Below are positions 1 to 64,000 of a DNA stretch of 64,000 bases, piece after piece. Position 1 is the stretch's first letter. Each line of letters begins with the position of its first letter. The notes below the pieces were generated by a model. That model worked only from the letters and a program-made list of their open reading frames with translations, had not been told where the DNA came from and did no database searches. Origin of the DNA: an uncultured Verrucomicrobiaceae bacterium (GTDB lineage: Bacteria; Pseudomonadota; Gammaproteobacteria; Pseudomonadales; CAMLJR01); the NCBI GenBank assembly GCA_964500675.1, contig CAZCNY010000007.1, positions 81,582 to 145,581 of the forward strand. Direction: 5' to 3'. The translations under genes and the position numbers were made by a program.

Positions 1-999
<999 letters not shown>

Positions 1000-1039
1000 T
1001 CAATAAGAAAAAAGCCAGTTAACGGATTTGCGAAAACGA

Positions 1040-2338
1040 TTACAGGGTTTTCATCACGCGCTCGGCGGCAGCAATCGTGTAATCGATGTCATCGCGCGAA
1101 TGCGTCGACGACAAAAATGATGCTTCATACGATGCGGGCGCGAGATAAATGCCTGCGTCCAGCATGCCGTGAAAGAAGCGATTGAAGCGAGCGATATTGC
1201 AGGCCATCACCTGTGTGTAATTCGTTACGGATTTTTCTTCCGTGGATTTTTCACCTAAAAAGAAAGCGCCAAACATACTGCCGACATAATTCGTCGTGAA
1301 TGGAATGCCGGCTTTTTGCGCCGCGCTTAATAAACCTTGCGCAACCAATTCGGTTTTATGAAATAACTCTTGATAAAAACCGGGCTGTTGAATGATGGCG
1401 AGGTTCGCGAGTCCCGCCGCCATCGCGACGGGATTTCCGGACAGTGTGCCCGCTTGATACACGGGGCCGAGCGGTGCGATTTTTTCCATGATTTCGCGTT
1501 TGCCGCCGAAGGCGCCGACCGGCATGCCGCCGCCGATGACTTTGCCGAGCGTGGTGAGATCGGCTTCGATATGGTAATAACCCTGCGCGCCTTGCAGACC
1601 CAAGCGAAAACCCGTCATCACTTCATCGAGAATTAACACCGCGCCGTAGCGCGTGCACTGTTCGCGCAATGTTTCGAGAAATCCCGGTAGCGGCGGTACG
1701 CAATTCATATTGCCGGCAACAGGCTCGACGATAATGCACGCGATTTGTTCGCCGATTTTCGCAAACATGTTTTTTACGCTGGCGCTATCGTTGTAGGTCA
1801 ATGTGATGGTGTGATCGGCGAGCGCCGCGGGCACGCCCGGTGAACTCGGCACACCGAAGGTGAGCGCGCCCGAGCCCGCTTTCACGAGCAGCGAATCGGA
1901 GTGGCCGTGATAGCAGCCTTCGAATTTGACGATTTTGTCGCGTCCGGTGTAACCGCGTGCAAGGCGGATCGCGCTCATCGTCGCCTCGGTGCCCGAACTC
2001 ACCATGCGCACCAGATCCATGTTCGGCATGATCTCGCAAAGTTTGCGCGCAAGTTCGATTTCGATTGCAGTCGGCGCGCCGAAACTCAAGCCATCGACAA
2101 TGCGCTCGCGCACGGCTTCGATAATAGCCGGGTGTGCATGCCCCGCGATCATCGGCCCCCACGACAGCACGTAATCGATGTAGCGATTGCCGTCGGCATC
2201 GAACAGGTACGGTCCGCAGGCGCGCTCAATAAAAATCGGCGTGCCACCGACCGCTTTGAACGCGCGCACGGGTGAATTCACGCCGCCCGGAATGTATTTT
2301 TGAGCCTGTTGGAATAATTCGATGGAGCGAGGATGCAT
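1040..2338 (-). CDS. hemL: glutamate-1-semialdehyde 2,1-aminomutase
   Basis: ORF 1040..2458 trimmed to the internal ATG at 2338 ([27 protein letters not shown]...), the canonical HemL N-terminus. Class-III aminotransferase motifs run throughout. Confidence 0.93.
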
Positions 2339-2465
2339 GATGTCGGGTCTGCGCATGACGATTAAGAGCGATGCGAAATTATCCTGGCTTGAACGCGCTA
2401 ATGCCAGCCGTTTTATTGACGATAATGTGTTCGCATTTATTGCAGAGGCGCGATGCAATCCGCCC

Positions 2466-3245
2466 CTACGGTTTGCGACACCAGAAGAGACGATCGGGAA
2501 TTAATCCGCCCATACCGACGCGGCGCGCATGCGCGAGTGCCTGCCAGGTGAATTGCTGTCCCTGTTGCAGCGCTTCGTGGAGATCGAAGCCGTGCGCGAG
2601 ATAGGCCGTCACCGCGGCCGATAAGGTGCTGCCGGCGCCGTGAAATGTCTGCGCTAATGCATCCCACAGATATTCTTTGGCGAGGCCGCGCGTTGAATAG
2701 AGTCGATTGGCGATTTTGTTGTGTTCGTTATGAGCTACCGTCGCGAGAATTTGCGGACAGCCGAATTCGAGCAGCTCCTGCACACAGGCGCCGATGCTGT
2801 CGCCGCAGTTTGAAAGGAGCGTGATGTGTTCGGTACTCATGATGCTGAGGCTGGCGCGCGGCAGTAACAGCATGCGCACCGCGGCCGCGACATCGCCGTC
2901 GACCGCGCCATGATGCAGCACCGGGTCTAAAACCACGGGGATTGCGCTGTATTCGCCGAGAATCGTGTGAATGACTTCGGCTTGCGCCACCGTGGCGACA
3001 TCGCCGATTTTGATCGCGGTCACCGCACTGTCTTCGAGTGCGACGCGCACCTGTTCGATCAGCAGCGATGCGCCCGTGCTTTGGCGGTCCTTGAAGTTGC
3101 GGGTGTCGCGCACATTGAGCGCGGTGATCGCGGAGGCGCAGTGGCAGCCCAGACTATTTGCGGTTTCGACATCGGCCACTACGCCCGCGCCGCCGCTCGG
3201 GTCGTGGCTGTTGATCGTGAGCAAAACGGGCTGTTTGTTATCCAT
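2466..3245 (-). CDS. thiD: hydroxymethylpyrimidine/phosphomethylpyrimidine kinase
   Basis: 259 aa. N-terminal [18 protein letters not shown] motif is typical of ThiD/PdxK-family kinases. Confidence 0.85.
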
Positions 3246-3320
3246 CGTTGATCCCTGCTGTCTTGCTCCCCGCCTCCTTCGGGAGAGGGGTTGGCGGTGA
3301 GGAAACTTATTCTGCGCTCG

Positions 3321-3737
3321 TCAAAAAGGCTTTACCACTGCAAGAATCACAATTGCAAACAGCAGCAGCACGGGCAGTTCGTTGAACCAGCGGTAGAACA
3401 CGTGGCTGCGCACTTCATCGCGCGCGAGCCGCTTTACTTCCGCGCCGCAAAAACCGTGATAGCCGAACAGCAGCAGCACGAGTGCAAGTTTTGCGTGCAG
3501 CCAGCCTGCGTGCAGGTAGTAATCAAGATTCGTCATCATCATCGCGACGCCGAATACCAGTGTGAACAGCATGAACGGGGTGATGAAGCGGTAGAGTTTG
3601 CGCTCCATGATTTTGAGGTGGTCGCGCGTGGCCTGCTCGGTGGCGAGCGCGTGATATACGAACAGGCGCGGCAGGTAGAAAATACCGGCGAACCAGCAGA
3701 TAACGGCGATGATGTGAAAGGCTTTTAACCAGAGCAT
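3321..3737 (-). CDS. hemJ: HemJ-family protoporphyrinogen IX oxidase (UPF0093/CopD-like membrane protein)
   Basis: ORF 3321..3914 trimmed to MLWLKAFHIIAVICWFAGIFYLPRLFVYHA..., the characteristic HemJ start. ~138 aa with 4 predicted TM segments. Confidence 0.75.
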   Translation of the reverse strand: MLWLKAFHIIAVICWFAGIFYLPRLFVYHALATEQATRDHLKIMERKLYRFITPFMLFTLVFGVAMMMTNLDYYLHAGWLHAKLALVLLLFGYHGFCGAEVKRLARDEVRSHVFYRWFNELPVLLLFAIVILAVVKPF

Positions 3738-3885
3738 AAGTGTGATTCCTGATCGCGCCGGCGGCGTAAGAAAACAATGGCCGGCATTGTAGCGGTCTCT
3801 TCGAGGCGGCAACATCGGCGCGGCTGTGGTTAAATAAGCGGTCTGTTGCATTCTCCCTGAAATCTGTTCATTCGAGGCTTTTGCT

Positions 3886-4923
3886 GTGATCAAAGTCGGC
3901 ATCGTCGGTGGCACCGGTTATACCGGCGTCGAATTGTTGCGCATCCTGTCCAAGCATCCGCAGGTCGAACTGGTCGCGATCACCTCGCGCTCGGAGGCGG
4001 GGCAAGCTGTTGCGGACATGTACCCGAATCTGCGCGGCCACGTCGATCTCAAATTCACGGTGCCCGATCACGTTGCGCTCGCCCAATGCGATGTGGTGTT
4101 TTTCGCCACGCCGCACAATGTTGCGATGCAGACCGTGCCCGATCTTATCGAGCGCGGCGTGCACATCATCGATCTATCGGCGGATTTTCGGATTCGCGAT
4201 GCGCAGTTGTGGTCGAAATGGTATGGCGAGCCGCACACGGCGCCCGAACTGCTCGCCAAAGCCGTTTACGGCCTACCCGAAGTCAACCGCGAGCGCATTC
4301 GCGAGGCGCAATTGATTGCGGCGGCGGGCTGCTATCCGACTTCGGTGCAATTGGGTTTTCTGCCGCTACTCGAAAAAGGCTGGATCGATCCCGCGCGTTT
4401 GATTGCAAACTCGGCGTCGGGTGTCAGCGGTGCGGGCAAGAGCGCGAAAATCGACAACCTGTTCGCCGAAATCAACGACAGCTTCAAGGCCTATGGGGTA
4501 TCGGGCCATCGCCACTTGCCTGAAATCGAACAGGGCCTCGGCGCTATCGCGGGCAAACCCGTGCAGGTGACGTTCGTGCCGCATCTGTTGCCGATTGTGC
4601 GCGGTATACACTCGACGCTGTATGCGGAATTAACCGGCGATATTCCACTCGAACAATTACAGCAGGCATTCGAAGAGCGTTACGCGAACGAGCCGTTCGT
4701 TGATGTGCTGCCGAAAGGTGTGTTGCCGCAGACGCGCAGCGTGAAAGGCGCGAATATCTGTCGCATCAGTGTGCAGCGACCGCAGGGTCGCAACACTGTG
4801 GTTGTACTTGCGGTGATCGACAATTTGGTGAAAGGCGCCTCGGGTCAGGCGGTGCAGTGCATGAATATCATGTGCGGTCTGCCCGAAACGCAGGGGCTCG
4901 ATATCGTCGCACTGTTGCCGTGA
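3886..4923 (+). CDS. argC: N-acetyl-gamma-glutamyl-phosphate reductase
   Basis: 345 aa with [21 protein letters not shown] Rossmann start and AAGCYPTS active-site Cys context. Confidence 0.95.
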
Positions 4924-4947
4924 TATAAATTATTTCTAGAGGTTGTT

Positions 4948-5301
4948 ATGTCCGTTGTTACCGAATTCGTGCCGCAGGTTTTGCATCTGACCGACAACGC
5001 TGTCGCCAAAGTGAAAGCGTTAGTCGCAGAGGAAGAAAACCCATCGCTCAAATTGCGCGTATACGTCACGGGCGGCGGCTGCTCGGGATTTCAGTACGGT
5101 TTTTCGTTTGAGGACGAGGCTGCCGAAGACGACACGCTCGTGGAAAAAGACGGCGTGACCGCGCTGGTCGATCCGCTCAGCTACCAATATCTCGTCGGTT
5201 CCGAAGTCGATTACAAAGAAGGGCTAGAAGGCTCGCGCTTCGTCATCAATAATCCGAACGCCGCAACGACCTGCGGCTGCGGCTCTTCGTTTTCGATTTG
5301 A
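4948..5301 (+). CDS. erpA: iron-sulfur cluster insertion protein (A-type carrier)
   Basis: 117 aa with GGGCSGFQY and a C-terminal CGCGSSF cluster-ligand motif. Confidence 0.92.
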
Positions 5302-5463
5302 TTTCTATTTACTCCGAGCGAAGCGATCGCTAAGTTCAAGGCCATGCAACAGCGCATACCGGTCGAGCATTTCATGATGATGAAGCCGCCGGGGCTGCCG
5401 GCTGCGAAATTTGTCGAATACGCCGAGCTATTCGCCAAAGAGGTTATTCCCGCCTTTTGCTGA
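5302..5463 (+). pseudogene. C-terminal remnant (~50 codons) of a luciferase-like monooxygenase (LLM) family gene
   Basis: The frame starting right after the erpA stop reads FLFTPSEAIAKFKAMQQRIPVEHFMMMKPPGLPAAKFVEYAELFAKEVIPAFC*. This matches the usual LLM C-terminal pattern (TPE..A..L......V.H.....P.GLP......S.ELFA.EV.PAF). The preceding ~300 codons of such a gene are absent. Confidence 0.55.
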
Positions 5464-5595
5464 CACGAAACAATCCAGCCCGGGCGATTTTGAAAGCGGT
5501 AACCTGACGTCGGCTTTCATCTAATGGTAATGTGCGTCGTAAGCATTTCGTTCAAAATGCCGTCCACCATTATCTCTCTTCTTGGCTGATGAATC

Positions 5596-6288
5596 ATGTC
5601 GAAACCGGCTCTTGTTCCATTACCTATCATTGCCATTGTGGGAGGCACCGGCGATCTCGGTACCGGATTGGCGCGGCGTTGGGTGCAGGCGGGTTATCCG
5701 GTAATTATCGGTTCGCGCACGGCCGATAAAGCGGAGGCGGCGGCGGCAGCACTGAAAGCGCTGATGCAACAGCGCGGCGCCGGCGCGGTCGATGTGCGCG
5801 GCGCAGACAATGTAGCGGCAGCGCAGGCAGCCGATATCGTCGCGTTGACGGTGCCGTTCAGTCACCAGGCGCCGACACTCGAACAGATTAAATCCGCGCT
5901 CGAAGGCAAAATCCTGATCGATGTCACGGTGCCGCTGGTGCCGCCGAAAGTGATGCGCGTGCAATTGCCGCCCGAGGGCTCGGCGGGACAGATCGCGCAG
6001 AACATTCTCGGTGAAGGCGTGCGCGTGGTGTCGGCGTTTCAGAATGTCGCCGCGCATCATTTGCAGGAAGGCCATGCGCTCGATTGCGATGTGCTTGTGT
6101 GCGGCGACGATAAAGAGGCGCGCGCGCAAGTCATTGCGTTAGTCGAGGCGGCCGGCATGCGCGGTTTTCATGCGGGCTCGATCGCGAACGCGGCGGCGGC
6201 CGAGGCGCTGACCTCGCTGCTCATCTTCATCAACAAACAATACAGCTGCCACGCCGGAATTCGTATCACCGGCCTTAATGACCGTTGA
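5596..6288 (+). CDS. npdG: NADPH-dependent F420 reductase (F420:NADP+ oxidoreductase)
   Basis: 230 aa with IAIVGGTGDLGTGLARRW dinucleotide-binding start typical of Fno/NpdG. It heads the F420 cluster. Confidence 0.8.
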   Translation: MSKPALVPLPIIAIVGGTGDLGTGLARRWVQAGYPVIIGSRTADKAEAAAAALKALMQQRGAGAVDVRGADNVAAAQAADIVALTVPFSHQAPTLEQIKSALEGKILIDVTVPLVPPKVMRVQLPPEGSAGQIAQNILGEGVRVVSAFQNVAAHHLQEGHALDCDVLVCGDDKEARAQVIALVEAAGMRGFHAGSIANAAAAEALTSLLIFINKQYSCHAGIRITGLNDR

Positions 6289-6306
6289 ATAAGTGCGAGC
6301 ATTGAG

Positions 6307-7074
6307 ATGCGTTGTCAGTTGCAATTAAGCGCGCTGCCGGGTATTCCCTTCGTCGAGCCCGGCGATGATTTGTGTGCGCTGATGCTGGCGGCGCTCGATC
6401 GTGCGCAGCAAAAATTGCATGGCGGCGATGTGCTCGTGCTCGCGCAAAAAATCGTTTCCAAAGCCGAAAATCGCTACGTTTATTTGAATACGGTGACGCC
6501 GGGCGCGCGCGCTATCGAATTGGCGCGGCAGGCCGATAAGGATCCGCGCATTGTCGAATTGATTTTGCGCGAATCGGTCGAAGTGCTGCGTGTGCGCAAA
6601 GGCGCGATCATTGTCGAACATCGCAACGGTTATGTGCACGCGCATGCGGGTATCGATCAATCGAATATTGCTTCCGAATCCGATAATCCGCGCGTGTTGC
6701 TGTTGCCGGAAAATTCCGACGCCAGTGCTGCGCAATTGCGCGAACAATTGCGCGCGGCCACGGGTGTCGATGTGGCCATCATCATCAACGACAGCGCGGG
6801 ACGAGCGTGGCGCAATGGCGTGATCGGTTTCGCGCTCGGTAGCGCGGGTTTAATGCCGCTCGAAAATCGCATCGGCACGCGCGATTTATTCGGCCGCGCG
6901 CTCGAAGTGACAGAGGTTGCCGTCGCCGATGAACTGGCGGCGGCGGCATCGTTTTTGATGGGGCAGGCCGCCGAAGGTGCGCCCGTGGTATTGATTCGCG
7001 GTGCTGATATCACGCGATCGGATGACGGTTCGAAAACATTGATTCGTGCGCGCGCGCAGGATTTGTTTCGATGA
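6307..7074 (+). CDS. cofE: coenzyme F420-0:L-glutamate ligase, stand-alone form
   Basis: 255 aa with GDVLVLAQKIVSKAENRYV and HAHAGIDQSN motifs of CofE. There is no C-terminal nitroreductase-like (FbiB-type) extension. Confidence 0.85.
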   Translation: MRCQLQLSALPGIPFVEPGDDLCALMLAALDRAQQKLHGGDVLVLAQKIVSKAENRYVYLNTVTPGARAIELARQADKDPRIVELILRESVEVLRVRKGAIIVEHRNGYVHAHAGIDQSNIASESDNPRVLLLPENSDASAAQLREQLRAATGVDVAIIINDSAGRAWRNGVIGFALGSAGLMPLENRIGTRDLFGRALEVTEVAVADELAAAASFLMGQAAEGAPVVLIRGADITRSDDGSKTLIRARAQDLFR

Positions 7075-8051
7075 CGTTTTCTGGGAAAAAATATCTTGCG
7101 CTGTCGGGCGGCGTCGGCGGCGCGAAACTGGCGGTCGGTCTCGCGCAGTTGCTTGCGCCCGAGCAATTAACGATTGTCGGCAACACGGGCGATGATTTCG
7201 ATCACTACGGCCTGCGCATCTGCCCCGATCTCGACAGCGTCATGTACGCGCTCGCCGGCCGCAATAACGCGGTACAAGGCTGGGGTCTAACGAATGAATC
7301 GTGGCGCGTGCTCGATCAGCTCGGCGCGATCGGCGGCGAAACCTGGTTCAAGCTCGGCGATCTCGATATCGCCACGCATCTGCTGCGTTCGGAATATTTG
7401 CGGCGCGGCGAATCGCTGAGCGCAGCGACCAGAAAATTATGTGCGGGCTTCGGCGTTCAGCATCGCTTGGTGCCGATGAGCGACGACGCGGTAGCAACCA
7501 TCGTCGAAACGGCGAAGGATGAAACCGAAAGCGGCGATCTGAGTTTTCAGCATTATTTCGTGCGCGAGCAATGCAAACCGGTTGTGCGCGGTTTTTATTT
7601 TCGCGGCATCGAGCAAGCCAGGCCGCATCCCGAACTATTGCAGCCGTTGCTCGATAATGCCGTCGACGCCGTGATCATTTGTCCGTCGAATCCGTTTGTG
7701 AGCGTCGATCCGATGCTTCAATTGCCGGGCGTGCGCACAGCATTGCAAAATACCTCGGTGCCCGTCATCGCGGTTTCGCCGATTGTCGGCGGCCATGCCA
7801 TCAAAGGCCCTGCGGCAAAAATGCTGCGCGAGCTTAATTACGCTAGCAGTGCGTTTGCAGTAGCGAAGTACTATCGCGACGTTGTCGATGGTTTTGTGAT
7901 CGATCACGCCGATGCCGATCAACTCGCTGCGATTGCCGAACTCGATATCGTCGCGCATGCAACGGCGAGCGTGATGAAAACTCACGATGATCGCGTTCAA
8001 CTCGCGCGTGCGGTGCTGCAATTCGCCAGTGCACTCGCGGGCGAGCAGTGA
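7071..8051 (+). CDS. cofD: 2-phospho-L-lactate (or analogue) transferase
   Basis: 326 aa with [17 protein letters not shown] start typical of CofD/FbiA. ATGA overlap with the cofE stop. Confidence 0.88.
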
Positions 8052-8057
8052 GAAAGC

Positions 8058-8801
8058 GTGATGCAAGTTCTATTGCCGCTCAAAGAATTCGCCGCCGCTA
8101 AACAGCGGCTCTCCGGTGTGCTCTCGGCTGCCGAGCGCGCGCAATTATTCGAGGCGATGGTCGAGGATGTGCTGCTGGTTCTGACGCGACATCCCGCGAT
8201 TGAAAATATTGCGATCTGCTCGCGCGATCACGCCGCGCGTTGGCTGGCGAATTATTACGAGGTCGAATTTATCGACGAAGCGAAATTGCCGTCCAGCGAT
8301 TTAAATACGGCGGTCAACGCGACGGTGCGTGAAATCGACTCGCGTGGCGAAAACGATCTATGCGTGGTGCACGGCGATTTACCGCTACTGAGCGCTGAAG
8401 ATGTCAGCGCATTTTTACAGGCCCATCGCGACGGTAAAATATCGGCAATGACGATCGCGCCCGATCGTCGCGGCAGCGGCACGAATCTGCTGGCATGGCG
8501 CGCGCTTCCAGATTTGCTGGTGAGTTACGGCGACAACAGTTTTCAGCGCCACTGTGCACTGGCGCGTGAATTGAATATCGATCCTACGATTTGCGATTTG
8601 CCCGGCGCTCGTTGCGATATCGACAATCCCGAGGATTTACTGTTGTTGGTAACGCAGCCCGCGTGCGATGGCGCCGCCAAGAGTCTGGCATTTTTACGCG
8701 ACAGCGGCATCGCCGAGCGGTTGCGCGCCATGCAGCGCAGCGCGAACCGCGCGTGCGGCAAAGAAATCACGCACGGCGGAGATGATCGTGAGCGCGCCTG
8801 A
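8058..8801 (+). CDS. cofC: 2-phospho-L-lactate/phosphoenolpyruvate guanylyltransferase
   Basis: 247 aa with the VLLPLKEFAAAKQRLS start typical of CofC/FbiD. Sits between cofD and fbiC. Confidence 0.78.
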   Translation: MMQVLLPLKEFAAAKQRLSGVLSAAERAQLFEAMVEDVLLVLTRHPAIENIAICSRDHAARWLANYYEVEFIDEAKLPSSDLNTAVNATVREIDSRGENDLCVVHGDLPLLSAEDVSAFLQAHRDGKISAMTIAPDRRGSGTNLLAWRALPDLLVSYGDNSFQRHCALARELNIDPTICDLPGARCDIDNPEDLLLLVTQPACDGAAKSLAFLRDSGIAERLRAMQRSANRACGKEITHGGDDRERA

Positions 8802-11235
8802 GATTTTCGAAATAGTTGCGCAGCAATTGCTCGCCGATAAGCCGCTCAGCGATAGCCAGGCGTTGCAGCTGGCCGCTATCGACGATACCGCAGCATTGAT
8901 GCGCGTCGCCGCGCAATTGCGCGATCGCGGTTTTCGCAATGTCGTTACGTATTCGCGCAAGGTTTTTCTGCCGCTGACGCAACTCTGTCGCGATGTGTGC
9001 CATTACTGCACCTTCGCGCAAACGCCGCGCCATCTTGCCGCGCCGTATATGTCCGTCGATGATGTGATCGCGCAAGTCAAAGCGGCAGAAAAATTGGGTT
9101 GCAAAGAAGCGCTGCTCACGCTCGGCGAAAAACCCGAGCTGCGCTATCGCGTCGCGCGCGAAGCGCTCGATGCGATGGGCTTTGCAACGACGCTCGATTA
9201 TGTTGCGCATGTCGCCGAACGCATCGTGCAGGAAACTTCGGTGCTGCCGCATATCAACGCGGGCACGATGACGCGCGAAGAAATTGCGAAATTACGCACA
9301 GTGAGTGCGTCGATGGGCATCATGCTCGAATCGGCCGCCGCACGTTTGTGCGACAAAGGTCTGCCGCATCACGGTTCGCCCGATAAAATTCCCGCCGTGC
9401 GTTTGGAAACGCTGCGCTTGGCGGGCGAAGCTAACGTGCCGTTCACGAGCGGGATTTTGATCGGCATCGGCGAAACACGGCGCGAGCGCATCGAAAGTTT
9501 ATTGGCATTGCGTGAGATTCATGTGCCCCGTGGTTGTCAGCACAGGGGTCATCTGCAAGAAATCATCGTGCAGAATTTTCGCGCCAAGCCGAATACATTG
9601 ATGGCGCAAGCGCCAGAGCCCGATCTCGATGAATTGCTGTGGACGCTCGCAGTGGCGCGCTGCATTTTCGGCGCGCAGATGAGCATCCAGGCGCCGCCGA
9701 ATTTAAGTCCCGGCGTGTTGCCGCAATTAATCGCCGCGGGCATCAACGATTGGGGCGGTGTGAGCCCGGTGACACCCGATTATGTCAATCCCGAAGCGCC
9801 GTGGCCGCATCTCGATAATCTCGCGCGTGAAACGGCGAGCGCCGGGAAATGTTTGCAAGAGCGGCTGACGATTTATCCTCGGTATGTTTTGGAAAAAGAG
9901 CGTTGGCTCGATGCCTCGCTGCATGAAAATGTGTTGAAGAAAATCGACGCCGAAGGTTTTGCGCGGCTCGATGAGTGGATGCCGGGCAGCGCCACAGAAT
10001 TGCCAGCATTCGATGTCGAGCTGCTGACGAAACCGCCGCGTGCTGCCAGTAAAGATATTGAAGCGATCGTTGCGCGTGCGCGCGCTGGCGAGCGTTTGCA
10101 TGAAAATGAAATCGTACGGCTATTTCAGGTGCGCGGCGATGATTTTGCATTCGTGACACAGGCCGCGAATGCGCTGCGCAATGCGGTGAACGGCGATCGC
10201 GTCGCCTACGTCGTCAATCGCAATATCAATTACACCAATATCTGCTATTTCAAATGTCAGTTCTGTGCCTTCTCGAAAGGCAAGCTCAGCGAAAATTTGC
10301 GCGGGCGTCCTTACGATTTATCGCTCGATGAAATTCAGCGCCGTGTGCGCGAAGCGTGGGATCGCGGCGCGACGGAAGTGTGCATGCAGGGCGGCATTCA
10401 TCCCGACTACACGGGGCAGAAATATCTCGAAATTCTCGCCGCGGTAAAAGACGCGGTGCCGGCAATGCATGTGCACGCCTTTTCACCGCTCGAAGTGTGG
10501 CAGGGCGCGAAAACACTCGGCGTCGATCTCGAAATCTTCTTGCGAAAATTAAAGGAAGCTGGGCTCGGCACGCTGCCGGGTACCGCGGCGGAAATTCTCG
10601 ACGATGAAGTGCGCGCGATCATCTGTCCCGACAAAATCAACACCGAAGATTGGTTGCGTGTGATAGAAACCGCGCATCGCGTCGGTTTGAAAACGACATC
10701 GACCATCATGTACGGCCACGTCGAAAAATTGCAGCACTGGGCGCGGCATTTATTGCGCGTGCGCGCTGTGCAGGAACGCACGGGTGGCATCACCGAATTT
10801 GTGCCGCTGCCGTTTGTGGCGAAGGAGGCGCCGCTGTATTTGAAAGGCCGTGCGCGGCGCGGTCCGACGTTTCGCGAAGCGGTGTTGATGCACGCGGTGG
10901 CTCGCCTCGTCTTGCATCCATTGATTCCGAATATTCAAACGTCGTGGGTCAAGATGGGCGCTGCGGGTGTTGCCGCGTGTTTACATGCGGGTGCGAATGA
11001 CGTTGGTGGCACGTTGATGAATGAATCGATTACGCGTGCAGCGGGTGCCAGTCATGGCGAGGAAATGCCGCCCGAAATGATGGATGCACTGATTCGCAAT
11101 TGTGCGCGCGAGCCGCAGCAGCGCACGACGTTGTACGGCGAGCCGAGTGCTGCACAGGTTGAAAAATCATACAGCGCGCCCGCGCTCGTGCAGATTGTGA
11201 ATACGCCGGTGCCGAAAAAGATTGGCGGAATTTGA
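8782..11235 (+). CDS. fbiC: FO synthase, fused CofG-CofH (two radical-SAM domains)
   Basis: ORF 8668..11235 trimmed to ATG 8782, preceded by GGCGGAG and overlapping cofC by 20 nt. Two radical-SAM Cys triads are present: CRDVCHYCTF and CYFKCQFCAF. Confidence 0.9.
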   Translation: MIVSAPEIFEIVAQQLLADKPLSDSQALQLAAIDDTAALMRVAAQLRDRGFRNVVTYSRKVFLPLTQLCRDVCHYCTFAQTPRHLAAPYMSVDDVIAQVKAAEKLGCKEALLTLGEKPELRYRVAREALDAMGFATTLDYVAHVAERIVQETSVLPHINAGTMTREEIAKLRTVSASMGIMLESAAARLCDKGLPHHGSPDKIPAVRLETLRLAGEANVPFTSGILIGIGETRRERIESLLALREIHVPRGCQHRGHLQEIIVQNFRAKPNTLMAQAPEPDLDELLWTLAVARCIFGAQMSIQAPPNLSPGVLPQLIAAGINDWGGVSPVTPDYVNPEAPWPHLDNLARETASAGKCLQERLTIYPRYVLEKERWLDASLHENVLKKIDAEGFARLDEWMPGSATELPAFDVELLTKPPRAASKDIEAIVARARAGERLHENEIVRLFQVRGDDFAFVTQAANALRNAVNGDRVAYVVNRNINYTNICYFKCQFCAFSKGKLSENLRGRPYDLSLDEIQRRVREAWDRGATEVCMQGGIHPDYTGQKYLEILAAVKDAVPAMHVHAFSPLEVWQGAKTLGVDLEIFLRKLKEAGLGTLPGTAAEILDDEVRAIICPDKINTEDWLRVIETAHRVGLKTTSTIMYGHVEKLQHWARHLLRVRAVQERTGGITEFVPLPFVAKEAPLYLKGRARRGPTFREAVLMHAVARLVLHPLIPNIQTSWVKMGAAGVAACLHAGANDVGGTLMNESITRAAGASHGEEMPPEMMDALIRNCAREPQQRTTLYGEPSAAQVEKSYSAPALVQIVNTPVPKKIGGI

Positions 11236-11331
11236 TGTCGTAGACGGGTTGCTTTGATTTGTAAGCGGACGTTCATTGTATTTATGTGATGGACAAGTTA
11301 TCGGGTGGAGCGGACATCAAAGATCAAGAAA

Positions 11332-12024
11332 TTAAAGAACAAACCTATAACCAACCCCGACTTCCGTTAGGAAATGTTTAGGTTTAGCCGGTTCGACTTC
11401 GAGTTTTTGCCGCAGGTTTGCCATAAAAACGCGCAGTGAAGTACTGTTATCCATATACGCCTGTCCCCAGACATCGCGAAGTAATTGTCGATGCGTTAAT
11501 ACCTTGTTTGGATGGCCAATTAAATATACCAAGAGACGGTATTCGATAGGCGTCATATGCACTAATTCATCGCTACGCTTTACGATGCGCGCAGCAAGAT
11601 CAATTCGTATCGAGTCAAATTCAATGACAGGAGACACCTCATCTGTCGCTTTTGTTAAACGGCGCAACATTGCGCGTACGCGCGCGAGCAATTCACCGGT
11701 CCCGAATGGCTTAACGAGATAATCGTCCGCGCCGGCATCGAGCGCGGCAATTTTGTCCTCTTCTTGCGCGCGCGCCGAAAGCACCAGCACGGGTATTGCC
11801 GACCAAGCGCGCAGATCGCGAATGAATTCAACGCCGTCGCGATCGGGTAAACCGAGATCGAGAATAATCAAATTCGGATTGTGTGTGCCCGCCTCGATCA
11901 AACCGCGCTCTACGGTTTCCGCTTCGAATACTTGGCAATTTTCGGCCTCCAGCGCAGAACGCACGAACCGGCGGATTTGCATTTCGTCCTCGACAATCAC
12001 CACGACAGGTTTGTGCGTGCTCAT
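11332..12024 (-). CDS. kdpE: two-component response regulator KdpE (OmpR family)
   Basis: 230 aa with receiver domain (DLGLPDRDG, KPF) plus winged-helix domain. 4-nt overlap with kdpD. Confidence 0.9.
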   Translation of the reverse strand: MSTHKPVVVIVEDEMQIRRFVRSALEAENCQVFEAETVERGLIEAGTHNPNLIILDLGLPDRDGVEFIRDLRAWSAIPVLVLSARAQEEDKIAALDAGADDYLVKPFGTGELLARVRAMLRRLTKATDEVSPVIEFDSIRIDLAARIVKRSDELVHMTPIEYRLLVYLIGHPNKVLTHRQLLRDVWGQAYMDNSTSLRVFMANLRQKLEVEPAKPKHFLTEVGVGYRFVL

Positions 12025-14735
12025 GTGCCAATCCTTCGTTGCGCTTGTTCAAGCGTAATGGGCAGTAACCCCGTCTTATCGACGAAGGGTGGGTCCCCGA
12101 GTGGTAATGTAAACACGAAGCGCGCGCCGCCTAAATGACTTTTCTCGACCCAAATGCGGCCACCATGCGCGGAGACAATCGCGCGACAAATCGCAAGACC
12201 TAAACCCACGCCTGGTGTTGTCGTTTCCGTTTGCCCTCGCGTGAATTTTTCAAACACCTGCTCTTCCATGCCCGCCGGCAAACCAGGACCATCGTCTTCC
12301 ACGGCGATTTCGGCACACTCATTATTTACACTTGCTGCGATTTCAATACGACTACCCGCCGGGGTATATTTCTGCGCATTCTCCAATAAATTAAATAGAA
12401 CCCGCTCGATCAGCACCGCGTCAAATTCAAGCAATGGCAGGTCAGGTGGCAGCTTAACAGTGACTAGATACCCGCCTAGAAAGCTGCTAGTTGCCTTCAC
12501 CGCGGCGCCAACGATTTCTTCGAGTGGCTGCCACTGTTTATTTAATTTAATCTCGCCCGATTGCAGGCGCCCCATGTCGAGCAAATTATTGACGAGTGCC
12601 GTCATGCGCTGTGTTTCGTTTTTAATAGACAACGCGATATCGTGTTGTTCGGCACTCAATTCGGGTTTGCTGACCGATAAATATTCGGTGAGTCCGAGCA
12701 AGGTGGTGAGCGGCGTGCGTAAATCGTGAGACAACGCGGATAACAATGAATTGCGCAGGCGCTCCGATTCGATTTGTACCGTGGTGCGCTGTGCGATATC
12801 GACATAATGCACACGTTCGACCGCCAGCGCGATCAAACTCGCGAAGGTATCGAGCAGGCGGCGCTGCTCCGGGATCAACAGCCAGCGCGTATTGCGCGGT
12901 TCGACTGCAAGCACGCCGCGAAAACGCATCGGCGCTCGCAGCGGCAGATATAAGATCGGCGCAGCCGGCAGCGTGTCCGTGCCGTTTCCGGCGGGCTCGC
13001 CGTGATCGAAAGCCCATTGTGCAACACCGATATCGACTGCGAGCGCGGACTGGCCGAGCGGCGCTTGCAGCTTGTCGCCATCATCGGCAATCAGCAGCGC
13101 CGATTTCGCGCGAAAACCGCTCTCGATAAAGCGGCCGGCGATTTCGGCGATTTGTTCGAGCATCAGCGCGGCCGATAATTCGCGCGACATTTCCGCGATG
13201 GCACGCGCGCGCAATTCGCGGCTCATCGCCACGCGCGCTTGATATTGCGAGCCGGCCGTCAATTGGCCGGTGATCAACGCCACCGTGAGCATCACGGCAA
13301 ACGTGAGCAGGTAACGCACGTCGCTTACCGCAAAGGTGAACCGCGGCGGCACGAAAAAGAAATCGAAAGAAGCGACACTGAGTATGGCAGCAAGCACGGC
13401 GGGACCGCGGCCGAAATACGCGGCGACGAGCACCACCGTGAGCAAAAAAATCATGGCGGTGTTGGTGAGCTCGACGTATGGATAAAGACCGGTAGCGATA
13501 ACTGTTGCGACGACGCAGCCGAATGCGCCGAGCCCGTAATCGAGCCATTGAATTTCGCGCGTGTCGGTATCGCGCTGATCGACCACGTTGCGCTTGTCGT
13601 CGCCATCGCGCGCGACATAAATAATATCGAGATCGGGCGCGAGTTTTCCCAGACGCTCGGCGAGCGAACGTTGCCACCACAGCGGACGCATCGTGCTGCG
13701 CCCGATCAGCACTTTGGCGAGATTGTGATCGCGTGCGTAACGCGCAACGGTCTGTACGATATCGTTGCCGGGCAACGTGGCGGTTTCGGCCCCCATATCC
13801 TGCGCGAGCTTGAGTGTTTTCAGAATATGCTGCCGCCGCGATGATGACAGCCGTTGCAGTTGCGGTGTTTCGGTATAAATCGCGTGCCACGGCGCACCGA
13901 GTTTGCTCGCGAGACGCGCGGCGCTGCGCACGAGTTTTTCTTCGCCCGCGCCGGGGCCGATGCACACAAGCAATGATTCGCGCGTTTGCCAAACGGGCAA
14001 TACCGCCTGGTGCTGTCGATACTGGCGCATTTCATCGTCGATGCGATCAGCCGTACGCCGCAGTGCGAGTTCGCGCAGTGCGATCAAGTTGCCCTTTCTA
14101 AAAAAATTATTGATGGCGCGCTCGGCTTGCTGCGCCATGTAAACCTTGCCCTCCTTTAAACGCTGCAATAATTCGTCGGGCGGCAAATCGACGACAACGA
14201 CCTCATCGGCTTCGTCGAACACGCGATCCGGTACGGTCTCCCACACGCGAATCCCCGTGATGCTACCGACGATATCGTTGAGACTTTCGATGTGCTGCAC
14301 GTTGACCGTGGTGTAAACATCGATGCCGGCCGCCAACAATTCTTCGATATCCTGCCAGCGTTTGGGATGGCGCGAGCCCGCGACATTCGAATGCGCGAGT
14401 TCGTCGACGAGAATCAATTGCGGTTTACGCGCGAGCGCTGCATCGAGATCGAATTCCTTCAGCGTGCGATCGCGATATTCAATCGACTGCAACGGAACTT
14501 GTTCGAAACCTTCGAGCAATGCCGCCGTTTCACCGCGGCCATGCGTTTCGATAATGCCGATAACGGCATCGACGCCCTGCGCGCGAATCTGTCGCGCCGC
14601 CGACAACATCGCGTAGGTTTTACCGACGCCGGCAGAGGCACCAAAAAATATTTTGAGTTTGCCGCGCCGTGCACGCTCGTCTTCCTGCCTGATGCTTTCA
14701 AGCAATTGATCCGGATCGGGGCGACGTTCGCTCAT
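12021..14735 (-). CDS. kdpD: sensor histidine kinase KdpD
   Basis: 904 aa with N-terminal KdpD domain (GASAGVGKTYAML), Usp-like region, 4 TM segments, GAF-like region and a HisKA/HATPase core (LSHDLRTPL, GLGLAI). Confidence 0.93.
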   Translation of the reverse strand: MSERRPDPDQLLESIRQEDERARRGKLKIFFGASAGVGKTYAMLSAARQIRAQGVDAVIGIIETHGRGETAALLEGFEQVPLQSIEYRDRTLKEFDLDAALARKPQLILVDELAHSNVAGSRHPKRWQDIEELLAAGIDVYTTVNVQHIESLNDIVGSITGIRVWETVPDRVFDEADEVVVVDLPPDELLQRLKEGKVYMAQQAERAINNFFRKGNLIALRELALRRTADRIDDEMRQYRQHQAVLPVWQTRESLLVCIGPGAGEEKLVRSAARLASKLGAPWHAIYTETPQLQRLSSSRRQHILKTLKLAQDMGAETATLPGNDIVQTVARYARDHNLAKVLIGRSTMRPLWWQRSLAERLGKLAPDLDIIYVARDGDDKRNVVDQRDTDTREIQWLDYGLGAFGCVVATVIATGLYPYVELTNTAMIFLLTVVLVAAYFGRGPAVLAAILSVASFDFFFVPPRFTFAVSDVRYLLTFAVMLTVALITGQLTAGSQYQARVAMSRELRARAIAEMSRELSAALMLEQIAEIAGRFIESGFRAKSALLIADDGDKLQAPLGQSALAVDIGVAQWAFDHGEPAGNGTDTLPAAPILYLPLRAPMRFRGVLAVEPRNTRWLLIPEQRRLLDTFASLIALAVERVHYVDIAQRTTVQIESERLRNSLLSALSHDLRTPLTTLLGLTEYLSVSKPELSAEQHDIALSIKNETQRMTALVNNLLDMGRLQSGEIKLNKQWQPLEEIVGAAVKATSSFLGGYLVTVKLPPDLPLLEFDAVLIERVLFNLLENAQKYTPAGSRIEIAASVNNECAEIAVEDDGPGLPAGMEEQVFEKFTRGQTETTTPGVGLGLAICRAIVSAHGGRIWVEKSHLGGARFVFTLPLGDPPFVDKTGLLPITLEQAQRRIGT

Positions 14736-14772
14736 GACATGTTCCTTGCCAGCGATCAGTGGCTATATGCAC

Positions 14773-15345
14773 CTAGTGTGATTGATCCAATGCGAGATTT
14801 AATTTCAATACATTGACTCTCGGCTCACCGAAAATACCCAATTGTCGTCCCTCCGTATTCTGCGCGATCAATTGATCGACTTTCGCTTTGTCGATACCGC
14901 GTGTTTTGGCAACACGCGCAGCTTGATACGCTGCGGCTGCCGGACTGATATGCGGATCAAGACCGCTGCCCGACGCCGTCACCAAATCCACGGGTATAGG
15001 CGCGTGGTTGTCAGGATCCGCCGCATGCAAGGCATCGACACGCGCTTTGATATTGTCGGTGAGCACTGGATTGAGCGGCCCCAGATTCGACCCGCTCGAT
15101 GCGCTCGCGTTATACGGTTGCGGCGATGTTGCGGATAGGCGGCCCCAGAAATATTTTGGACTGGAAAAATTCTGGCCGATCAATGCCGAGCCTACCAGTT
15201 TGCCATTTTCAATGATCAGGCTGCCTGCCGCCTGCTCGGAAAATACCGCCTTGCCGATCCCCGTGACGACAAGCGGATACAGCAGACCCGTGATCACCGA
15301 TAACACGACAAATAATAAAGTAGCCGGTCTTAGTGCGCTGAACAT
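14773..15345 (-). CDS. kdpC: K+-transporting ATPase subunit C
   Basis: 190 aa, collinear with KdpC ([10 protein letters not shown]..., [11 protein letters not shown]). Confidence 0.92.
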
Positions 15346-15369
15346 GATCTTTACTCCGTTGCTCGCTGA

Positions 15370-17469
15370 TTATGCCAAACCAAGTGCGACCAAAATTAAA
15401 TCGATGGCTTTGATGCCGATAAACGGCGCAATGATGCCGCCCAAACCGTAGATCAATAAATTTCTGCGCAGCAAAATCGCCGCGCCGAGTGCGCGATATT
15501 TCACGCCTTTGAGTGCCAGTGGAACCAGCGCGATGATAATCAACGCATTGAAGATCACGGCTGACATCACCGCCGAATTCGGACTCGCCAGATGCATGAT
15601 GTTAAGCGCGGACAATTGCGGGTACGTCGTAATAAACGCTGCAGGAATAATCGCAAAATATTTGGCGATATCATTAGCGATGCTGAATGTCGTCAGCGAG
15701 CCGCGCGTCATCAGCATTTGTTTGCCGGTTTCGACAACCTCGATCAACTTGGTCGGGTTTGAATCGAGATCGACCATGTTGCCCGCTTCTTTTGCCGCCT
15801 GTGTGCCGCTGTTCATCGCGACGGCGACATCGGCTTGCGCGAGTGCGGGCGCATCGTTAGTGCCGTCGCCCGTCATCGCCACCAGTTTGCCCTGCGCTTG
15901 ATATTCGCGAATCAATGCGAGCTTGGCTTCGGGTGTCGCTTCCGCGAGAAAATCATCGACGCCCGCTTCGGCGGCAATGGCCGCTGCGGTTAAGCGATTG
16001 TCGCCCGTGATCATCACGGTTTTGATGCCCATGCGACGCAATTCGGCAAAGCGCTCTTTGATACCGCCTTTGACGATATCTTTTAACTCGATAACACCGA
16101 GCACTTTGGCGCCATCGGCGACCACCAACGGTGTGCTGCCACGACGCGCAACTTCGTCGACGGCTTGCTGAGTCGAGTCGTAAAACAAACCGCCGAGCGT
16201 TTCGATATGTTTGCGAATCGCTTCCGCAGAGCCTTTGCGCAGTTGCCGCTCGCCGCTTTCTTTTTTTAGATCAACATTGGCTGTTTTCAAGTTCACACCG
16301 CTCATGCGCGTCTGTGCAGAAAAATGCACGAAGGTGGCATTGAGCGCGTGCACATCGCGTTCGCGCAAATTGAATTTTTGTTTGGCCAGCACAACGATGC
16401 TGCGACCCTCTGGGGTTTCATCGGCGAGTGAAGATAATTGAGCGGCATCGGCGAGAGCTTCTTCGCTAATACCTTTCGCCGGAATAAATGCGGAGGCTTG
16501 GCGATTGCCCAGCGTGATCGTGCCGGTTTTATCGAGCAGCAAGACATCGACATCGCCCGCCGCTTCGACTGCACGACCCGATGTGGCAATGACATTCGCT
16601 TGCAACATTCGGCTCATGCCGGCAATGCCAATGGCCGATAGCAGACCGCCAATCGTGGTAGGAATCAGACACACGAGCAACGCGATCAACACCGTAACCG
16701 TCACTGGCGAACCGGCGCCCGCTGCGTTGACGCTGTAAATCGAAAACGGCAGCAACGTGACGGTAACGCCGAGAAAGACGATGGTGAGCGCGACAAGCAA
16801 AATCGTGAGCGCAATTTCGTTCGGCGTTTTTTTGCGTTTCGCGCCTTCCACCATCGCGATCATGCGATCGAGAAATGTCTCACCGGGATTGGCGGTAATT
16901 TTCACCACGATCCAATCCGACAACACGCGCGTGCCGCCAGTGACTGAGGAAAAATCGCCGCCCGATTCGCGGATCACCGGTGCCGATTCGCCCGTGATCG
17001 CGCTTTCGTCTACCGACGCGACGCCTTCGATGACTTGTCCGTCCATCGGAATCACATCGCCTGCGTCGACAAGGACGACATCGCCTTTAACCAACGAGGT
17101 CGCTGACAACGGCAAAAATTTAGCGCCATACCTCGGCTCCTGCAGTTTTTTCGCGAGCACGGTTTTTTTCATGCCGCGCAGCGCAGCGGCCTGCGCTTTG
17201 CTGCGGCCTTCGGCGAGCGCTTCGGCAAAATTCGCGAACAGCACGGTGAACCACAGCCACAGCGCAATACCGAGAATAAATCCGGCGGGCGCTTCGCCAT
17301 GCCCCACCAACGCTTCATAACAAAGATACGTGGTGAGAATGCTGCCGATGTACACCACAAACATCACGGGATTACGCCACTGCGTGCGCGGATCGAGTTT
17401 CTTGAAAGCATCGCCAATCGCCGGCACAACTAACGCCGGATCGAGCATCGCTAAACTTTTTTTCGACAT
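15370..17469 (-). CDS. kdpB: K+-transporting P-type ATPase subunit B
   Basis: 699 aa with the P-type ATPase DKTGTIT phosphorylation motif and [12 protein letters not shown] hinge. Confidence 0.96.
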
Positions 17470-17485
17470 GATGATTTCTCCGCGC

Positions 17486-19279
17486 TCAGTGAGCGATCAA
17501 CTGCAAATGTTCAACGATCGGGCCGAGCGCCAAACCCGGAACATAATTGAGTGCGCCAACGAGAATGACAGTGCCTGCGAGCAGAATCACAAACAGTGGA
17601 CCGTGCGTTGGCATCGTGCCCGCACTGACAGCGATGCGTTTTTTCGCAGCGAGTGAACCTGCAATCGCGAGCACGGGGACGATCACGCCGAAGCGGCCGA
17701 ACCACATCGCAATCGCCAGCATGATGTTGTAGAACGGCACGTTGGCGGAAATGCCGGCGAACGCGCTGCCGTTGTTGTTACCGGCTGAGGTGAACGCGTA
17801 ATACACTTCGGAAAATCCGTGCGCGCCCGGATTGAAAATACTGGCGGTGCCGCTCGCACTCACCACAGCGATCGCGGTTCCCGCGAGCACCAGCAGCGGT
17901 GTAATCAGAATCGCGATCGAGATCATTTTCATATCGAACGCTTCGATTTTCTTGCCGACGTATTCGGGCGTGCGACCGATCATCAAACCTGCGATAAATA
18001 CCGCCAGCAATGCAAACACCAGCATGCCGTACAGGCCCGTGCCGACGCCGCCGAACACCACCTCGCCCAATTGCATGAGCGCCAGCGGCACCATGCCGCC
18101 GAGCGGCGTGAATGAATCGTGCATACCATTGACTGCACCGCACGAAGCCGCCGTGGTGATCGCAGCGAATAAGCCCGAATCAGCGATACCGAAGCGCGCT
18201 TCCTTGCCTTCCATATTGCCGCCCGACTGCAATGGCGTTGCGCTTTGGTCGATATTGAATTGTGCAAAGAGCGGATTGCCGTGCTGCTCAAAATGCGTCG
18301 CGGCAATGGCGAACGGAATAAATAAAACCAGCATCGTCGCGAGCACCGCCCAACCCTGCCGCGTATCGCCGACCATACGACCGAACGTGTAACACAGTGC
18401 GCTTGGGATTAGAAAAATCGCCACCATCTGTAGAAAATTGCTGAGCGGTGTGGGATTTTCAAACGGGTGCGCGGAGTTCGCATTGAAAAATCCACCACCG
18501 TTGGTACCGAGCATTTTTATCGCTTCTTGCGAAGCCACTGGCCCCATCGCGAGTGTTTGTGTCTGTGTACTTGCCGCCTCGGTAACCGCATTGCCTTTCT
18601 CATCCTTCACAGGCTGTCCAGCGGCGTCGAGTTTTGCTGTTTGGTATGCGGTGACTTCCAGCGTAGTGACGTCTTTGTACGCATCGAAATTTTGAATAAC
18701 GCCCTGGCTGACAAACGCCAATGCCAGCACGAATGAGAGCGGTAATAAAATAAATAACGTCACGCGCGTCAGATCGACCCAGACATTGCCGATGGTTTTA
18801 ATCGAGTGACGCGCCAGCCCGCGAATCAATGCGATAACCACAACGATGCCGGATGCTGCACTCAAAAAATTCTGCACAGCGAGCGCGAGCATCTGCGTGA
18901 GATAGCTTATCGTCGCTTCGCCGACGTAACCCTGCCAGTTGGTATTCGAAATAAAGCTGACTGCCGTATTGAACGACGAATCGGCACTCACATTCGCCAT
19001 GTGTTGTGGATTGAGCGGCAACCACAATTGCATGCGCTGCAATACGTACACAGACAAGGTGCCGATCAGCGTGAATAACAGCAGCGAAATGGCATAGCGC
19101 GACCAATGCATTTCCTCAGACGCGCGAATACTACAAATTCGATAAATCGCGGCCTCGATGCGTGCAGCAAAACCGAGTTTTCCTTCCATCACGTTGGCGA
19201 TGTAAATGCCAAGCGGTTTCACGCACAATAACAGCACCGCAAAATACAGCACCATAGTGAGCCAGGCGTGGTGTGTCAT
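17486..19279 (-). CDS. kdpA: K+-transporting ATPase subunit A
   Basis: 597 aa polytopic protein, collinear with KdpA (NTNWQGY, GTNGGGF selectivity-filter-like repeats). Confidence 0.95.
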
Positions 19280-19280
19280 T

Positions 19281-19370
19281 TTAGAATTCCTCCGCCTTGA
19301 TCAGCGCGTATATCAGATACACCAGCAATCCTGCGCTCAATAGAGCGCCCGCGATATAAATGGGATTCAT
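19281..19370 (-). CDS. kdpF: K+-transporting ATPase subunit F
   Basis: 29-aa MNPIYIAGALLSAGLLVYLIYALIKAEEF (compare the E. coli KdpF ending ...YLVYALINAEAF). GGAGG lies 10 nt upstream. The stop abuts the kdpA start. Confidence 0.8.
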   Translation of the reverse strand: MNPIYIAGALLSAGLLVYLIYALIKAEEF

Positions 19371-19508
19371 GAGCGCGGGCCTCCGAGCTTGTCGCAGCCG
19401 GCAACCAGCGCAACCGTGAGCAAATAAAAACCGATGCAAAGACCGACGTAGAGAAAATCCATAATCCACCCCTTGAGGTTTTCAATGAGCTAATACTAGG
19501 AGCATCCC

Positions 19509-19526
19509 TGTAAAGAAGGCGTTAAA
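19509..19526 (-). promoter_or_regulatory. candidate KdpE-binding direct repeat
   Basis: The minus strand reads TTTAACgccttcTTTACA ~140 nt upstream of the kdpF ATG. It resembles the TTTATA/TTTACA repeat of the E. coli kdp promoter, but the period here is 12 nt rather than 11. Confidence 0.25.
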
Positions 19527-19785
19527 TGTGGATGGCGCGCTGTTAAGAAGTTGTAAAGGCGCTTGGGATAGCGCGTGGATTACGATAGGTCGTGAAAGCA
19601 ACGTCGGATTTGATCTAAATCACCGCAATGCTAAGTGCTTGCCGCCCAACTCGGACGATGAATCTCATTTATTGCTGTTGCCCGAGGCACCTAGAGGGGG
19701 GCTGTTGAATGGCTGTCTTGGCCGAACTGCTGAAATTTATTTCTATGTGCCGAGTGTCTGATTTTGTCGATTAAGTACGAGGATA

Positions 19786-20377
19786 TTACCGAGACCGCAG
19801 CAATCGCTCGCGAAATTCTCCGGGTGTTAGACCGATCCCGCGCCGGAAGGCAACGCAGAAATTCGATGGCGATGAGAAGCCCAGCGTTTCCGCGATTGCG
19901 GCAACACTTTCATCGGTCGCTAATAAGCGTTTGGCGTGTTCAATCTGTCGCTGCGCAACGTAAGCGCCGATGGAGTGGCCGTAACTGCCAGGGTGCAAGC
20001 CCGCCGTGGGGTTGCGCATCCAACACCACGGTGCCGCGGCGCATCAGTTCGACGGTCAATTGTGTGGTGATGGAATCGACGAGTATTTGACTGGCAAATC
20101 CCGGTTGCCTCGCTTCTTCCGCCAATCTGAGCAGCAGGCTTTGAATGCGTGTGTCCTGCACATCGAGCGCGGCTAGCAATAGATTTTCGGTCGGCTCGGG
20201 GAGGACATCAAATAACTCGATAATGGATTCGCGTTTGAGATGGCAGGTGATCGATGTCAGCGAGGTGCTTTCATCGCTTTCGATCTGTAAATCCAGATCG
20301 GGCGGCGCAATGAAGAAATCGTCGTCACCGCGCGGCGCACGGAAGAAAATATTCAAAAAGTGCCGCTGTCGATACAT
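19786..20377 (-). pseudogene. AraC-family transcriptional regulator, 5'-truncated and internally deleted/frameshifted
   Basis: Two ORF-track pieces in different frames (19940..20377 and 19786..20019). The first ends ...GGLAPWQLRPLHRRLRCAATD*. The second carries only the second HTH half (GHSIGAYVAQRQIEHAKRLLATDESVAAIAETLGFSSPSNFCVAFRRGIGLTPGEFR). About 40 codons that normally hold the first HTH are missing at the junction, and the N-terminal sensing domain is incomplete. Confidence 0.75.
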
Positions 20378-20381
20378 TTAC

Positions 20382-20864
20382 ATGGATGCTTATTTTGTCG
20401 AGTTTATGGTGCCGAGAAGTTCGGCGAGCCCTCAACTCGATTGTACGGGCAGCTATATTTCAAACGGTCAGTTGGGCAATTATTCCTGCATACCGTTTGC
20501 GGATACGCCTAAACAACAATACAGCGTCGGCTTTAATTACAAACTGCCGATCGATAAACAATTTGGTGATGTTGAAGCCGCATTCACTTATAGTCACGTG
20601 GACAAACGTTATACGGCGCCAATAACCGTTCCCCAGGCCGAGCCTGGTGCTTGGCTGGATAGTTTTGGTATCTTGAACGGCAGTATCAGTTGGAGCGAAG
20701 TTTTTAAAACACGGTTCGATTTGCAAGTGTTTGGAACGAATTTAACCAACCAGACCTATCGCGTGTCCAACAGCAATACCTGGAATGAATTGGGTTATCA
20801 AAATACGATTTGGAGTGAGCCTCGCATGTATGGCGTAAAAGCCACGTATCGCTGGGGTGATTAA
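20382..20864 (+). pseudogene. C-terminal ~160-codon fragment of a TonB-dependent receptor
   Basis: The tail of ORF 20145..20864 reads ...YSVGFNYKLPI...LQVFGTNLTNQTYRVSN...SEPRMYGVKATYRWGD. These are typical terminal beta-strands of a TonB-dependent receptor. The plug and most of the barrel are absent, and the upstream part of the ORF is antisense to the AraC remnant. Confidence 0.7.
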
Positions 20865-20882
20865 TAAAAAGGTTGAATACGT

Positions 20883-21587
20883 ATGAATAACAGAGGTCAA
20901 CTTATTCTATTGTGGACAACGCCCGTTGCCGGCGTTTTGTTTTTGCTGGCTTATTTTTTATTTCCGGGGTTTTCGCCGCCGATGTCGCCGACGATGACGC
21001 CGGAGCAGGTCGCTGCGTTTTTCAGGGAGCATATCACCAGCATTCGCGGTGTCGCCATTTTTTGTAACGTCATCGCCGCTACGCTGGTGCCACTGTTTGC
21101 GATCGTCGCCGTGCAGATGCTGCGCGTTGTCAATTCGAGCCCCGTGTTTGCCTACTCTTACATCATCTGTGTGGGAATCGGCATGACGGAATTTATTCTT
21201 GCCGATTACTCGTGGGGTGTTGCGGCGTTCAGGCCCGATCGCGATCCACAGCTGATCAGCTTGCTCAACGATATGGCGTGGTTTTTTTTCATCGCGCCGG
21301 TGGGAACGATCATGGTGCAAAACCTCTGCCTCGCGTTGAGCATCTATCTCGATGCGCGCCCAAAGCCGGTATTTCCGCGCTGGGTGGCGCACTTCAATAT
21401 CGCGACTGCGCTGCTGATGCTGCCCGGTGCATTTTCGATTCTTTACAAAACAGGGCCGCTCGCGTGGGATGGCAGCGTATCGTTTTCGTTGCGTTTAATA
21501 ACCTTTGCAGTCTACGTTGCGGTGATGTTCGTGGTGCTGCTGCGTATCGTGAATCGACAAATTGAAAACGAGGGCGTTGCAGCATGA
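20883..21587 (+). CDS. polytopic membrane protein of unknown function (paralogue A)
   Basis: 234 aa with ~6 hydrophobic segments. It shares PPMSP..(T/S)...VAAF and KTGPLAWDG motifs with the next gene. I recognise no domain. Confidence 0.7.
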   Translation: MNNRGQLILLWTTPVAGVLFLLAYFLFPGFSPPMSPTMTPEQVAAFFREHITSIRGVAIFCNVIAATLVPLFAIVAVQMLRVVNSSPVFAYSYIICVGIGMTEFILADYSWGVAAFRPDRDPQLISLLNDMAWFFFIAPVGTIMVQNLCLALSIYLDARPKPVFPRWVAHFNIATALLMLPGAFSILYKTGPLAWDGSVSFSLRLITFAVYVAVMFVVLLRIVNRQIENEGVAA

Positions 21588-22366
21588 GCGAGTCCATCGC
21601 GATCAGTTTGCACGGCACGCAAAGCGAAAAAGTGCCGTGGTACAAAAATAAAAAGCTCGATCAGTGGATTTGTTTCTGGTGCGTTCCGGTTTTTTATAAT
21701 CTGTTCGGGCTCGTGTTTGTACCGCTCAGCTGGATGATGCCGCCGCGCTCGCCGGCGAATTCGTTGCCCGGCATTGTCGCGTTCATGCAATCGCCTAATC
21801 TGCTGATTGCCTCGACGATCTTGATACTTTCGATCGGGCTGGCGGCCGTTGGAAATGCGGTGTACGTGGTGCAGATGCAGCGCATGTCCGTGAGCCCGGT
21901 ATTGCGCTATGCATTTATGGCGGGCTCGATGACCGGCGCGGTTGTCGGCTGCCTGTTTCCGATGTTCTGTTTTGGTCTGGGCGCTTTTCGCTCGGGCTAT
22001 CGACCTGAAATTTTGCAGATGTTGTACGACTTCGGCTATCTGTCGTTCATCGGTTCGCTGGGTTGTTTCTGCGTGATGTGGTCCTCGCTCGCCTTATCGA
22101 TATTGTTAGATAAAAATAATATTTTGCCCAAGTGGCTCGGCTACTACACGGTGTGGCAGTACGTCACGGAGTTATTCGCCTCGATGGTATGGATCGACAA
22201 AACCGGGCCGTTTGCCTGGGATGGTTTGCTCGCGTTCTGGTTCGACATGGTGATTTACGTGCCGTGGCAATTCATTATTTATTTCTGCATTTACAAGGCC
22301 ATCAAAAAACAGCCGGTGAACGAATTGGCCAATGCGCAGCTCGTACCCAAAGCGACGTATGCCTGA
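21584..22366 (+). CDS. polytopic membrane protein of unknown function (paralogue B)
   Basis: 260 aa. ATGA overlap with paralogue A. Carries MPPRSPANSLPGIVAF and KTGPFAWDG motifs parallel to paralogue A. Confidence 0.7.
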   Translation: MSESIAISLHGTQSEKVPWYKNKKLDQWICFWCVPVFYNLFGLVFVPLSWMMPPRSPANSLPGIVAFMQSPNLLIASTILILSIGLAAVGNAVYVVQMQRMSVSPVLRYAFMAGSMTGAVVGCLFPMFCFGLGAFRSGYRPEILQMLYDFGYLSFIGSLGCFCVMWSSLALSILLDKNNILPKWLGYYTVWQYVTELFASMVWIDKTGPFAWDGLLAFWFDMVIYVPWQFIIYFCIYKAIKKQPVNELANAQLVPKATYA

Positions 22367-22377
22367 GGTGGGTTTCG

Positions 22378-23019
22378 ATGAGCGACGCGACGGTAAATAC
22401 AGAAGAAGCTTCGCCGGCGGCCGGCGCTTTTGATAACAAGAAAGGATCTGATAACAAACAAGCAGCTGCACGGGGGCATCTTCCCGGCTCATCCGCCATG
22501 TGGTTTTTTATCCTCGGCGACTTAATGATTTTTGGTGTTTACTTCATTTGCTATGTGTATTACCGCGGCCAGAACCAGCCGCTGTTTCTGCAAAACCAAC
22601 AACATTTGAATCAGACGGTTGGCGTTATCAATACCGTCATACTGCTGACAAGCTCGCTGTTTGTCGCGCTCGGTACCCAAGCCGCGCGCGCGGGGAAAAC
22701 CAACGATGCCTTTCGCCTGTTCGGCATTGCGTTGGCGTTTGGGGCGTTTTTCCCATTTCTCAAAATGACGGAGTGGATACCCAAAATCAGCGCGGGTATG
22801 ACGCCCGGAGCAAATCTTTTTTTCATGTATTACTACGTGATGACGGGGCTGCATCTGTATCACGTGTTGCTCGGGCTCGTGCTTATCGGTTTTGTCATGT
22901 ATGACTTGCGCAAGTCGAGCCAGCCCAATATTGCGTTTGTCGAAAACGGCGCCATTTATTGGCACATGGTCGATTTGCTCTGGCTGGTTTTGTTCGCGCT
23001 GTTTTATTTAATGAGATAG
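22378..23019 (+). CDS. heme-copper oxidase subunit III-like protein (NorE/NirO/CyoC-like, 5 TM)
   Basis: ORF 22132..23019 trimmed to ATG 22378 (GAGGTGG upstream). HLPGSSAMWFFILGDLMIFG...YYYVMTGLHLYHVLLGL...YWHMVDLLWLVLFALFYL follows the short subunit-III pattern. Confidence 0.8.
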   Translation: MSDATVNTEEASPAAGAFDNKKGSDNKQAAARGHLPGSSAMWFFILGDLMIFGVYFICYVYYRGQNQPLFLQNQQHLNQTVGVINTVILLTSSLFVALGTQAARAGKTNDAFRLFGIALAFGAFFPFLKMTEWIPKISAGMTPGANLFFMYYYVMTGLHLYHVLLGLVLIGFVMYDLRKSSQPNIAFVENGAIYWHMVDLLWLVLFALFYLMR

Positions 23020-23022
23020 AGA

Positions 23023-23301
23023 ATGACGGCATACCTGCGTAATCCGCTAACTTACGTCTGGGCTTTTTTGACGCTCATTACGATCGCGTCGTGGTGGATC
23101 AGCCGAAGCAGCGGTGCTGAGTTTAAAATCAATCCGGCAGTTACCGCCGGTGTGTTGCTGATCGCGCTGATTAAATCGCGGCTGGTGCTGCGCTATTTCA
23201 TGGAGGTGCGCACCGCGCCGGCATGGTTGCGCTGGGTTTGCGACGGCTGGCTTATGGTTGCTTTCGGACTGATTTTCGCGTTCTATTACGTCTCGCTGTG
23301 A
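23023..23301 (+). CDS. small membrane protein, prokaryotic cytochrome oxidase subunit IV-like (NorF/NirP/CyoD-like)
   Basis: 92 aa with 3 TM segments, starting 3 nt after the subunit-III-like gene. Size, position and hydrophobicity match subunit IV family proteins. The sequence-level call is from memory only. Confidence 0.6.
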   Translation: MTAYLRNPLTYVWAFLTLITIASWWISRSSGAEFKINPAVTAGVLLIALIKSRLVLRYFMEVRTAPAWLRWVCDGWLMVAFGLIFAFYYVSL

Positions 23302-23352
23302 AGTTTTAAAATGACCGCGTCGATACCGCCATAATTTCCGGAGACACTGATC

Positions 23353-24411
23353 ATGCGCGTAGGGTTACATTTGGGGTATCAGAATCTCAACGGCATGTCC
23401 GATGCCGAGAAATTCATGCAGGAAACCCGGTTCGCTATTGAGGCCGAGGCGATGGGTTTCGATTATGTCGGCCCGGTCGAGCATCACTTTACCGATTATG
23501 CGGCGTGCCCCGATCCTTTTCAGATGTTGGCCTACGTCGCGGCGAAAACAAAAACAATAAAACTGATTACGGCCGCGACCATTTTGCCGTGGAATAATCC
23601 GCTGCGCGTGGTGGAGCAGGCGATCGAACTCGATATTTTGAGCGAAGGGCGTTTGATACTCGGCATGGGTCGCGGCGCGGCGCGCCGGGAATTCAAATCG
23701 TTCGGCGTCGAACTCAAAGATTCGCGCGAAATGTTCGATGAAGCTGCGCTCATCGTTATGCAGGGCACCGAAACCGGTATCGTCGAAGCCGACGGCCAAT
23801 GGTTCAAGATTCCGCGCACCGAAATTCGTCCGCGTCCGTTCAAATCCTTTAAAGATCGCACCGTCATGGTGTCGATGTCACCTTCGTCGGTGGACGTGGC
23901 GGCGCGCTATGGGTTGCAAACGCTGCGCTTTTCGCAGGGCGATTGGCGCAATGCGATTCCCGAAATCAATCAATACCGAAAAACATTCCTCGAATTGCAC
24001 AAGCGCGAAGCGCCACCGTTTATTATTTCCGACTTCGTGCTGTGCTTTAACGATAAGCGCAGGGTGACCGAATATTGCGATAAATATTTTTCGCGCATGT
24101 TCGCGACGGTCGCCAATCATTACGAATTCATGAGCGCCCATTTCAAGGAGCTGCCGTCGTATTCGACCTATGCCTACATGGGTCAAATGGCGGAAGCCGC
24201 CGGCGGCCCCGACAAGGCTTATCGCGATTACATCGGCGGCAATATGATCGGCACGCCCGAAGAATTGGTGGAGTACCATCTCAACCGCGCGTCGATGGTT
24301 GGCGATTACGAAATTCTCGCGAATTTCAGTTTTGGCGGTTTGCCTTACGAATTGGTTTACGAGCAGGCCAAATTGTTCGCGGACAAGGTTTTGCCGAAAC
24401 TCAAAGGCTAA
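23353..24411 (+). CDS. LuxA-like LLM-class flavin-dependent monooxygenase
   Basis: 352 aa. The FDYVGPVEHHFTDYAACPDPFQMLAYVAA and GRLILGMGRGAARREF blocks parallel bacterial luciferase alpha (LLEHHFTEFG..., GRFRFGICRG). GGAG RBS present. Confidence 0.85.
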   Translation: MRVGLHLGYQNLNGMSDAEKFMQETRFAIEAEAMGFDYVGPVEHHFTDYAACPDPFQMLAYVAAKTKTIKLITAATILPWNNPLRVVEQAIELDILSEGRLILGMGRGAARREFKSFGVELKDSREMFDEAALIVMQGTETGIVEADGQWFKIPRTEIRPRPFKSFKDRTVMVSMSPSSVDVAARYGLQTLRFSQGDWRNAIPEINQYRKTFLELHKREAPPFIISDFVLCFNDKRRVTEYCDKYFSRMFATVANHYEFMSAHFKELPSYSTYAYMGQMAEAAGGPDKAYRDYIGGNMIGTPEELVEYHLNRASMVGDYEILANFSFGGLPYELVYEQAKLFADKVLPKLKG

Positions 24412-24439
24412 TCAAATAATAACGTAGGGGATTCAGTCG

Positions 24440-25195
24440 ATGGCGGAAAACAAACGCATTGCGCTGGTGACTGGCGGCGGTGTCGGCATGGGCGCGGCGG
24501 CGTGTCAGCGTTTCGCCAGAGATGGCATGGCGGTGGCTGTGCTCGATATCAACGGTGATGCCGCTGCAAGCGTGGCGGCTGCAATCAATGCGGCTGGCGG
24601 TCGAGCACTGGCGGTTGTCGCGGATGTCTCCGATCGAGCGCAGGTGGAAATTGCCGTCGATAAAATTCGCGCAGCGCTCGGCCCGATTACCGTGTTGGTA
24701 AATAACGCCGGGGTCGAGAGCTTTATGCCATTTGAGGAAATCGGCGACGATACCTGGGATCGGTTGATGGCGGTCAATCTCAAGGGTGCGTACATCGTCA
24801 CCCAGGTTGTGCTGCCGGATATGTTCGCGTGCGGCTGGGGACGAATAATCAACATCTCTTCGTTCGGTGCGCAAATCGGCGCGCCGACGATGGTGCATTA
24901 CTCGGCATCGAAAGGCGGCATTATTTCTATGACAAGATCGCTGGCATTAGAACTCGGTCGAAGAGGTATTACCGTGAATTCAATTGCGCCAGGCTTCATC
25001 GATACGCCGATGGCGCGTCGAGCGATAGCGGGTAATAAATTTCCTATGCCCATCGAGGACATGCTCAAGTCATATCCCATTCCGCGTTTGGGAAAACCGG
25101 AGGAAGTGGCGGCGGCCTGCGCGTTTTTCGCCTCCGAAGAGGCGGGATATATCACCGCGCAACTGTTGGGTGTTAATGGCGGAACGGCGGTTTAG
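24440..25195 (+). CDS. SDR-family oxidoreductase (FabG-like)
   Basis: 251 aa with TGGGVGMG cofactor motif, NNAG, and the S...YSASK catalytic triad context. Confidence 0.9.
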   Translation: MAENKRIALVTGGGVGMGAAACQRFARDGMAVAVLDINGDAAASVAAAINAAGGRALAVVADVSDRAQVEIAVDKIRAALGPITVLVNNAGVESFMPFEEIGDDTWDRLMAVNLKGAYIVTQVVLPDMFACGWGRIINISSFGAQIGAPTMVHYSASKGGIISMTRSLALELGRRGITVNSIAPGFIDTPMARRAIAGNKFPMPIEDMLKSYPIPRLGKPEEVAAACAFFASEEAGYITAQLLGVNGGTAV

Positions 25196-25260
25196 TTTCG
25201 TCAATCGATTGAAACGCACAGGCTCCTATCGAAGCTGTGTCGAAAAACTACCCAGTAAAA

Positions 25261-25389
25261 TTAGCTCTTAGGGTAAAACGAAACATCGGCACTCGCGCGG
25301 AAATTGACTACACGCAGTCCGGCGGGACCGGCCGCAAAACCGTAGTAGGTATTGCCGGGAATATAATGGGATGTACTCGCTTGCGCCAT
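25261..25389 (-). CDS. unlisted 42-codon ORF (MAQASTSHYIPGNTYYGFAAGPAGLRVVNFRASADVSFYPKS)
   Basis: Below the ORF-track size cutoff. The ATG is preceded by cccGAGGAGttatgaatt (strong SD, 8-nt spacing) and lies 35 nt downstream of the LLM stop on the same strand. I recognise no homologue. Confidence 0.4.
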   Translation of the reverse strand: MAQASTSHYIPGNTYYGFAAGPAGLRVVNFRASADVSFYPKS

Positions 25390-25424
25390 AATTCATAACT
25401 CCTCGGGAACTAGACACGATTACA

Positions 25425-26333
25425 TCAAAGTTTTGCAATCACCTCCGCTCCAAACCGCGCGGCGTTATCGCACCATTCCGCGCGCGTTTTGCCATCGATG
25501 CTGATGCCCGCGCCGATCACGCCCATTTCCTTGAATTTGCCGATCTTGTCGATGAGTTGTGGCGGAGTCCATTTTTCTCCCGGTTGCGTGATGCTGGCGA
25601 GAAATATCTGCGGCAGGTTGTTGCGTCCGACTTTTTCGCAGTGTTCGCGCATGTAAGCGATGCCGTCGGCGAGGTCGAGTTCGCTGGTCATCGCGGCGGT
25701 GCGTGCGGTCGATGAGACTTGTGCGGGCGTGAAGAAGGGATTCCAGCCGTCGGCCATTTCGACGACGCGGCGAATCGCGCGTTTGGAATTGCCGCCGATA
25801 TAGAGAAGCGGATGCGGCGTTTGCACCGGACGCGGACGCATGCGATTGCCGCGCGCGCTGTAGCCGGTGCCTTCGAAATTAAATTCTTCGCCGGTCCACG
25901 CGAGCTTCATCGCTTGCAGATATTCATCCATGGTTTCGTTGCGGCGTTCGAAATCTGCGCCGAGCGCGAAATATTCGCCTTTCAAATAACCCGCACCGAA
26001 GCTCAACGTTAAACGGCCGTTGGAAAATACATCGAGCGTCGCCGCTGCGCGCGCGACAATGAATGGATTGCGATACGGCAAAACTAAAATGCCGGTTTGC
26101 AGGCGCAATTTTTTCGTGTGCGCGGCGACGAGGCTCAGCATCACGAACGGATCTTGCGCATCGTGGCCGCCGGCATCGAGCCACTTGGCCGTCGGGCAGG
26201 GATGGTCGGTGACATTGCCGCCATTAAATCCAGCGCGCTCTACCGTTTGGCTGATTTCGGCAACCGCATCCATGGTGAGAAATTCTTGCGGAGCAAACGT
26301 GTGATCGAAGGGGAGCGTTACGTTGAGTTTCAT
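25425..26333 (-). CDS. LLM-class oxidoreductase, probably F420-dependent (Rv2161c-like subgroup)
   Basis: ORF 25425..26354 (TTG) trimmed to ATG 26333 (MKLNVTLPF...). NVTDHPCP, LQTGILVLPYRNP and GRLTLSFGAGY blocks are typical of the short (~300 aa) LLM group annotated as F420-dependent. The cofactor assignment is an inference. Confidence 0.75.
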   Translation of the reverse strand: MKLNVTLPFDHTFAPQEFLTMDAVAEISQTVERAGFNGGNVTDHPCPTAKWLDAGGHDAQDPFVMLSLVAAHTKKLRLQTGILVLPYRNPFIVARAAATLDVFSNGRLTLSFGAGYLKGEYFALGADFERRNETMDEYLQAMKLAWTGEEFNFEGTGYSARGNRMRPRPVQTPHPLLYIGGNSKRAIRRVVEMADGWNPFFTPAQVSSTARTAAMTSELDLADGIAYMREHCEKVGRNNLPQIFLASITQPGEKWTPPQLIDKIGKFKEMGVIGAGISIDGKTRAEWCDNAARFGAEVIAKL

Positions 26334-26377
26334 GATGAGTCTCTTTAATTTCAAAAAATCTTTTCGAAAAAAATAAA

Positions 26378-27235
26378 TTAATTTTCAATATCGCCAACCA
26401 GCGTCCACTTGCCCGCTTTGTTGCGAATCCATCCGCTCGATGCCCAGGTGCCGCCATCGACGGGAATCACGGTGCCCGTCACGTATTCGCTCATTTTCGA
26501 GGCGAGAAATACCGCGACATTGCCGCACTCGGTATCGATGCCGGGACGGCTGAGTGGAATGCGACGCGCGGTGGCGTCGGCTTGCGCAGGTGTCGGTTGA
26601 ATCCATGTCGAAGGATCGACCGGGCCTTTGATATTGCCGCTGAGTCCTGGCGTTAGGGTGTAATCGGGCGCAATCGCGTTGACGCGAATACCGTGATCGG
26701 CAAGCTCCAGTGCGAGCGAGCGCGTGAAATTGAGCATGCCGGCTTTACATGCGGCGTACACGGAAAAATACGGCGCCGCGCGCGATGCCTCGATACTCGC
26801 GACGTTGATAATGGCGCCGCCGCGTTTGCCATCGATGATGTGCGGCGCTGCCGCGGACGTTGCCGCGAGCATGCTGACTAAATTCAAATCGATCGCGCGG
26901 CGCCACGCGCGTTCGGATTGCTCGATAAACGGTTTGGGTGCGACACCGCCGGCGTTGTTGACGAGAATATCGATGCGCCCGAAATGTTTGTGCGTGCTTT
27001 CGACCATCACGCGAATCTGATCGGTGTCGGTGACGTCGGTCGTCACGGGCAACGCTGCGCGTCCCATTTCGCGCACACGCGCCGCCGTTTCCTCGCAGCG
27101 CTCGGGAACGATATCGGCGATGACAATATTTGCGCCCGCCGCTGCGAACGCGAGTGCAATCGCTCTGCCGATGCCGCCACCGCCGCCGGTGACGATGGCG
27201 ACTTGATCCGTTAAAAGTATGTCGGTTGTCTGCAA
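26378..27235 (-). CDS. SDR-family oxidoreductase
   Basis: 285 aa with VAIVTGGGGGIGRAIA, NNAG and YAACKAG catalytic motif. TTG start with GAGAGA upstream. Confidence 0.88.
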   Translation of the reverse strand: MQTTDILLTDQVAIVTGGGGGIGRAIALAFAAAGANIVIADIVPERCEETAARVREMGRAALPVTTDVTDTDQIRVMVESTHKHFGRIDILVNNAGGVAPKPFIEQSERAWRRAIDLNLVSMLAATSAAAPHIIDGKRGGAIINVASIEASRAAPYFSVYAACKAGMLNFTRSLALELADHGIRVNAIAPDYTLTPGLSGNIKGPVDPSTWIQPTPAQADATARRIPLSRPGIDTECGNVAVFLASKMSEYVTGTVIPVDGGTWASSGWIRNKAGKWTLVGDIEN

Positions 27236-27254
27236 AATAAAATTCTCTCAAACT

Positions 27255-27279
27255 AAACCAAATCAAACCAAATCAAATC
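27255..27279. repeat. short tandem decamer in an intercistronic spacer
   Basis: AAACCAAATC AAACCAAATC AAATC lies between the unknown 360-aa gene and the SDR gene. Confidence 0.6.
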
Positions 27280-27311
27280 AAGGCGAATGTCGGTGCTGTC
27301 AGCAAATAGCA

Positions 27312-28394
27312 TCAGCCAATAGTCGTCAGACTTTCATGTGATGAGCGCTCCATCATGCCATAGGCGGTTTGATCATCCCAGGTATAACGCACGCCCGTTT
27401 GCTGCAAGTTGAGGCCGCCGATATCGGGATTGCCGACGCGGAACGTCGACAACGCCGTCACGCCTTTGATGCGCGTAATGCCTAAATCGGATTCGAGTTC
27501 CAATGATGCATCGTCGCCTTCGCCGATAATACGGCGCAGCCACGGAATTTTCACGGCGCGCGCAGGATGCATTTTGCCATCTTGAAAAATATAACCCTCG
27601 TTCAATGCGGTGCCATCTTCGCGCGGCGGATAAGTGATATAGCCGAACGCGCGGCCATCGGGAAATACCGCGGATTGCCAGCAGTGCCCGCGAAAGCCGC
27701 CGAGTGGGCGCACGCTCTGGCGTTTAATGCGTAATCCAGAGCCTTTGAATTCACGCTCTTTGCCATCGAGATAAATCTCTTTACCATCAACAGAAAAAAA
27801 ACCGCGCGCGCGAAATAATTGTTCGAAGCGCCAGCCGATGCCCATGTACGCGGCTTCGGCAGCTTCCTTCTCCGACATTTTCGCCACTTTCTCCGGCGAA
27901 AAATCCTGCACCCACGCCGGCGTGACCATTTCCAATTCGACGTCGAAACGCACCTGCGTGCGCTTGTTCGGATCGATGGTTTTGTGAATTTGCTGATCCA
28001 CAGTGCCATCGATTGCGCTGCCATCGAAGGTCATGCGCCATTTGCGAAATGGCTCTAAGCACTGAAATGCAATCGGCCCGGCACCTAAGATTGCGGGTTT
28101 GCCGCTGGCATCGAAAGGCGAATGCGCAGCGCCCATACCGGCGCCATTCAAAATGCGTCCGCCCGCAATAGCAAAATTGCCTTGCACGCGACGGTTGTCC
28201 CACGACGACGCTTCGGCTTCGATGCCGACACGCGGAAACGCGAACGCGCCGTTTTCTTCGTACAGCCATACCGATGTGCTCTCGCGCATGTCTGGATTCG
28301 CGGGTTTTTCCGCAAAAAATAAATCGTGCTCGGGTGTGAGCCCATTCATCATTTGTTCGAGTGCTATTTGTTTGGGTGTTAAGGACATTTTCAT
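27312..28394 (-). CDS. conserved-looking protein of unknown function (360 aa)
   Basis: ORF 27312..28529 trimmed to MKMSLTPKQ... at 28394. This forms an ATGA overlap with the sulfotransferase stop and has GGGGA upstream. Soluble, beta-rich composition. I can name no motif. Confidence 0.65.
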   Translation of the reverse strand: MKMSLTPKQIALEQMMNGLTPEHDLFFAEKPANPDMRESTSVWLYEENGAFAFPRVGIEAEASSWDNRRVQGNFAIAGGRILNGAGMGAAHSPFDASGKPAILGAGPIAFQCLEPFRKWRMTFDGSAIDGTVDQQIHKTIDPNKRTQVRFDVELEMVTPAWVQDFSPEKVAKMSEKEAAEAAYMGIGWRFEQLFRARGFFSVDGKEIYLDGKEREFKGSGLRIKRQSVRPLGGFRGHCWQSAVFPDGRAFGYITYPPREDGTALNEGYIFQDGKMHPARAVKIPWLRRIIGEGDDASLELESDLGITRIKGVTALSTFRVGNPDIGGLNLQQTGVRYTWDDQTAYGMMERSSHESLTTIG

Positions 28395-29536
28395 TTTCCC
28401 CGCTTGGTCCACGCCGTCATGCGCGCGACATAATCCGAAAATAATTCGCGCACCTGATTGAGATCGACACCGTAAGCGCTCGCTTCTTTTTTTGAACTCG
28501 GTTCGCGATTTTCCGAATTCTGCTTCCACCAGCGCGCCATATTGGTTTCGAACTCGGCGCTGATCGGTTCGCCGAGCCAGTCATATAAACCGCGCACTTC
28601 GCGGATGGGGTCTTCGTGCATGGCGCGAAAATGAATATCGTAGAAACGTGCGTTATGGTTGGCCGCGTCGCGGAATTTCAGCGCGCGCTTCATTCCCTCG
28701 GACCACTGCCGAATATTCAGCTCCGCCACCGAAGCGATATCGAGATGTTCGGTGAATTTGCCGATGATATCGGCATACACTTCGATCACCGACAGCATGA
28801 CATCGGTGGGGTCGCGGTGCGTCATCACAAAACGCGCATCGGGAAAAGCGTTGTTGAGATGATCCAGATAAATTAAATGCGTCGGGCATTTGAGCCGCCA
28901 CGATTTTTCCGGCATGCGCCACTGCAATAATTTCAGCGCGCGGCGCTCGTACAGATACGTCGATGTCAGATCGGCGTCGAGCAGCCAATCGGCGTAAGAT
29001 GGAATTTGCGCGAACGCGATAAATATTTGCGATTTAAAATCGAGAGCCATTAAATCCTGACATTCTGCGGGCGCGTCTGCGCCGGAGGGCACGTGCGTTT
29101 TCAATCCGGTTGCGCGCTGCATCGCGGCGTCGTGATCGATTTTTGTATTTGCCAGGCAGGGCGGTGGGCACGGTTGCGCTGCTTCCATTCTGCGCAGCGA
29201 ACGCGCGTTGGGATCTTCCGCCAACAGAAATGACAGTACCGTCGAGCCCGTGCGCGGCAGGCTGATGCCGATCAGCGGCGCCTTGATCGACACCGCGTCG
29301 ATTTCCGGATATCGGCGATACCAGTCTTCAATTTGCAAACGCTGCTTGAGATGGTTGAGGATGCGCTCGCGCAGAATCTTGTCGCCGAGTGCATTGAGTT
29401 TCGCCTCGTTATTCAGCGCATCGACGAGAATTTCGAGACCTTCGAGGAACGTGTCCGCGCCGAAATCGTTGAGCCCGGTTTCAGCTTTGGCGATATCGAG
29501 CAACGTTTTATATCCTTCCACGGTCGAGCTCCTCAT
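28391..29536 (-). CDS. sulfotransferase-family protein (PAPS-dependent, Stf-like)
   Basis: 381 aa with an LPRTGSTVLSFLL 5'-PSB loop and a later THRDPTDVMLS block, typical of the bacterial Sulfotransfer_3-type family. Confidence 0.8.
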   Translation of the reverse strand: MRSSTVEGYKTLLDIAKAETGLNDFGADTFLEGLEILVDALNNEAKLNALGDKILRERILNHLKQRLQIEDWYRRYPEIDAVSIKAPLIGISLPRTGSTVLSFLLAEDPNARSLRRMEAAQPCPPPCLANTKIDHDAAMQRATGLKTHVPSGADAPAECQDLMALDFKSQIFIAFAQIPSYADWLLDADLTSTYLYERRALKLLQWRMPEKSWRLKCPTHLIYLDHLNNAFPDARFVMTHRDPTDVMLSVIEVYADIIGKFTEHLDIASVAELNIRQWSEGMKRALKFRDAANHNARFYDIHFRAMHEDPIREVRGLYDWLGEPISAEFETNMARWWKQNSENREPSSKKEASAYGVDLNQVRELFSDYVARMTAWTKRGK

Positions 29537-29656
29537 TGCGTCGGGTAGGTGAAGAGGTTACCTAATTTTAGCGAGTATCGTTATTAAGGTTCGTTAATCA
29601 TTAAACTCCGCTAAGATTTACGCGGCATTTTCAGAACAACGGCAAAGGAGTTAGCC

Positions 29657-31342
29657 ATGGCAGATACCAAACAAAGACTGGTCCAGGATGATGGACAGGT
29701 TAAGCGCCCCATGGTGGGCTGGTACGACCCCGGCCAATTAATTCAAACCGCGGTTTCCGTTGTCGTCTCGACATGCTTCGGCCGCCACGCCGATTTTCGA
29801 CTCATGGAAGCGTTGGCCGTCAACAGCGAAGTGCATCGTTTCGATGAGTGCATCGATGGCGCATTTTGGTTTGATTATACCGCCGACGCCGGTGACGGCT
29901 GGAATTCCAGTTATGCCGTCGCGTATTGGCTGGCGCAACCGACACTGCATCTGCGCGATGAAAACGGCGGTGAACACCGTACCGAGCGCGGAAAAATTCT
30001 CGTGTTCGGCGGCGATGAGGTGTATCCCGTTGCGAGCCGATCGGCCTATCAAGAAAAATTGATCGATGTCTACGAGGCAGCGCTGGCGCAAACGCCCGAA
30101 AAAAATTCGCCGACGGTATTCGCGATTCCGGGCAATCACGATTGGTACGACAGCCTCGCCGCGTTCATGCGTTTGTTTTGTTCCGAGCGCTGGTTCGGCG
30201 GGTGGCGGACGCAACAAAAGGCGAGTTATTTCGCCGCGAAATTGCCGCGCGGCTGGTGGCTGATCGGCACCGATATTCAATTGGATTCCGATATCGACGA
30301 TGCACAGGTGCGATTTCTGCGCAGCGTCGCGGAGCAAATGCAAGAACGCGATCGCATCATTCTCTGTGTTGCGGAACCGCATTGGATTTACGCAAAAGCG
30401 TACGGCATCGACGACAAGGATTACAACGAAAGCAATCTCGCCTTCATCGAGGAAAAGATTTTCAAGCGCAAGATAGCCGCTTTTGTCGCGGGCGATCTGC
30501 ATCATTATCGCCGGCATGCGGCGCCCGACGGCGTGCAGAAAATTACCGCGGGGGGTGGCGGCGCGTTTTTGCATCCCACGCACGGACCCGATGTGGAAAA
30601 TCTCGCCGACGATTTCAAGCTGGCGAAAAGTTTTCCCGACCAGAAAATTTCGCGCCGCCTGGCGTGGCGCAATGCAATGTTTCCGGCGCTCAACCCGACG
30701 TTCGGCGTGGTCACGGGAATTTTGTATCTGCTCACCGGGTGGGCTACGCATTTGGATTTATCCACGTATTCGTTGCGCGAGATAAAACCGGCGCTCGGCG
30801 CATCGGTGAACAAAGCGCTGAATGAACCGCTCGCGGCATTTTGGATAACGCTGGTATTTCTCGGGTTTTATTTGTTCACCGATACGCACTCGAAATGGTA
30901 TCGCTATAGCGCGGGTACGCTGCATGGCCTCGCTCATTTGCTGGCGGTATTTAGCCTCGGTTGGCTCAGCAGTAAATTGACCGTAACGCTGCTCGGTTTC
31001 GCCTTCGGTTCGACGGCGCAATTGTTGAGTGCGGGGCTTGCGATGTTTATCGGCGGTTGGCTGGCGGGTTCGATCATCATGGGGCTGTATCTGCTGATTT
31101 CGCTGAATGGCTTCAAGCATCACACCAACGAGGCCTTTTCGTCGCTGAAGATCGAGGACTGGAAAAATTTTCTGCGCATGAAAATCGATGCCGATGGCAG
31201 TTTGACGATTTTCGCGGTGGGCTTGCGACGCGTGCCGCGCCGATGGAAAAAAATCGGCGAGCCCGGCGCGCGCAGCTGTATCATTCCCGATGATAAAAGC
31301 GCAACCGAGCCGCATCTGATCGATAAGGTCGTGCTTAGATGA
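29657..31342 (+). CDS. metallophosphoesterase fused to a C-terminal polytopic membrane domain
   Basis: 561 aa with calcineurin-like motifs DAGDG, GGDEVYP, IPGNHDWYD and AGDLHHY, followed by ~5 hydrophobic segments (aa ~350-490). Confidence 0.8.
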   Translation: MADTKQRLVQDDGQVKRPMVGWYDPGQLIQTAVSVVVSTCFGRHADFRLMEALAVNSEVHRFDECIDGAFWFDYTADAGDGWNSSYAVAYWLAQPTLHLRDENGGEHRTERGKILVFGGDEVYPVASRSAYQEKLIDVYEAALAQTPEKNSPTVFAIPGNHDWYDSLAAFMRLFCSERWFGGWRTQQKASYFAAKLPRGWWLIGTDIQLDSDIDDAQVRFLRSVAEQMQERDRIILCVAEPHWIYAKAYGIDDKDYNESNLAFIEEKIFKRKIAAFVAGDLHHYRRHAAPDGVQKITAGGGGAFLHPTHGPDVENLADDFKLAKSFPDQKISRRLAWRNAMFPALNPTFGVVTGILYLLTGWATHLDLSTYSLREIKPALGASVNKALNEPLAAFWITLVFLGFYLFTDTHSKWYRYSAGTLHGLAHLLAVFSLGWLSSKLTVTLLGFAFGSTAQLLSAGLAMFIGGWLAGSIIMGLYLLISLNGFKHHTNEAFSSLKIEDWKNFLRMKIDADGSLTIFAVGLRRVPRRWKKIGEPGARSCIIPDDKSATEPHLIDKVVLR

Positions 31343-31388
31343 GGCGGCGCTTAAATAAAGTTATCCGAAAATAAAAGAGTTCCTCGAT

Positions 31389-32870
31389 ATGCGCTATGTA
31401 TTGGCGATGGATCAGGGCACCACGAGTTCGCGTGCGATCGTATTCGACAGCGCTGCGCGCATCTGTGGAATTGCGCAGCAGGAATATCAGCAGCTGTATC
31501 CACGGGCGGGGTGGGTCGAACACGATCCCTACGATATTTGGCAGAGCCAGCTCAGCGTTGCGCGACAGGCGCTCACGAAAGCCGGCGTCACCGCGCGCGA
31601 TATCGCCGCCGTCGGCATCACCAATCAGCGCGAAACCACATTGTTGTGGGACCGGCGCAACGGTAAACCGATGGGCAATGCGATCGTCTGGCAGGACCGG
31701 CGCACCGCGGATCGTTGCGCGCAACTGAAACCGCAGCATGAAAAATTATTTCGCGAACGCACGGGGCTGCTGCTCGATCCGTATTTTTCGGGAACCAAAC
31801 TCGCGTGGTTGCTCGATCATCATAAAGATGCGCGCAATCGCGCCGAAAATGGCGAGCTGGCATTTGGCACGGTCGATACCTGGTTGTTATTCAATTTAAC
31901 GAAAGGCGGATTGCACGCGACCGACGTGACGAATGCATCGCGCACTTTGTTGTTCGATATTCACCGCAATTGCTGGGACAGCGACTTGCTTGCGGCGCTC
32001 GTCATTCCCGAAAAATTATTGCCGCGAGTGTTGCCTTCAAGCGCTAAGTTTGGGTACACCGCAGCCGAATTATTCGGCGAGCCGATTTTGATCGGCGGCG
32101 TCGCTGGCGATCAGCAAGCGGCGTTATTTGGTCAAGCTTGTCACGCTCCGGGCATGGTTAAAAATACCTACGGCACGGGTTGTTTCATGCTGATGCAAAC
32201 CGGCGCGACTGCGTGCGCGTCGCGACATGGTTTGTTGACGACGAGCGCGGCGCAAATCGACAGCACGCCGATATTCGCGCTTGAAGGCAGCGTATTCATC
32301 GGCGGCGCAGTGGTGCAATGGTTGCGCGATGGTCTCGGCATCATCAAAAGCTCGAACGAAATCGAAGCGCTCGCCACTTCTGTGACCGACAGCGGCGGCG
32401 TGTATTTCGTGCCCGCATTCACCGGTCTCGGCTCGCCGCATTGGGATCCGCATGCGCGCGGCACGATATTCGGTTTGACGCGCGGCAGCACGAAAGCGCA
32501 CATCGCGCGCGCTGCGCTCGAAGCCATCGGTTATCAATCCGCTGAATTGTTGTTAGCGATGCAACAGGATGCCGGCACACCGATCAAAGAATTGCGCGTC
32601 GATGGCGGCGCAAGTGCAAATAATTTATTGATGCAACATCAAGCCGATTTACTCGGCGTACCCGTCGTGCGCCCGCGCATTATCGAAACCACCGCGTTGG
32701 GTGCGGCGTATCTCGCGGGATTAACCGCCGGTGTATGGAGTAACACAGAAGAAATTTCAGCGCATTGGCAAATCGATCGCGTTTTCGAACCGATGCTTTC
32801 GCGCGATGAAGCGGCGCAACGGATGTTTGATTGGAGTAAGGCGGTGAGCGCGTGTAATCCGTGGAGATAA
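31389..32870 (+). CDS. glpK: glycerol kinase
   Basis: 493 aa with [20 protein letters not shown] start and the FGGY-family signature throughout. Confidence 0.96.
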
Positions 32871-32871
32871 A

Positions 32872-33591
32872 TCAATTAACCTTTGGCTTTTCGAGATAAC
32901 ATTCTCTTAGTAAGTTTTCTAATTTAATAAACGTGTCATCGATTAGCTTTTCGGCACCAATCAGTACTCCAACTTTGTCGCCTTTATTAAAGCAGGGTAA
33001 CTGTTTAACGGCTGCTTCGGGTAAATAGAACTCAATATTGTCTGTTCCATTGGTAAAGTCGAACCAATGCTCTGCTGTACTGAATTCATTACTGTAGTGA
33101 TAAACGCCAGCCCTGTATTCGGCAAGCTTGTTGATCCAACTACTGTGTAGGGACTTTACTGATGCGGCCGTTTTTGGAAATCCGAGATGGTTGTTTCTTA
33201 AGGTTTGTTGAAGACTGTTCCATTTCATGATTTTTGACGTATTTTCTGTAATTATCATCGTTATTAAAGAGGCGGAGTAATCGATCAGCGAAATTAAATT
33301 AAAAATAACATCATCAAAGTTGAATGAGATTGGAAATAGATGGTTAATTGCAGCTGGGTAGATGTCGTCTCGGGTTTTTTGAAGGGAGATCGTATAGATG
33401 GCGTTGTTGAGAGTTGCTTTTAATGCGTTGTAATTCCATTGGACGGCGGATGCTCTATAGGCCACTGCATTGCTTCGCTCGGTTAAGATGGTTCTAGTGG
33501 CGGTTGCAGATCCAGAGTAATGTTCATTTAAGTGAGTGATCAGATAACCTCTGATTCTATTTTCGTATTTGCGAAACTCTACATCTTGCAT
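32872..33591 (-). CDS. AT-rich orphan protein (239 aa), possible HEPN-like domain
   Basis: Intact ORF with GGTGA RBS. Three 60-nt lines inside it count 30%, 42% and 30% G+C, against 57% for a glpK line. Contains LAEYRAGVYHY (R160-x4-H165). I recognise no homologue. Confidence 0.6.
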   Translation of the reverse strand: MQDVEFRKYENRIRGYLITHLNEHYSGSATATRTILTERSNAVAYRASAVQWNYNALKATLNNAIYTISLQKTRDDIYPAAINHLFPISFNFDDVIFNLISLIDYSASLITMIITENTSKIMKWNSLQQTLRNNHLGFPKTAASVKSLHSSWINKLAEYRAGVYHYSNEFSTAEHWFDFTNGTDNIEFYLPEAAVKQLPCFNKGDKVGVLIGAEKLIDDTFIKLENLLRECYLEKPKVN

Positions 33592-33624
33592 GTTTCACCA
33601 TTTAAAATTTCAACCATTAGTATG

Positions 33625-35823
33625 CTATTTCCGCCGCGAACCACGCGCATTTTTAGAGCGGCTTCGTGCTGGTTTATCTCCACGATCGCGCGGCGGTAAT
33701 CCTGTATGCTGCGTCAAAATCCGCTTGCCAGGCTTTTCGGGTTTCGCCGTCGATGTTTTCGATGATTGCCAGTTCGCAGGCTGGCGCGGCGGGATCAATT
33801 GTTTTTTGCCGTAGCCGATTAAATCGGCGCGGCCCATTTCTTTGAGTGTGTCGCGCAGTAGCGGCCAGTTTTCCGGGTCGTGATAGCGCAGAAACGCTTT
33901 GTGCAAACGGCGCTGACGCAGGCCTTTCGCGGTAAACACTTTTTCGCTGTCGCGATTGACGTGGTGCAGCGGATTTTTCCCCGAGTAATACATCGCTGTT
34001 GCGTTCGCCATCGGCGAGGGATAAAACGCCTGCACCTGATCGGCGCGAAAGCCATTTTCCTTAAGCCATAGCGCGAGATTGAGCATGTCCTTATCGGTGG
34101 TGCCCGGATGCGCGGCGATGAAATACGGAATCAGAAACTGTTCTTTGCCGGCCTGTTTCGAAAATTTATCGAACATCGCTTTGAAGCGATCGTAGGTGCC
34201 GATGCCGGGCTTCATCATTTTCGAGAGCGGGCCATCCTCGGTGTGCTCGGGCGCGATTTTCAAATAGCCGCCGACGTGATACGTGACGAGCTCTTTCACG
34301 TATTCCGGTGTTTCCACGGCGAGGTCGTAACGTAAACCTGAAGCGATCAGCACACGCTTGATACCGGGCAATTCGCGCACGGCGCGATATAAATGAATCA
34401 GCGGCGTTTGATCGGTGTCGAGATTTTTGCAGATGCCCGGATACACGCACGATAAGCGCCGGCAGTTCTCTTCGATTTTTTTGCTCTTGCAGTTGAGCCG
34501 CCACATATTCGCGGTGGGACCGCCGAGATCGGAAATCGCGCCCGTGAATCCCGGCGTTTTGTCGCGAATATTTTCGACTTCGCGCACGATCGATTCTTCG
34601 GAGCGGCTTTGAATAATGCGGCCTTCGTGTTCGGTGATCGAACAAAAACTGCAACCGCCGAAACAGCCGCGCATGATATTCACCGAGAAGCGAATCATTT
34701 CGTACGCGGGAATTTTTGCATCGCCATACGCCGGGTGCGGCACGCGCTGATACGGCAATTCAAAAACGTTATCGAGCTCGTCGGTTTCAAGCGGCAGCGG
34801 CGGCGGGTTGAGCCACACTTCGCGCTCGCCGTGTTTCTGCACGAGCGCACGCGCATTGCCGGGGTTGGTTTCCAAATGCAAAACGCGCGCGGTGTGTGCG
34901 TAATACACGGGATCGTTTTTAACCTGTTCGTAACTCGGCAGGCGGATCACGGTTTTATGCGGATCGAGTTTCGCCTTGCGCGCGGTCAGCGGATCGAGAA
35001 TGCGTATGACCTGCGTTTTTTCAACGAGCGGCTCTGCTTTTTTCGTTGCGCATACCGATGGTTCTTCAACCATCTCATAAGGGTTTTTGTGATGATTGGT
35101 TGGGCCGAGTTGATCGAATTCGGTTGAATCGATCACGGTCCAACCGGCAGGAATTTCATTCGTCGCGAATGCAGTGCCGCGCACATCGCGAATATTTTCG
35201 ATGTTTTCGCCGTTCGCTAAACGATGCGTGACTTCGACAATCGCGCGCTCGGCATTTCCGTACAGCAATAAATCGGCTTTGCTGTCGAGCAAAATCGAAC
35301 GTCGAACTTTATCGCTCCAATAATCGTAATGCGCGATGCGGCGCAAACTCGCTTCGATCGAGCCGATCACCACCGGCACATCGGGATACGCTTCCTGGCA
35401 GCGCTGCGAATACACGATGACGGCGCGGTCGGGGCGTTTGCCGCCGACATCGCCGGGCGTGTACGCATCGTCGTGACGCAGGCGGCGATCGGCCGTGTAG
35501 CGGTTGATCATCGAATCCATATTGCCCGCGGCGACGCCGAAATACAGATTCGGTTTGCCGAGCGCCATGAATGCGTCTTTCGATTGCCAGTCGGGCTGCG
35601 CGATGATGCCGACGCGAAAACCCTGCGCTTCGAGCGTGCGGCCGATCACGGCCATGCCGAAACTCGGATGATCCACATACGCATCGCCCGTAACGATGAT
35701 GACATCGCACGAATCCCAGCCGAGCACATCCATTTCCGCGCGCGACATCGGCAGAAACGGCGCCGGGCCGAAACATTCGGCCCAGTATTTTCTATAAGAA
35801 AAGAGTTGTGTGGCTTGGGGCAT
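33625..35823 (-). CDS. ygiQ: YgiQ-family radical SAM protein (UPF0313)
   Basis: 732 aa with [44 protein letters not shown] start, a CFGGCSFC radical-SAM triad and a basic C-terminal tail. Confidence 0.9.
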
Positions 35824-35930
35824 ATCAGAGTACGGCGGTCGGATAAGGCGGGCATTATACGCTGGTTGTGCCTTTAATATCCTTTATGCAATAGTGACCG
35901 CTGGCTTTCACTTAGCTCGTTGATTTATCT

Positions 35931-36824
35931 ATGGAACATACCTACCGCCTGGTGATTTCGTGCCCCGATCGCGTCGGCATCGTCGCGCGCGTGAGTCAGT
36001 TCGTGGCCGAGTATGGCGGTTGGCTGACCGAGGCCAATTATCACTCCGATCGCGACAGCGGCTGGTTTTTCATGCGCAACGAGATTCGCGCCGATTCGCT
36101 CAAGATCGGCGTGCGCGAATTTTCCGCCGCGTTCGCGCGCATTGCCGACGACTACAAAATGCAGTGGTATTTACGCGATTCGACCGTGCGCCAGCGCGTC
36201 GTCATTCTCGCGAGCCATGCTTCGCATTGCCTCGCCGATTTATTGCACCGCTGGCATTCGGACGAATTGTTCTGCGATATTCCCTGCGTGATTTCGAATC
36301 ACGAAAATCTGCGCAGCATGGTCGAGTGGCATAACATTCCGTTTCATTACGTGCCCGTACCCAAGGGACAAGAGGCCCAAGGAAAAGAAGAGAAGGATAC
36401 GGAGGGCAAGGCGCGGGCGTTCGCTGAAGTCGAAAAATTGATCGAGCAATATCGCGCCGATACGATTGTGTTAGCGCGCTACATGCAGATCGTGCCGCCC
36501 GAATTGTGCGTAAAATATCCGGGCAGGATCATCAATATTCACCACAGTTTTCTGCCTTCTTTTATCGGCGCCAATCCATATCAGAAAGCCTACGACCGCG
36601 GCGTGAAATTGATCGGCGCGACGAGTCATTACGTGACCACTGAGTTGGACGAAGGACCGATCATCGAACAGGACGTGATCCGTGTGAATCATCGCCATGC
36701 GGTCGAGGATTTAGTGCGCTTGGGAAAGGACGTGGAGGTCGCGGTACTGGCGCGCGCGCTGCGCAACCACCTCGAAGATCGCGTTGTCGTGCACGGCAAC
36801 AAAACCGTCGTATTCAATGGCTGA
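35931..36824 (+). CDS. purU: formyltetrahydrofolate deformylase
   Basis: 297 aa with an N-terminal ACT domain (LVISCPDRVGIVARVSQF) plus a formyltransferase core (INIHHSFLPSF). Confidence 0.93.
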   Translation: MEHTYRLVISCPDRVGIVARVSQFVAEYGGWLTEANYHSDRDSGWFFMRNEIRADSLKIGVREFSAAFARIADDYKMQWYLRDSTVRQRVVILASHASHCLADLLHRWHSDELFCDIPCVISNHENLRSMVEWHNIPFHYVPVPKGQEAQGKEEKDTEGKARAFAEVEKLIEQYRADTIVLARYMQIVPPELCVKYPGRIINIHHSFLPSFIGANPYQKAYDRGVKLIGATSHYVTTELDEGPIIEQDVIRVNHRHAVEDLVRLGKDVEVAVLARALRNHLEDRVVVHGNKTVVFNG

Positions 36825-36843
36825 TCGACCGGTGTTTGCACAA

Positions 36844-36861
36844 TTGTCACATTAACTTCAT
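36844..36861 (+). promoter_or_regulatory. candidate Pho box 1 upstream of phoB
   Basis: TTGTCAC-ATTA-ACTTCAT has the 7-4-7 layout of the CTGTCAT-N4-CTGTCAT consensus. A TTTAAT/TAATAG -10-like hexamer lies ~12 nt downstream. Confidence 0.45.
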
Positions 36862-36887
36862 ATTGCTTCTCTTTAATAGCCACCAAA

Positions 36888-36905
36888 CTGTCATGCCGCT
36901 GTAGG
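36888..36905 (+). promoter_or_regulatory. candidate Pho box 2 upstream of phoB
   Basis: CTGTCAT-GCCG-CTGTAGG, 43 nt upstream of the phoB ATG. The first half-site is a perfect match to consensus. Confidence 0.45.
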
Positions 36906-36947
36906 GTTCTCCGCGCGGCGCCCACTAAAGGTAGCTGTTAGGCGATT

Positions 36948-37655
36948 ATGGATAACAAGTGTGTATTGATTGTCGATGACGAATCCGCGATTCGCGAGAT
37001 GATTCGCGTCGCGCTCGAAATGTCCGATTTCGACTGCATGGAAGCGGCCAATGCGCAGGAAGCGCACGGACGTATCATCGATCACAAGCCCGATCTGGTT
37101 CTGCTCGATTGGATGCTGCCCGGTGCGAGCGGCATCGAATTACTGCGTCGATTGAAGCGCGAAGAATTGACCAAGGACGTGCCCGTGATCATGCTGACGG
37201 CCAAGGGTGAAGAAGACAATAAAATCCAAGGTCTCGAAGTCGGCGCCGACGACTACATCACCAAACCGTTCGCGCCGCGCGAATTGATTGCGCGCATCAA
37301 AGCGGTGATGCGGCGCAGCGGCCAACTGGAAGACGAAGGCGCGATCGAGGTTGAAGGGCTCGTGCTCGATCCGGCCAGTCATCGCGTATTTATCCGGCAG
37401 AAACCGGTCGATATGGGACCCACAGAGTTCAAGCTGTTAAAATTTTTCATGACGCACCGCGAGCGCGCCTATTCGCGCGGCCAGTTGCTCGATCACGTGT
37501 GGGGCGGTAATGTCTACGTCGAGGAGCGCACCGTCGATGTGCATATCCGCCGTCTGCGCAAAGCGCTGCAGACCGATGAAGCCGATTATGGCGAGTTGAT
37601 TCAAACGGTGCGCGGTACCGGCTATCGATTCTCCACCACCGGTGCGTTTGTCTAA
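36948..37655 (+). CDS. phoB: phosphate regulon response regulator
   Basis: 235 aa OmpR-family protein. [19 protein letters not shown] and the C-terminal winged helix are collinear with PhoB. Followed by phoR. Confidence 0.92.
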
Positions 37656-37709
37656 CAGCAGCTGTCGTCCGGTGGCTGCGCCCGCCAGAGAGCTAATGCT
37701 GACCCGCTG

Positions 37710-39023
37710 ATGTTAACAAATAACTGGAAGTCCGAAGTTTACCGTTTGTTATTGTGGCTCGGCGGCGCCTTGTTGATCGGCTGGTTACTCGATCGGGTGC
37801 CGTGGACGGTCGCCATCGCGGCGCTCGCGTTTGCCGCGCGCTCGATCTACAACCTCCATCGCTTGCAGCATTGGTTGTCGCAGCGTTCCTCGGTTGAGCC
37901 GCCAGAAGCGAGCGGTATGTGGGGCGAGGTGATGGACAATCTCTACCGCATGCAGCGGAAAGATCGACGCGAGCGTGTGCGGCTGCGCGCGTTGATCGGC
38001 TATTTGCGCGAGTCGTTCGCCTCGTTGCCTTATGGGGCGGTCATGATCGACCCGGAAGGCAATATCGAATGGACGAATAGAGCGGCCGAAACGTTGTTGG
38101 GGTTGCGTTTTCCGGACGATACGGGTCAACAAATTTTAAATCTGATGCGCGGTCCGGAGTTCGTCGCCTATTTCGAGGCGGAGGATTACAGCAAACCGCT
38201 CGAAATGCCGTCGTCATTGCATAACGATGTGCAATTGCAAATTCACGTCACGTTTTTTGGCCGACGCAGCCGCTTATTGTTCGCGCGCGATATCACGCAA
38301 GCGACGCGGCTCGAACAGATGCGCAAGGATTTCGTCGCCAATGTTTCGCACGAGCTGCGCACGCCGCTAACCGTCATCAACGGTTATCTCGAAACGTTCG
38401 CCGACAGTGTCGGTGCCAATAATCCGCGCTGGGCGCGCGCGCTCGATCAAATGTTGATGCAATCGCGCCGCATGCAGACGCTGATCAACGATTTGCTACT
38501 GCTGTCGCGTCTCGAAACCTTGCCTGAAGTGAGCGGACATGAAGCATTCGCGCTGCGGCCGCTGCTCGAAATGATCCGCGAAGAAGCGCTGGCATCGGTC
38601 GCCGGTAAACGCGAAATCACGATCGAGTGCGATGACAGTCTCGCGCTGATCGGACAGCGCGACGAGTTGCGCTCGGCCTTTGCCAACATCGTGCTCAATG
38701 CCACGCGTTACACCGAAGTCGGCGGCAATATTGCGATCCGCTGGTTTGCCGATCGCGACAATGCGTACCTGCAAGTGCAGGACGATGGCGTCGGCATCGA
38801 GGCCGATCATATCCCGCGCCTGACCGAGCGCTTTTATCGCGTCGATAAGAGCCGCTCGATGGACACCGGCGGCACGGGGCTGGGGCTCGCCATCGTCAAG
38901 CATGTGCTGATTCGCCATCAAGCGCGGTTGCACGTGACCTCCAAGCCCGGTGAGGGCAGTTGTTTTTCGTGCGTGTTCCCGCTGACGCGAACCGCGCGCG
39001 AAGTAAAGTCCGCGCAACGCTAG
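37710..39023 (+). CDS. phoR: phosphate regulon sensor histidine kinase
   Basis: 437 aa with two N-terminal TM segments, a PAS-like region, FVANVSHELRTPLT H-box and a GTGLGLAIVKH G-box. Confidence 0.92.
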   Translation: MLTNNWKSEVYRLLLWLGGALLIGWLLDRVPWTVAIAALAFAARSIYNLHRLQHWLSQRSSVEPPEASGMWGEVMDNLYRMQRKDRRERVRLRALIGYLRESFASLPYGAVMIDPEGNIEWTNRAAETLLGLRFPDDTGQQILNLMRGPEFVAYFEAEDYSKPLEMPSSLHNDVQLQIHVTFFGRRSRLLFARDITQATRLEQMRKDFVANVSHELRTPLTVINGYLETFADSVGANNPRWARALDQMLMQSRRMQTLINDLLLLSRLETLPEVSGHEAFALRPLLEMIREEALASVAGKREITIECDDSLALIGQRDELRSAFANIVLNATRYTEVGGNIAIRWFADRDNAYLQVQDDGVGIEADHIPRLTERFYRVDKSRSMDTGGTGLGLAIVKHVLIRHQARLHVTSKPGEGSCFSCVFPLTRTAREVKSAQR

Positions 39024-39097
39024 CGGGAGCGTTGGGTTAAGAGGTCGTGAGGCCCAGCGACCGCAGGGCGGAAAAACAACGATTTTGTGTAGCAAAA

Positions 39098-39115
39098 ATG
39101 TCATAATTCGTTTCT
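39098..39115 (+). promoter_or_regulatory. weak Pho-box-like element upstream of pstB
   Basis: ATGTCAT-AATT-CGTTTCT. The first half is good and the second half is poor. Confidence 0.2.
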
Positions 39116-39305
39116 AAGATGTGTCGATGCAAGAGTTGACGATGCCCTCCCAAATTATTATTGGAAACGCCGCGAATCGATTGGCCGTCTCTATTTCTAT
39201 TCGACTCATCGTCCTTATTGCGCCGTAGAATTCCGGCGCCGTCGCACTGCGCAAATGCTTACGCGAAACCAGTCGCGCTCTGGAAATGTAAAGGAAAATT
39301 TCGTT

Positions 39306-40145
39306 ATGTCCGAAACGCCAACCGCCAAATCGCACGCGATCGATATTTCGCAACTCGGCCGCTCACCGGGACAGCATTCGCTGGAGAATGAAGAGACCTG
39401 CTTGTCGGTGCGCAACCTGAATTTGTTCTACGGTACCAAGCAGGCGCTTCACGACGTCAACATGGAGATTCCTCACCAGCGCGTCACCGCGTTCATAGGC
39501 CCGAGCGGCTGCGGTAAATCGACACTGCTGCGCTGCTTCAATCGCATGAACGATCTGGTCGATTCGTGCCGCATCGAAGGCGGCATTCTGCTCGACGATG
39601 CCGATATCTACGCGAAATCCGTTGATGTCGCTGCGCTGCGCCGCCGCGTCGGTATGGTGTTTCAAAAGCCGAATCCGTTTCCAAAAACGATTTACGAAAA
39701 CGTCGCTTACGGTTTGCGCATTCAAGGCATCAATAAGAAGCGCGTGCTCGATGAGGTTGTCGAGCGCTCGCTGCGTTCGGCTGCGTTGTGGGATGAAGTC
39801 AAAGATCGATTGCATGAAAACGCGCTCGGTATGTCGGGTGGTCAGCAGCAGCGCCTCGTTATCGCGCGCACCATCGCGGTCGAGCCTGAAGTGGTGTTGC
39901 TTGATGAACCGGCCTCCGCGCTCGATCCGATTTCGACATTGAAAATCGAAGAATTAATTTATGAATTGAAAGCCAAATACACCCTTGTGATCGTTACCCA
40001 CAACATGCAGCAAGCGGCGCGGGTTTCTGACTATACTGCCTTCATGTACATGGGCAAGTTGATCGAATTCGATAGCACCGATCGCCTGTTCACGAACCCC
40101 AAACAACGGCAGACCGAAGACTACATCACGGGGCGCTATGGTTGA
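39306..40145 (+). CDS. pstB: phosphate ABC transporter ATP-binding protein
   Basis: ORF 39255..40145 trimmed to ATG 39306 (AAGGAAA RBS). Has Walker [10 protein letters not shown], the LSGGQQQRL signature, and the PstB-typical C-terminus ...[10 protein letters not shown]. Confidence 0.93.
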
Positions 40146-40210
40146 CGGGCCAATAGGACCGATACCGGCGTCGCGTTGAGCGATTTAATTATTTTTGAGG
40201 TGCTTTGACC

Positions 40211-40933
40211 ATGGTCGACAAGGATACGCACTCGCATCATATCTCGCAGCAGTTCAACGCCGAGTTGGACGATATTAAAACACGCATGTTGGAAATGGGC
40301 GGGTTGGTCGAGCGCCAGGTTGCGGAAGCCGTGAATGCGGTGATGAATTCCGATGGCGGACTCGCCGAGCGCGTGCTCAAAGGCGATATGCGCATCAATG
40401 CAATGGAAGTTGCGATTGATGAAGAATGCGCACTGATTCTCGCGCGCCGTCATCCCGCCGCGAGCGATTTGCGTCTCGTGCTCGCGATCACGCGTGCCTT
40501 GCACGATCTCGAACGCATGGGCGACGAAGCGACGAAAATTGCCGAGCAGGCGATTCGTTTGATCGATCACGGCGAGATGCCGCGTTGCGTGCAGGAGATT
40601 CGTCATCTCGGCAACCACGTCTGCATGATGGTGCGCGAAGCGCTCGATTGCTTTGCGCGCCTCGACACCGAGCAGGCATTGCGTGTCGCGCAGGAGGATA
40701 AAGCCGTCGATCTCGAATACTCGACAGCGATGCGCACGCTCATGACGTATATGATGGAGGATCCGCGCAGTATTTCAGCGGTGCTCAATATCATGTGGAG
40801 TCTGCGCTCGCTCGAACGCATCGGCGACCACGCGCTCAATATTGCCGAGCACGTCGTTTACATGGTGAAAGGGCAGGATGTGCGCCATGTCGGCTTGAGC
40901 GAACTCGAAGCGCGCATTCACAGCGGCAACTGA
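40211..40933 (+). CDS. phoU: phosphate signalling complex protein PhoU
   Basis: ~240 aa, a two-fold repeat with E(R/K)xGD motifs (LERMGDEA, LERIGDHA). ATG 40211 is preferred over TTG 40205. Confidence 0.92.
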   Translation: MVDKDTHSHHISQQFNAELDDIKTRMLEMGGLVERQVAEAVNAVMNSDGGLAERVLKGDMRINAMEVAIDEECALILARRHPAASDLRLVLAITRALHDLERMGDEATKIAEQAIRLIDHGEMPRCVQEIRHLGNHVCMMVREALDCFARLDTEQALRVAQEDKAVDLEYSTAMRTLMTYMMEDPRSISAVLNIMWSLRSLERIGDHALNIAEHVVYMVKGQDVRHVGLSELEARIHSGN

Positions 40934-40946
40934 TTGAATCCTTCAT

Positions 40947-41264
40947 TCACATTTGCGGCGCCCATGCCGAACACCAGCCCGCCGCTTTGACCTGCTTGCC
41001 GGGGAAAACCGAACAAGGTCCCTGTGCGGATCCCGTCGCGCCTTCATACAATGCGCAATTGCTGCAACGTCTATCAGCCGGTGCAGCGCTCGATTTGTCG
41101 GCGTCCTCGACATAACCGCGGGCTTTAGCCGCCGGATCATCGATGCGTAGCAACGTATCGTCGGCAAATGTATTTTCGCAGACCACATTCAGCGCCGGGA
41201 TGCATGCACCCAGTATCAGAGTTTTGAGCAGGGTGCGGCGCGACGTATCGACAATATGACGCAT
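40947..41264 (-). CDS. high-potential iron-sulfur protein (HiPIP) with Tat signal
   Basis: 105 aa with a SRRTLLK twin-arginine leader and the Cys pattern C..C..Y...(9)...C..F.GK.V...GWC..W. Confidence 0.88.
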   Translation of the reverse strand: MRHIVDTSRRTLLKTLILGACIPALNVVCENTFADDTLLRIDDPAAKARGYVEDADKSSAAPADRRCSNCALYEGATGSAQGPCSVFPGKQVKAAGWCSAWAPQM

Positions 41265-41541
41265 GGAATTTTCTCCGTCGTTGTGGCTGCGACGATATCG
41301 ATTCTTGTGCGTGAGCGCATAGATTTTTCGCCGCTAACGCATATCGGTTTCAATCGTCATTTACCGCGTGACAATCAATCGTACGCCGAGTCCTTCGTCG
41401 CGGCGATCGATATTGATGATTAGTTCCGCTCGACCTGTGACAGGCAGCAAATAGATTTCCTCTAGACTTGGTGGGTGGATCGGCTTCAGCGCAGAATGCG
41501 CGCCGAATTTAGACAGTAATCTAATTATTGAACCGGAGAGA

Positions 41542-41901
41542 ATGATGAAGATTTTTCGTGTGGCGGTCGTGGCGCTGTTGCCTTTGGCTGCGCAATGGGC
41601 ATGGTGTGGCGATTTGACGACCGATGCCGCGATTGGCGGTGCCGTTGGTGGAGCTTTGGGCGGTGTGGTCGGCGCCCAGGTCGGCGGTCGCCAAGGTGCC
41701 GTGGTGGGTGCAGGGATCGGCGGCGCGACCGGTGCGGCGATCGCCACTCAGGGCGATCAAGATACTCATCATGCTAGTCGTGAGCGCGATTATGACGATC
41801 GTGATTATGAAGGTCATGAGCACCATAGGCATCATGAACACTACGACGACGATGAAAATCATTTTTGTCCGCCCGGCCAAGCCAAAAAAGGCAACTGTTA
41901 G
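41542..41901 (+). CDS. secreted glycine-zipper protein with acidic/His-rich tail and CPPGQAKKGNC terminus
   Basis: 119 aa with a signal peptide, (GxxxG)n tract AIGGAVGGALGGVVGAQVGG..., then RDYDDRDYEGHEHHRHHEHYDDDENHFCPPGQAKKGNC. Confidence 0.75.
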   Translation: MMKIFRVAVVALLPLAAQWAWCGDLTTDAAIGGAVGGALGGVVGAQVGGRQGAVVGAGIGGATGAAIATQGDQDTHHASRERDYDDRDYEGHEHHRHHEHYDDDENHFCPPGQAKKGNC

Positions 41902-41924
41902 ATTTATTTTTTCTAGCCCTTCAC

Positions 41925-41953
41925 GAAAGGCCCGCAAGGGCCTTTCGCATTTT
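41925..41953 (+). terminator. rho-independent terminator
   Basis: GAAAGGCCC-GCAA-GGGCCTTTC (9-bp stem, tetraloop) followed by GCATTTT, 24 nt after the stop. Confidence 0.8.
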
Positions 41954-42177
41954 CGTCGTGCAGAAACTGCATGCGTCTTGCTTTCTAAGATATTTCACGA
42001 AGTCGCTGTGAGCGCGTTCACGTGTTGAATAGATATTGCCGGCGACGGTTGAAGCTCTTCACAAAAGCGCGGTTCATCGACAGCCTTGCTGCAATGTCCA
42101 CTATAAGATGATGCGAGAATCCATCAACAACAATGCATCATGGCCAATGGATTGTGCGTGTGCTCTGAGGCGAAGTC

Positions 42178-42738
42178 ATGCGCAAAATATCGATCTTAGC
42201 GGCAGCTCTAACAGCTCTTGTCAGCGGTGAGGCGGCTGCCTACAAAACGAGTTATAACACTTCCTCGACCATCAGTTACAACGGTATTACCTATCAGTAT
42301 TCAAGTAGCTCGACATGTCCGGATGGCACAGCGGCGCTGCGGCTATATCGCAAATGGTGGTGCCCCGTAACGAGCAGTACGACCAGTACATCGGGTTCCA
42401 CCAGCACGACGACTTCCAGCGGTACGACAACGACGAGCACAACAACGACGAGTACAACAACGACGCCGACGTCTTACAGCGCTAATATTTCGTGGACAAT
42501 TCCCACCACGCGCGCCGACGGTACGTTGTTATCGGCGAGCGAGTTGTCGGGCTATGAGGTGTATTACACCAACGATACCGGCAGCGTCAACGTGACAGTT
42601 CCTGTATCGGGGGGCAACACGGTGAATACAGTGGTGAGCAGCTTGACGTCGGGCAATTATTATTTTTCGATCTCGGCGATCGATACCAGCGGGCTGAAGA
42701 GCGCACTCTCGACGGTCGCAACGGTAAGCCTTCCTTAA
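42178..42738 (+). CDS. secreted protein: Ser/Thr-rich linker plus fibronectin type III-like domain
   Basis: 186 aa with a signal peptide and a 35-residue S/T tract. The C-terminal ANISWTIPTTRADGTLLSASELSGYEVYY...GNYYFSISAIDTSGLKS follows the FN3 pattern. Confidence 0.75.
   Translation: MRKISILAAALTALVSGEAAAYKTSYNTSSTISYNGITYQYSSSSTCPDGTAALRLYRKWWCPVTSSTTSTSGSTSTTTSSGTTTTSTTTTSTTTTPTSYSANISWTIPTTRADGTLLSASELSGYEVYYTNDTGSVNVTVPVSGGNTVNTVVSSLTSGNYYFSISAIDTSGLKSALSTVATVSLP
42370..42474 (+). repeat. low-complexity ACN/AGY codon tract encoding the Ser/Thr linker
   Basis: Encodes TSSTTSTSGSTSTTTSSGTTTTSTTTTSTTTTPTS. The DNA shows reiterated acaacaacgacgag units. Confidence 0.7.
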
Positions 42739-42758
42739 AGCTGGCGGTGAAGTTTTGC

Positions 42759-42793
42759 ATGGCGCGCGAATAATTTGTGCGCCATTTTTTTTT
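42759..42793 (+). terminator. rho-independent terminator
   Basis: ATGGCGC-(13-nt loop)-GCGCCAT followed by T8. The A-poor 5' flank means it should work on the plus strand only. Confidence 0.6.
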
Positions 42794-42799
42794 GGTCAT

Positions 42800-44044
42800 C
42801 TAATTCATGTTGGCAATCACAGCGGCGCCGAACTCCGAGCATGTCAGTGTCGCCGCATCGGGAATGAGCCGCGCGAGATCGTATGTCACCGTTTTTGCCG
42901 CGATCGCGCCATCCAAACCGCGTTGAATAAGATCGGCCGCTTCGCACCATTGCAGATAGCGCAATAGCATTTCCCCCGCGAGAATCAGCGCGCTCGGATT
43001 TACTTTGTCCTGGCCGGCATATTGCGGCGCGGTGCCGTGGATGGCTTCAAAGACCGCGACATCATCGCCGAGATTTGCCACCGCCGAACGGCCGACTGCA
43101 CCGGCCTGCGCCGTGAGCGCATCGGCCAAATAGTCTCCATTTAAATTCAGCGTGGCGATAACGCTGAATTGTTCCGGGCGTGTGAGCATCTGCTGAAACA
43201 TCGCATCGGCGACGATATCGTTGATGACGATTTGACGCTGCGTGCGCGGGTTGGTGAATGCGAGCCACGGCGTATTGTCGAGCGGTTGCGCACCGAATTC
43301 TTCCGCGGCTAATTCATAACCCCACTGCCGAAATGCATCCTCGGTGAATTTCATCGCATCGCCTTTATGCACGAGCGTCACGCTTGGCAGGTCGTGATCG
43401 ATGGCGTATTGAATGGCGCGTCGTATCAAGCGCTTTGAACCTTCGGCAGAAACATTTTTGATGCCGATGGCGCAATTTTCGTCGAAGCGAATTTTTTTAA
43501 CGCCCATCTCTTCGAGCAGGAATTGCAAAACCTTTTCCGCTTGCGGCGAACCCGCTTTCCACTCGATACCCGAGTAAACGTCCTCGGAATTTTCGCGAAA
43601 AATCACCATGTCGATTTTTTGCGGTTCGCGCACCGGTGCGGGCGAGCCGCGCAGCCAGCGCACGCGTCGCTGCGCGACGTAAAGATCGAACTCCTGGCGC
43701 AGTGCGATATTGAGCGAACGAAAACCTTCGCCGATCGGAGTCGTGAGCGGACCTTTGATGACGATGCCGTATTCCTTGATGGCGTCGAGCGTCGCGGTAG
43801 GGTACCACTCGCCCGCAAACATATCGGCGGCTTTTTCTCCGCTGTAAATTTCGAGCCACGCAATGTGGCGTTTACCGCCGTAAGCGCGCGCAACGGCGGC
43901 GTCGATCACGCTGCGCATCACCGGAGCGATGTCGACACCGATGCCGTCGCCCTCGATGAATGGCACGATCGGATGATCGGGCACATGCAGCGAGCGGTCG
44001 GCGTCGATCGCAATTTTTTCGCCGCGTTGAGTCGCTTGTGTCAT
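42800..44044 (-). CDS. icd: NADP-dependent isocitrate dehydrogenase (E. coli-type homodimeric)
   Basis: ORF 42800..44269 trimmed to [11 protein letters not shown]... at 44044 (GGGAG RBS). 414 aa. [21 protein letters not shown] retains the Ser that AceK phosphorylates in E. coli (S113 context IRSLN). Confidence 0.93.
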
Positions 44045-44087
44045 CTTATCGCTCCCAACATCGTATGTTGTTGACATCGGCGGCCAA

Positions 44088-46268
44088 TTAACTTTTTGCC
44101 AATTGCGCTTTGCGTTCGCGACGGCGCGCGTGCAATACCGGCTCGGTGTAACCGTTCGGTTGCTCGCGGCCTTTGAACACCAAATCGCACGCCGCTTGAA
44201 ACGCGATGCCGTCGAAATTCGGCGCCATTTTCGTGTACAGCGCGTCGCCGGCGTTTTGCTCGTCGACAATGACCGCCATGCGTTGCATGGTTTCTAGCAC
44301 TTGTTCGCGCGTGCAAATCCCGTGATGCAGCCAGTTCGCGATGTGCTGACTCGAAATGCGCAGCGTCGCGCGATCTTCCATCAACCCGATATTGTTGATG
44401 TCGGGTACTTTCGAGCAGCCGACGCCCTGATCGATCCAGCGTACGACATAACCGAGAATGCCCTGCGCGTTGTTGTCGAGCTCCTGTTGAATTTCCGCGG
44501 CCGACAATTTTTTATTGTCCGCCGGCACATGTTTATTCAGCAAAGGCAGTGTAAGAATGTCGTCGAGTGCGGCGCGCGAACGCGCGAGCAATTCTTCCTG
44601 GCGCTGCGCGACATTGACTTGATGGTAGTGCATGGCGTGCAGCGTTGCCGCGGTCGGCGAAGGCACCCACGCGGTATTCGCGCCGGCTTGCGGATGCCCG
44701 ATTTTTTGTTTGAGCATTTCCGCCATAAGGTCGGGCATCGCCCACATGCCTTTACCGATTTGCGCGCGCTGGCGCAGACCGCATTGCAGACCGATATCGA
44801 CGTTCCACTGCTCGTACGCCTGAATCCATGTTTCCTGTTTCATCGCATTTTTGCGCACCATCGCACCGGCTTCCATGCTGGTGTGAATTTCATCGCCAGT
44901 ACGATCGAGAAAGCCTGTGTTGATGAAGACGACGCGCTGTTTCGCCACGCGAATGCATTCTTTCAGGTTCACCGTGGTGCGGCGCTCTTCGTCCATGATG
45001 CCGACTTTGAGCGTATTGCGCGCGAGACCGAGGATGTTTTCGATCGCACTGAATAAGTCACAGGTAAATGCGACTTCTTTGGGTCCATGCATTTTCGGTT
45101 TGACGATGTAGATCGAACCTGTGCGCGAATTTTTTATACGACCGCCGCCTTTCAAATCGTGCATGGCGATCAGAGAGGTAATCGCGCCGTCGAGAATGCC
45201 TTCGGGCACTTCGTTGCCGGCGCTGTCGAGCACCGCGCTTGTCGTCATCAAATGGCCGACGTTGCGCACGAATAGCAAGCTGCGGCCCGGCAACGTGAGA
45301 TTGCCGCCATCGAGCGCGGTGAATGTGCGATCGGGGCTGAGCGTGCGCGTGAGCGTTTTGCCGTCTTTCACAAAACTTTCGCTGAGATCGCCTTGCATGA
45401 GGCCGAGCCAATTGGCGTAGGCGAGCGCTTTGTCCTCGCCATCGACCGCAGCGATCGAGTCTTCCAAATCCTGAATCGTGGTGAGCGCGGATTCGAGCAC
45501 GATGTCTTTGATGCCCGCTGCATCGGTGCTGCCGATCGAATGTGCGCGATCGATTTGGATTTCGATATGCAGACCGTTGTGACGCAACAGAATCGACGAT
45601 GGCGCATGCGCTTCGCCGTTGTAGCCGACCAGTGCATGACGTTGTTGCAGCGGCGCAGTCTTGCCGCTTTTCAGCGCGATCTGCAATTCACCGTCAATGA
45701 TGACGTATTGCGTTGCATCGCTGTGGCTGCCGTCTTTCAGCGGGACGCTGCGATCGAGAAATTCGCGTGCAAACGCGATCACGCGTGCGCCGCGTTTTGG
45801 ATCGTAGCCCTTCGCGCTTTCCGAAGGGTCGCGCGCAATCGCATCGGTGCCATAGAGCGCATCGTACAAACTGCCCCAGCGCGCATTCGCCGCGTTCAAT
45901 GCGTAACGCGCGTTCATCACGGGCACGACGAGCTGCGGGCCGGCGAGAATTGCGATTTCAGAATCGACATTCTGCGTTTCGATCTGAAAATCCGGGCCTT
46001 CGGGCAACAGGTAGCCGATGTCGCGGAGAAATTGCCGATAAGTAACGGGATCGAACGGGTTCGATCGATGCCAGTTATCGATCTGCGCTTGCAGCGCATC
46101 GCGTTCCGCGAGCAGCGCGCGATTGCGCGGCGCGAACTCGGCAAGCAGCGCGGCAAAACCGCGCCAGAATTGATCGGCAGCGATGCCAGTGCCGTGCGCG
46201 GCGCGTTGCACGAGCGCGTGCAGCGGCGCAGAAATTTTTAAACCTTCGACCGGGATGTAATTGCTCAT
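44088..46268 (-). CDS. glcB: malate synthase G
   Basis: 726 aa, with size and blocks (e.g. [37 protein letters not shown]) typical of GlcB. Confidence 0.95.
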
Positions 46269-46328
46269 AATCGTCGTCCTGCTTGAAAAAAAACGGAGTG
46301 AAAAATTGTCGTCTAAAAAATCGTCTAA

Positions 46329-48134
46329 TCAAAACCCGCTGTCATTGGCATGTTGCACAAAGCGCTGTGCCTTGCGGTAGGGGAACACATCGTGCACCAC
46401 GCCCGCATTGATCTGACGCTGCATATCGATCCAGAAGTCGGGGTCGTAGATTTCCGGGTGCAAACGATCGAGCGCTTGCCGCGCGCGCGGATTCCCCGCA
46501 AAGAAGCGCCGAAACTCTTCCGGGAAAATATCGTTGACGGCGACGCCGTATGTGGGTGTTCCCGCCAGTATATCGGCATCGTCGCGCGGCGGTGGAATGC
46601 GGCGAAAACGGCATTCGGTGAGCGGGCACAATTCGTCGTAGTCGTAGAACACGACGCGGCCGTGGCGCGTCACACCGAAATTCTTGAGCAGCATATCGCC
46701 TGGAAAAATATTGGCGGCGGCGAGTTGCTTGATGGCGTTGCCGTACTCGTCCATCACGCTGTCGATCTCGTCATCGACGGCGTGCTGCAAATACAAATTC
46801 AACGGCGTCATGCGGCGTTCGATATAGATGTGTTTGATGATCAGCGCCCGGCCGTGAATGACGATCTGCGACGCGCATTCGCGCTGTAATTCCGCCAGCA
46901 ACTCGGGCGAAAAGCGCGCGAGCGGAAACGCGAGATTGCGAAATTCGTGCATGTCGGCCATGCGGCCAGCGCGCTCGGAGCGCTTTACAAAATTGTATTT
47001 TTCCTTGACCTGTTCGCGCGTCGTTTCCTTGGGAGGCGCGAAGCGATCCTTGATGATTTTGTAAACGTAATCAAATGAGGGCAGGGTGAACACTTCCATC
47101 ACCATGCCTTTGATACCCGGTGCAATCACGTACTGATCGGTTGAATGCCGCGTGTGTGCGACGGCGGCGCGATAAAATTCGCTTTTAGCGTGCTTGACGA
47201 AACCGAGTGCGGTGTACAGCTCGAAAATTTCCTTGTTCGGCATCAGCCCTTTGAGAAAGCGCACGTATTGCGACGGCACCGGAATATCGACCATGAAGTA
47301 TGTGCGCGTGAAGCTGAACAAAATCGAGAGATCGTCGGCGCTGAATAATGCGGTGTCGACGAAGATGCCGCCCTGCTCGTTGTTGAGCAGCGCTAAAACA
47401 AATGGGCAGCTGCGATCGCCGCAGTAAATTTTTCCGATCAGGTAGCCGGCTTTGTTGCGATAAAAAATGGAATCGAGCACTTCGATTTGCGTGGCATGCG
47501 GGGCGAGCATGCCGCGCGCTTCGTCGCTGCGCTCCGCGGCCGCAATGATGCATTGAATATCGCGCTCGATATTCTCGAAACCGATGCTGAAATCGATGTC
47601 GCACAAAATTTCGCGAAGCAGCGCCGGCACGCTGTCTTTACGTTGCTCATCATCGTTGCTTTGCCCGTCGTCATTGCATTGCCCATCGCCGTTGTATTGC
47701 TCATCGTCGCTGCATTGATAGGTTTTCAGTACGCGCTCAAAACTTGCGGGCGTTGACAGGGGTTGTTCGAGGGCGAACGAATTGAGCCCCGATACTTTTT
47801 CGTGACCGAATACGAAGCAGTAACACGAGTTAAAAAACGTCTGCGCGATTTCGGCGTTGCTGTGTGTGAGCACGATGTCGGCATATTCGCGTTTTGCCGC
47901 GCGCCATAAATAGCGATCGTGCAAGTGTTCGCCGGCGATGACGCCGATCGCGGTGGCGGTGTGGTTGACCTTGCGGCGATAAATGGTAAGCCGATCGGCC
48001 ATTGCGGTATGAATCGCGTGCCATTCGGCGCGTTCGAAGCGCGCTTGCGCACCCAGCGTGATGTTCTGCCATTCGGCGAACATGCTGTCGAAACCGTTGA
48101 GGATGGCGCGCGCGAAGCGGCGGGCGATGGACAT
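46329..48134 (-). CDS. aceK: isocitrate dehydrogenase kinase/phosphatase
   Basis: ORF 46329..48170 trimmed to MSIARRFARAILNGFDSMFAEW... at 48134. 601 aa, collinear with AceK through the C-terminal kinase domain. Confidence 0.9.
   Translation of the reverse strand: MSIARRFARAILNGFDSMFAEWQNITLGAQARFERAEWHAIHTAMADRLTIYRRKVNHTATAIGVIAGEHLHDRYLWRAAKREYADIVLTHSNAEIAQTFFNSCYCFVFGHEKVSGLNSFALEQPLSTPASFERVLKTYQCSDDEQYNGDGQCNDDGQSNDDEQRKDSVPALLREILCDIDFSIGFENIERDIQCIIAAAERSDEARGMLAPHATQIEVLDSIFYRNKAGYLIGKIYCGDRSCPFVLALLNNEQGGIFVDTALFSADDLSILFSFTRTYFMVDIPVPSQYVRFLKGLMPNKEIFELYTALGFVKHAKSEFYRAAVAHTRHSTDQYVIAPGIKGMVMEVFTLPSFDYVYKIIKDRFAPPKETTREQVKEKYNFVKRSERAGRMADMHEFRNLAFPLARFSPELLAELQRECASQIVIHGRALIIKHIYIERRMTPLNLYLQHAVDDEIDSVMDEYGNAIKQLAAANIFPGDMLLKNFGVTRHGRVVFYDYDELCPLTECRFRRIPPPRDDADILAGTPTYGVAVNDIFPEEFRRFFAGNPRARQALDRLHPEIYDPDFWIDMQRQINAGVVHDVFPYRKAQRFVQHANDSGF
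47646..47717 (-). repeat. four imperfect 18-nt tandem repeats inside aceK
   Basis: Plus strand: CTCATCATCGTTGCTTTG / CCCGTCGTCATTGCATTG / CCCATCGCCGTTGTATTG / CTCATCGTCGCTGCATTG. In the gene frame this encodes QCSDDE-QYNGDG-QCNDDG-QSNDDE. Confidence 0.9.
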
Positions 48135-48195
48135 GGTATTAACCGGTCTGGTGTAAAAAGTATGGAGCACTCATAATCGTTACAAGGAGTCACTT

Positions 48196-48213
48196 CCCCT
48201 TTAATTAAAGGGG
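48196..48213. promoter_or_regulatory. perfect 18-bp palindrome in the aceK/LysR divergent region
   Basis: CCCCTTTAATTAAAGGGG lies 24 nt upstream of the LysR ATG (48237) and 62 nt from the aceK ATG (48134). Confidence 0.4.
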
Positions 48214-48236
48214 GAATCAAATAATTGAGCCAGCCT

Positions 48237-49187
48237 ATGAATCTTGCCCGCGTCGATCTCAATCTGCTCGTCTACCTTGATGTGCTGCTGCGCGAATGCA
48301 GCGTCACGCGTGCGGCCGAGCAGCTTAACATCACGCAGCCCGCGATGAGCAACGGTCTGCGCCGCTTGCGCGATCTGTTCGACGATCCGCTGCTGATTCG
48401 CACCAGCGAGGGCATGCGCCCGACCGCGCGCGCGCTCGAATTGCAGCCGCAATTGCGCGAGGTGCTGAGCAAGCTTGAAGTTGTCGTGCAGTCGAGCAAC
48501 TTTGAGCCGCGGCAGAGCGAGCAGTTGTTTCGCATCATGGCCAGCGATTACGCCGAGTCGACCTTGCTGCCGCATTTGCTCGACGCCCTTCGCGACAGCG
48601 CACCCGGTATCGCGATCGATATTCTGACGCCGTCCGATGTCACGTTTCTCGATCTCGAAAAAGGCAAGATCGATCTCGCGATCAACCGCTTCGATCATTT
48701 GCCCAAATCGTTGCATCATACGACGCTGTGGCGCGATACGTTTTCGTGCTTGCTCAGCGCCGGCAATCCGATACTCGATGATTTTACACTCGATGCGTAT
48801 TTGCAGGCAGCGCATATTTGGGTGAGCAAAACCGGCATGGGCGTGGGTACGGGCATGACACCGCGCGATACGCTGCGGCTCGGTTGGGTCGACGAGGCGC
48901 TCGCCGAACTTGGCAAGCAGCGGCGCATTCGCATTTTCACGCGCCATTACCAGGTTGCCGCGCTGCTCGCGCAACAACCCGATTTGATTGCGACGCTGCC
49001 GACACAAGCGGCGCTGCTGCAAAGCGATAACCCGCGTCTCGCAATTCGCCGCCCGCCGTTTCCGATCGTGCCGATTGAGTTGAAGATGGCATGGAGCGCA
49101 CTACTGCAACACAACAACGCGCATATCTGGTTGCGCCGGAAAATTCAGGATGTCGCGCGCGAGTTGCTCACGAAAAATAAATCCTGA
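48237..49187 (+). CDS. LysR-family transcriptional regulator
   Basis: ORF 48225 (TTG) trimmed to ATG 48237. MNLARVDLNLLVYLDVLLRECSVTRAAEQLNITQPAMSNGLRRLR is a canonical LysR HTH. Confidence 0.9.
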   Translation: MNLARVDLNLLVYLDVLLRECSVTRAAEQLNITQPAMSNGLRRLRDLFDDPLLIRTSEGMRPTARALELQPQLREVLSKLEVVVQSSNFEPRQSEQLFRIMASDYAESTLLPHLLDALRDSAPGIAIDILTPSDVTFLDLEKGKIDLAINRFDHLPKSLHHTTLWRDTFSCLLSAGNPILDDFTLDAYLQAAHIWVSKTGMGVGTGMTPRDTLRLGWVDEALAELGKQRRIRIFTRHYQVAALLAQQPDLIATLPTQAALLQSDNPRLAIRRPPFPIVPIELKMAWSALLQHNNAHIWLRRKIQDVARELLTKNKS

Positions 49188-49215
49188 AAATATCGGCTGT
49201 GTTGAGACCGCGGAT

Positions 49216-50346
49216 TTACGCGGCCATCTCCTCTCGCTCTTCCAGATCGCGCTGTGCAACCGGTGCGATGAACTGGAATTGGTAACCCAGCGCCGTCAGC
49301 TCACGTTGCATCTGTTGCGCGTTTTGATTACCGGCAGGGCAGCTGTAAGCGAGCAATTGCTGCGGATATTCGCGATGAATTGCCGCGGCGAATTGTCGCG
49401 CTTGTTCGAGATCGAGTTGAGCCGTTTCGAGCCAGAGCACATCGGCATATGGCGCATATGCGAGGCCGCGCGCAATCGCTTGCTCGATACCGCCGCGCAC
49501 TGCGTAAAAGCCTTCCTCGGTGCGCTCGCCGGTCATGAACGATTGATCGCGCGGATCGCAATCGGAGCTCAACAGGTTCGTTGTGTTGGCCGTGGTGCGC
49601 GCGACGATTAATGTCGGCACATCCTCAACATCGGCCGCGAGGCGCGCCGCATCCAATTTCTGCGCGACTTCGCGTGTCGGCATCAACACGTTGTCCATGT
49701 GAGCACGGCCGATCTGGCCGCGATGTTTGGTCGAGGTGAGCTGATCGTCGAAATGCACGCCCGCAGCACCGGCGCGAATCATGTTTTTCATGAGCTCGAA
49801 TGCGTTGAGCGCACTGCCGCTGTGAGCTTCGGCATCCGCTACGATCGGCGCGAAATAATCGATGAAGTCAGCATCGCCGGCGCAAGCGCTGGCTTTCCAC
49901 TGTATTTGGTCGGCGCGCTCGAACGCATTATTGATACGGCGCACGAGCGAGGGCACTGAATTGATCGCGTAGAGCGATTGGTCGGGGCGAATCGTTTCCG
50001 CACTGCTCTGATCAGCGCTTGCATGCGAACCGGAAAGATAAATGGCCTGCGCGCCGGCTCTGACCTGCTGTACTGCCTGCTCTCCGGTCAGAGCGGTTTG
50101 CGCATGGATGCAAGCCTGGTCCGTCGCGAGCAATTCCCAGAGCTTTTCCGCGCCGAGTTTGGCGATGGTGTTGTCGCGTTTGATCGAACCGCGCAGCCGC
50201 ACCACGTCTGCGGCGGTATAGGTCCGAGCGACGCCGTGCCAACGCGGATTTTCGGCCCAATCGGCCTCGATGCGGGCAGTTTCAGCGCGGCGATCGTATT
50301 TTCCCAGAGTGTGTTGAGCGTGCTGAGTGCATTGCGTGGTATTCAT
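49216..50346 (-). CDS. isocitrate lyase homologue lacking the catalytic KKCGH signature and C-terminal lid (pseudoenzyme or diverged ICL/PEP-mutase superfamily member)
   Basis: ORF 49216..50394 trimmed to ATG 50346 (GGAGAA RBS). 376 aa, strongly collinear with AceA/Icl1 (PDQSLY..NSVP, RADQIQW, IVADAEA, NAFELMK, VHFDDQ, VART, SDCDP, GERT, YAPYAD). However, it reads LTSTKHRGQIGRAH where ICLs have L.S.KKCGH.GGK, SGSH for SGWQ, AYSCPAGNQ for AYNCSPSFNW and FIAPVA for FITLAG. It ends ~55 aa early. Confidence 0.8.
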   Translation of the reverse strand: MNTTQCTQHAQHTLGKYDRRAETARIEADWAENPRWHGVARTYTAADVVRLRGSIKRDNTIAKLGAEKLWELLATDQACIHAQTALTGEQAVQQVRAGAQAIYLSGSHASADQSSAETIRPDQSLYAINSVPSLVRRINNAFERADQIQWKASACAGDADFIDYFAPIVADAEAHSGSALNAFELMKNMIRAGAAGVHFDDQLTSTKHRGQIGRAHMDNVLMPTREVAQKLDAARLAADVEDVPTLIVARTTANTTNLLSSDCDPRDQSFMTGERTEEGFYAVRGGIEQAIARGLAYAPYADVLWLETAQLDLEQARQFAAAIHREYPQQLLAYSCPAGNQNAQQMQRELTALGYQFQFIAPVAQRDLEEREEMAA

Positions 50347-50484
50347 GGCACTTCTCCAACCGTATGTCCGGTGCAAGAGGCAGCGTGTGAGCATCTGCGA
50401 TGAGGCATATTAGGGGCGGGTTGATGCATTAGCCGAATTTATTATTTTTATCCCTTGTATTTATCGCATGAATAGTTGGGCGGG

Positions 50485-50934
50485 TCACCGTCGCTTCTGC
50501 CGCAGCGCGTGCATCATGATGAGCACGACCGCAACGTTGAGCGCCAGCGCGCCGATGCTGATCCCGTCGGTGCGGCGGACCAGCTCGGCGATTTCAAACG
50601 GGATGTACACCGCCGCGCTGATCGCGGCGAACATTTCTGCCCAGGTCGCCTCGTGGAACAACCCATAGGCCTCGATAAATCGAGCGAGGGAATATGCGGC
50701 AGCGCCGAGTGCCAGCGTCACGAGTTTCGGGTTGCCCAGATGCGTTGCCGCCGCAATGAAGATACTCGGATATTTTGCGGCCGGATTGAGATGGGCGTGT
50801 TCGATCAGACGTACCGCGAGTTCATGCACATCGCGGTGAAAGAGCAGCAACAATCCCGATGCCGCGGCGACTGCAAGGAACCCTTTGAACGCCTCGAACA
50901 ATGCCACGGCTTTGATGGTTTTATGTAGACGCAT
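50485..50934 (-). CDS. DUF2127-like inner-membrane protein
   Basis: 149 aa with 4 TM segments. The start LHKTIKAVALFEAFKGFLAVAAASGLL resembles DUF2127 family members as I recall them. Confidence 0.6.
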   Translation of the reverse strand: MRLHKTIKAVALFEAFKGFLAVAAASGLLLLFHRDVHELAVRLIEHAHLNPAAKYPSIFIAAATHLGNPKLVTLALGAAAYSLARFIEAYGLFHEATWAEMFAAISAAVYIPFEIAELVRRTDGISIGALALNVAVVLIMMHALRQKRR

Positions 50935-51135
50935 AATACAATGTCAGTTCGATCGCGAAACTTCGCTCTAAGATTGATCCGCGCTGTTGCTGCCTGTTTC
51001 GCGGCGATGTTTTGCAGTGATGTTATGCGCTGAAGCATTGCGATTGTAAATGCCGATAGTGATTTTCTGCGGAGTGGGTTCGATGACGAAATCGCGATGC
51101 GATGCGGCCGCCTTTGCGTATGGCAGCGCGATGTG

Positions 51136-51169
51136 AAAAAAAGCCGCAACATCGTTGCAATGTTGCGGC
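51136..51169 (-). terminator. rho-independent terminator of the phosphoesterase gene
   Basis: On the minus strand, GCCGCAACAT-(7-nt loop)-ATGTTGCGGC (10-bp perfect stem) is followed by T7, 14 nt after the TAA at 51183-51185. Confidence 0.85.
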
Positions 51170-51182
51170 GCGCGCTTGTGCT

Positions 51183-52289
51183 TTACTGACAGCTCGTCAG
51201 CGGATCTTTGCAGTAGGCGACATTTTCCCAGCTAAACACATCGCGTTTGCGCGTGTCGATCGTGAGTTTCAACCATTCCGCAGGCGCGTTGGTCGAACCC
51301 TGCACGGTAATGCGCGTGAGATTCGGCACCGCTTGCGTGTGGTGAATTTGTCCCGTCGCGCTGCTCGGATCGGCGAGCGGCTGATCTTCTTCATACACGT
51401 GCGAATCGCCGTTCAACAACAGCACGGGTTTGCCGAAATGCGCGCTGAGATCGGCGAGTTTCTGCACGAACGGCGTGTACGCGGAAAGCTCATCGCTCGC
51501 TAGCGCTTCAGGATCCCACATGTCGGCTTGCAGACCGATGACGACCGCTTTGGCGTGTTCGCGCTCGGCCATATCGAATGCTGCTTGCAGCCAGCGCATA
51601 TTGGCACCTTCGCGGTCCGCAACTTCCATCGCCTGCGCACCGGGGTTGGCGAAATTGCCCGTCCACGGCACCGTGTCGTCATTCGAACCCGGCACATTGA
51701 GCGTAACGAAAACAACGCGGCCCTGCCGCCACATCACATTTTCGACAAATTGCGCATCGTGCGGATAGGCGCTATCGAAATGTTGCGCCTGGCTGATCAC
51801 CGGCATTTCACTCATACCCAAGGTGCGGCCGGGTTTCGCGAAAAACAATTGACGCACGCTGGCGAGTTCGTTGAGCGGCGCACCCGCGGCTTTTTCTTTC
51901 GATTTGTGGCAATCGGTCCACTCGTTGTCGCCCGGCGTGTAAACCATCGGTGCATGGAATTGTTGGAATTGATAATAGATCGATTGATTCCAGCCCGGGT
52001 TGGCACTCGCAATCGTCGGCAGAATGCCGGCGCTTGTGCACGGCATGCTGCCCGAATGAATATCGCCGACATGCAGCACGAGATCGACGGCGCGATCCGC
52101 GTTTACCGAATCGATCAGCAGTGAGGCATTGTCGAGCAAGTTCTGGTTGTACGGCCAATCGCCGAATACGGCGAGTGTGATGGGGCGTGCATCTCGATCG
52201 CCGTTGTCCATGGGTTCGCCCGCGATGCTGCAAGCGGCATTGGTGAGACCGGCGGTAATAAGCGCCGCGCTCCAGAAGAATTTATGCAT
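51183..52289 (-). CDS. secreted (possibly lipoprotein) metallophosphoesterase
   Basis: ORF 51183..52589 trimmed to MHKFFWSAALITAGLTNAACS... at 52289. Has calcineurin-like motifs (FGDWPY, HVGDIHSG, TPGDNEW, VIGLQADMW, LLNGDSHVY). Confidence 0.8.
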   Translation of the reverse strand: MHKFFWSAALITAGLTNAACSIAGEPMDNGDRDARPITLAVFGDWPYNQNLLDNASLLIDSVNADRAVDLVLHVGDIHSGSMPCTSAGILPTIASANPGWNQSIYYQFQQFHAPMVYTPGDNEWTDCHKSKEKAAGAPLNELASVRQLFFAKPGRTLGMSEMPVISQAQHFDSAYPHDAQFVENVMWRQGRVVFVTLNVPGSNDDTVPWTGNFANPGAQAMEVADREGANMRWLQAAFDMAEREHAKAVVIGLQADMWDPEALASDELSAYTPFVQKLADLSAHFGKPVLLLNGDSHVYEEDQPLADPSSATGQIHHTQAVPNLTRITVQGSTNAPAEWLKLTIDTRKRDVFSWENVAYCKDPLTSCQ

Positions 52290-52455
52290 GGGAACGATTC
52301 CTGTTGAAAAGAAATTTAGGGCTACGAGTGCCGTGTCGACACAACGCGTAAACGCAAAAGCGCGCGTCCAATTTAGAGGCGCGCGATGACAGCTTTGTGA
52401 TGAAAATATTGCGAGGAAACGTGCCGCATTTACGAGTAACGTTTTCGTAACCAAA

Positions 52456-54309
52456 TTGCAAACTGTCGGTGACACACTCGTCGCTTCGCGATATGTCAGC
52501 CGTGTGCTGGCCGTATTTGTCGTTCGCAATGAGTTGTTAGAGGTCACGTTGAACGCAGTCAATCCTGTCGGCGTCATTGCCCATCTCATCAGTCAGCAAG
52601 CTCTCCGCGTTTTTTTTCAACCCATAGTCGCGCTGAACAATGCGACTATTTTTGCGCACGAAGCGCTAATTCGCGGCCCGGCCGGCAGCGCTGAAGAGTT
52701 TCCCGACGTGCTGTTCGCCACCGCCAATCGCGAAAATATGCGCGCCGAATTGGAAATGGCGTGCTTGCAAGCCGCGTTGCGGCGCGTGCGCCAGCAAGCG
52801 ATTCCCGGTTATTTATTTTTAAATCTGAGCGGCAAGGTATTGCTGACGGTTGCGCACGAATGGGGCACCGACGCGTTATTGCGTTGGTTCGATAGCGAAG
52901 GTGTGCCGCTGAGCAAATTGGTGATCGAAATTACCGAGCACGATCGCGTCAGTGATGTCGATTACTTGAAGTCGGTTGTCGATTGTTTGCGCGCGCGCGG
53001 TATCGGCTTTGCGCTCGACGATTTCGGCGACGGCCATTCGAGCTTGCGTTTATGGGCCGAAATTCAACCGAGCTTCGTCAAAATCGATAAATTTTTTACG
53101 TCGGGTCTGGCCGATTCCAATTACAAGGCGCGCACGCTGCGCGCGCTCGGTTTTCTTTCCGAAATTCTCGGCGGCAGTTTGATCGCCGAAGGCATCGAAG
53201 ACGGCGAGCAGCTCGCCATCGTGCGCGATTTGGGCATCGGTCACGGCCAGGGTTATTTTCTCGGCCGTCCGCAAATCGACGCGGTCGATGCGACTTTAAC
53301 CGAAGCACAAACCGTAATTCGCAATCGCGAAGTGGCAATCGTCACGCAAAGTGTGAGCGCGGTGCCGAAAGGCGTCACCGTCGCGCGATTGATTATTCAT
53401 GTGGCGCCAATTACGCCGCAGTGGAGCAACGCCGATGTGCTCAAACTATTTCAAAGAAATAACGATTTGCACGCCGTCGCCGTGGTGGTCGACGATCGCC
53501 CGATCGGCTTGATCAATCGACGCCGCTTCATGGAGCGCTTCACGCAGCCGTACCATACCGAATTATTCGCGCGGCATAGTTGCACCGAGCTCATGGACGA
53601 TCAGCCGCGCTTGATTGAAGTGACGGCCGATCTCGCGGAAATGATGGCGATACTGACATCGTCCGATCAGCGTTATTTGACCGACGGTTTGATTGTTGTC
53701 GATGCGGGTGTCTATGTCGGCCTTGGCACGGGCGAGCAACTCGTGCGCACGGTCACCGAGCAGCGCATCGAAGCCGCGCGGCACGCCAATCCGCTCACGT
53801 TTTTGCCGGGCAATATTCCGATCAGCGAACACATCGAAAAATTGCTCGCGAGCGGCAATCGTTTTTACGCAGCGTATTGCGATCTCAACCATTTCAAGCC
53901 GTTCAACGATCAATATGGCTATTGGCGCGGCGATGAAATGATTCGATTGCTCTCCGCGGTGCTGGTGGGTGCGGTCGACAGCCGACTCGATTTTGTCGGC
54001 CATGTCGGCGGCGACGATTTCGTCGTCTTGTTTCAGAGCGTCGACTGGGAAGCGCGCTGTCGCGACATCATCGCTACATTCAACCAGCGCGCGCACGATT
54101 TGTTCGACGCCGAAGCGCTGCAAAAAGGCGGCATCGAAGCGGAAGACCGCGACGGTAATCCGCGTTTTTTTCCGCTGACGACGTTGACCATCGGCGCAAT
54201 TACGGTGCACGCTGGCGAATATCGCGATGCCGAGGCTGTGGCATCGGCGGCGGCTGCGGCCAAGCGCAAGGCAAAAAGTGCGCAAATGGGCTTGTATTTA
54301 ACGCAATGA
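52456..54309 (+). CDS. EAL phosphodiesterase - CBS pair - degenerate GGDEF (GGDDF) signalling protein
   Basis: EAL motifs are intact: FQPIV, HEALIRG, EITEH, DDFGDGHSS, KIDKFF, EGIEDGEQL, GQGYFLGRP. A central CBS-like pair follows. The C-terminal domain reads CDLNHFKPFNDQYGYWRGDEMIR...GHVGGDDFVVLF. The start is uncertain (TTG 52456 or GTG 52504). Confidence 0.85.
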   Translation: MQTVGDTLVASRYVSRVLAVFVVRNELLEVTLNAVNPVGVIAHLISQQALRVFFQPIVALNNATIFAHEALIRGPAGSAEEFPDVLFATANRENMRAELEMACLQAALRRVRQQAIPGYLFLNLSGKVLLTVAHEWGTDALLRWFDSEGVPLSKLVIEITEHDRVSDVDYLKSVVDCLRARGIGFALDDFGDGHSSLRLWAEIQPSFVKIDKFFTSGLADSNYKARTLRALGFLSEILGGSLIAEGIEDGEQLAIVRDLGIGHGQGYFLGRPQIDAVDATLTEAQTVIRNREVAIVTQSVSAVPKGVTVARLIIHVAPITPQWSNADVLKLFQRNNDLHAVAVVVDDRPIGLINRRRFMERFTQPYHTELFARHSCTELMDDQPRLIEVTADLAEMMAILTSSDQRYLTDGLIVVDAGVYVGLGTGEQLVRTVTEQRIEAARHANPLTFLPGNIPISEHIEKLLASGNRFYAAYCDLNHFKPFNDQYGYWRGDEMIRLLSAVLVGAVDSRLDFVGHVGGDDFVVLFQSVDWEARCRDIIATFNQRAHDLFDAEALQKGGIEAEDRDGNPRFFPLTTLTIGAITVHAGEYRDAEAVASAAAAAKRKAKSAQMGLYLTQ

Positions 54310-54338
54310 GTGTTTAATGCAATGAGGTGATCGTTCTC

Positions 54339-55214
54339 ATGAATCGTTCCGCGCCGTACACCCTGGGCATGGCGCTGAGCGAGGCGTGGCAGATGCAGTT
54401 GCGCGAATTGCGCGCCTGCGAGCGCGCAGTGATTGCGGGCGACGATGCCGAGGCGTTGCATCGATTTCGTGTCGCGCTGCGTACCACGCGCGCACTGTTG
54501 CGCTTGTTTCAAAGCGAACTGCCGGAGTCTGAAACGCTCGCGCGCGAATTGGCGTGGTTGTCGGACGCGCTGAATCGCGCGCGCGATCTCGATATCGTCG
54601 CGCAATTTATCCAGGGCCTGGCTGCGCCATCACTGTTAAATGAGCGGCGCGCACTGATCGCATGCAGCCGCGAATTGGCGCGTGAGCACGCGGCGCAACG
54701 TCGGGCCGTGCAAACGCTGCTGCGCGGGCGCCGCTATCGGCGGCTGTTGCAAGAGTGGGAAAATTATATCGCGCATCGCGTGCGCGAAGCCGAGCTTCCG
54801 ATCGCGCTGCATATTCGTGCCGAAACGGCACAACGCGTTATCGCACTTGCGCAGGCGCTGAAATTATTGCGGCGCTTGCACCGCATCGATAACGACTGCG
54901 CACCCGCAACGTTGCACCGGTTACGCATTCGCTGCAAGCGTCTGCGCTATTTATTCGAAGCACTGCCGCAGACGCGCACCGACAAAAAAATTGCCGCGCT
55001 GGTAAAAGCACTGGCGCGCCTGCAACGTATTTTGGGCGAGCACCAGGATGCAGTCGTCATTCGCGCGTGGTTTGCGCAGCTTGCCGATCGCCATGATGCC
55101 GCTATCGAAATACCGCAAACCTGGCATATCGCGGTCGAGCGACAACAGCGGCGCAGGTTGACCGCATTGCCGCGCGCATGGCATGCGTTGGTTAAAACCT
55201 GTGTCGGCATTTGA
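54339..55214 (+). CDS. CHAD domain-containing protein
   Basis: ~291 aa, helical. EALHRFRVALRTTRALLRLF and HRLRIRCKRLRYLFE are typical conserved CHAD His/Arg helices. Lies 29 nt after the EAL gene. Confidence 0.8.
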   Translation: MNRSAPYTLGMALSEAWQMQLRELRACERAVIAGDDAEALHRFRVALRTTRALLRLFQSELPESETLARELAWLSDALNRARDLDIVAQFIQGLAAPSLLNERRALIACSRELAREHAAQRRAVQTLLRGRRYRRLLQEWENYIAHRVREAELPIALHIRAETAQRVIALAQALKLLRRLHRIDNDCAPATLHRLRIRCKRLRYLFEALPQTRTDKKIAALVKALARLQRILGEHQDAVVIRAWFAQLADRHDAAIEIPQTWHIAVERQQRRRLTALPRAWHALVKTCVGI

Positions 55215-55551
55215 ATTTTCGGGTGTTCGGAAAGCGATGATGAAAGCGGAGGCTTGATGGCGTCGGTCGAAACGTTCCACTCGCCATCATTCCCAGCGCG
55301 CCAGAGTTGACAAAAGCTCGGGCATTGCCAGAGATAAAGAATTCTTGCTCCGTGTACCCTAAACTCGCCAAATTGATTGCCGACGACTGAAAGGGAAAGC
55401 CGTGAGCGCCAGCCAGCGGGTTTGAGACCGTTGGCGTTGGTACTGCCGCCATGCCGGTCATGGGCGCAGCGACATTATCCCTACTCAAAGCCGAAACGAA
55501 ACTACAATACACGATAAAAATACCGGGAGGAGTTGAATGACGCAAAAACAA
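55192..55551 (-). pseudogene. N-terminal remnant of a paralogue of the 56253..57785 hydrolase-like gene (frameshifted, 3'-truncated)
   Basis: INLASLGYTEQEFFISGNARAF aligns with FDLGSVGYQQSEYFISGKARSY of the intact gene. The next segment matches only in another frame (NDGEWNV versus TDGKWSV) before returning (SLRFHHRFP versus FKTRFLIYRP). The ORF then ends inside the CHAD gene 3' end. Confidence 0.65.
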
Positions 55552-56040
55552 TCCCAGTCACCGAGAAGCGAGTCGACCAATCGGGTAGATCGTCTTGGTC
55601 ATCTCATCAGCTTACTTGAGCGCATTCTGCGCAAAGAACTATCGGATGCGTTGGCACCGATGCAATTAACACTGCAGCAATATGCTGCTCTGCAGATATT
55701 GAACAACAACGATAAGATGTCGAACGCTAAGCTAGCTAAACGATCTTTTATGACACCACAATCGACGAATGAAATGGTCAATACAATGGAGGCTAAATCA
55801 CTCATCGTTCGGCAGCCGAACGAAAACCACGGGCGCATTATTCACATATTGATCAGTAGAAAAGGTAAAAAAACGTTGCAGAAAGCCGATGCAGCCGTGC
55901 TGGAAGTCGAAAAGCGCATGCTGGAGCACATCCCGCAGAATCATCGCATTAAATTTCGTGATCAGCTTATCGGCTGTATCATCGCTTTAAAAGCTTCTGT
56001 TTTACAGGACTTTCCGCTTAACGAAAACTTGGATACTTGA
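55537..56040 (+). CDS. MarR-family transcriptional regulator
   Basis: 167 aa. LTLQQYAALQILNNNDKMSNAKLAKRSFMTPQSTNEMVNTMEAKSLIVRQPNENHGR is a winged-helix MarR pattern. A counted 60-nt line gives 40% G+C. Confidence 0.85.
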   Translation: MTQKQSQSPRSESTNRVDRLGHLISLLERILRKELSDALAPMQLTLQQYAALQILNNNDKMSNAKLAKRSFMTPQSTNEMVNTMEAKSLIVRQPNENHGRIIHILISRKGKKTLQKADAAVLEVEKRMLEHIPQNHRIKFRDQLIGCIIALKASVLQDFPLNENLDT

Positions 56041-56061
56041 GTTAGTTATTTTTGAACTAAC
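56041..56061 (+). other. AT-rich hairpin immediately after the marR stop
   Basis: GTTAGTT-atttttg-AACTAAC (7-bp perfect stem) with no T-run. Could be a weak terminator or a protein-binding site. Confidence 0.3.
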
Positions 56062-56125
56062 TCTATAAATAGTGGCAAGAAATCGCATCCCCGCACTAGC
56101 CATCTCCACTTCATCTTGCGTTTTA

Positions 56126-56142
56126 TATCAGGCTGCCTGATA
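56126..56142. promoter_or_regulatory. 17-bp palindrome, candidate MarR operator
   Basis: TATCAGGC-T-GCCTGATA lies between marR and the hydrolase-like gene, 111 nt upstream of ATG 56253. Confidence 0.4.
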
Positions 56143-56252
56143 CTTGCTGCGCCATGTGACATCTGGCGCTCGCCGAGATCGATTACTACCGATCATTTAA
56201 GATAAAAAATAAGAGAGCGCATTAAGCAATACGAACAGACAGGACATCAAAA

Positions 56253-57785
56253 ATGCCAATAATAAGATCGACACCTAAGCAGATGGTGAGGGGCGCGCAG
56301 TTTCTATCTATTTTCCAACTGTTGATCGTCGTCAGCGTAGGATCATTTATGAGCGCCTGTAATTCCGGTAGCAGCGGCCATTCTTCTACAGTCACGCCAA
56401 ATCCCGTCATCGAAGGGCCAATTGCTGGCACGCCTACATTACTCGGCACCACCATGTTCGATCTTGGCTCTGTTGGCTATCAGCAGAGCGAATATTTTAT
56501 TTCCGGCAAAGCGCGCAGCTATACCAGCAACTCGACGTTAAATACCGATGGCAAATGGTCGGTGCGTGTTGCCGACACAGCGGATTTTAAAACGCGCTTT
56601 CTTATTTATCGACCGATCGATGCCGCTGCGTTCAATGGCACAGTGATATTCGAATGGCTCAATGTAAGCGGTGGTCCCGACACGGCTGCTGAATGGATGG
56701 TGTCGCACAACGAGCTGATCCGAAAGGGCTACGTGTGGATCGGTATTTCGGCACAAAGCGCCGGTATCCAAGGCGGTGGCGTGAATTTTTCGGGGCTACA
56801 GCTGGATTTAAAAACGATAAATGCAGCGCGTTATGGCACGCTCACGCATCCGGGCGATAAATACGCTTTCGATATATTTTCGCAAGCCGCACAAGCAGTT
56901 CTCCATCCCAAGGATATCGATCCGTTAGCGGGTTTACACGTGCAGCGCGCATTCGCTGTTGGCGAATCGCAATCGGCCGATTTTCTGGTGACCTACGTGA
57001 ATGCGATCGCAAAAGACGCGAAATTATTCGACGGTTATTTTATTCACAGTCGGTTTCACGGCACCGTCGGTTTGAATCCCCCAACCTTTACTTCGGAAGG
57101 CATCGATTTTCTCGCGCGGCCTAGCGTGCTCGTGCGCGATGATCTGGATGTGCCTGTCATGATGTTTCAGACTGAAACGGATGTTTTGATGTTTGGATCG
57201 TATTCCGAGCGTCAGCCCGACAGCGCGCATTTCAGGCTTTGGGAGGTGGCTGGTACCGCGCATGCGGATATCTATTCGGCGCAGACCAGCCTGACTGATA
57301 AGGGTAATGATCCAAATGTTGCTGCGGTTATTGAGCAGAGTTTTCCGCTCTATGGTTGCACCATTCCGGTCAATTCGGGACCACAGCATTTTGTCGCTAG
57401 CGCAGCTATTGCCGCACTCGATAATTGGGTGCGCAATGGGGTGGCACCAGCGTATGCAGATCGGCTTGAAGTTGCGGGAAATCCTGCGGCATTTGTTAAG
57501 GACAGCGTCGGCAATGTACTGGGCGGTATCCGTACGCCATATGTTGATGTGCCCGTTGCGATATTGTCTGGTGAAGGTCAGACGGGAAATTTGCTCTGCA
57601 CGCTGTTTGGTACCACGCAGCTATTCGACAGCACGCAACTGATGAGTTTGTATCCCGATCACGCCACCTTTGTTTCTGAGATAAATACATCGGTTGACAG
57701 TGCCGTGAGGGAAAGATTTTTGCTGCAGCCTGATGGTGATCTCATCAAAACGTGGGCGCAATCATCCAATATCGGCACGCATTGA
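56253..57785 (+). CDS. alpha/beta-hydrolase-like lipoprotein of unknown function
   Basis: 510 aa with a signal peptide ending FMSAC (lipobox-like) and a nucleophile-elbow-like AVGESQSADF. I recall this large family only as hydrolase-domain proteins of unknown substrate. Confidence 0.65.
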   Translation: MPIIRSTPKQMVRGAQFLSIFQLLIVVSVGSFMSACNSGSSGHSSTVTPNPVIEGPIAGTPTLLGTTMFDLGSVGYQQSEYFISGKARSYTSNSTLNTDGKWSVRVADTADFKTRFLIYRPIDAAAFNGTVIFEWLNVSGGPDTAAEWMVSHNELIRKGYVWIGISAQSAGIQGGGVNFSGLQLDLKTINAARYGTLTHPGDKYAFDIFSQAAQAVLHPKDIDPLAGLHVQRAFAVGESQSADFLVTYVNAIAKDAKLFDGYFIHSRFHGTVGLNPPTFTSEGIDFLARPSVLVRDDLDVPVMMFQTETDVLMFGSYSERQPDSAHFRLWEVAGTAHADIYSAQTSLTDKGNDPNVAAVIEQSFPLYGCTIPVNSGPQHFVASAAIAALDNWVRNGVAPAYADRLEVAGNPAAFVKDSVGNVLGGIRTPYVDVPVAILSGEGQTGNLLCTLFGTTQLFDSTQLMSLYPDHATFVSEINTSVDSAVRERFLLQPDGDLIKTWAQSSNIGTH

Positions 57786-58344
57786 TTTTTCGCAGCTGCA
57801 ACATAAAAATATTTCTTTAAAATGTGCCTGCGGTTCCGTGTCAATAATTAAAGGATATAGCATTGATCTTTCAGAATATAATTGTTCTTGGCCTACTAAC
57901 CTGTTTCAGCTCGGAGAAATTATTTCTTGAAAATTATAGGTAAGTCGCTTTAGTGAAATAGAGCATGTCGGAAGTACCACGGTATCCTTGTATTAAAGCG
58001 TAATAGGCGTGACGTCATCAGTTCTGCGGATCGCCCTTTTTATAATGGGTAATGTCCGCTTCTATTCCACAAGCTGACATTGAGTGCGAAAAGGTTGAAA
58101 GACCGCAACGGGCCGACGGTGAATGTCCATGATTCTCAATTGTGCGATCCGCGAGTAACCGCTTTCCCACTTGCGGTATTTTCAACAGCGCCGGATGCAG
58201 AACGGTTTTGCCGGCGAGGTCCAATTTTAATCACGCATTGTGGATGCTCGCATTTTCCTAACGCCATGCGCGGAAATTTTAAAAGTGTGTGCGCTATGAA
58301 GACGGCTGGCTTGGAGATGGCTTGATTTCGTTAATCGAAAATTG

Positions 58345-59082
58345 CTAATTGCCGCGATGAGGTCGAGCGCATCCGAACAAAATCAAATCACTCAACTGCC
58401 GCGAAACTTCGGAAAGGTCGCCGGTTTTTCCCGTCATGACACGATCCATTGCGATCGCGAAAAACATGCCGAAGCTCGCCAGTTCAACCAAGTCCGGGTC
58501 CATCGTATCCTTGATCACATTGCGCACGAGTTCCGTGCGCGCTTTGATCAGCGGTTGGATTTGTTCCCGATACAGTTTTTTACCCAGCGTCTGATCCGAG
58601 AATAATGCCTGAGCCAATAACGGATAAATCTCAATCATATTCTCCAGATGTTTTTGCATGCCCGTGTTGATGAGTTTCGACAAACTTTCGGGCGAATCGG
58701 CCGCCTCATAGACCTGGTAGCGCTCGCGCACGCCTTCGAGCAGCGCAACCAGCGGCTGCAAAACGGCGGCGGCGAACAAATCTTCCTTCGATTTGAAATG
58801 GCCGAACAGCGTTGCTTGATTGATGCCGGCGGCCTGCGCGAGATCGCGGGTGCGCGAGCCTCGTAAGCCGGAGCGTGCGAAGACTTCCTTAGCCGCTTCG
58901 AGAATCAGTTGTCTGCGTTCTTCGGCGGGCAAATAGTGCCGGCGTTTTTCCGATGCCGATGGTTTGCGGGAATTTTCAGCCGTCGATTGTGCTTTTGTCT
59001 TTTTCGGCGGATGTTTTTTTGCCGTGGGTTTTTCTCGATTCATTGCTGCTGATACCTGAGTGCTTGAATTAACCGGCGCCAT
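58345..59082 (-). CDS. TetR-family transcriptional regulator with basic N-terminal extension
   Basis: ORF 58345..59427 trimmed to ATG 59082 (alternative 59043). HTH is RTRDLAQAAGINQATLFGHFKSKEDLF. The 5' part of the listed ORF is antisense to the CAR start. Confidence 0.85.
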   Translation of the reverse strand: MAPVNSSTQVSAAMNREKPTAKKHPPKKTKAQSTAENSRKPSASEKRRHYLPAEERRQLILEAAKEVFARSGLRGSRTRDLAQAAGINQATLFGHFKSKEDLFAAAVLQPLVALLEGVRERYQVYEAADSPESLSKLINTGMQKHLENMIEIYPLLAQALFSDQTLGKKLYREQIQPLIKARTELVRNVIKDTMDPDLVELASFGMFFAIAMDRVMTGKTGDLSEVSRQLSDLILFGCARPHRGN

Positions 59083-59153
59083 AAAGCCAACGGTTTGCGA
59101 TCTGCGCTTGAGCGTAAGTATGGAGAAGATGCGGCGGCAAACCAACCGCATAG

Positions 59154-59184
59154 TTGGAATTGGGTTGGTTGGTATGGTATAAAT
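59154..59184 (+). promoter_or_regulatory. candidate sigma70 promoter of the CAR gene
   Basis: TTGGAA (59154-59159), an 18-nt spacer, then TATAAAT (59178-59184), ~35 nt upstream of ATG 59219. Confidence 0.35.
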
Positions 59185-59198
59185 CAACCAGTTGGTTG
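59185..59198. promoter_or_regulatory. inverted repeat, candidate TetR operator
   Basis: CAACCA-GT-TGGTTG lies directly after the -10-like element. A second pair, AACCAACC (59140-59147) / GGTTGGTT (59163-59170), lies upstream. Confidence 0.4.
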
Positions 59199-59218
59199 GA
59201 TTATCGCTGAGGCTGCCC

Positions 59219-62200
59219 ATGACCACGACCACCAGGACTACTACTGCCACGACCACTAGCGCGAAGACTGCGACCGAGGATACCGATCCGCGCGTGAAGT
59301 TGGCGCAGCGCATGAAAATGTTCAGCGCCGAAGATGCGCAGTTCCGCGCCGCATTTCCACTCCAAGAGGTCAGCGAAGCGAAGCGGCAACCGGGATTGCG
59401 ACTCGCCCAGATCGTGCAAATCGTCATGGAAGGTTATGCCGAGCGACCGGCGCTCGGGCAGCGCGCACGCGAGCTCGTCACCGATCCCGCCAACGGGCGC
59501 AAAACGCTCAGGCTCTTGCCGAAATTCGAAACCATCAGTTATCGGGATTTGTGGGCGCGGTCGCGTGCGGTCGCCAGCGCATGGCATCGCGACCCCAAAA
59601 ATCCGCTGCGCGCGGGCGATTTCGTTTGCATTCTGGGTTTCACGACCCCGGACTACGCGGCGATTTTGTTGGCGAATATTTCGCTCGGCGCGGTCAATGT
59701 GCCGCTGCAAACGAGCGCCTCGGTGCGCAATCACGTCGATATCATGGCCGAAACCGAAGCGCGCATTTTGGCCGCGAGCATCGATTACCTCGATGCCGCG
59801 GTGAACGCCGTGCTTGCGAGCGCGGTACCGCAGCGCCTGGTGGTTTTTGATTACGATGCGCGCGACGACGATCAGCGCGAAAAATGGCAGAACGCACATA
59901 AGCGATTGGCGGATGCGAACAGCGCGATCGTTGTCGATACGCTCGATGCAAGCGCCGATCGCGGCATGGCGCTACCGTTAGAGCCGCTGTTTGTGCCGGC
60001 AGCCGACGAAGATCCGCTGGCGTGGTTGTTTTACACCTCCGGTTCTACGGGTACGCCGAAAGGGGCGATCTTCACCGAGAAACTCGCGATCACGACTTGG
60101 CTCAGCGATGTGCCGATGCCGGTGATCACGCTGAGTTTCATGCCGATGGCGCACTTGGTCGGCAACGGTTATCTGCTGCTCGCGCTGGCGAACGGAGGCA
60201 CGAGTTATTGTTCGCCGAGAGCCGATTTGTCGACATTGTTCGAGGATTTTTCGCTGGCTCGCCCCACGATGAGTTCGTTAGTGCCGCGCGTTTGCGAATT
60301 GTTTTATCACCACTATCTCAGTGAGGTCGAAAGGCTCGGCGCAAGCCTCGCCGCTGAAATCAAAAAAGAAATGCGAGAGAAGACGATGGGCGGCCGCTTG
60401 TTATCGGTCGGTTGTGGTTCGGCTTCGCTCGCGCCGGAAACTTATGCGTTCATGGAATCGATGCTCGATATGCACATGGCCATCGGTTATTCCTCCACGG
60501 AAATCGCAGGCGGCACCGTGCTCGTCGATTGGAAGGTGCAGCGTCCGCCCGTGATTGATTACAAACTCGACGATGTACCCGAATTAGGGTATTTCAAAAC
60601 CGACAAACCGTATCCGCGCGGCGAGCTGTTGGTGAAATCCGATCGTTTCATGGGCGGCTATTACAAGCAGCCCGGTCTCACGGCGGACAAGTTCGACGCC
60701 GATGGTTTTTATCGGACCGGCGACGTCATGGCCGAGCGCGGGCCAGACCATCTGACGTTTGTCGATCGGCGCAACAATGTCATCAAGCTCTCGCAAGGCG
60801 AATTCGTCGCGATCTCGCGGCTGGAGGCGTTGTATTCGCACAGCCCGGAGATTCGACAGATTTACATTTATGGCACGAGCGAGCGCGCGTTTCTGCTCGC
60901 CGTCATCGTGCCTTCCGAAGAACTCGTCGCCGGGCTCGGGCGCGATGGTGCGGGGCGCGACTCAGTGAAGCTCGCGCTGCGCCATTCGCTGAAATGGATC
61001 GCCGATCAAGAAAATCTCAATGGCTACGAAATTCCGCGCGATTTTTTGATCGAGACCGAGCCATTCAGTTTGAAGAACGGACTTCTCACCGAAGTCGGCA
61101 AGCATCAGCGTCCGAAACTGAAGGAGCGTTACGACGAGCAGTTGGAGCAACTGTACACTCACATTGCGCGGGAGCAGCTCGATGAATTGCGCGCGCTGCG
61201 CTCCGGCGGCGCCGATCGACCGACGCTGGAAACCGTGACGCGCGCATTGCAGGCGGTTCTCGGTGTCGCCGCGACGGATGTAAGCCCCGAGGTGAAATAC
61301 GGCGAATTGGGAGGAGACTCGCTGTCGGCGCTCGAATTTTCGAAATTGCTGGAAGATATTTTCGACATCGAAGTGCCCGTCGGCGTCATTATCAATCCCG
61401 CCGGCAACGTGCGAGGTATCGCGGACTACATCGAGGCCGAGCGCAATTCCAGTGCGAAGCGTCCGACGTTTGCGCGCGTGCACGGCAAGCACAGCACCGT
61501 GGTGTCCGCCGCCGAACTCACGCTCGATAAGTTCATCGATCAGCGGATTCTCTCTAACGCATTAACACTGCCGCGATCCGGTGAATCCGTTCGTACGGTC
61601 CTGTTGACCGGCGCCACGGGTTATCTCGGCCGCTTCCTCGCCCTGTCGTGGTTGGAGCAAATGGCTAAAACCGGCGGTCAGCTCATGCTTATTGTGCGAT
61701 CTAACGATTTATCTGAGGCGCGACGGCGCATCGAAGGCGCGCTCGCTACCGATCCCGAATTGACGAAACATTTTCAAGCGCTGGCCGCTGATCATCTCGA
61801 AGTGATAGCAGGCGATCTCGGCGCGCCAAATCTCGGCTTGGATGCAGCAACCTGGGACCGGCTCGCCGAAACGGTCGACGCGATCGTGCACTCGGGTGCG
61901 CACGTCAATCACGTGTTGCCTTACAACCAATTGTTCGCGGCAAATGTGGCCGGCACGGCGGAATTGATCCGGCTCGCGATCACGAGCCGGCGCAAACGCA
62001 TTCACTACATCTCGACGCTGGGCGTGAGCGCGTTGTCGACTCGTCTGGTCGATGAAGACAGCGATATTCGCGATGCCGTGCCCGTCTGCGAAATTAACGC
62101 TAGCTATGCTAACGGCTACGGCATCAGCAAATGGGCGAGCGAAGTTCTGCTGCGCGAAGCGTTCGATTTGTGCGAATTGCCGATCGATGTTTTCCGCCCC

Positions 62201-62764
62201 GGCATGATTCTCGCGCACAGCCGTTACCAGGGGCAGTTGAACGTGCCCGATATGTTCACACGGTTGCTGTTCAGTCTGGCTGTCACCGGCGTGGCACCGG
62301 CGAGTTTTTACGCACAGGATGTGTCGGCGGGGCGGCCGCGCGCGCGCTACGAAGGTTTTGCCGCCGATTTTCTCGCCGCTGCGATCGTCGCGATCGGCAG
62401 CCGGGATACGCAGGGGTTTCACACATACAATCTGTCGAGCCCGCACGAGGAGGGCGTCGGGCTCGATGATTTCGTCGATTGGCTCGTCGATGCCGGTTGC
62501 AACATCGAACGCGTCGCTAAGTACGACGAGTGGCTGACGCGATTCGAAACCGCGATGCAGGCGCTGCCTGAAGCGCAGAAGCAGCAATCATTGCTCGCGC
62601 TGCTCGGACCGTATCGAAATCCGCAGATGGCCGGTGCAAAATCGCCGTTGACGAGTGAGCGGTTCTGCGCAGCGGCGACAGCAGCCGGTTTCAATATTCC
62701 CCGCTTGTCGGCGGCGCTGATCACCAAGTACGTTGCCGACTTGCGGCATCTTGGCTTGTTGTAA
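59219..62764 (+). CDS. carboxylic acid reductase (adenylation - PCP - thioester reductase; FadD9/CAR type)
   Basis: ORF 59192 (TTG) trimmed to ATG 59219. Has A-domain motifs LFYTSGSTGTPKGA and YRTGDV, carrier motif LGGDSLSA, reductase Rossmann LLTGATGYLGRFL and YGISKWASE (YxxxK). Overall 1181 aa, like Nocardia/Mycobacterium CARs. Confidence 0.9.
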   Translation: MTTTTRTTTATTTSAKTATEDTDPRVKLAQRMKMFSAEDAQFRAAFPLQEVSEAKRQPGLRLAQIVQIVMEGYAERPALGQRARELVTDPANGRKTLRLLPKFETISYRDLWARSRAVASAWHRDPKNPLRAGDFVCILGFTTPDYAAILLANISLGAVNVPLQTSASVRNHVDIMAETEARILAASIDYLDAAVNAVLASAVPQRLVVFDYDARDDDQREKWQNAHKRLADANSAIVVDTLDASADRGMALPLEPLFVPAADEDPLAWLFYTSGSTGTPKGAIFTEKLAITTWLSDVPMPVITLSFMPMAHLVGNGYLLLALANGGTSYCSPRADLSTLFEDFSLARPTMSSLVPRVCELFYHHYLSEVERLGASLAAEIKKEMREKTMGGRLLSVGCGSASLAPETYAFMESMLDMHMAIGYSSTEIAGGTVLVDWKVQRPPVIDYKLDDVPELGYFKTDKPYPRGELLVKSDRFMGGYYKQPGLTADKFDADGFYRTGDVMAERGPDHLTFVDRRNNVIKLSQGEFVAISRLEALYSHSPEIRQIYIYGTSERAFLLAVIVPSEELVAGLGRDGAGRDSVKLALRHSLKWIADQENLNGYEIPRDFLIETEPFSLKNGLLTEVGKHQRPKLKERYDEQLEQLYTHIAREQLDELRALRSGGADRPTLETVTRALQAVLGVAATDVSPEVKYGELGGDSLSALEFSKLLEDIFDIEVPVGVIINPAGNVRGIADYIEAERNSSAKRPTFARVHGKHSTVVSAAELTLDKFIDQRILSNALTLPRSGESVRTVLLTGATGYLGRFLALSWLEQMAKTGGQLMLIVRSNDLSEARRRIEGALATDPELTKHFQALAADHLEVIAGDLGAPNLGLDAATWDRLAETVDAIVHSGAHVNHVLPYNQLFAANVAGTAELIRLAITSRRKRIHYISTLGVSALSTRLVDEDSDIRDAVPVCEINASYANGYGISKWASEVLLREAFDLCELPIDVFRPGMILAHSRYQGQLNVPDMFTRLLFSLAVTGVAPASFYAQDVSAGRPRARYEGFAADFLAAAIVAIGSRDTQGFHTYNLSSPHEEGVGLDDFVDWLVDAGCNIERVAKYDEWLTRFETAMQALPEAQKQQSLLALLGPYRNPQMAGAKSPLTSERFCAAATAAGFNIPRLSAALITKYVADLRHLGLL

Positions 62765-62800
62765 CCGACAAATGTAGCAGTCAATCAGAAGGAAAAATTC

Positions 62801-64000
62801 TTGGATCGAATAGATTGGATTCGCGGCGATTCGATGGGCTTGGAGATTCCGGCCCACAGCGAATCGTTGCGAGCGGGCGGGGCCGAATTTCTTACTCATG
62901 CATTTCATGCCGCCGGTTCGCTGCCAACGGATAACCGCGTTATGCGCATTGCGGAGTGCAAGGAGGTTGCGGGCGGTAGCACTGGGCGTAAATTGCTGCT
63001 CGCGGTGGAATACGAAAAATCGTCGCCGAATTTGCACACTGATCTGTTCGTGAAATTCTCGCGCGATTTCGACGATGAAATTCGCGATCAAGCGAAAAGT
63101 CAAATGGAGCTGGAAGTGCTGTTTGCGTTGTTGTCGCGCAGCCCCGAATTTCCGATAGCCGTGCCGATTTGTTATTTCTCCGATTATCACCGCGAGTCCG
63201 GCACCGGAATTCTGATCACGCAACGCATTACGTATGACGCGAATGGTGTCGAGCCGCACTACGCAAAATGTCTTGATTATCATATGTCGGATCAGCTCGG
63301 GCATTACCAGGCGCTGATCAGGGCGCTGGCGCGTTTGGCGGGAACACATAAAGCCGGACGTTTGCCGGATATTGTCGAAAAATATTTTCCGTTCGACCAC
63401 GCCAGGCTGGTTGTGAGCAAGCGCGTCGCGTATACGCCCGAGCAAATCAGTGAGAGAGTGTTTGCATACGCGGAATTTGCAAAAAAATATCCGCAACTGT
63501 TGCCGGCAAACATTCGTTCCGATGAGTTTTTCGCGCGCTTAACAGCAGAAGCGCCGCGCTTTCAGGCATTGATGGCGGTTGGTCATCAGGTTTTGCAAAG
63601 CAGACACGACATGATCGCGCTCTGTCATTGGAATGCGCACATCGATAATGCGTGGTTTTGGCGCAATAGCGAAGGCCGGCTGCAATGCGGTCTCATGGAT
63701 TGGGGCAATGTGAGCCAAATGAATGTGGCAATGGCGATTTGGGGTTGCCTGAGCGGCGCTGAACTCACACTCTGGGACGAGCATTTGGACGAGCTGCTGA
63801 CATTATTTATTCGCGAATTTCAACACTGCGGCGGCCCCGCGCTCGATTTCGCCGAATTGAAATTGCATTTAACTATCTACGTGGCGGCGATGGGTTTGAA
63901 CTGGATGCTGGACTCGACGCGTTTGTTGTCGAAGATTCCCGATTTGGCAACAGCGGAAAATCGCCTCGACGCGCGTATTCAAGTCAACGAGCGCGCACGC
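62801..64000 (+). CDS. phosphotransferase-family protein (APH/choline-kinase-like fold), 3' end outside window
   Basis: Absent from the ORF track because it is open at the window end. My translation from TTG 62801 (AAGGA RBS; alternative ATG 62834) gives 400 in-frame codons, including LCHWNAHIDNAWFW (catalytic-loop HxxxxDN) and GLMDWGNV (DxG-like metal site). Confidence 0.75.
   Translation, partial: MDRIDWIRGDSMGLEIPAHSESLRAGGAEFLTHAFHAAGSLPTDNRVMRIAECKEVAGGSTGRKLLLAVEYEKSSPNLHTDLFVKFSRDFDDEIRDQAKSQMELEVLFALLSRSPEFPIAVPICYFSDYHRESGTGILITQRITYDANGVEPHYAKCLDYHMSDQLGHYQALIRALARLAGTHKAGRLPDIVEKYFPFDHARLVVSKRVAYTPEQISERVFAYAEFAKKYPQLLPANIRSDEFFARLTAEAPRFQALMAVGHQVLQSRHDMIALCHWNAHIDNAWFWRNSEGRLQCGLMDWGNVSQMNVAMAIWGCLSGAELTLWDEHLDELLTLFIREFQHCGGPALDFAELKLHLTIYVAAMGLNWMLDSTRLLSKIPDLATAENRLDARIQVNERAR

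Follow-up and report, generated by a model that had tools for sequence, protein, structure and literature searches.

Group I isocitrate lyases (ICLs), represented by E. coli AceA (PDB 1IGW), M. tuberculosis ICL1 (PDB 1F8I) and the NF011645 family model, need the KKCGH motif for activity, and C191S and D108A mutants (M. tuberculosis ICL1 numbering) are inactive (PMC7609661, PMC13102942, PMC12088919). M. tuberculosis R228 has also been named as a core catalytic residue of ICL (PMC7609661). The protein described here is an E. coli-type ICL homologue encoded in a 64-kb stretch of DNA (hereafter the window; its ICL-like product is the window protein). It has in common with group I ICLs the TIM-barrel fold, the Mg2+ ligands and the PDQSLY, RADQIQW, IVADAEA and GLAYAPYAD motifs, and its gene appears to have the same aceA promoter and operator as the group I genes of related bacteria. 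Unlike group I ICLs, it is without the KKCGH motif and its Cys, the Trp of SGW, the succinate site and the helix-swap/lid region.

Other described proteins resemble it in part. Rv1916 (AceAb) of M. tuberculosis H37Rv is an ICL2 fragment without KKCGH that does not turn over isocitrate and binds acetyl-CoA (PMC12088919). Like the window protein it is ICL-derived and without KKCGH, and it shows by precedent that an ICL relic can bind a ligand without catalysis; however, it corresponds to the GNAT-like C-terminal domain of an ICL2 that a frameshift has split in one strain, whereas the window protein is a remodelled catalytic barrel that is found clade-wide under purifying selection. PA4872, a homotetrameric, Mg2+-dependent oxaloacetate decarboxylase of the ICL/PEP mutase superfamily, shares the superfamily and the Mg2+-dependent barrel with the window protein, and is evidence that this fold can catalyse reactions in the absence of the lyase Cys (PMC8100219). 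The window protein, in contrast, is a recent offshoot of ICL proper with no specific sequence relationship to PA4872, and the libraries searched gave no match to a PA4872-type model. PA4872 keeps the C-terminal helix swap, a region that is deleted in the window protein. PrpB (2-methylisocitrate lyase) belongs to the same superfamily and has the same Mg2+ site but, unlike the window protein, carries a KRCGH loop with the catalytic Cys. Lastly, ICL relics on high-GC soil contigs (L094-L113) are also without KKCGH, have FDDQ and WLET, and are cut at the C-terminus near the same point. These relics are 40–45% identical to the window protein, belong to another ICL lineage that resembles M. tuberculosis ICL1, are pseudogene-like and, unlike the window clade, have mostly lost about 50 aa including the Mg2+ ligand of PDQSLY.

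The ICL-like gene and its clade

The ICL-like gene lies next to a regulator and an operon of glyoxylate shunt genes, as follows:

49216..50346, minus strand: ICL-like coding sequence, 376 aa (ORF and translation, Pfam and NCBIfam ICL matches, clade alignment, dN/dS 0.08–0.21)
48237..49187, plus strand: LysR-family regulator (Pfam HTH_1 and LysR_substrate), convergent with the ICL-like gene and divergent from aceK
46329..48134, minus strand: aceK, isocitrate dehydrogenase kinase/phosphatase, first gene of the aceK-glcB-icd operon (Pfam AceK_regulatory and AceK_kinase; synteny)
44088..46268, minus strand: glcB, malate synthase G (Pfam MS_N, MSG_insertion, MS_TIM-barrel and MS_C)
42800..44044, minus strand: icd, isocitrate dehydrogenase of the Iso_dh family (Pfam Iso_dh; start chosen from orthologue comparison)

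The ICL-like ORF runs on the minus strand from an ATG at 50344-50346 to a TAA at 49216-49218. The layout of ICL-like gene, LysR and aceK was common to seven independent contigs from different projects, with glcB and icd next wherever the contig reached that far. The LysR proteins were 91–97% identical across the clade loci (dN/dS 0.03–0.06), and 61–67% identical to LysR proteins that adjoin aceA or glcB in Microbulbifer, Saccharospirillum and Pseudohongiella-type loci.

An initial annotation, made from the sequence alone, had described the protein as an ICL homologue, and our searches show the homology to be strong. Specifically, it scored 197.5 bits against Pfam ICL (PF00463; cutoff 26) and matched the ICL structures 3i4e and 1igw with E-values of about 1e-116, and its AlphaFold2 model (pTM 0.83) gave a Foldseek TM-score of 0.83 to both. 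Membership of the ICL/PEP mutase superfamily was evident from PF13714 (34.2 vs. a gathering cutoff of 31.5). The window protein also exceeded the curated cutoff of the ICL model TIGR01346 (358 vs. 275.9 bits), a cutoff that is lenient, given that canonical ICLs score 636–643. Against the ICL equivalog model NF011645 (PRK15063) it fell below the cutoff (460 vs. 562 bits), with clade members at 404–497 and canonical ICLs at 783–796. Scores were below the cutoffs of the PrpB models (TIGR02317, 54 vs. 354.4; NF008455, 43 vs. 353) and of the PEP mutase/CPEP mutase model (TIGR02319, 29.6 vs. 420). The HMM scoring that the initial annotation had called for thus identifies the protein as ICL-derived and not as a PrpB, PEP mutase or CPEP mutase.

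Searching 5.8 billion protein clusters for homologues returned 16 clusters that carry the same changes (68–79% identical) and a basal intermediate, P0034. Because these changes recur in 16 clusters, the gene is not a one-off decay product. A clade profile separated the 16 clusters (639–708 bits) from canonical ICLs (589 or less), and the clade was monophyletic (bootstrap 50/50) on a long branch, with a root-to-tip distance of 0.60 as compared with 0.23 for canonical ICLs. Among 290 fetched ICL homologues, K[KR]CGH was absent solely from the clade sequences and P0034. The latter is a stepwise intermediate at the same locus, in which the loop and lid are lost and other ancestral residues are kept. 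The window protein was 62–65% identical to gammaproteobacterial ICLs. All clade members came from MAGs or metagenomes (isolates, 0); the window protein occurred in identical form on three contigs from independent assemblies, and homologues with the same features and a matching gene order came from NCBI, ENA, JGI and Logan data. Clade members are carried by the assemblies GCA_047602265.1 (3.54-Mb contig JASGHU010000001.1) and GCA_964631955.1, among others, and the source samples include SRR11845633 and SRR11845634.

With regard to a second ICL, tblastn with a canonical ICL query found none within the window, and none was seen on clade contigs among the close homologues listed. The closest canonical ICLs that we looked up (P0025, P0022, P0018) came from other samples than the clade members. 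Our literature search for a Cys-less ICL or ICL pseudoenzyme returned nothing relevant.

Active site and C-terminus

The two most altered parts of the protein are the former catalytic loop and the C-terminus:

49699..49737, minus strand: former catalytic loop, T204-H216, TSTKHRGQIGRAH (translation; mapping of M. tuberculosis C191)
49219..49227, minus strand: C-terminal Met-Ala-Ala, followed by the stop codon; clade consensus [M/L/I]-A-A (clade alignment)

The loop reading of the initial annotation was exact, as nt 49699-49737 translate on the minus strand to TSTKHRGQIGRAH. A frameshift or reading error that would mask KKCGH was ruled out by a single in-frame tblastn HSP and by this translation. 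The alignment agrees that KKCGH is lost, and gives KHRGQ (K207-H-R209-G-Q) with four extra loop residues in the window protein. Arg209 (codon 49720-49722) sits where the catalytic Cys was, as mapped to M. tuberculosis C191, and Arg occupies this position in 15/16 crown members. Other changes that had been proposed were found in the formal alignment as well: SGW is SGS (W93 to S107), FITLAG is FIAPVA, and NCSPSFNW is altered, to SCPAG with FNW deleted.

The Mg2+ ligands had been described as kept, and D108, D153 and E155 (M. tuberculosis numbering) indeed correspond to D122, D171 and E173, with E182 replaced by an Asp (D200) that is invariant within the clade. Ligands were kept in 14/16 members, the other two being without D171 or E173. 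The glyoxylate site retains S105, G106 and R250 in the window protein (M. tuberculosis S91, G92 and R228), with S107 in place of W93. As a whole, the Mg2+ and glyoxylate half-site comprises Y103, S105, G106, D122, D171, E173, D200 (Glu to Asp), R250 and E307. Across the clade, the position of R250 is Arg in 6/16 and His in 10/16 members, and that of H198 is His or Arg. N313, S315, S317 and T347, which we take to be succinate-binding from the M. tuberculosis ICL1 complex structure, are S335, P337, G339 and A361 in the window protein, at positions that vary in the clade. Six residues (R120, H175, D200, R209, T252 and L306) are newly fixed in the clade at positions invariant in canonical ICLs.

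The loop differs by 0–11 aa within the clade through indels, and AlphaFold2 pLDDT was <50 at residues 206–214. The variable R250, H198 and D171/E173, the loop indels and the faster evolution of the gene (see below) point to a relaxed catalytic geometry. The initial annotation had also seen substitutions as concentrated at catalytic positions, for which the evidence was marginal: 9/20 active-site positions were changed as compared with 50/198 other canonical-invariant positions (odds ratio 2.4, one-sided p = 0.056), and divergence was spread over the whole protein.

At the C-terminus, the window protein aligns to solved ICLs up to near residue 352 of 434–439, and only residues 2–361 of the canonical ICL tblastn query were matched. 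The missing part corresponds to roughly the final 80 residues of ICLs, which form the helix swap and the lid over the active site; without the swap, the window protein is predicted not to assemble as a tetramer of the ICL type. This part is physically absent, because 28 nt alone lie between the stop codon and the convergent LysR gene; a C-terminal remnant 3' of the stop was ruled out by the same gap, and only 15 residues follow FIAP. The loss had been recognised in the initial annotation, although its estimate of ~55 residues was too low, as the window protein is 58–68 aa shorter than ICLs of 434–444 aa.

What remains ends in an Ala-Ala terminus that is invariant in 17/17 sequences, after a linker of variable length and in a tail with pLDDT <50; its codons vary synonymously from locus to locus. 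Conservation through an overlapping LysR terminator was ruled out, given that Ala-Ala is kept in a locus with LysR 8 kb away (L006) and that the codons vary synonymously. A terminal Ala-Ala carboxylate is the key ClpXP determinant (PMC7652416), and judging by its residues the [M/L/I]-Ala-Ala end resembles an ssrA-like ClpXP degron. In canonical ICLs the homologous residues are an internal Met-Ser/Thr-Ala, and the origin of the Ala-Ala terminus is therefore partly historical.

Selection and upstream region

The NG86 dN/dS of the ICL-like gene was 0.08–0.21 at dS of 0.66–2.6, and 17/17 sequences were intact ORFs. In windows of 30 codons, dN/dS was <0.35 wherever the estimate was defined, with 0.02 at residues 121–150 and the highest local values (0.31–0.33) at the former catalytic loop. 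Neighbouring genes had dN/dS of 0.03–0.11; the ICL-like gene evolves faster than these, the reverse of canonical ICLs, which change more slowly than the genes around them. As a control we used decaying ICL relics from soil metagenome contigs, found via a clade-specific DNA pattern scan that missed the clade itself, and the same script gave them dN/dS of 0.34–0.92. The dN/dS comparison that the initial annotation had suggested thus yields values not near 1. Its view that the gene encodes a pseudoenzyme or a protein with a new activity, and is not in plain decay, is supported, as 16 clusters share the losses as intact ORFs at low dN/dS and with synteny and promoter kept.

Upstream of the gene, the following elements were recognised:

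50352..50357, minus strand: ribosome binding site GGAGAA, 5 nt upstream of the ATG (sequence)
50407..50412, minus strand: -10-like hexamer TAATAT, TACTAT in most related loci (inferred from a conserved alignment block)
50428..50453, minus strand: AT-rich promoter block GGATAAAAATAATAAATTCGGCTAAT, common to canonical aceA promoters (cross-locus alignments)
50459..50473, minus strand: putative LysR-type operator (T-N11-A dyad) ATTCATGCGATAAAT, with one mismatch to ATTCA-N5-TGAAT

The ribosome binding site had been called good, and GGAGAA was invariant in 7 aligned loci. A simple sigma-70 consensus scan called no full promoter upstream of the ICL-like gene, and the promoter is therefore inferred from cross-locus conservation. 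Neither upstream of ICL-like genes nor upstream of canonical aceA genes is any non-coding stretch better conserved than the AT-rich block. The perfect ATTCA-N5-TGAAT dyad occurred 11 times in 93 fetched loci, each time ahead of an ICL-like gene, of glcB or of aceA. Among these loci, 5 related ICL-like loci have it, as do 3 canonical loci, where it precedes glcB or aceA; elsewhere in the 93 it was absent. By itself, the window copy of the operator lacked significance (3 matches as compared with 3.1 expected), but it is orthologous by position. These patterns suggest that the ICL-like gene keeps an aceA-type promoter and a LysR-type operator, to which a regulator would bind.

Possible roles of the ICL-like protein

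Our results make it very probable that the ICL-like gene is a selected, non-canonical derivative of aceA, and we hold it highly likely, with slightly more reserve, that the window protein is not a canonical ICL. Our best explanation overall, to which we give a probability of roughly 45%, is that an aceA descendant unable to carry out canonical isocitrate cleavage has been kept as a ligand-binding pseudoenzyme. The gene would be co-induced with the shunt genes, and its product would bind Mg2+ and a small 2-oxo or 2-hydroxy acid, e.g., glyoxylate, in an open pocket that is probably more cationic (new R120, H175 and R209; Asp replaced by T252). It would not cleave isocitrate; its part at the isocitrate branch point would be that of a pseudoenzyme that binds a ligand or regulates. 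The invariant [M/L/I]-Ala-Ala tail, probably flexible, would make it a likely ClpXP substrate, so that protein level could be set by proteolysis. Taken by itself, a non-catalytic ligand-binding role for the window protein is a tentative proposal from sequence comparison, somewhat short of an even chance. A more specific version is rather unlikely: here the dead barrel, co-induced with aceK-glcB-icd, would sense glyoxylate or isocitrate via the Mg2+ half-site and modulate AceK, isocitrate dehydrogenase (IDH) or malate synthase (or buffer glyoxylate), with its abundance controlled via ClpXP.

It is also possible, if on the unlikely side, that the remodelled pocket and its Mg2+ ligands catalyse another reaction, independent of Cys, with a small Mg2+-chelating oxo-acid as substrate, as happens in Cys-less members of the PEP mutase/ICL superfamily. 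The protein might decarboxylate or hydrolyse oxaloacetate, or act as a different C-C lyase, and what it makes would feed the malate synthase/IDH node or relieve it. The six newly fixed residues fit a remodelled catalytic site at least as well as a binding-only site, and the Mg2+ ligands kept in 14/16 members, the purifying selection along the whole barrel, the presumed co-regulation with shunt genes via the aceA-type promoter and the presence of a characterised oxaloacetate decarboxylase, PA4872, in the superfamily (PMC8100219) are in line with such an activity. The His at the R228 equivalent in 10/16 members, the His/Arg variation at H198 and the two members without D171 or E173 argue against it, as do the loop adjoining R209, with its 0–11 aa indels and the highest dN/dS, the loss of the lid that shields the active site, and the scores below the PrpB, PEP mutase and CPEP mutase cutoffs. 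We consider a new enzymatic activity less likely than a ligand-binding pseudoenzyme. That the protein is still an ICL, with an alternative proton donor (e.g., Arg209 or a metal-bound water) and glyoxylate passing to the adjacent malate synthase, would account for its aceA place and promoter beside functional-looking aceK, glcB and icd, for the lack of a second ICL in the window or on clade contigs among the close homologues listed, and for a TIGR01346 score above the lenient cutoff. We regard this as very unlikely, however, given that a C191S mutant already has no activity (PMC7609661), that loss or variation affects W93, the lid and all four succinate-binding residues, that the NF011645 score (460) is below the cutoff of 562 and far from the 783–796 of canonical ICLs, and that the gene evolves faster than its neighbours, opposite to canonical ICLs.

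Explanations that deny the gene a function fare worse. A truncated, still undisrupted aceA remnant would have lost its catalytic residues and C-terminus and would evolve faster than its neighbours and canonical ICLs, as is the case here, and the truncation coincides with a local rearrangement that put LysR-aceK at the 3' end. Set against this are 17/17 ORFs that are intact even where dS reaches 2.6, dN/dS of 0.08–0.21, a conserved ribosome binding site, promoter and operator, and clade-specific residues and a C-terminal tripeptide that are kept with synonymous codon variation; true ICL relics, with dN/dS of 0.34–0.92 and the 50-aa internal deletion, look different. A plain pseudogene is thus highly improbable. 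Although every member derives from a MAG or metagenome and isolates number 0, the chance of an assembly or sequencing artefact or a chimera is negligible in view of the identical protein on three independently assembled contigs and of homologues whose synteny agrees across NCBI, ENA, JGI and Logan data.

The lenient TIGR01346 cutoff explains why clade members bear the name isocitrate lyase at JGI. As a result, genome reconstructions would assign a complete glyoxylate shunt to this uncultured Spongiibacteraceae-related lineage because of a protein that is almost certainly unable to cleave isocitrate. The bearers of the clade are a small group of uncultured marine-type bacteria, in which the gene probably has a different role. 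If their genomes are without a canonical ICL, the well-conserved aceK, glcB and icd would themselves need explanation. To our knowledge, pseudoenzymes in bacterial central metabolism are rarely documented, and if a pseudoenzyme regulator proves true, it would be a protein-level layer of control not described for the shunt. The locus records the staged conversion of a core metabolic enzyme, with the P0034 stage followed by a crown that fixed new active-site residues, and with the ancestral promoter kept throughout.

Homology and relatives of the isocitrate lyase-like protein

The isocitrate lyase (ICL)-like gene and its ribosome-binding site lie on the minus strand.

49216-50346, minus: ICL-like CDS, 376 aa, ATG at 50344-50346
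50352-50357, minus: RBS GGAGAA, preceding the ATG

Start and RBS line up across seven related loci, so a longer version of the ORF (to 50394) is unsupported; the intact ORF and good RBS described in the initial annotation are upheld. Homology to group I (E. coli-type) isocitrate lyase is unmistakable, as indicated by the protein's Pfam ICL match (197.5 bits), its match to the solved ICLs 3i4e and 1igw (E ~1e-116) and its AlphaFold2 model (pLDDT 81.7, pTM 0.83; TM 0.83 to ICL structures). In HMM scoring, the protein reached 460 bits against the ICL equivalog NF011645, where the cutoff is 562 and canonical relatives score 783-796; for PrpB and carboxyPEP mutase it fell far short of the model cutoffs. 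The lenient TIGR01346 cutoff is passed (358 vs 275.9), which is why JGI labels such proteins isocitrate lyase. A canonical ICL used as tblastn query matched the window only over query residues 2-361, in a single frame, and the ICL-like stop codon is just 28 nt away from the convergent LysR gene; it follows that the C-terminal region has been lost physically and is not hidden by a frameshift. The same search found no second ICL homologue in the 64-kb window.

Searching about 5.8 billion protein clusters recovered the identical protein and 15 further clusters (357-387 aa, 68-79% identical), all lacking the same features, and next canonical ICLs of 436-455 aa at <=65% identity. These 16 clusters, hereafter the clade, are monophyletic in a neighbour-joining tree (50/50 bootstraps), with the intermediate relative P0034 as their sister (50/50), and a clade profile separates them from other ICLs (639-708 bits vs <=589). 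Root-to-tip distance is 0.60 in the clade vs 0.23 in canonical ICLs. Of the 290 fetched ICL homologues, fragments aside, only clade sequences and P0034 had no K[KR]CGH. Every clade member derives from a MAG or a metagenome, and the only named record is a Spongiibacteraceae MAG, where the NCBI product is 'isocitrate lyase/phosphoenolpyruvate mutase family protein'. Our literature searches found no prior report of such a Cys-less ICL clade. One canonical-type ICL, P0015 (590 aa, NCBI, 5.4-kb contig), carries an internal duplication of about 150 residues with the KKCGH region twice, the result of faulty assembly or else of a partial tandem duplication.

Active site and C-terminal tail

Formal alignment upheld every departure described in the initial annotation. 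K207-H-R209-G-Q replaces K-K-C-G-H (nt 49699-49737, minus strand, do encode TSTKHRGQIGRAH), SGW has become SGS, NCSPSFNW has become SCPAG with FNW deleted, FITLAG has become FIAPVA, and the ICL alignment ends near residue 352 of about 435. That changes are concentrated at catalytic positions held only marginally (changed: 9/20 active-site positions vs 50/198 of the remaining positions invariant in canonical ICLs; odds ratio 2.4, p = 0.056). Residues were mapped in M. tuberculosis ICL1 numbering, with a reference sequence that reproduces every literature-numbered residue.

Residues of the ICL-like protein (ICL1 first, window second) and of the clade (16 members vs 47 canonical ICLs)
Kept: Y89=Y103, S91=S105, G92=G106, D108=D122, D153=D171, E155=E173, H180=H198, K189=K207, R228=R250, E285=E307
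Changed: W93->S107, Y106->R120, G157->H175, E182->D200, K190->H208, C191->R209, H193->Q211, D230->T252, N313->S335, S315->P337, S317->G339, T347->A361
Canonical-invariant, replaced by a new conserved clade residue: M->I119, Y->R120, G->H175, V->A179, E->D200, C->R209, V->M222, D->T252, A->T256, T->S260, C->L306, T->A361
Canonical-invariant, now variable in the clade (window numbering): W107, F176, G178, G210, H211, S335, P337, A338, G339

In the ICL1-glyoxylate-nitropropionate structure, the lost N313, S315, S317 and T347 hold the succinate moiety, and the C-terminus missing here supplies the inter-subunit helix swap and the site-closing lid. The Gly replaced by H175 is that of the superfamily-wide D-x-[DE]-x-G-F-G motif. 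Residue mapping and the missing C-terminus together point to a surviving Mg2+ and glyoxylate half-site in a protein that no longer has the succinate half, proton donor or lid. The clade pocket has more positive charge (R120, H175, R209, Asp lost at 252) and has lost its cover. Position 250 is Arg in 6/16 members and His in 10/16, position 198 is His or Arg, D171 or E173 is absent in two members, and 0-11 residues are inserted after R209; we read these as signs of a loose active-site geometry.

The C-terminus is [M/L/I]-Ala-Ala in 17/17 sequences, after a linker that varies in length and sequence. Tail and stop codons differ synonymously between loci and the tail is kept also where the LysR gene is not adjacent, so its conservation is at the protein level. 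The tail is modelled at pLDDT <50. ClpXP recognises ssrA mainly through its terminal Ala-Ala carboxylate, and related ends occur on natural substrates (PMC7652416). On these grounds, it is reasonable to regard the tail as a putative ClpXP degron.

Gene neighbourhood and origin from aceA

Seven independent contigs share the order ICL-like gene, convergent LysR gene, aceK: the window, L003 (3.54-Mb, GCA_047602265.1), L004 (ENA), L006 (GCA_964631955.1), and L007, L091 and L093 (JGI). In every contig reaching far enough, glcB and icd come after aceK; the window's LysR, aceK, glcB and icd were each confirmed by Pfam. L006 is exceptional: the LysR gene there, with 94% identity to that of the window, is about 8 kb further upstream, and the usual place holds only a 74-aa ORF (L006 1690-2694 and 11084-11308). 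Related Gammaproteobacteria with canonical ICL carry the same LysR family (61-67% identical) in two arrangements, glcB-LysR-aceA (Microbulbifer, Saccharospirillum) and LysR-glcB-aceA-aceK (Pseudohongiella-type MAGs). In E. coli aceBAK icd is elsewhere, whereas in the window icd and malate synthase G are together with aceK. Synteny extends beyond the shunt genes, since PhoU/Pst genes also flank the locus in L003, L004, L006 and L007. Surrounding window features were as follows.

36948-40933, just past icd: phosphate-regulon cluster (PhoB-like response regulator, PhoR, PstB-like ABC ATPase, PhoU)
42800-48134, minus: aceK, glcB, icd, a co-oriented tight string with 43-60 nt gaps, conserved in five loci
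about 47580-47660: Asp/Asn/Gln-rich low-complexity insertion in the regulatory domain of the 601-aa AceK, codons for ...CSDDEQYNGDGQCNDDGQSNDDEQRKD...; the L003 and L006 orthologues, at 577 aa, do not have it
50485-50934: DUF2127 membrane protein
51183-52289, minus: 368-aa ORF next to the DUF2127 gene, without a Pfam match down to E 1e-5, though Logan contigs have it as a gene call; GDIHSG and GDNEW motifs reminiscent of metallophosphoesterases
59192-62764, plus: 1190 aa with AMP-binding, PP-binding and NAD_binding_4 domains, arranged as in a carboxylic-acid reductase or an NRPS-like enzyme with a terminal reductase

Conservation across loci is striking in the 130 nt that precede the ICL-like gene. 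Besides the RBS, this stretch contains a T-N11-A dyad with the sequence ATTCA-N5-TGAAT, the AT-rich block GGATAAAAATAATAAATTCGGCTAAT and a -10-like hexamer, TACTAT or TAATAT. Perfect copies of the dyad number 11 in the 93 fetched loci, 7/11 upstream of ICL-like genes and 4/11 upstream of glcB or aceA in canonical loci. The window copy (50459-50473) has one mismatch and alone is not significant, yet it aligns with the copies of other loci. The dyad and adjacent AT-rich block ATAAAAACAATAAATTCGG were conserved upstream of aceA, glcB and ICL-like genes, in loci of Spongiibacteraceae, Microbulbifer, Saccharospirillum and Pseudohongiella type.

Dyad/AT-rich block sites
Window: 50428-50473
L003: 9897-9911
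L008: 8907-8921
L014: 8752-8766 and 9840-9854
L009 (Spongiibacteraceae MAG): about 2010-2075

An uncharacterised LysR regulator of the glyoxylate shunt apparently uses the dyad as its operator. Canonical aceA, too, has the block and dyad in front of it in L009, Microbulbifer, Saccharospirillum and Pseudohongiella, from which we conclude that the ICL-like gene descends from aceA and still has its promoter and operator. P0034 (388 aa, same locus type) has already lost the KKCGH loop, the SGW Trp, D230, T347 and roughly 50 C-terminal residues. In common with the clade it has L306 and an N-terminal deletion of 8 residues, but it retains Y120, G175, E200 and SFNW. This intermediate state indicates that truncation and loss of catalysis came first and that the new residues were fixed later.

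Selection and possible functions

Pairwise Nei-Gojobori dN/dS across five loci was 0.08-0.21 for the ICL-like gene (dS 0.66-2.6), 0.03-0.06 for lysR, 0.03-0.08 for aceK, 0.04-0.08 for glcB and 0.06-0.11 for icd. Constraint spans the whole barrel, being strongest at residues 121-150 (0.02) and weakest in what was once the catalytic loop (0.31-0.33) and in the 40 C-terminal residues (0.2-0.25). At 59-67% glcB identity, canonical ICLs are 85-90% identical to each other, but clade proteins match them at no more than 58-63%. Among clade members, divergence is faster in the ICL-like protein (67-81% identity) than in GlcB (84-92%). The ICL-like protein is thus much less constrained than a working ICL.

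A metagenome scan for an FDD-containing motif turned up by chance another group of ICL relics, which serves as a control; its contigs (L094-L113, GC 74-77%) are from JGI soil metagenomes. They span 317-368 aa across the homologous stretch (e.g., L112 5858-6910, L113 2775-3707), lack KKCGH and end near the same point as the window clade; in most, a stretch of about 50 residues is gone as well, and with it the PDQSLY Mg2+ ligand (PDQSLY..RADQI). In L112, malate synthase G lies directly upstream of the relic. With dN/dS of 0.34-0.92 by the same script, these relics look like decaying pseudogenes unrelated to the clade, their frames staying open because stop codons are rare at such GC. The clade does not look like decaying ICL, in keeping with the initial view that random decay is the less likely account of it.

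The ICL-like protein is an aceA-derived, expressed-looking gene product under maintaining selection, and a plain pseudogene is accordingly very improbable; that the gene is an artefact is scarcely credible, given its recurrence in independent contigs. It lacks the elements needed for canonical isocitrate cleavage. The catalytic acid of M. tuberculosis ICL is Cys191, and neither the C191S nor the D108A mutant is active (PMC7609661); ICL activity is described as requiring KKCGH (PMC13102942, PMC12088919); residual ICL activity is improbable, though less so than a pseudogene. We tentatively favour, at a probability of roughly 0.4, a non-catalytic, ligand-binding or regulatory pseudoenzyme, because the clade does not strictly conserve the R228-equivalent Arg and two metal ligands, the loop is prone to indels and evolution has markedly accelerated. 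The main rival, a new Cys-independent enzyme, is possible but somewhat doubtful; it draws support from six newly fixed residues in the former active site, and the superfamily includes the Mg2+-dependent oxaloacetate decarboxylase PA4872 (PMC8100219).

No canonical ICL was seen on clade contigs among the listed close homologues and cluster members (a weak negative), and the nearest canonical ICLs come from other samples. Other Spongiibacteraceae MAGs encode canonical ICL on contigs with no LysR, aceK or glcB nearby (L009), which makes its coexistence with the ICL-like gene in the same genomes plausible. The ICL-like protein itself would be co-regulated with the shunt genes, may still bind Mg2+ and a small oxo- or hydroxy-acid, and would probably be labile to ClpXP.

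Follow-up and report, generated by a model that had tools for sequence, protein, structure and literature searches.

What does a bacterial carboxylic acid reductase (CAR) do for the cell that carries it, and do the genes beside it share in that work? To our knowledge, the natural roles of bacterial CARs are still largely unknown. The question is raised by a locus at the end of the window, by which we mean the whole 64,000-nucleotide stretch analysed here, from an uncultured Verrucomicrobiaceae bacterium. An initial annotation had described a TetR gene, a CAR gene and a downstream phosphotransferase-fold gene, whose product we call K429. All three genes were found at the positions given there, and the locus is laid out as follows:

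58345 to 59043, minus strand: TetR-family regulator gene, 232 aa, divergent from the CAR gene.
59138 to 59176, unstranded: a further inverted repeat (I2; also direct repeat D1), weaker than the candidate operator and sharing its CAACC/GGTTG half-sites.
59179 to 59204, unstranded: candidate TetR operator, the imperfect palindrome ATAAATCAACCA gt TGGTTGGATTAT (inverted repeat I1, 12+12).
59219 to 62764, plus strand: CAR gene, 1181 aa, with A-PCP-R architecture.
61232 to 61432, plus strand: region coding for the PCP domain (Pfam PP-binding, residues 672-738), with the phosphopantetheine attachment Ser within LGGDSLSAL.
62789 to 62793, plus strand: AAGGA ribosome-binding site, read from the sequence, 7 nt upstream of the K429 start codon.
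62801 to 64000, plus strand: first 400 codons of K429 (429 aa), a kinase-fold protein of an uncharacterised family.

The TetR gene, for which the public gene call gives identical coordinates, is transcribed divergently from the CAR gene, as had been stated, and a conserved palindrome lies in the 175 nt between them. A Pfam scan placed a TetR_N domain at residues 47-93 of the regulator (E 4.9e-15), and TetR orthologues with 50-81% identity stand beside the K429 cassette in six related loci (L002, L004, L037, L082, L084 and L086). The palindrome core, AATCAACCAGTTGGTTGGAT, covers 20 bp (59182-59201). The candidate operator overlaps a -10-like TATAAA box, and its 3' end lies 15 nt before the CAR start codon. 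The core AAYCAACCAKTTGGTTGRWT recurs in the divergent intergenic regions of four related loci (L082, L168, L084 and L086), and L168 carries it though it lacks a CAR gene; the palindrome is present in four arrangements of CAR with K429 (the window, L082, L084 and L086) and in one CAR-less relative. The TetR_N helix-turn-helix, the divergent target and the intergenic palindrome together point to a TetR-type repressor with a divergent candidate operator. This repressor would bind the 20-bp palindrome and let go once an acid or acyl ligand appears, and the repeat at 59138-59176 is possibly an auxiliary operator.

The description of the 1181-aa protein as an A-PCP-R enzyme with the hallmark motifs of CARs was borne out. 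Pfam domains follow in the order AMP-binding (102-482), PP-binding (672-738) and NAD_binding_4 (796-1035) on a single polypeptide, with the adenylation domain starting at about residue 102 and the thioester reductase domain spanning about 793-1181. The NCBIfam equivalog NF041592 ("carboxylic acid reductase") scored 1602.4 bits against a cutoff of 1300 over residues 30-1181 of 1181, TIGR01746 matched the reductase domain, and the protein aligned end to end with the solved CARs of Nocardia iowensis (5msc, 1390 bits), Segniliparus rugosus (5msp, 1222 bits) and Mycobacterium marinum (5mso, 1194 bits). Its translation contains the motifs YTSGSTGTPKGA, GYSSTE, YRTGD, LGGDSLSAL, TGATGYLG and YGISK, the last three of which align to the same motifs in the solved CARs; TGATGYLG and YGISK represent the GxxGxxG and YxxxK motifs of the reductase. 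Judged by its sequence, the protein is a genuine type I (FadD9/Nocardia-type) CAR (EC 1.2.1.30), and in itself it is ordinary. By homology, it would adenylate an acid, load it onto the phosphopantetheinyl arm and release an aldehyde with NADPH. Architecture, length and core motifs are those of the type I CARs (N. iowensis Car, M. marinum CAR, S. rugosus CAR and M. tuberculosis FadD9), whereas a Thr-rich N-terminal extension (residues 2-14), a TetR-controlled operon shared with K429, a crotonase and an SDR, and the lack of any PPTase gene seen nearby set it apart. In agreement with the initial annotation, neither a motif scan of the window nor Pfam scans of 33 window ORFs, a limited test, revealed a PPTase.

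Unlike those enzymes, the CAR of the window has its nearest named relatives almost entirely among Proteobacteria (Steroidobacteraceae, Novosphingobium, Haliea, Mangrovimicrobium). Its best 120 homologues share 61-77% identity with it; those that are named belong to Alpha- or Gammaproteobacteria, with a single exception assigned to Verrucomicrobia, and several close homologues are already named CAR by NCBI. Moreover, GC and GC3 of the locus are in line with those of the rest of the window, and no compositional sign of recent transfer was found. The proposal of a mainly actinobacterial, horizontally derived module is thus weaker than stated, and an old inter-phylum transfer may have occurred. 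A link to a LuxA-like monooxygenase elsewhere in the window, suggested as part of an aldehyde theme, found no support either: the ORF concerned (23353-24411) scored 115 bits against a luciferase cutoff of 600, and the second LLM ORF (25425-26354) is of the F420-dependent type. A complete F420 biosynthesis cluster lies within the window.

Downstream of CAR, the K429 gene starts at a TTG (62801) that is backed by the N-termini of homologues, 36 nt after the CAR stop codon, and its own AAGGA site was confirmed. Given this short gap, in which no terminator-like site was found, co-transcription of CAR and K429 is very probable. The last 90 nt of the K429 gene lie beyond the window; P0001 and L001 supplied the full-length protein. 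The L001 contig, identical to the window over 5922 nt, extends the operon with the remainder of K429, a crotonase gene and an SDR gene. K429 and the crotonase are translationally coupled, with an ATGA in which stop and start codon overlap. The crotonase matches Pfam ECH_1/ECH_2, and its NCBIfam matches, the best being PRK06190 hydratase and PaaG isomerase, are all below cutoff. The catalytic positions are Glu144 and Glu164 in the numbering of the rat enzyme. The first Glu is kept (GGLELVL), as in single acid/base crotonases such as PaaG-type isomerases. The second is His (FADTH(A/S)KFDL) in 8 of 8 K429-linked orthologues, in contrast to PaaG-type isomerases and canonical hydratases; other ECH genes in the same loci read ...FPEGKFG and keep the second Glu. 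The enzyme thus lacks the pair of catalytic glutamates by which a canonical enoyl-CoA hydratase is recognised. Its orthologues were found only adjoining K429, always directly downstream, overlapping or within about 100 nt. The SDR that follows is of retinol-dehydrogenase type, with a PRK06197 match above cutoff; it, or an AKR in related loci, would interconvert the CAR aldehyde and the corresponding alcohol.

K429, which lies outside the textbook CAR system as had been noted, was called a phosphotransferase-fold protein; the fold stands as a prediction, but the sequence itself matched nothing in Pfam or NCBIfam even at E 10, nor any PDB sequence, and failed the PF01636 (APH), PF02958 (EcKL) and PF01633 (choline kinase) models. 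The AF2 model (pLDDT 89.7, pTM 0.89) has a bilobal protein-kinase-like fold. With Foldseek, it gave 69 PDB matches at E <= 0.001, and nearly every one of the best 50 is a small-molecule kinase or phosphotransferase with the same fold; the matches include PsiK, NahK, Mph(2'), APH(9), 25-hydroxysteroid kinase and choline kinase (E 1e-8 to 1e-6). Weak Pfam matches were obtained for 9 of 47 K429 relatives (6 EcKL, 3 APH, best 2e-5). Thus K429 shares its predicted bilobal fold with the APH, choline-kinase and EcKL kinases (Pfam clan PKinase), but with TM-scores of only 0.4-0.5 and 10-16% identity, and it exceeds them by about 80-100 residues and has additional helices between its lobes. The family counts 630 clusters, was found in 422 species genomes and spans hundreds of proteobacterial and actinobacterial genomes.

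Two features of its predicted active site bear on what K429 might do:

63626 to 63649, plus strand: K429 catalytic loop H276-W-N278-A-H-I-D282-N283, with Asn278 at the catalytic Asp position of HxDxxxxN (Brenner).
63698 to 63700, plus strand: codon of the invariant Asp300, which stands in a DWG motif and corresponds to the metal-binding Asp of DFG.

H276, N278, D282 and N283 do not vary among 47 sequences (down to 25% identity) or among 67 family representatives; in place of the HxDxxxxN of kinases, all examined family members have HxNxxxDN. A 35-column local hhalign alignment of low probability sets the loop opposite HGDFRLDN of a bacterial ACAD10/11-type phosphotransferase profile, with N278 facing the D; its register agrees with the H-to-N spacing, and Asp300 falls opposite the D of DWE. 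Across the 47 diverse members, K85, N283 and D300 never vary and E105 reaches at least 90% conservation, at positions that fit the predicted strands and helices; D128, K156 and D159 are further family-specific invariant residues. Compared with the APH, choline-kinase and EcKL kinases, the K429 family therefore keeps the Gly-rich loop, which is conserved, the beta3 Lys85, the alphaC Glu105 and the metal-binding Asn283 and Asp300, whereas an invariant Asn replaces the catalytic Asp. With these residues conserved, K429 would bind ATP. One of the structure matches, PDB 8i82, is a D189N example, and Asp-to-Asn at this site has been used experimentally to kill related kinases, so K429 may not be a kinase. 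With Asn278 in place of the usual catalytic Asp, its chemistry must use another base or an acceptor needing none; Asp282, Asp159 or Lys156 would be candidates for such a base.

At least six arrangements bring CAR and K429 side by side, in three orientations. The two genes are co-directional in the window, in L082 and in L083, while they diverge in L084-L087 (AKR-TetR-CAR on one side, K429-ECH(-SDR) on the other) and converge in L169. One arrangement involves a K429 homologue only 50% identical, and CAR and K429 identities co-vary roughly across the linked loci. An SDR or AKR accompanies CAR in all of them except L083, which keeps only a remnant SDR, and L169, where the SDR gene is some 8 kb distant and an FMN reductase is close by. 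This coupling is a minority arrangement, since CAR adjoined K429 at 0 of 80 genome loci found with K429, and 0 of 80 metagenome loci retrieved with CAR (49-76% identity) carried K429. The relatives closest to K429 (75-78% identity) are encoded as K429-crotonase pairs opposite a TetR gene, without CAR, and CAR-less cassettes occur at L002/L168, L003, L004 and L037. Mycobacterial K429 homologues have a FadD8 equivalog directly upstream (1037 bits, cutoff 875), and neighbours across the family include SDRs, a CaiB-type CoA-transferase, acyl-CoA dehydrogenases, a P450, a KstD-like enzyme and a Rieske oxygenase. The family context is acyl-CoA and lipid metabolism. With no adjacency in either set of 80 loci, and with FadD8, SDRs and CoA-transferases as its company elsewhere, K429 cannot be read as a partner dedicated to CAR; it is not CAR-specific, and its constant partner in the window clade is the crotonase.

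In our view the chances are about even (roughly 0.5) that the genes form one TetR-repressed operon, of proteobacterial and probably gammaproteobacterial affinity, whose substrates are a lipophilic carboxylic acid and the compounds derived from it by reduction or as thioesters. K429 and the His-variant crotonase would be an older, self-standing two-enzyme module, to which CAR would be an optional entry enzyme. Most likely, a hydroxylated fatty-acyl intermediate would receive phosphate, or some other portion of ATP, through K429, and the crotonase would then eliminate or isomerise it. LvaA, the kinase of the levulinate operon, is of this activate-then-eliminate type. The same logic would link K429 to LvaA, ACAD10/11 and 25-hydroxysteroid kinase, as a likeness of pathway logic only. 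Like this group of kinases, among them the kinase domains of ACAD10/ACAD11 (PMC12440821, PMC11342911), K429 occurs amid acyl-CoA ligase, dehydrogenase and hydratase genes, and 25-hydroxysteroid kinase (PMC8449060; PDB 9fsg) appears among its structure matches; as with such kinases, the activated group could be taken off by a second enzyme to which it is tightly coupled. K429 nevertheless falls outside these families, having no GQSNPT-type APH signature and no PF01636 match, and it differs from ACAD10/11- or LvaA-type kinases in its partner, a crotonase and not an acyl-CoA dehydrogenase, and in the missing catalytic Asp. Against this one-operon reading speak the rarity of the coupling, the nearest K429 relatives that lack CAR, and the Asn at the catalytic Asp position. 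A crotonase also implies a CoA thioester substrate, but no CoA ligase is encoded in the window operon, and CoA esters are not a product of CAR.

Alternatively, CAR might be incidental, inserted in or near a pre-existing cassette of TetR, K429 and crotonase and merely sharing its promoter without any metabolic link, while K429 and the crotonase serve the breakdown of fatty acids, terpenoids or steroid-like compounds, acting on its acyl-CoA intermediates. Operator and crotonase are the same in the CAR-less cassettes, and adjacency is nil from both the K429 and the CAR side. In L168 and L084 the neighbours of the cassette are three genes for acyl-CoA dehydrogenases, one for a canonical enoyl-CoA hydratase and one for a 4HBT thioesterase, and in Actinomycetota K429 homologues follow FadD8 or SDR/CoA-transferase genes. 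Nevertheless, chance recurrence in so many arrangements and orientations, one of them with the distant K429 homologue, is hard to accept; a single candidate operator serves CAR and K429 in the divergent arrangements, and four Actinomycetota MAG loci keep CAR 4-8 kb from K429. We regard an incidental CAR as unlikely.

The remaining alternatives concern K429 itself. The predicted kinase fold, the CAR-K429 gene order and the SDR or AKR that goes with CAR outside L083 and L169 would suit a conventional alcohol kinase acting on a fatty or aromatic alcohol made by CAR and SDR/AKR, with an alkyl phosphate as end product or activated intermediate. This is close to the initial proposal that the kinase phosphorylates the downstream alcohol, which becomes only one possibility since all examined members have Asn in place of the catalytic Asp; the tightly coupled crotonase would also be left unexplained, and K429 mostly occurs without CAR. 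We find a conventional alcohol kinase improbable. Nearly as improbable, in our estimation, is that K429 is not a phosphotransferase at all, being either a pseudokinase-type scaffold or regulator, or an enzyme of other chemistry (adenylylation, or formation of an acyl-phosphate or acyl-adenylate on a carboxylate). SelO is a kinase-fold enzyme that carries out adenylylation. The invariant HxNxxxDN loop with its retained nucleotide- and metal-binding residues, the extra invariant D128, K156 and D159, and the repeated position of K429 homologues directly after adenylate-forming enzymes (CAR here, FadD8 in mycobacteria) are consistent with such a departure. The closest folds, however, are all ordinary small-molecule kinases, with no SelO-like or SidJ-like match among the best 50 of 69, and the strong conservation of every ATP-site residue disfavours a dead scaffold.

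A further and more far-reaching proposition, which we advance tentatively and with considerable doubt, is that K429 founds an unrecognised kinase-fold family with an HxNxxxDN loop, that together with the His-variant crotonase it performs a new ATP-dependent fatty-acyl transformation, and that the TetR-linked CAR module is a physiological CAR pathway. K429 might, for instance, phosphorylate or adenylylate such an intermediate, and the crotonase might then catalyse an elimination. If true, the TetR-linked module of CAR, K429 and crotonase would define a physiological pathway for bacterial CARs. The K429/crotonase pair is an unstudied module, and it could reveal what CARs do in nature.

The locus studied here lies at the end of the window, where a TetR-family gene is transcribed divergently from a gene for a carboxylic acid reductase (CAR), and the latter is followed by the gene of a kinase-fold protein of 429 aa (K429), the first 400 codons of which are inside the window. 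The initial annotation had described a TetR gene divergent from a 1181-aa CAR and a further gene 36 nt downstream with its own AAGGA. Its interpretation holds in part; the elements themselves were all recovered:

58345-59043, minus strand: TetR-family gene, 232 aa (Pfam TetR_N, E 4.9e-15)
59182-59201, in the divergent promoter region: 20-bp palindrome AAYCAACCAKTTGGTTGRWT, directly after a TATAAA box
59219-62764, plus strand: CAR gene, 1181 aa, from ATG to the end of the stop codon, divergent from TetR (open reading frame, Pfam and NCBIfam)
62789-62793, plus strand: AAGGA before the K429 start (read from the sequence)
62801 to past the window end, plus strand: K429 gene, TTG start 36 nt after the CAR stop and 7 nt after AAGGA

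The TetR and CAR genes are separated by 175 nt, and the same three proteins are found in public gene calls on an independent contig. A matching contig (L001), identical to window positions 58079-64000 (0 mismatches in 5922 nt), continues the locus beyond the window. There, the TGA of K429 overlaps as ATGA with the ATG of a crotonase gene (enoyl-CoA-hydratase fold, 250 aa), which is followed after 86 nt by a 304-aa short-chain dehydrogenase (SDR) of the PRK06197 type (353 bits, cutoff 268), and then by a convergent membrane protein gene and a LysR gene. A simple scan predicted no terminator-like site between CAR and K429; its matches further downstream were inside the crotonase and SDR genes only, and fewer than in shuffled controls. 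The crotonase-SDR gap carries three tandem copies of about 20 nt each (TAATTCATTCAACAAYACTC..., L001 6770-6835), which may serve as a regulatory element or as an array of binding sites.

The association of CAR with K429 is recurrent and facultative. Of 80 genome loci recovered by searching with K429, not one had an adjacent CAR gene; likewise, 80 metagenome loci recovered with CAR all lacked K429. The closest K429 relatives (73-78% identity; L002/L168, L003, L004, L037) have aldo-keto reductase (AKR) and TetR genes on one side and K429 and crotonase genes on the other, without CAR. Nevertheless, several independent contigs carry the CAR-K429 pair, and three orientations occur: the two genes are co-directional in L082 and L083, divergent in L084/85 and L086/87 (AKR-TetR-CAR facing K429-crotonase, with or without SDR), and convergent in L169, whose K429 is 50% identical. 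In four Actinomycetota MAG loci, CAR lies 4-8 kb from K429. The 20-bp palindrome (candidate TetR site: AATCAACCAGTTGGTTGGAT) is also present in the divergent promoter regions of L082, L084, L086 and the CAR-less L168. Moreover, CAR-linked and CAR-less cassettes interleave in one clade of a K429 neighbour-joining tree. Our reading of the adjacency counts, the recurring pair, the palindrome and this tree is that a K429-crotonase(-AKR/SDR) cassette under TetR control is old, and that CAR is an extra which recurs in it but can be dispensed with.

The downstream gene had been assigned to the phosphotransferase fold, as an APH-like kinase. K429 gave no match to Pfam or NCBIfam even at E 10, nor to PDB chains by sequence, alone or as a family profile (two profiles tried). 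The best structural matches of its AlphaFold model (28 homologues, pLDDT 89.7, pTM 0.89) were small-molecule kinases of the APH/choline-kinase fold (E 1e-8 to 1e-6, TM-score 0.4-0.5, identity 10-16%), namely PsiK, N-acetylhexosamine kinase, macrolide and spectinomycin phosphotransferases, 25-hydroxysteroid kinase, choline kinase and homoserine kinase II. The assignment is therefore right at the level of the fold and does not extend to a sequence family. An hhalign comparison of the family profile with a single APH(3')-IIa sequence, an approximate query, produced an N-terminal match without meaning, which was set aside; among the fetched loci, an iterative HMM search turned up two APH proteins, too few for a profile.

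Ten residues (K85, D128, K156, D159, H276, N278, D282, N283, G297 and D300) are invariant in 47 family members, down to 25% identity. K85, E105, N283 and D300 fit the kinase beta3 Lys, alphaC Glu, metal-binding Asn and DFG-type Asp, and K429 probably binds ATP and Mg. The catalytic loop reads HxNxxxDN in all 67 representatives examined, with an H-to-N spacing exactly as in HxDxxxxN, and a profile-profile comparison aligned IALCHWNAHIDN...LMDWG of the family with VSLVHGDFRLDN...LVDWE of an ACAD10/11-type bacterial phosphotransferase family (a local alignment of low overall probability). Taken together, loop, spacing and alignment place Asn278 at the position of the catalytic Asp. With Asn at this position, a standard alcohol-kinase mechanism cannot be assumed.

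The K429 family comprises 630 clusters at 50% identity, is found in 422 species-level genomes of Gamma- and Alphaproteobacteria and of Actinomycetota including mycobacteria, and is covered by no Pfam or NCBIfam model. Some relatives are long multidomain proteins of 778-1758 aa (P0131, P0197, P0226, P0192/P0395), one with an NHL repeat, and many others of 500-800 aa keep the HxNxxxDN loop at about 30% identity; both groups are possibly of eukaryotic origin. Cluster look-ups attached no names to the distant or long members. Throughout the family, K429 has genes for acyl-thioester and redox enzymes as its direct neighbours. Mycobacterial homologues have a FadD8 equivalog directly upstream (1037 bits, cutoff 875; tested on L049), and other actinomycetes have SDR genes at this place; further neighbours are CaiB-type CoA-transferases, acyl-CoA dehydrogenases, P450s, KstD-like and Rieske enzymes and aldo-keto reductases. 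These neighbourhoods suggest that the substrate is a fatty-acyl (CoA) compound, either hydroxylated or oxo. In eight Mycobacterium/Mycolicibacterium loci (L042, L049, L051, L052, L059, L063, L064, L077), the homologue was seen directly downstream of a fatty-acid-CoA ligase gene on the same strand.

The crotonase is atypical as well. In 8/8 orthologues, all encoded directly after a K429 gene, the first catalytic Glu is kept and the second is His; both Glu residues are retained in the other enoyl-CoA hydratases of these loci. As a pair, K429 and the crotonase represent an uncharacterised variation on known folds and are of more interest than the CAR. In L083, the crotonase is absent and the SDR (11398-12156, 72% identity by tblastn) is called only as fragments of 56-68 aa, which suggests that the operon tail is decaying in this copy.

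The CAR itself had been described as an enzyme with adenylation, carrier and reductase domains and all hallmark motifs, and this description holds. Pfam gave the order AMP-binding, PP-binding, NAD_binding_4, and residues 30-1181 passed the NCBIfam equivalog NF041592 'carboxylic acid reductase' (1602 bits, cutoff 1300). Its alignment with three solved CARs, those of Nocardia iowensis (5msc, 1390 bits), Segniliparus rugosus (5msp) and Mycobacterium marinum (5mso), spans the full length. All adenylation motifs (YTSGSTGTPKGA, GYSSTE, YRTGD), the carrier serine (in LGGDSLSAL) and the reductase motifs (TGATGYLG, YGISK) were found. Judged by sequence, the enzyme is a complete CAR of type I; it adds one member to a kind already known and annotated. 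Unlike the solved enzymes, whose alignment begins at residue 24, it starts with a Thr-rich low-complexity extension (59222-59260, MTTTTRTTTATTTS...). As reported initially, no phosphopantetheinyl transferase (PPTase) was visible in the window, neither in a motif scan nor in Pfam scans of 33 ORFs, which is a limited test; K429 as a hidden substitute was rejected because its fold is wrong. CARs are workhorse biocatalysts, yet, to our knowledge, their natural substrates and bacterial roles are poorly defined.

The CAR had also been called actinobacterial-type and horizontally derived. Its best 120 homologues are 61-77% identical. Those with an organism name are proteobacterial (Steroidobacteraceae, Novosphingobium, Haliea, Mangrovimicrobium and Rhodospirillaceae), save one labelled Verrucomicrobia, and NCBI already calls several of them carboxylic acid reductase; CARs of Actinomycetota MAGs are about 53-61% identical. 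GC (0.53-0.59) and GC3 (0.60-0.70) of the locus resemble those of the window and its housekeeping genes (0.55 and 0.64-0.68), which leaves a recent horizontal acquisition unsupported. Together, these data show a populated proteobacterial CAR clade and give no pointer to recent acquisition, whereas an ancient inter-phylum transfer is still plausible. A plasmid search gave no evidence for a plasmid-borne locus; the only hits were K429 paralogues, about 31% identical and labelled 'hypothetical protein', which lie in another context on Sphingobium/Novosphingobium megaplasmids. A literature search on proteobacterial CAR phylogeny, FadD9 with a phosphotransferase and CAR-TetR gene clusters found nothing relevant.

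An aldehyde theme, suggested initially from a 'LuxA-like' monooxygenase, finds no support in the luciferase-like genes, which lie 33-36 kb from the CAR gene. The ORF at 23353-24411 is a generic LLM (Bac_luciferase; 115 bits against a 600-bit luciferase-alpha cutoff), and that at 25425-26354 (Bac_luciferase) passes TIGR03619, an F420-dependent LLM oxidoreductase model (229 bits, cutoff 167). Other features of the window are:

5596-11235: complete F420 biosynthesis cluster, made up of the next five
5596-6288: Fno-like F420 oxidoreductase
6307-7074: CofE
7071-8051: CofD
8058-8801: CofC
8668-11235: FbiC-like radical-SAM fusion, 855 aa
11332-14735, minus strand: KdpD sensor kinase (904 aa) and KdpE-like response regulator, adjoining the F420 cluster
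42800-50394, minus strand: glyoxylate-shunt block (isocitrate dehydrogenase, malate synthase G, AceK kinase/phosphatase, isocitrate lyase)
55537-56040: MarR gene, preceding the Abhydrolase_10 gene
56253-57785: Abhydrolase_10 protein, 510 aa, GC3 0.53, in a low-GC stretch

A complete F420 cluster is unusual in a proteobacterium-like genome, and it fits several 'actinobacterial-type' traits of the window. At 0.48, the GC of the low-GC stretch (56000-58000) is below the window mean of 0.55; this segment, just upstream of the TetR gene, may have been acquired separately.

What the analysis shows is limited to which genes are present, how the operon is built and that the candidate operator is conserved; the chemistry is an inference, and the best-supported model for it runs from CAR through SDR/AKR and K429 to the crotonase. 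CAR would make an aldehyde, which the SDR or AKR would interconvert with the alcohol; K429 would then activate a hydroxyl or similar group at the expense of ATP, and the atypical crotonase might eliminate or isomerise the activated group. This proposed logic would resemble the activate-then-eliminate logic of ACAD10/11 (PMC12440821, PMC11342911) and that of the 25-hydroxysteroid kinase (PMC8449060); K429 is no member of either family.

An operon in which a CAR shares its candidate operator with an aldehyde/alcohol reductase and with a kinase-like protein and crotonase that are conserved as a pair offers a concrete and testable physiological pathway. Should the module prove to be a common accessory of lipid catabolism with no relation to CAR, the finding shrinks to a routine proteobacterial CAR. 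The chemistry of K429, with every ATP-site residue kept and the catalytic Asp replaced by Asn, could turn out to be a reaction type new to the kinase-like superfamily, and work on it could also annotate the gene beside fadD8 in mycobacteria.
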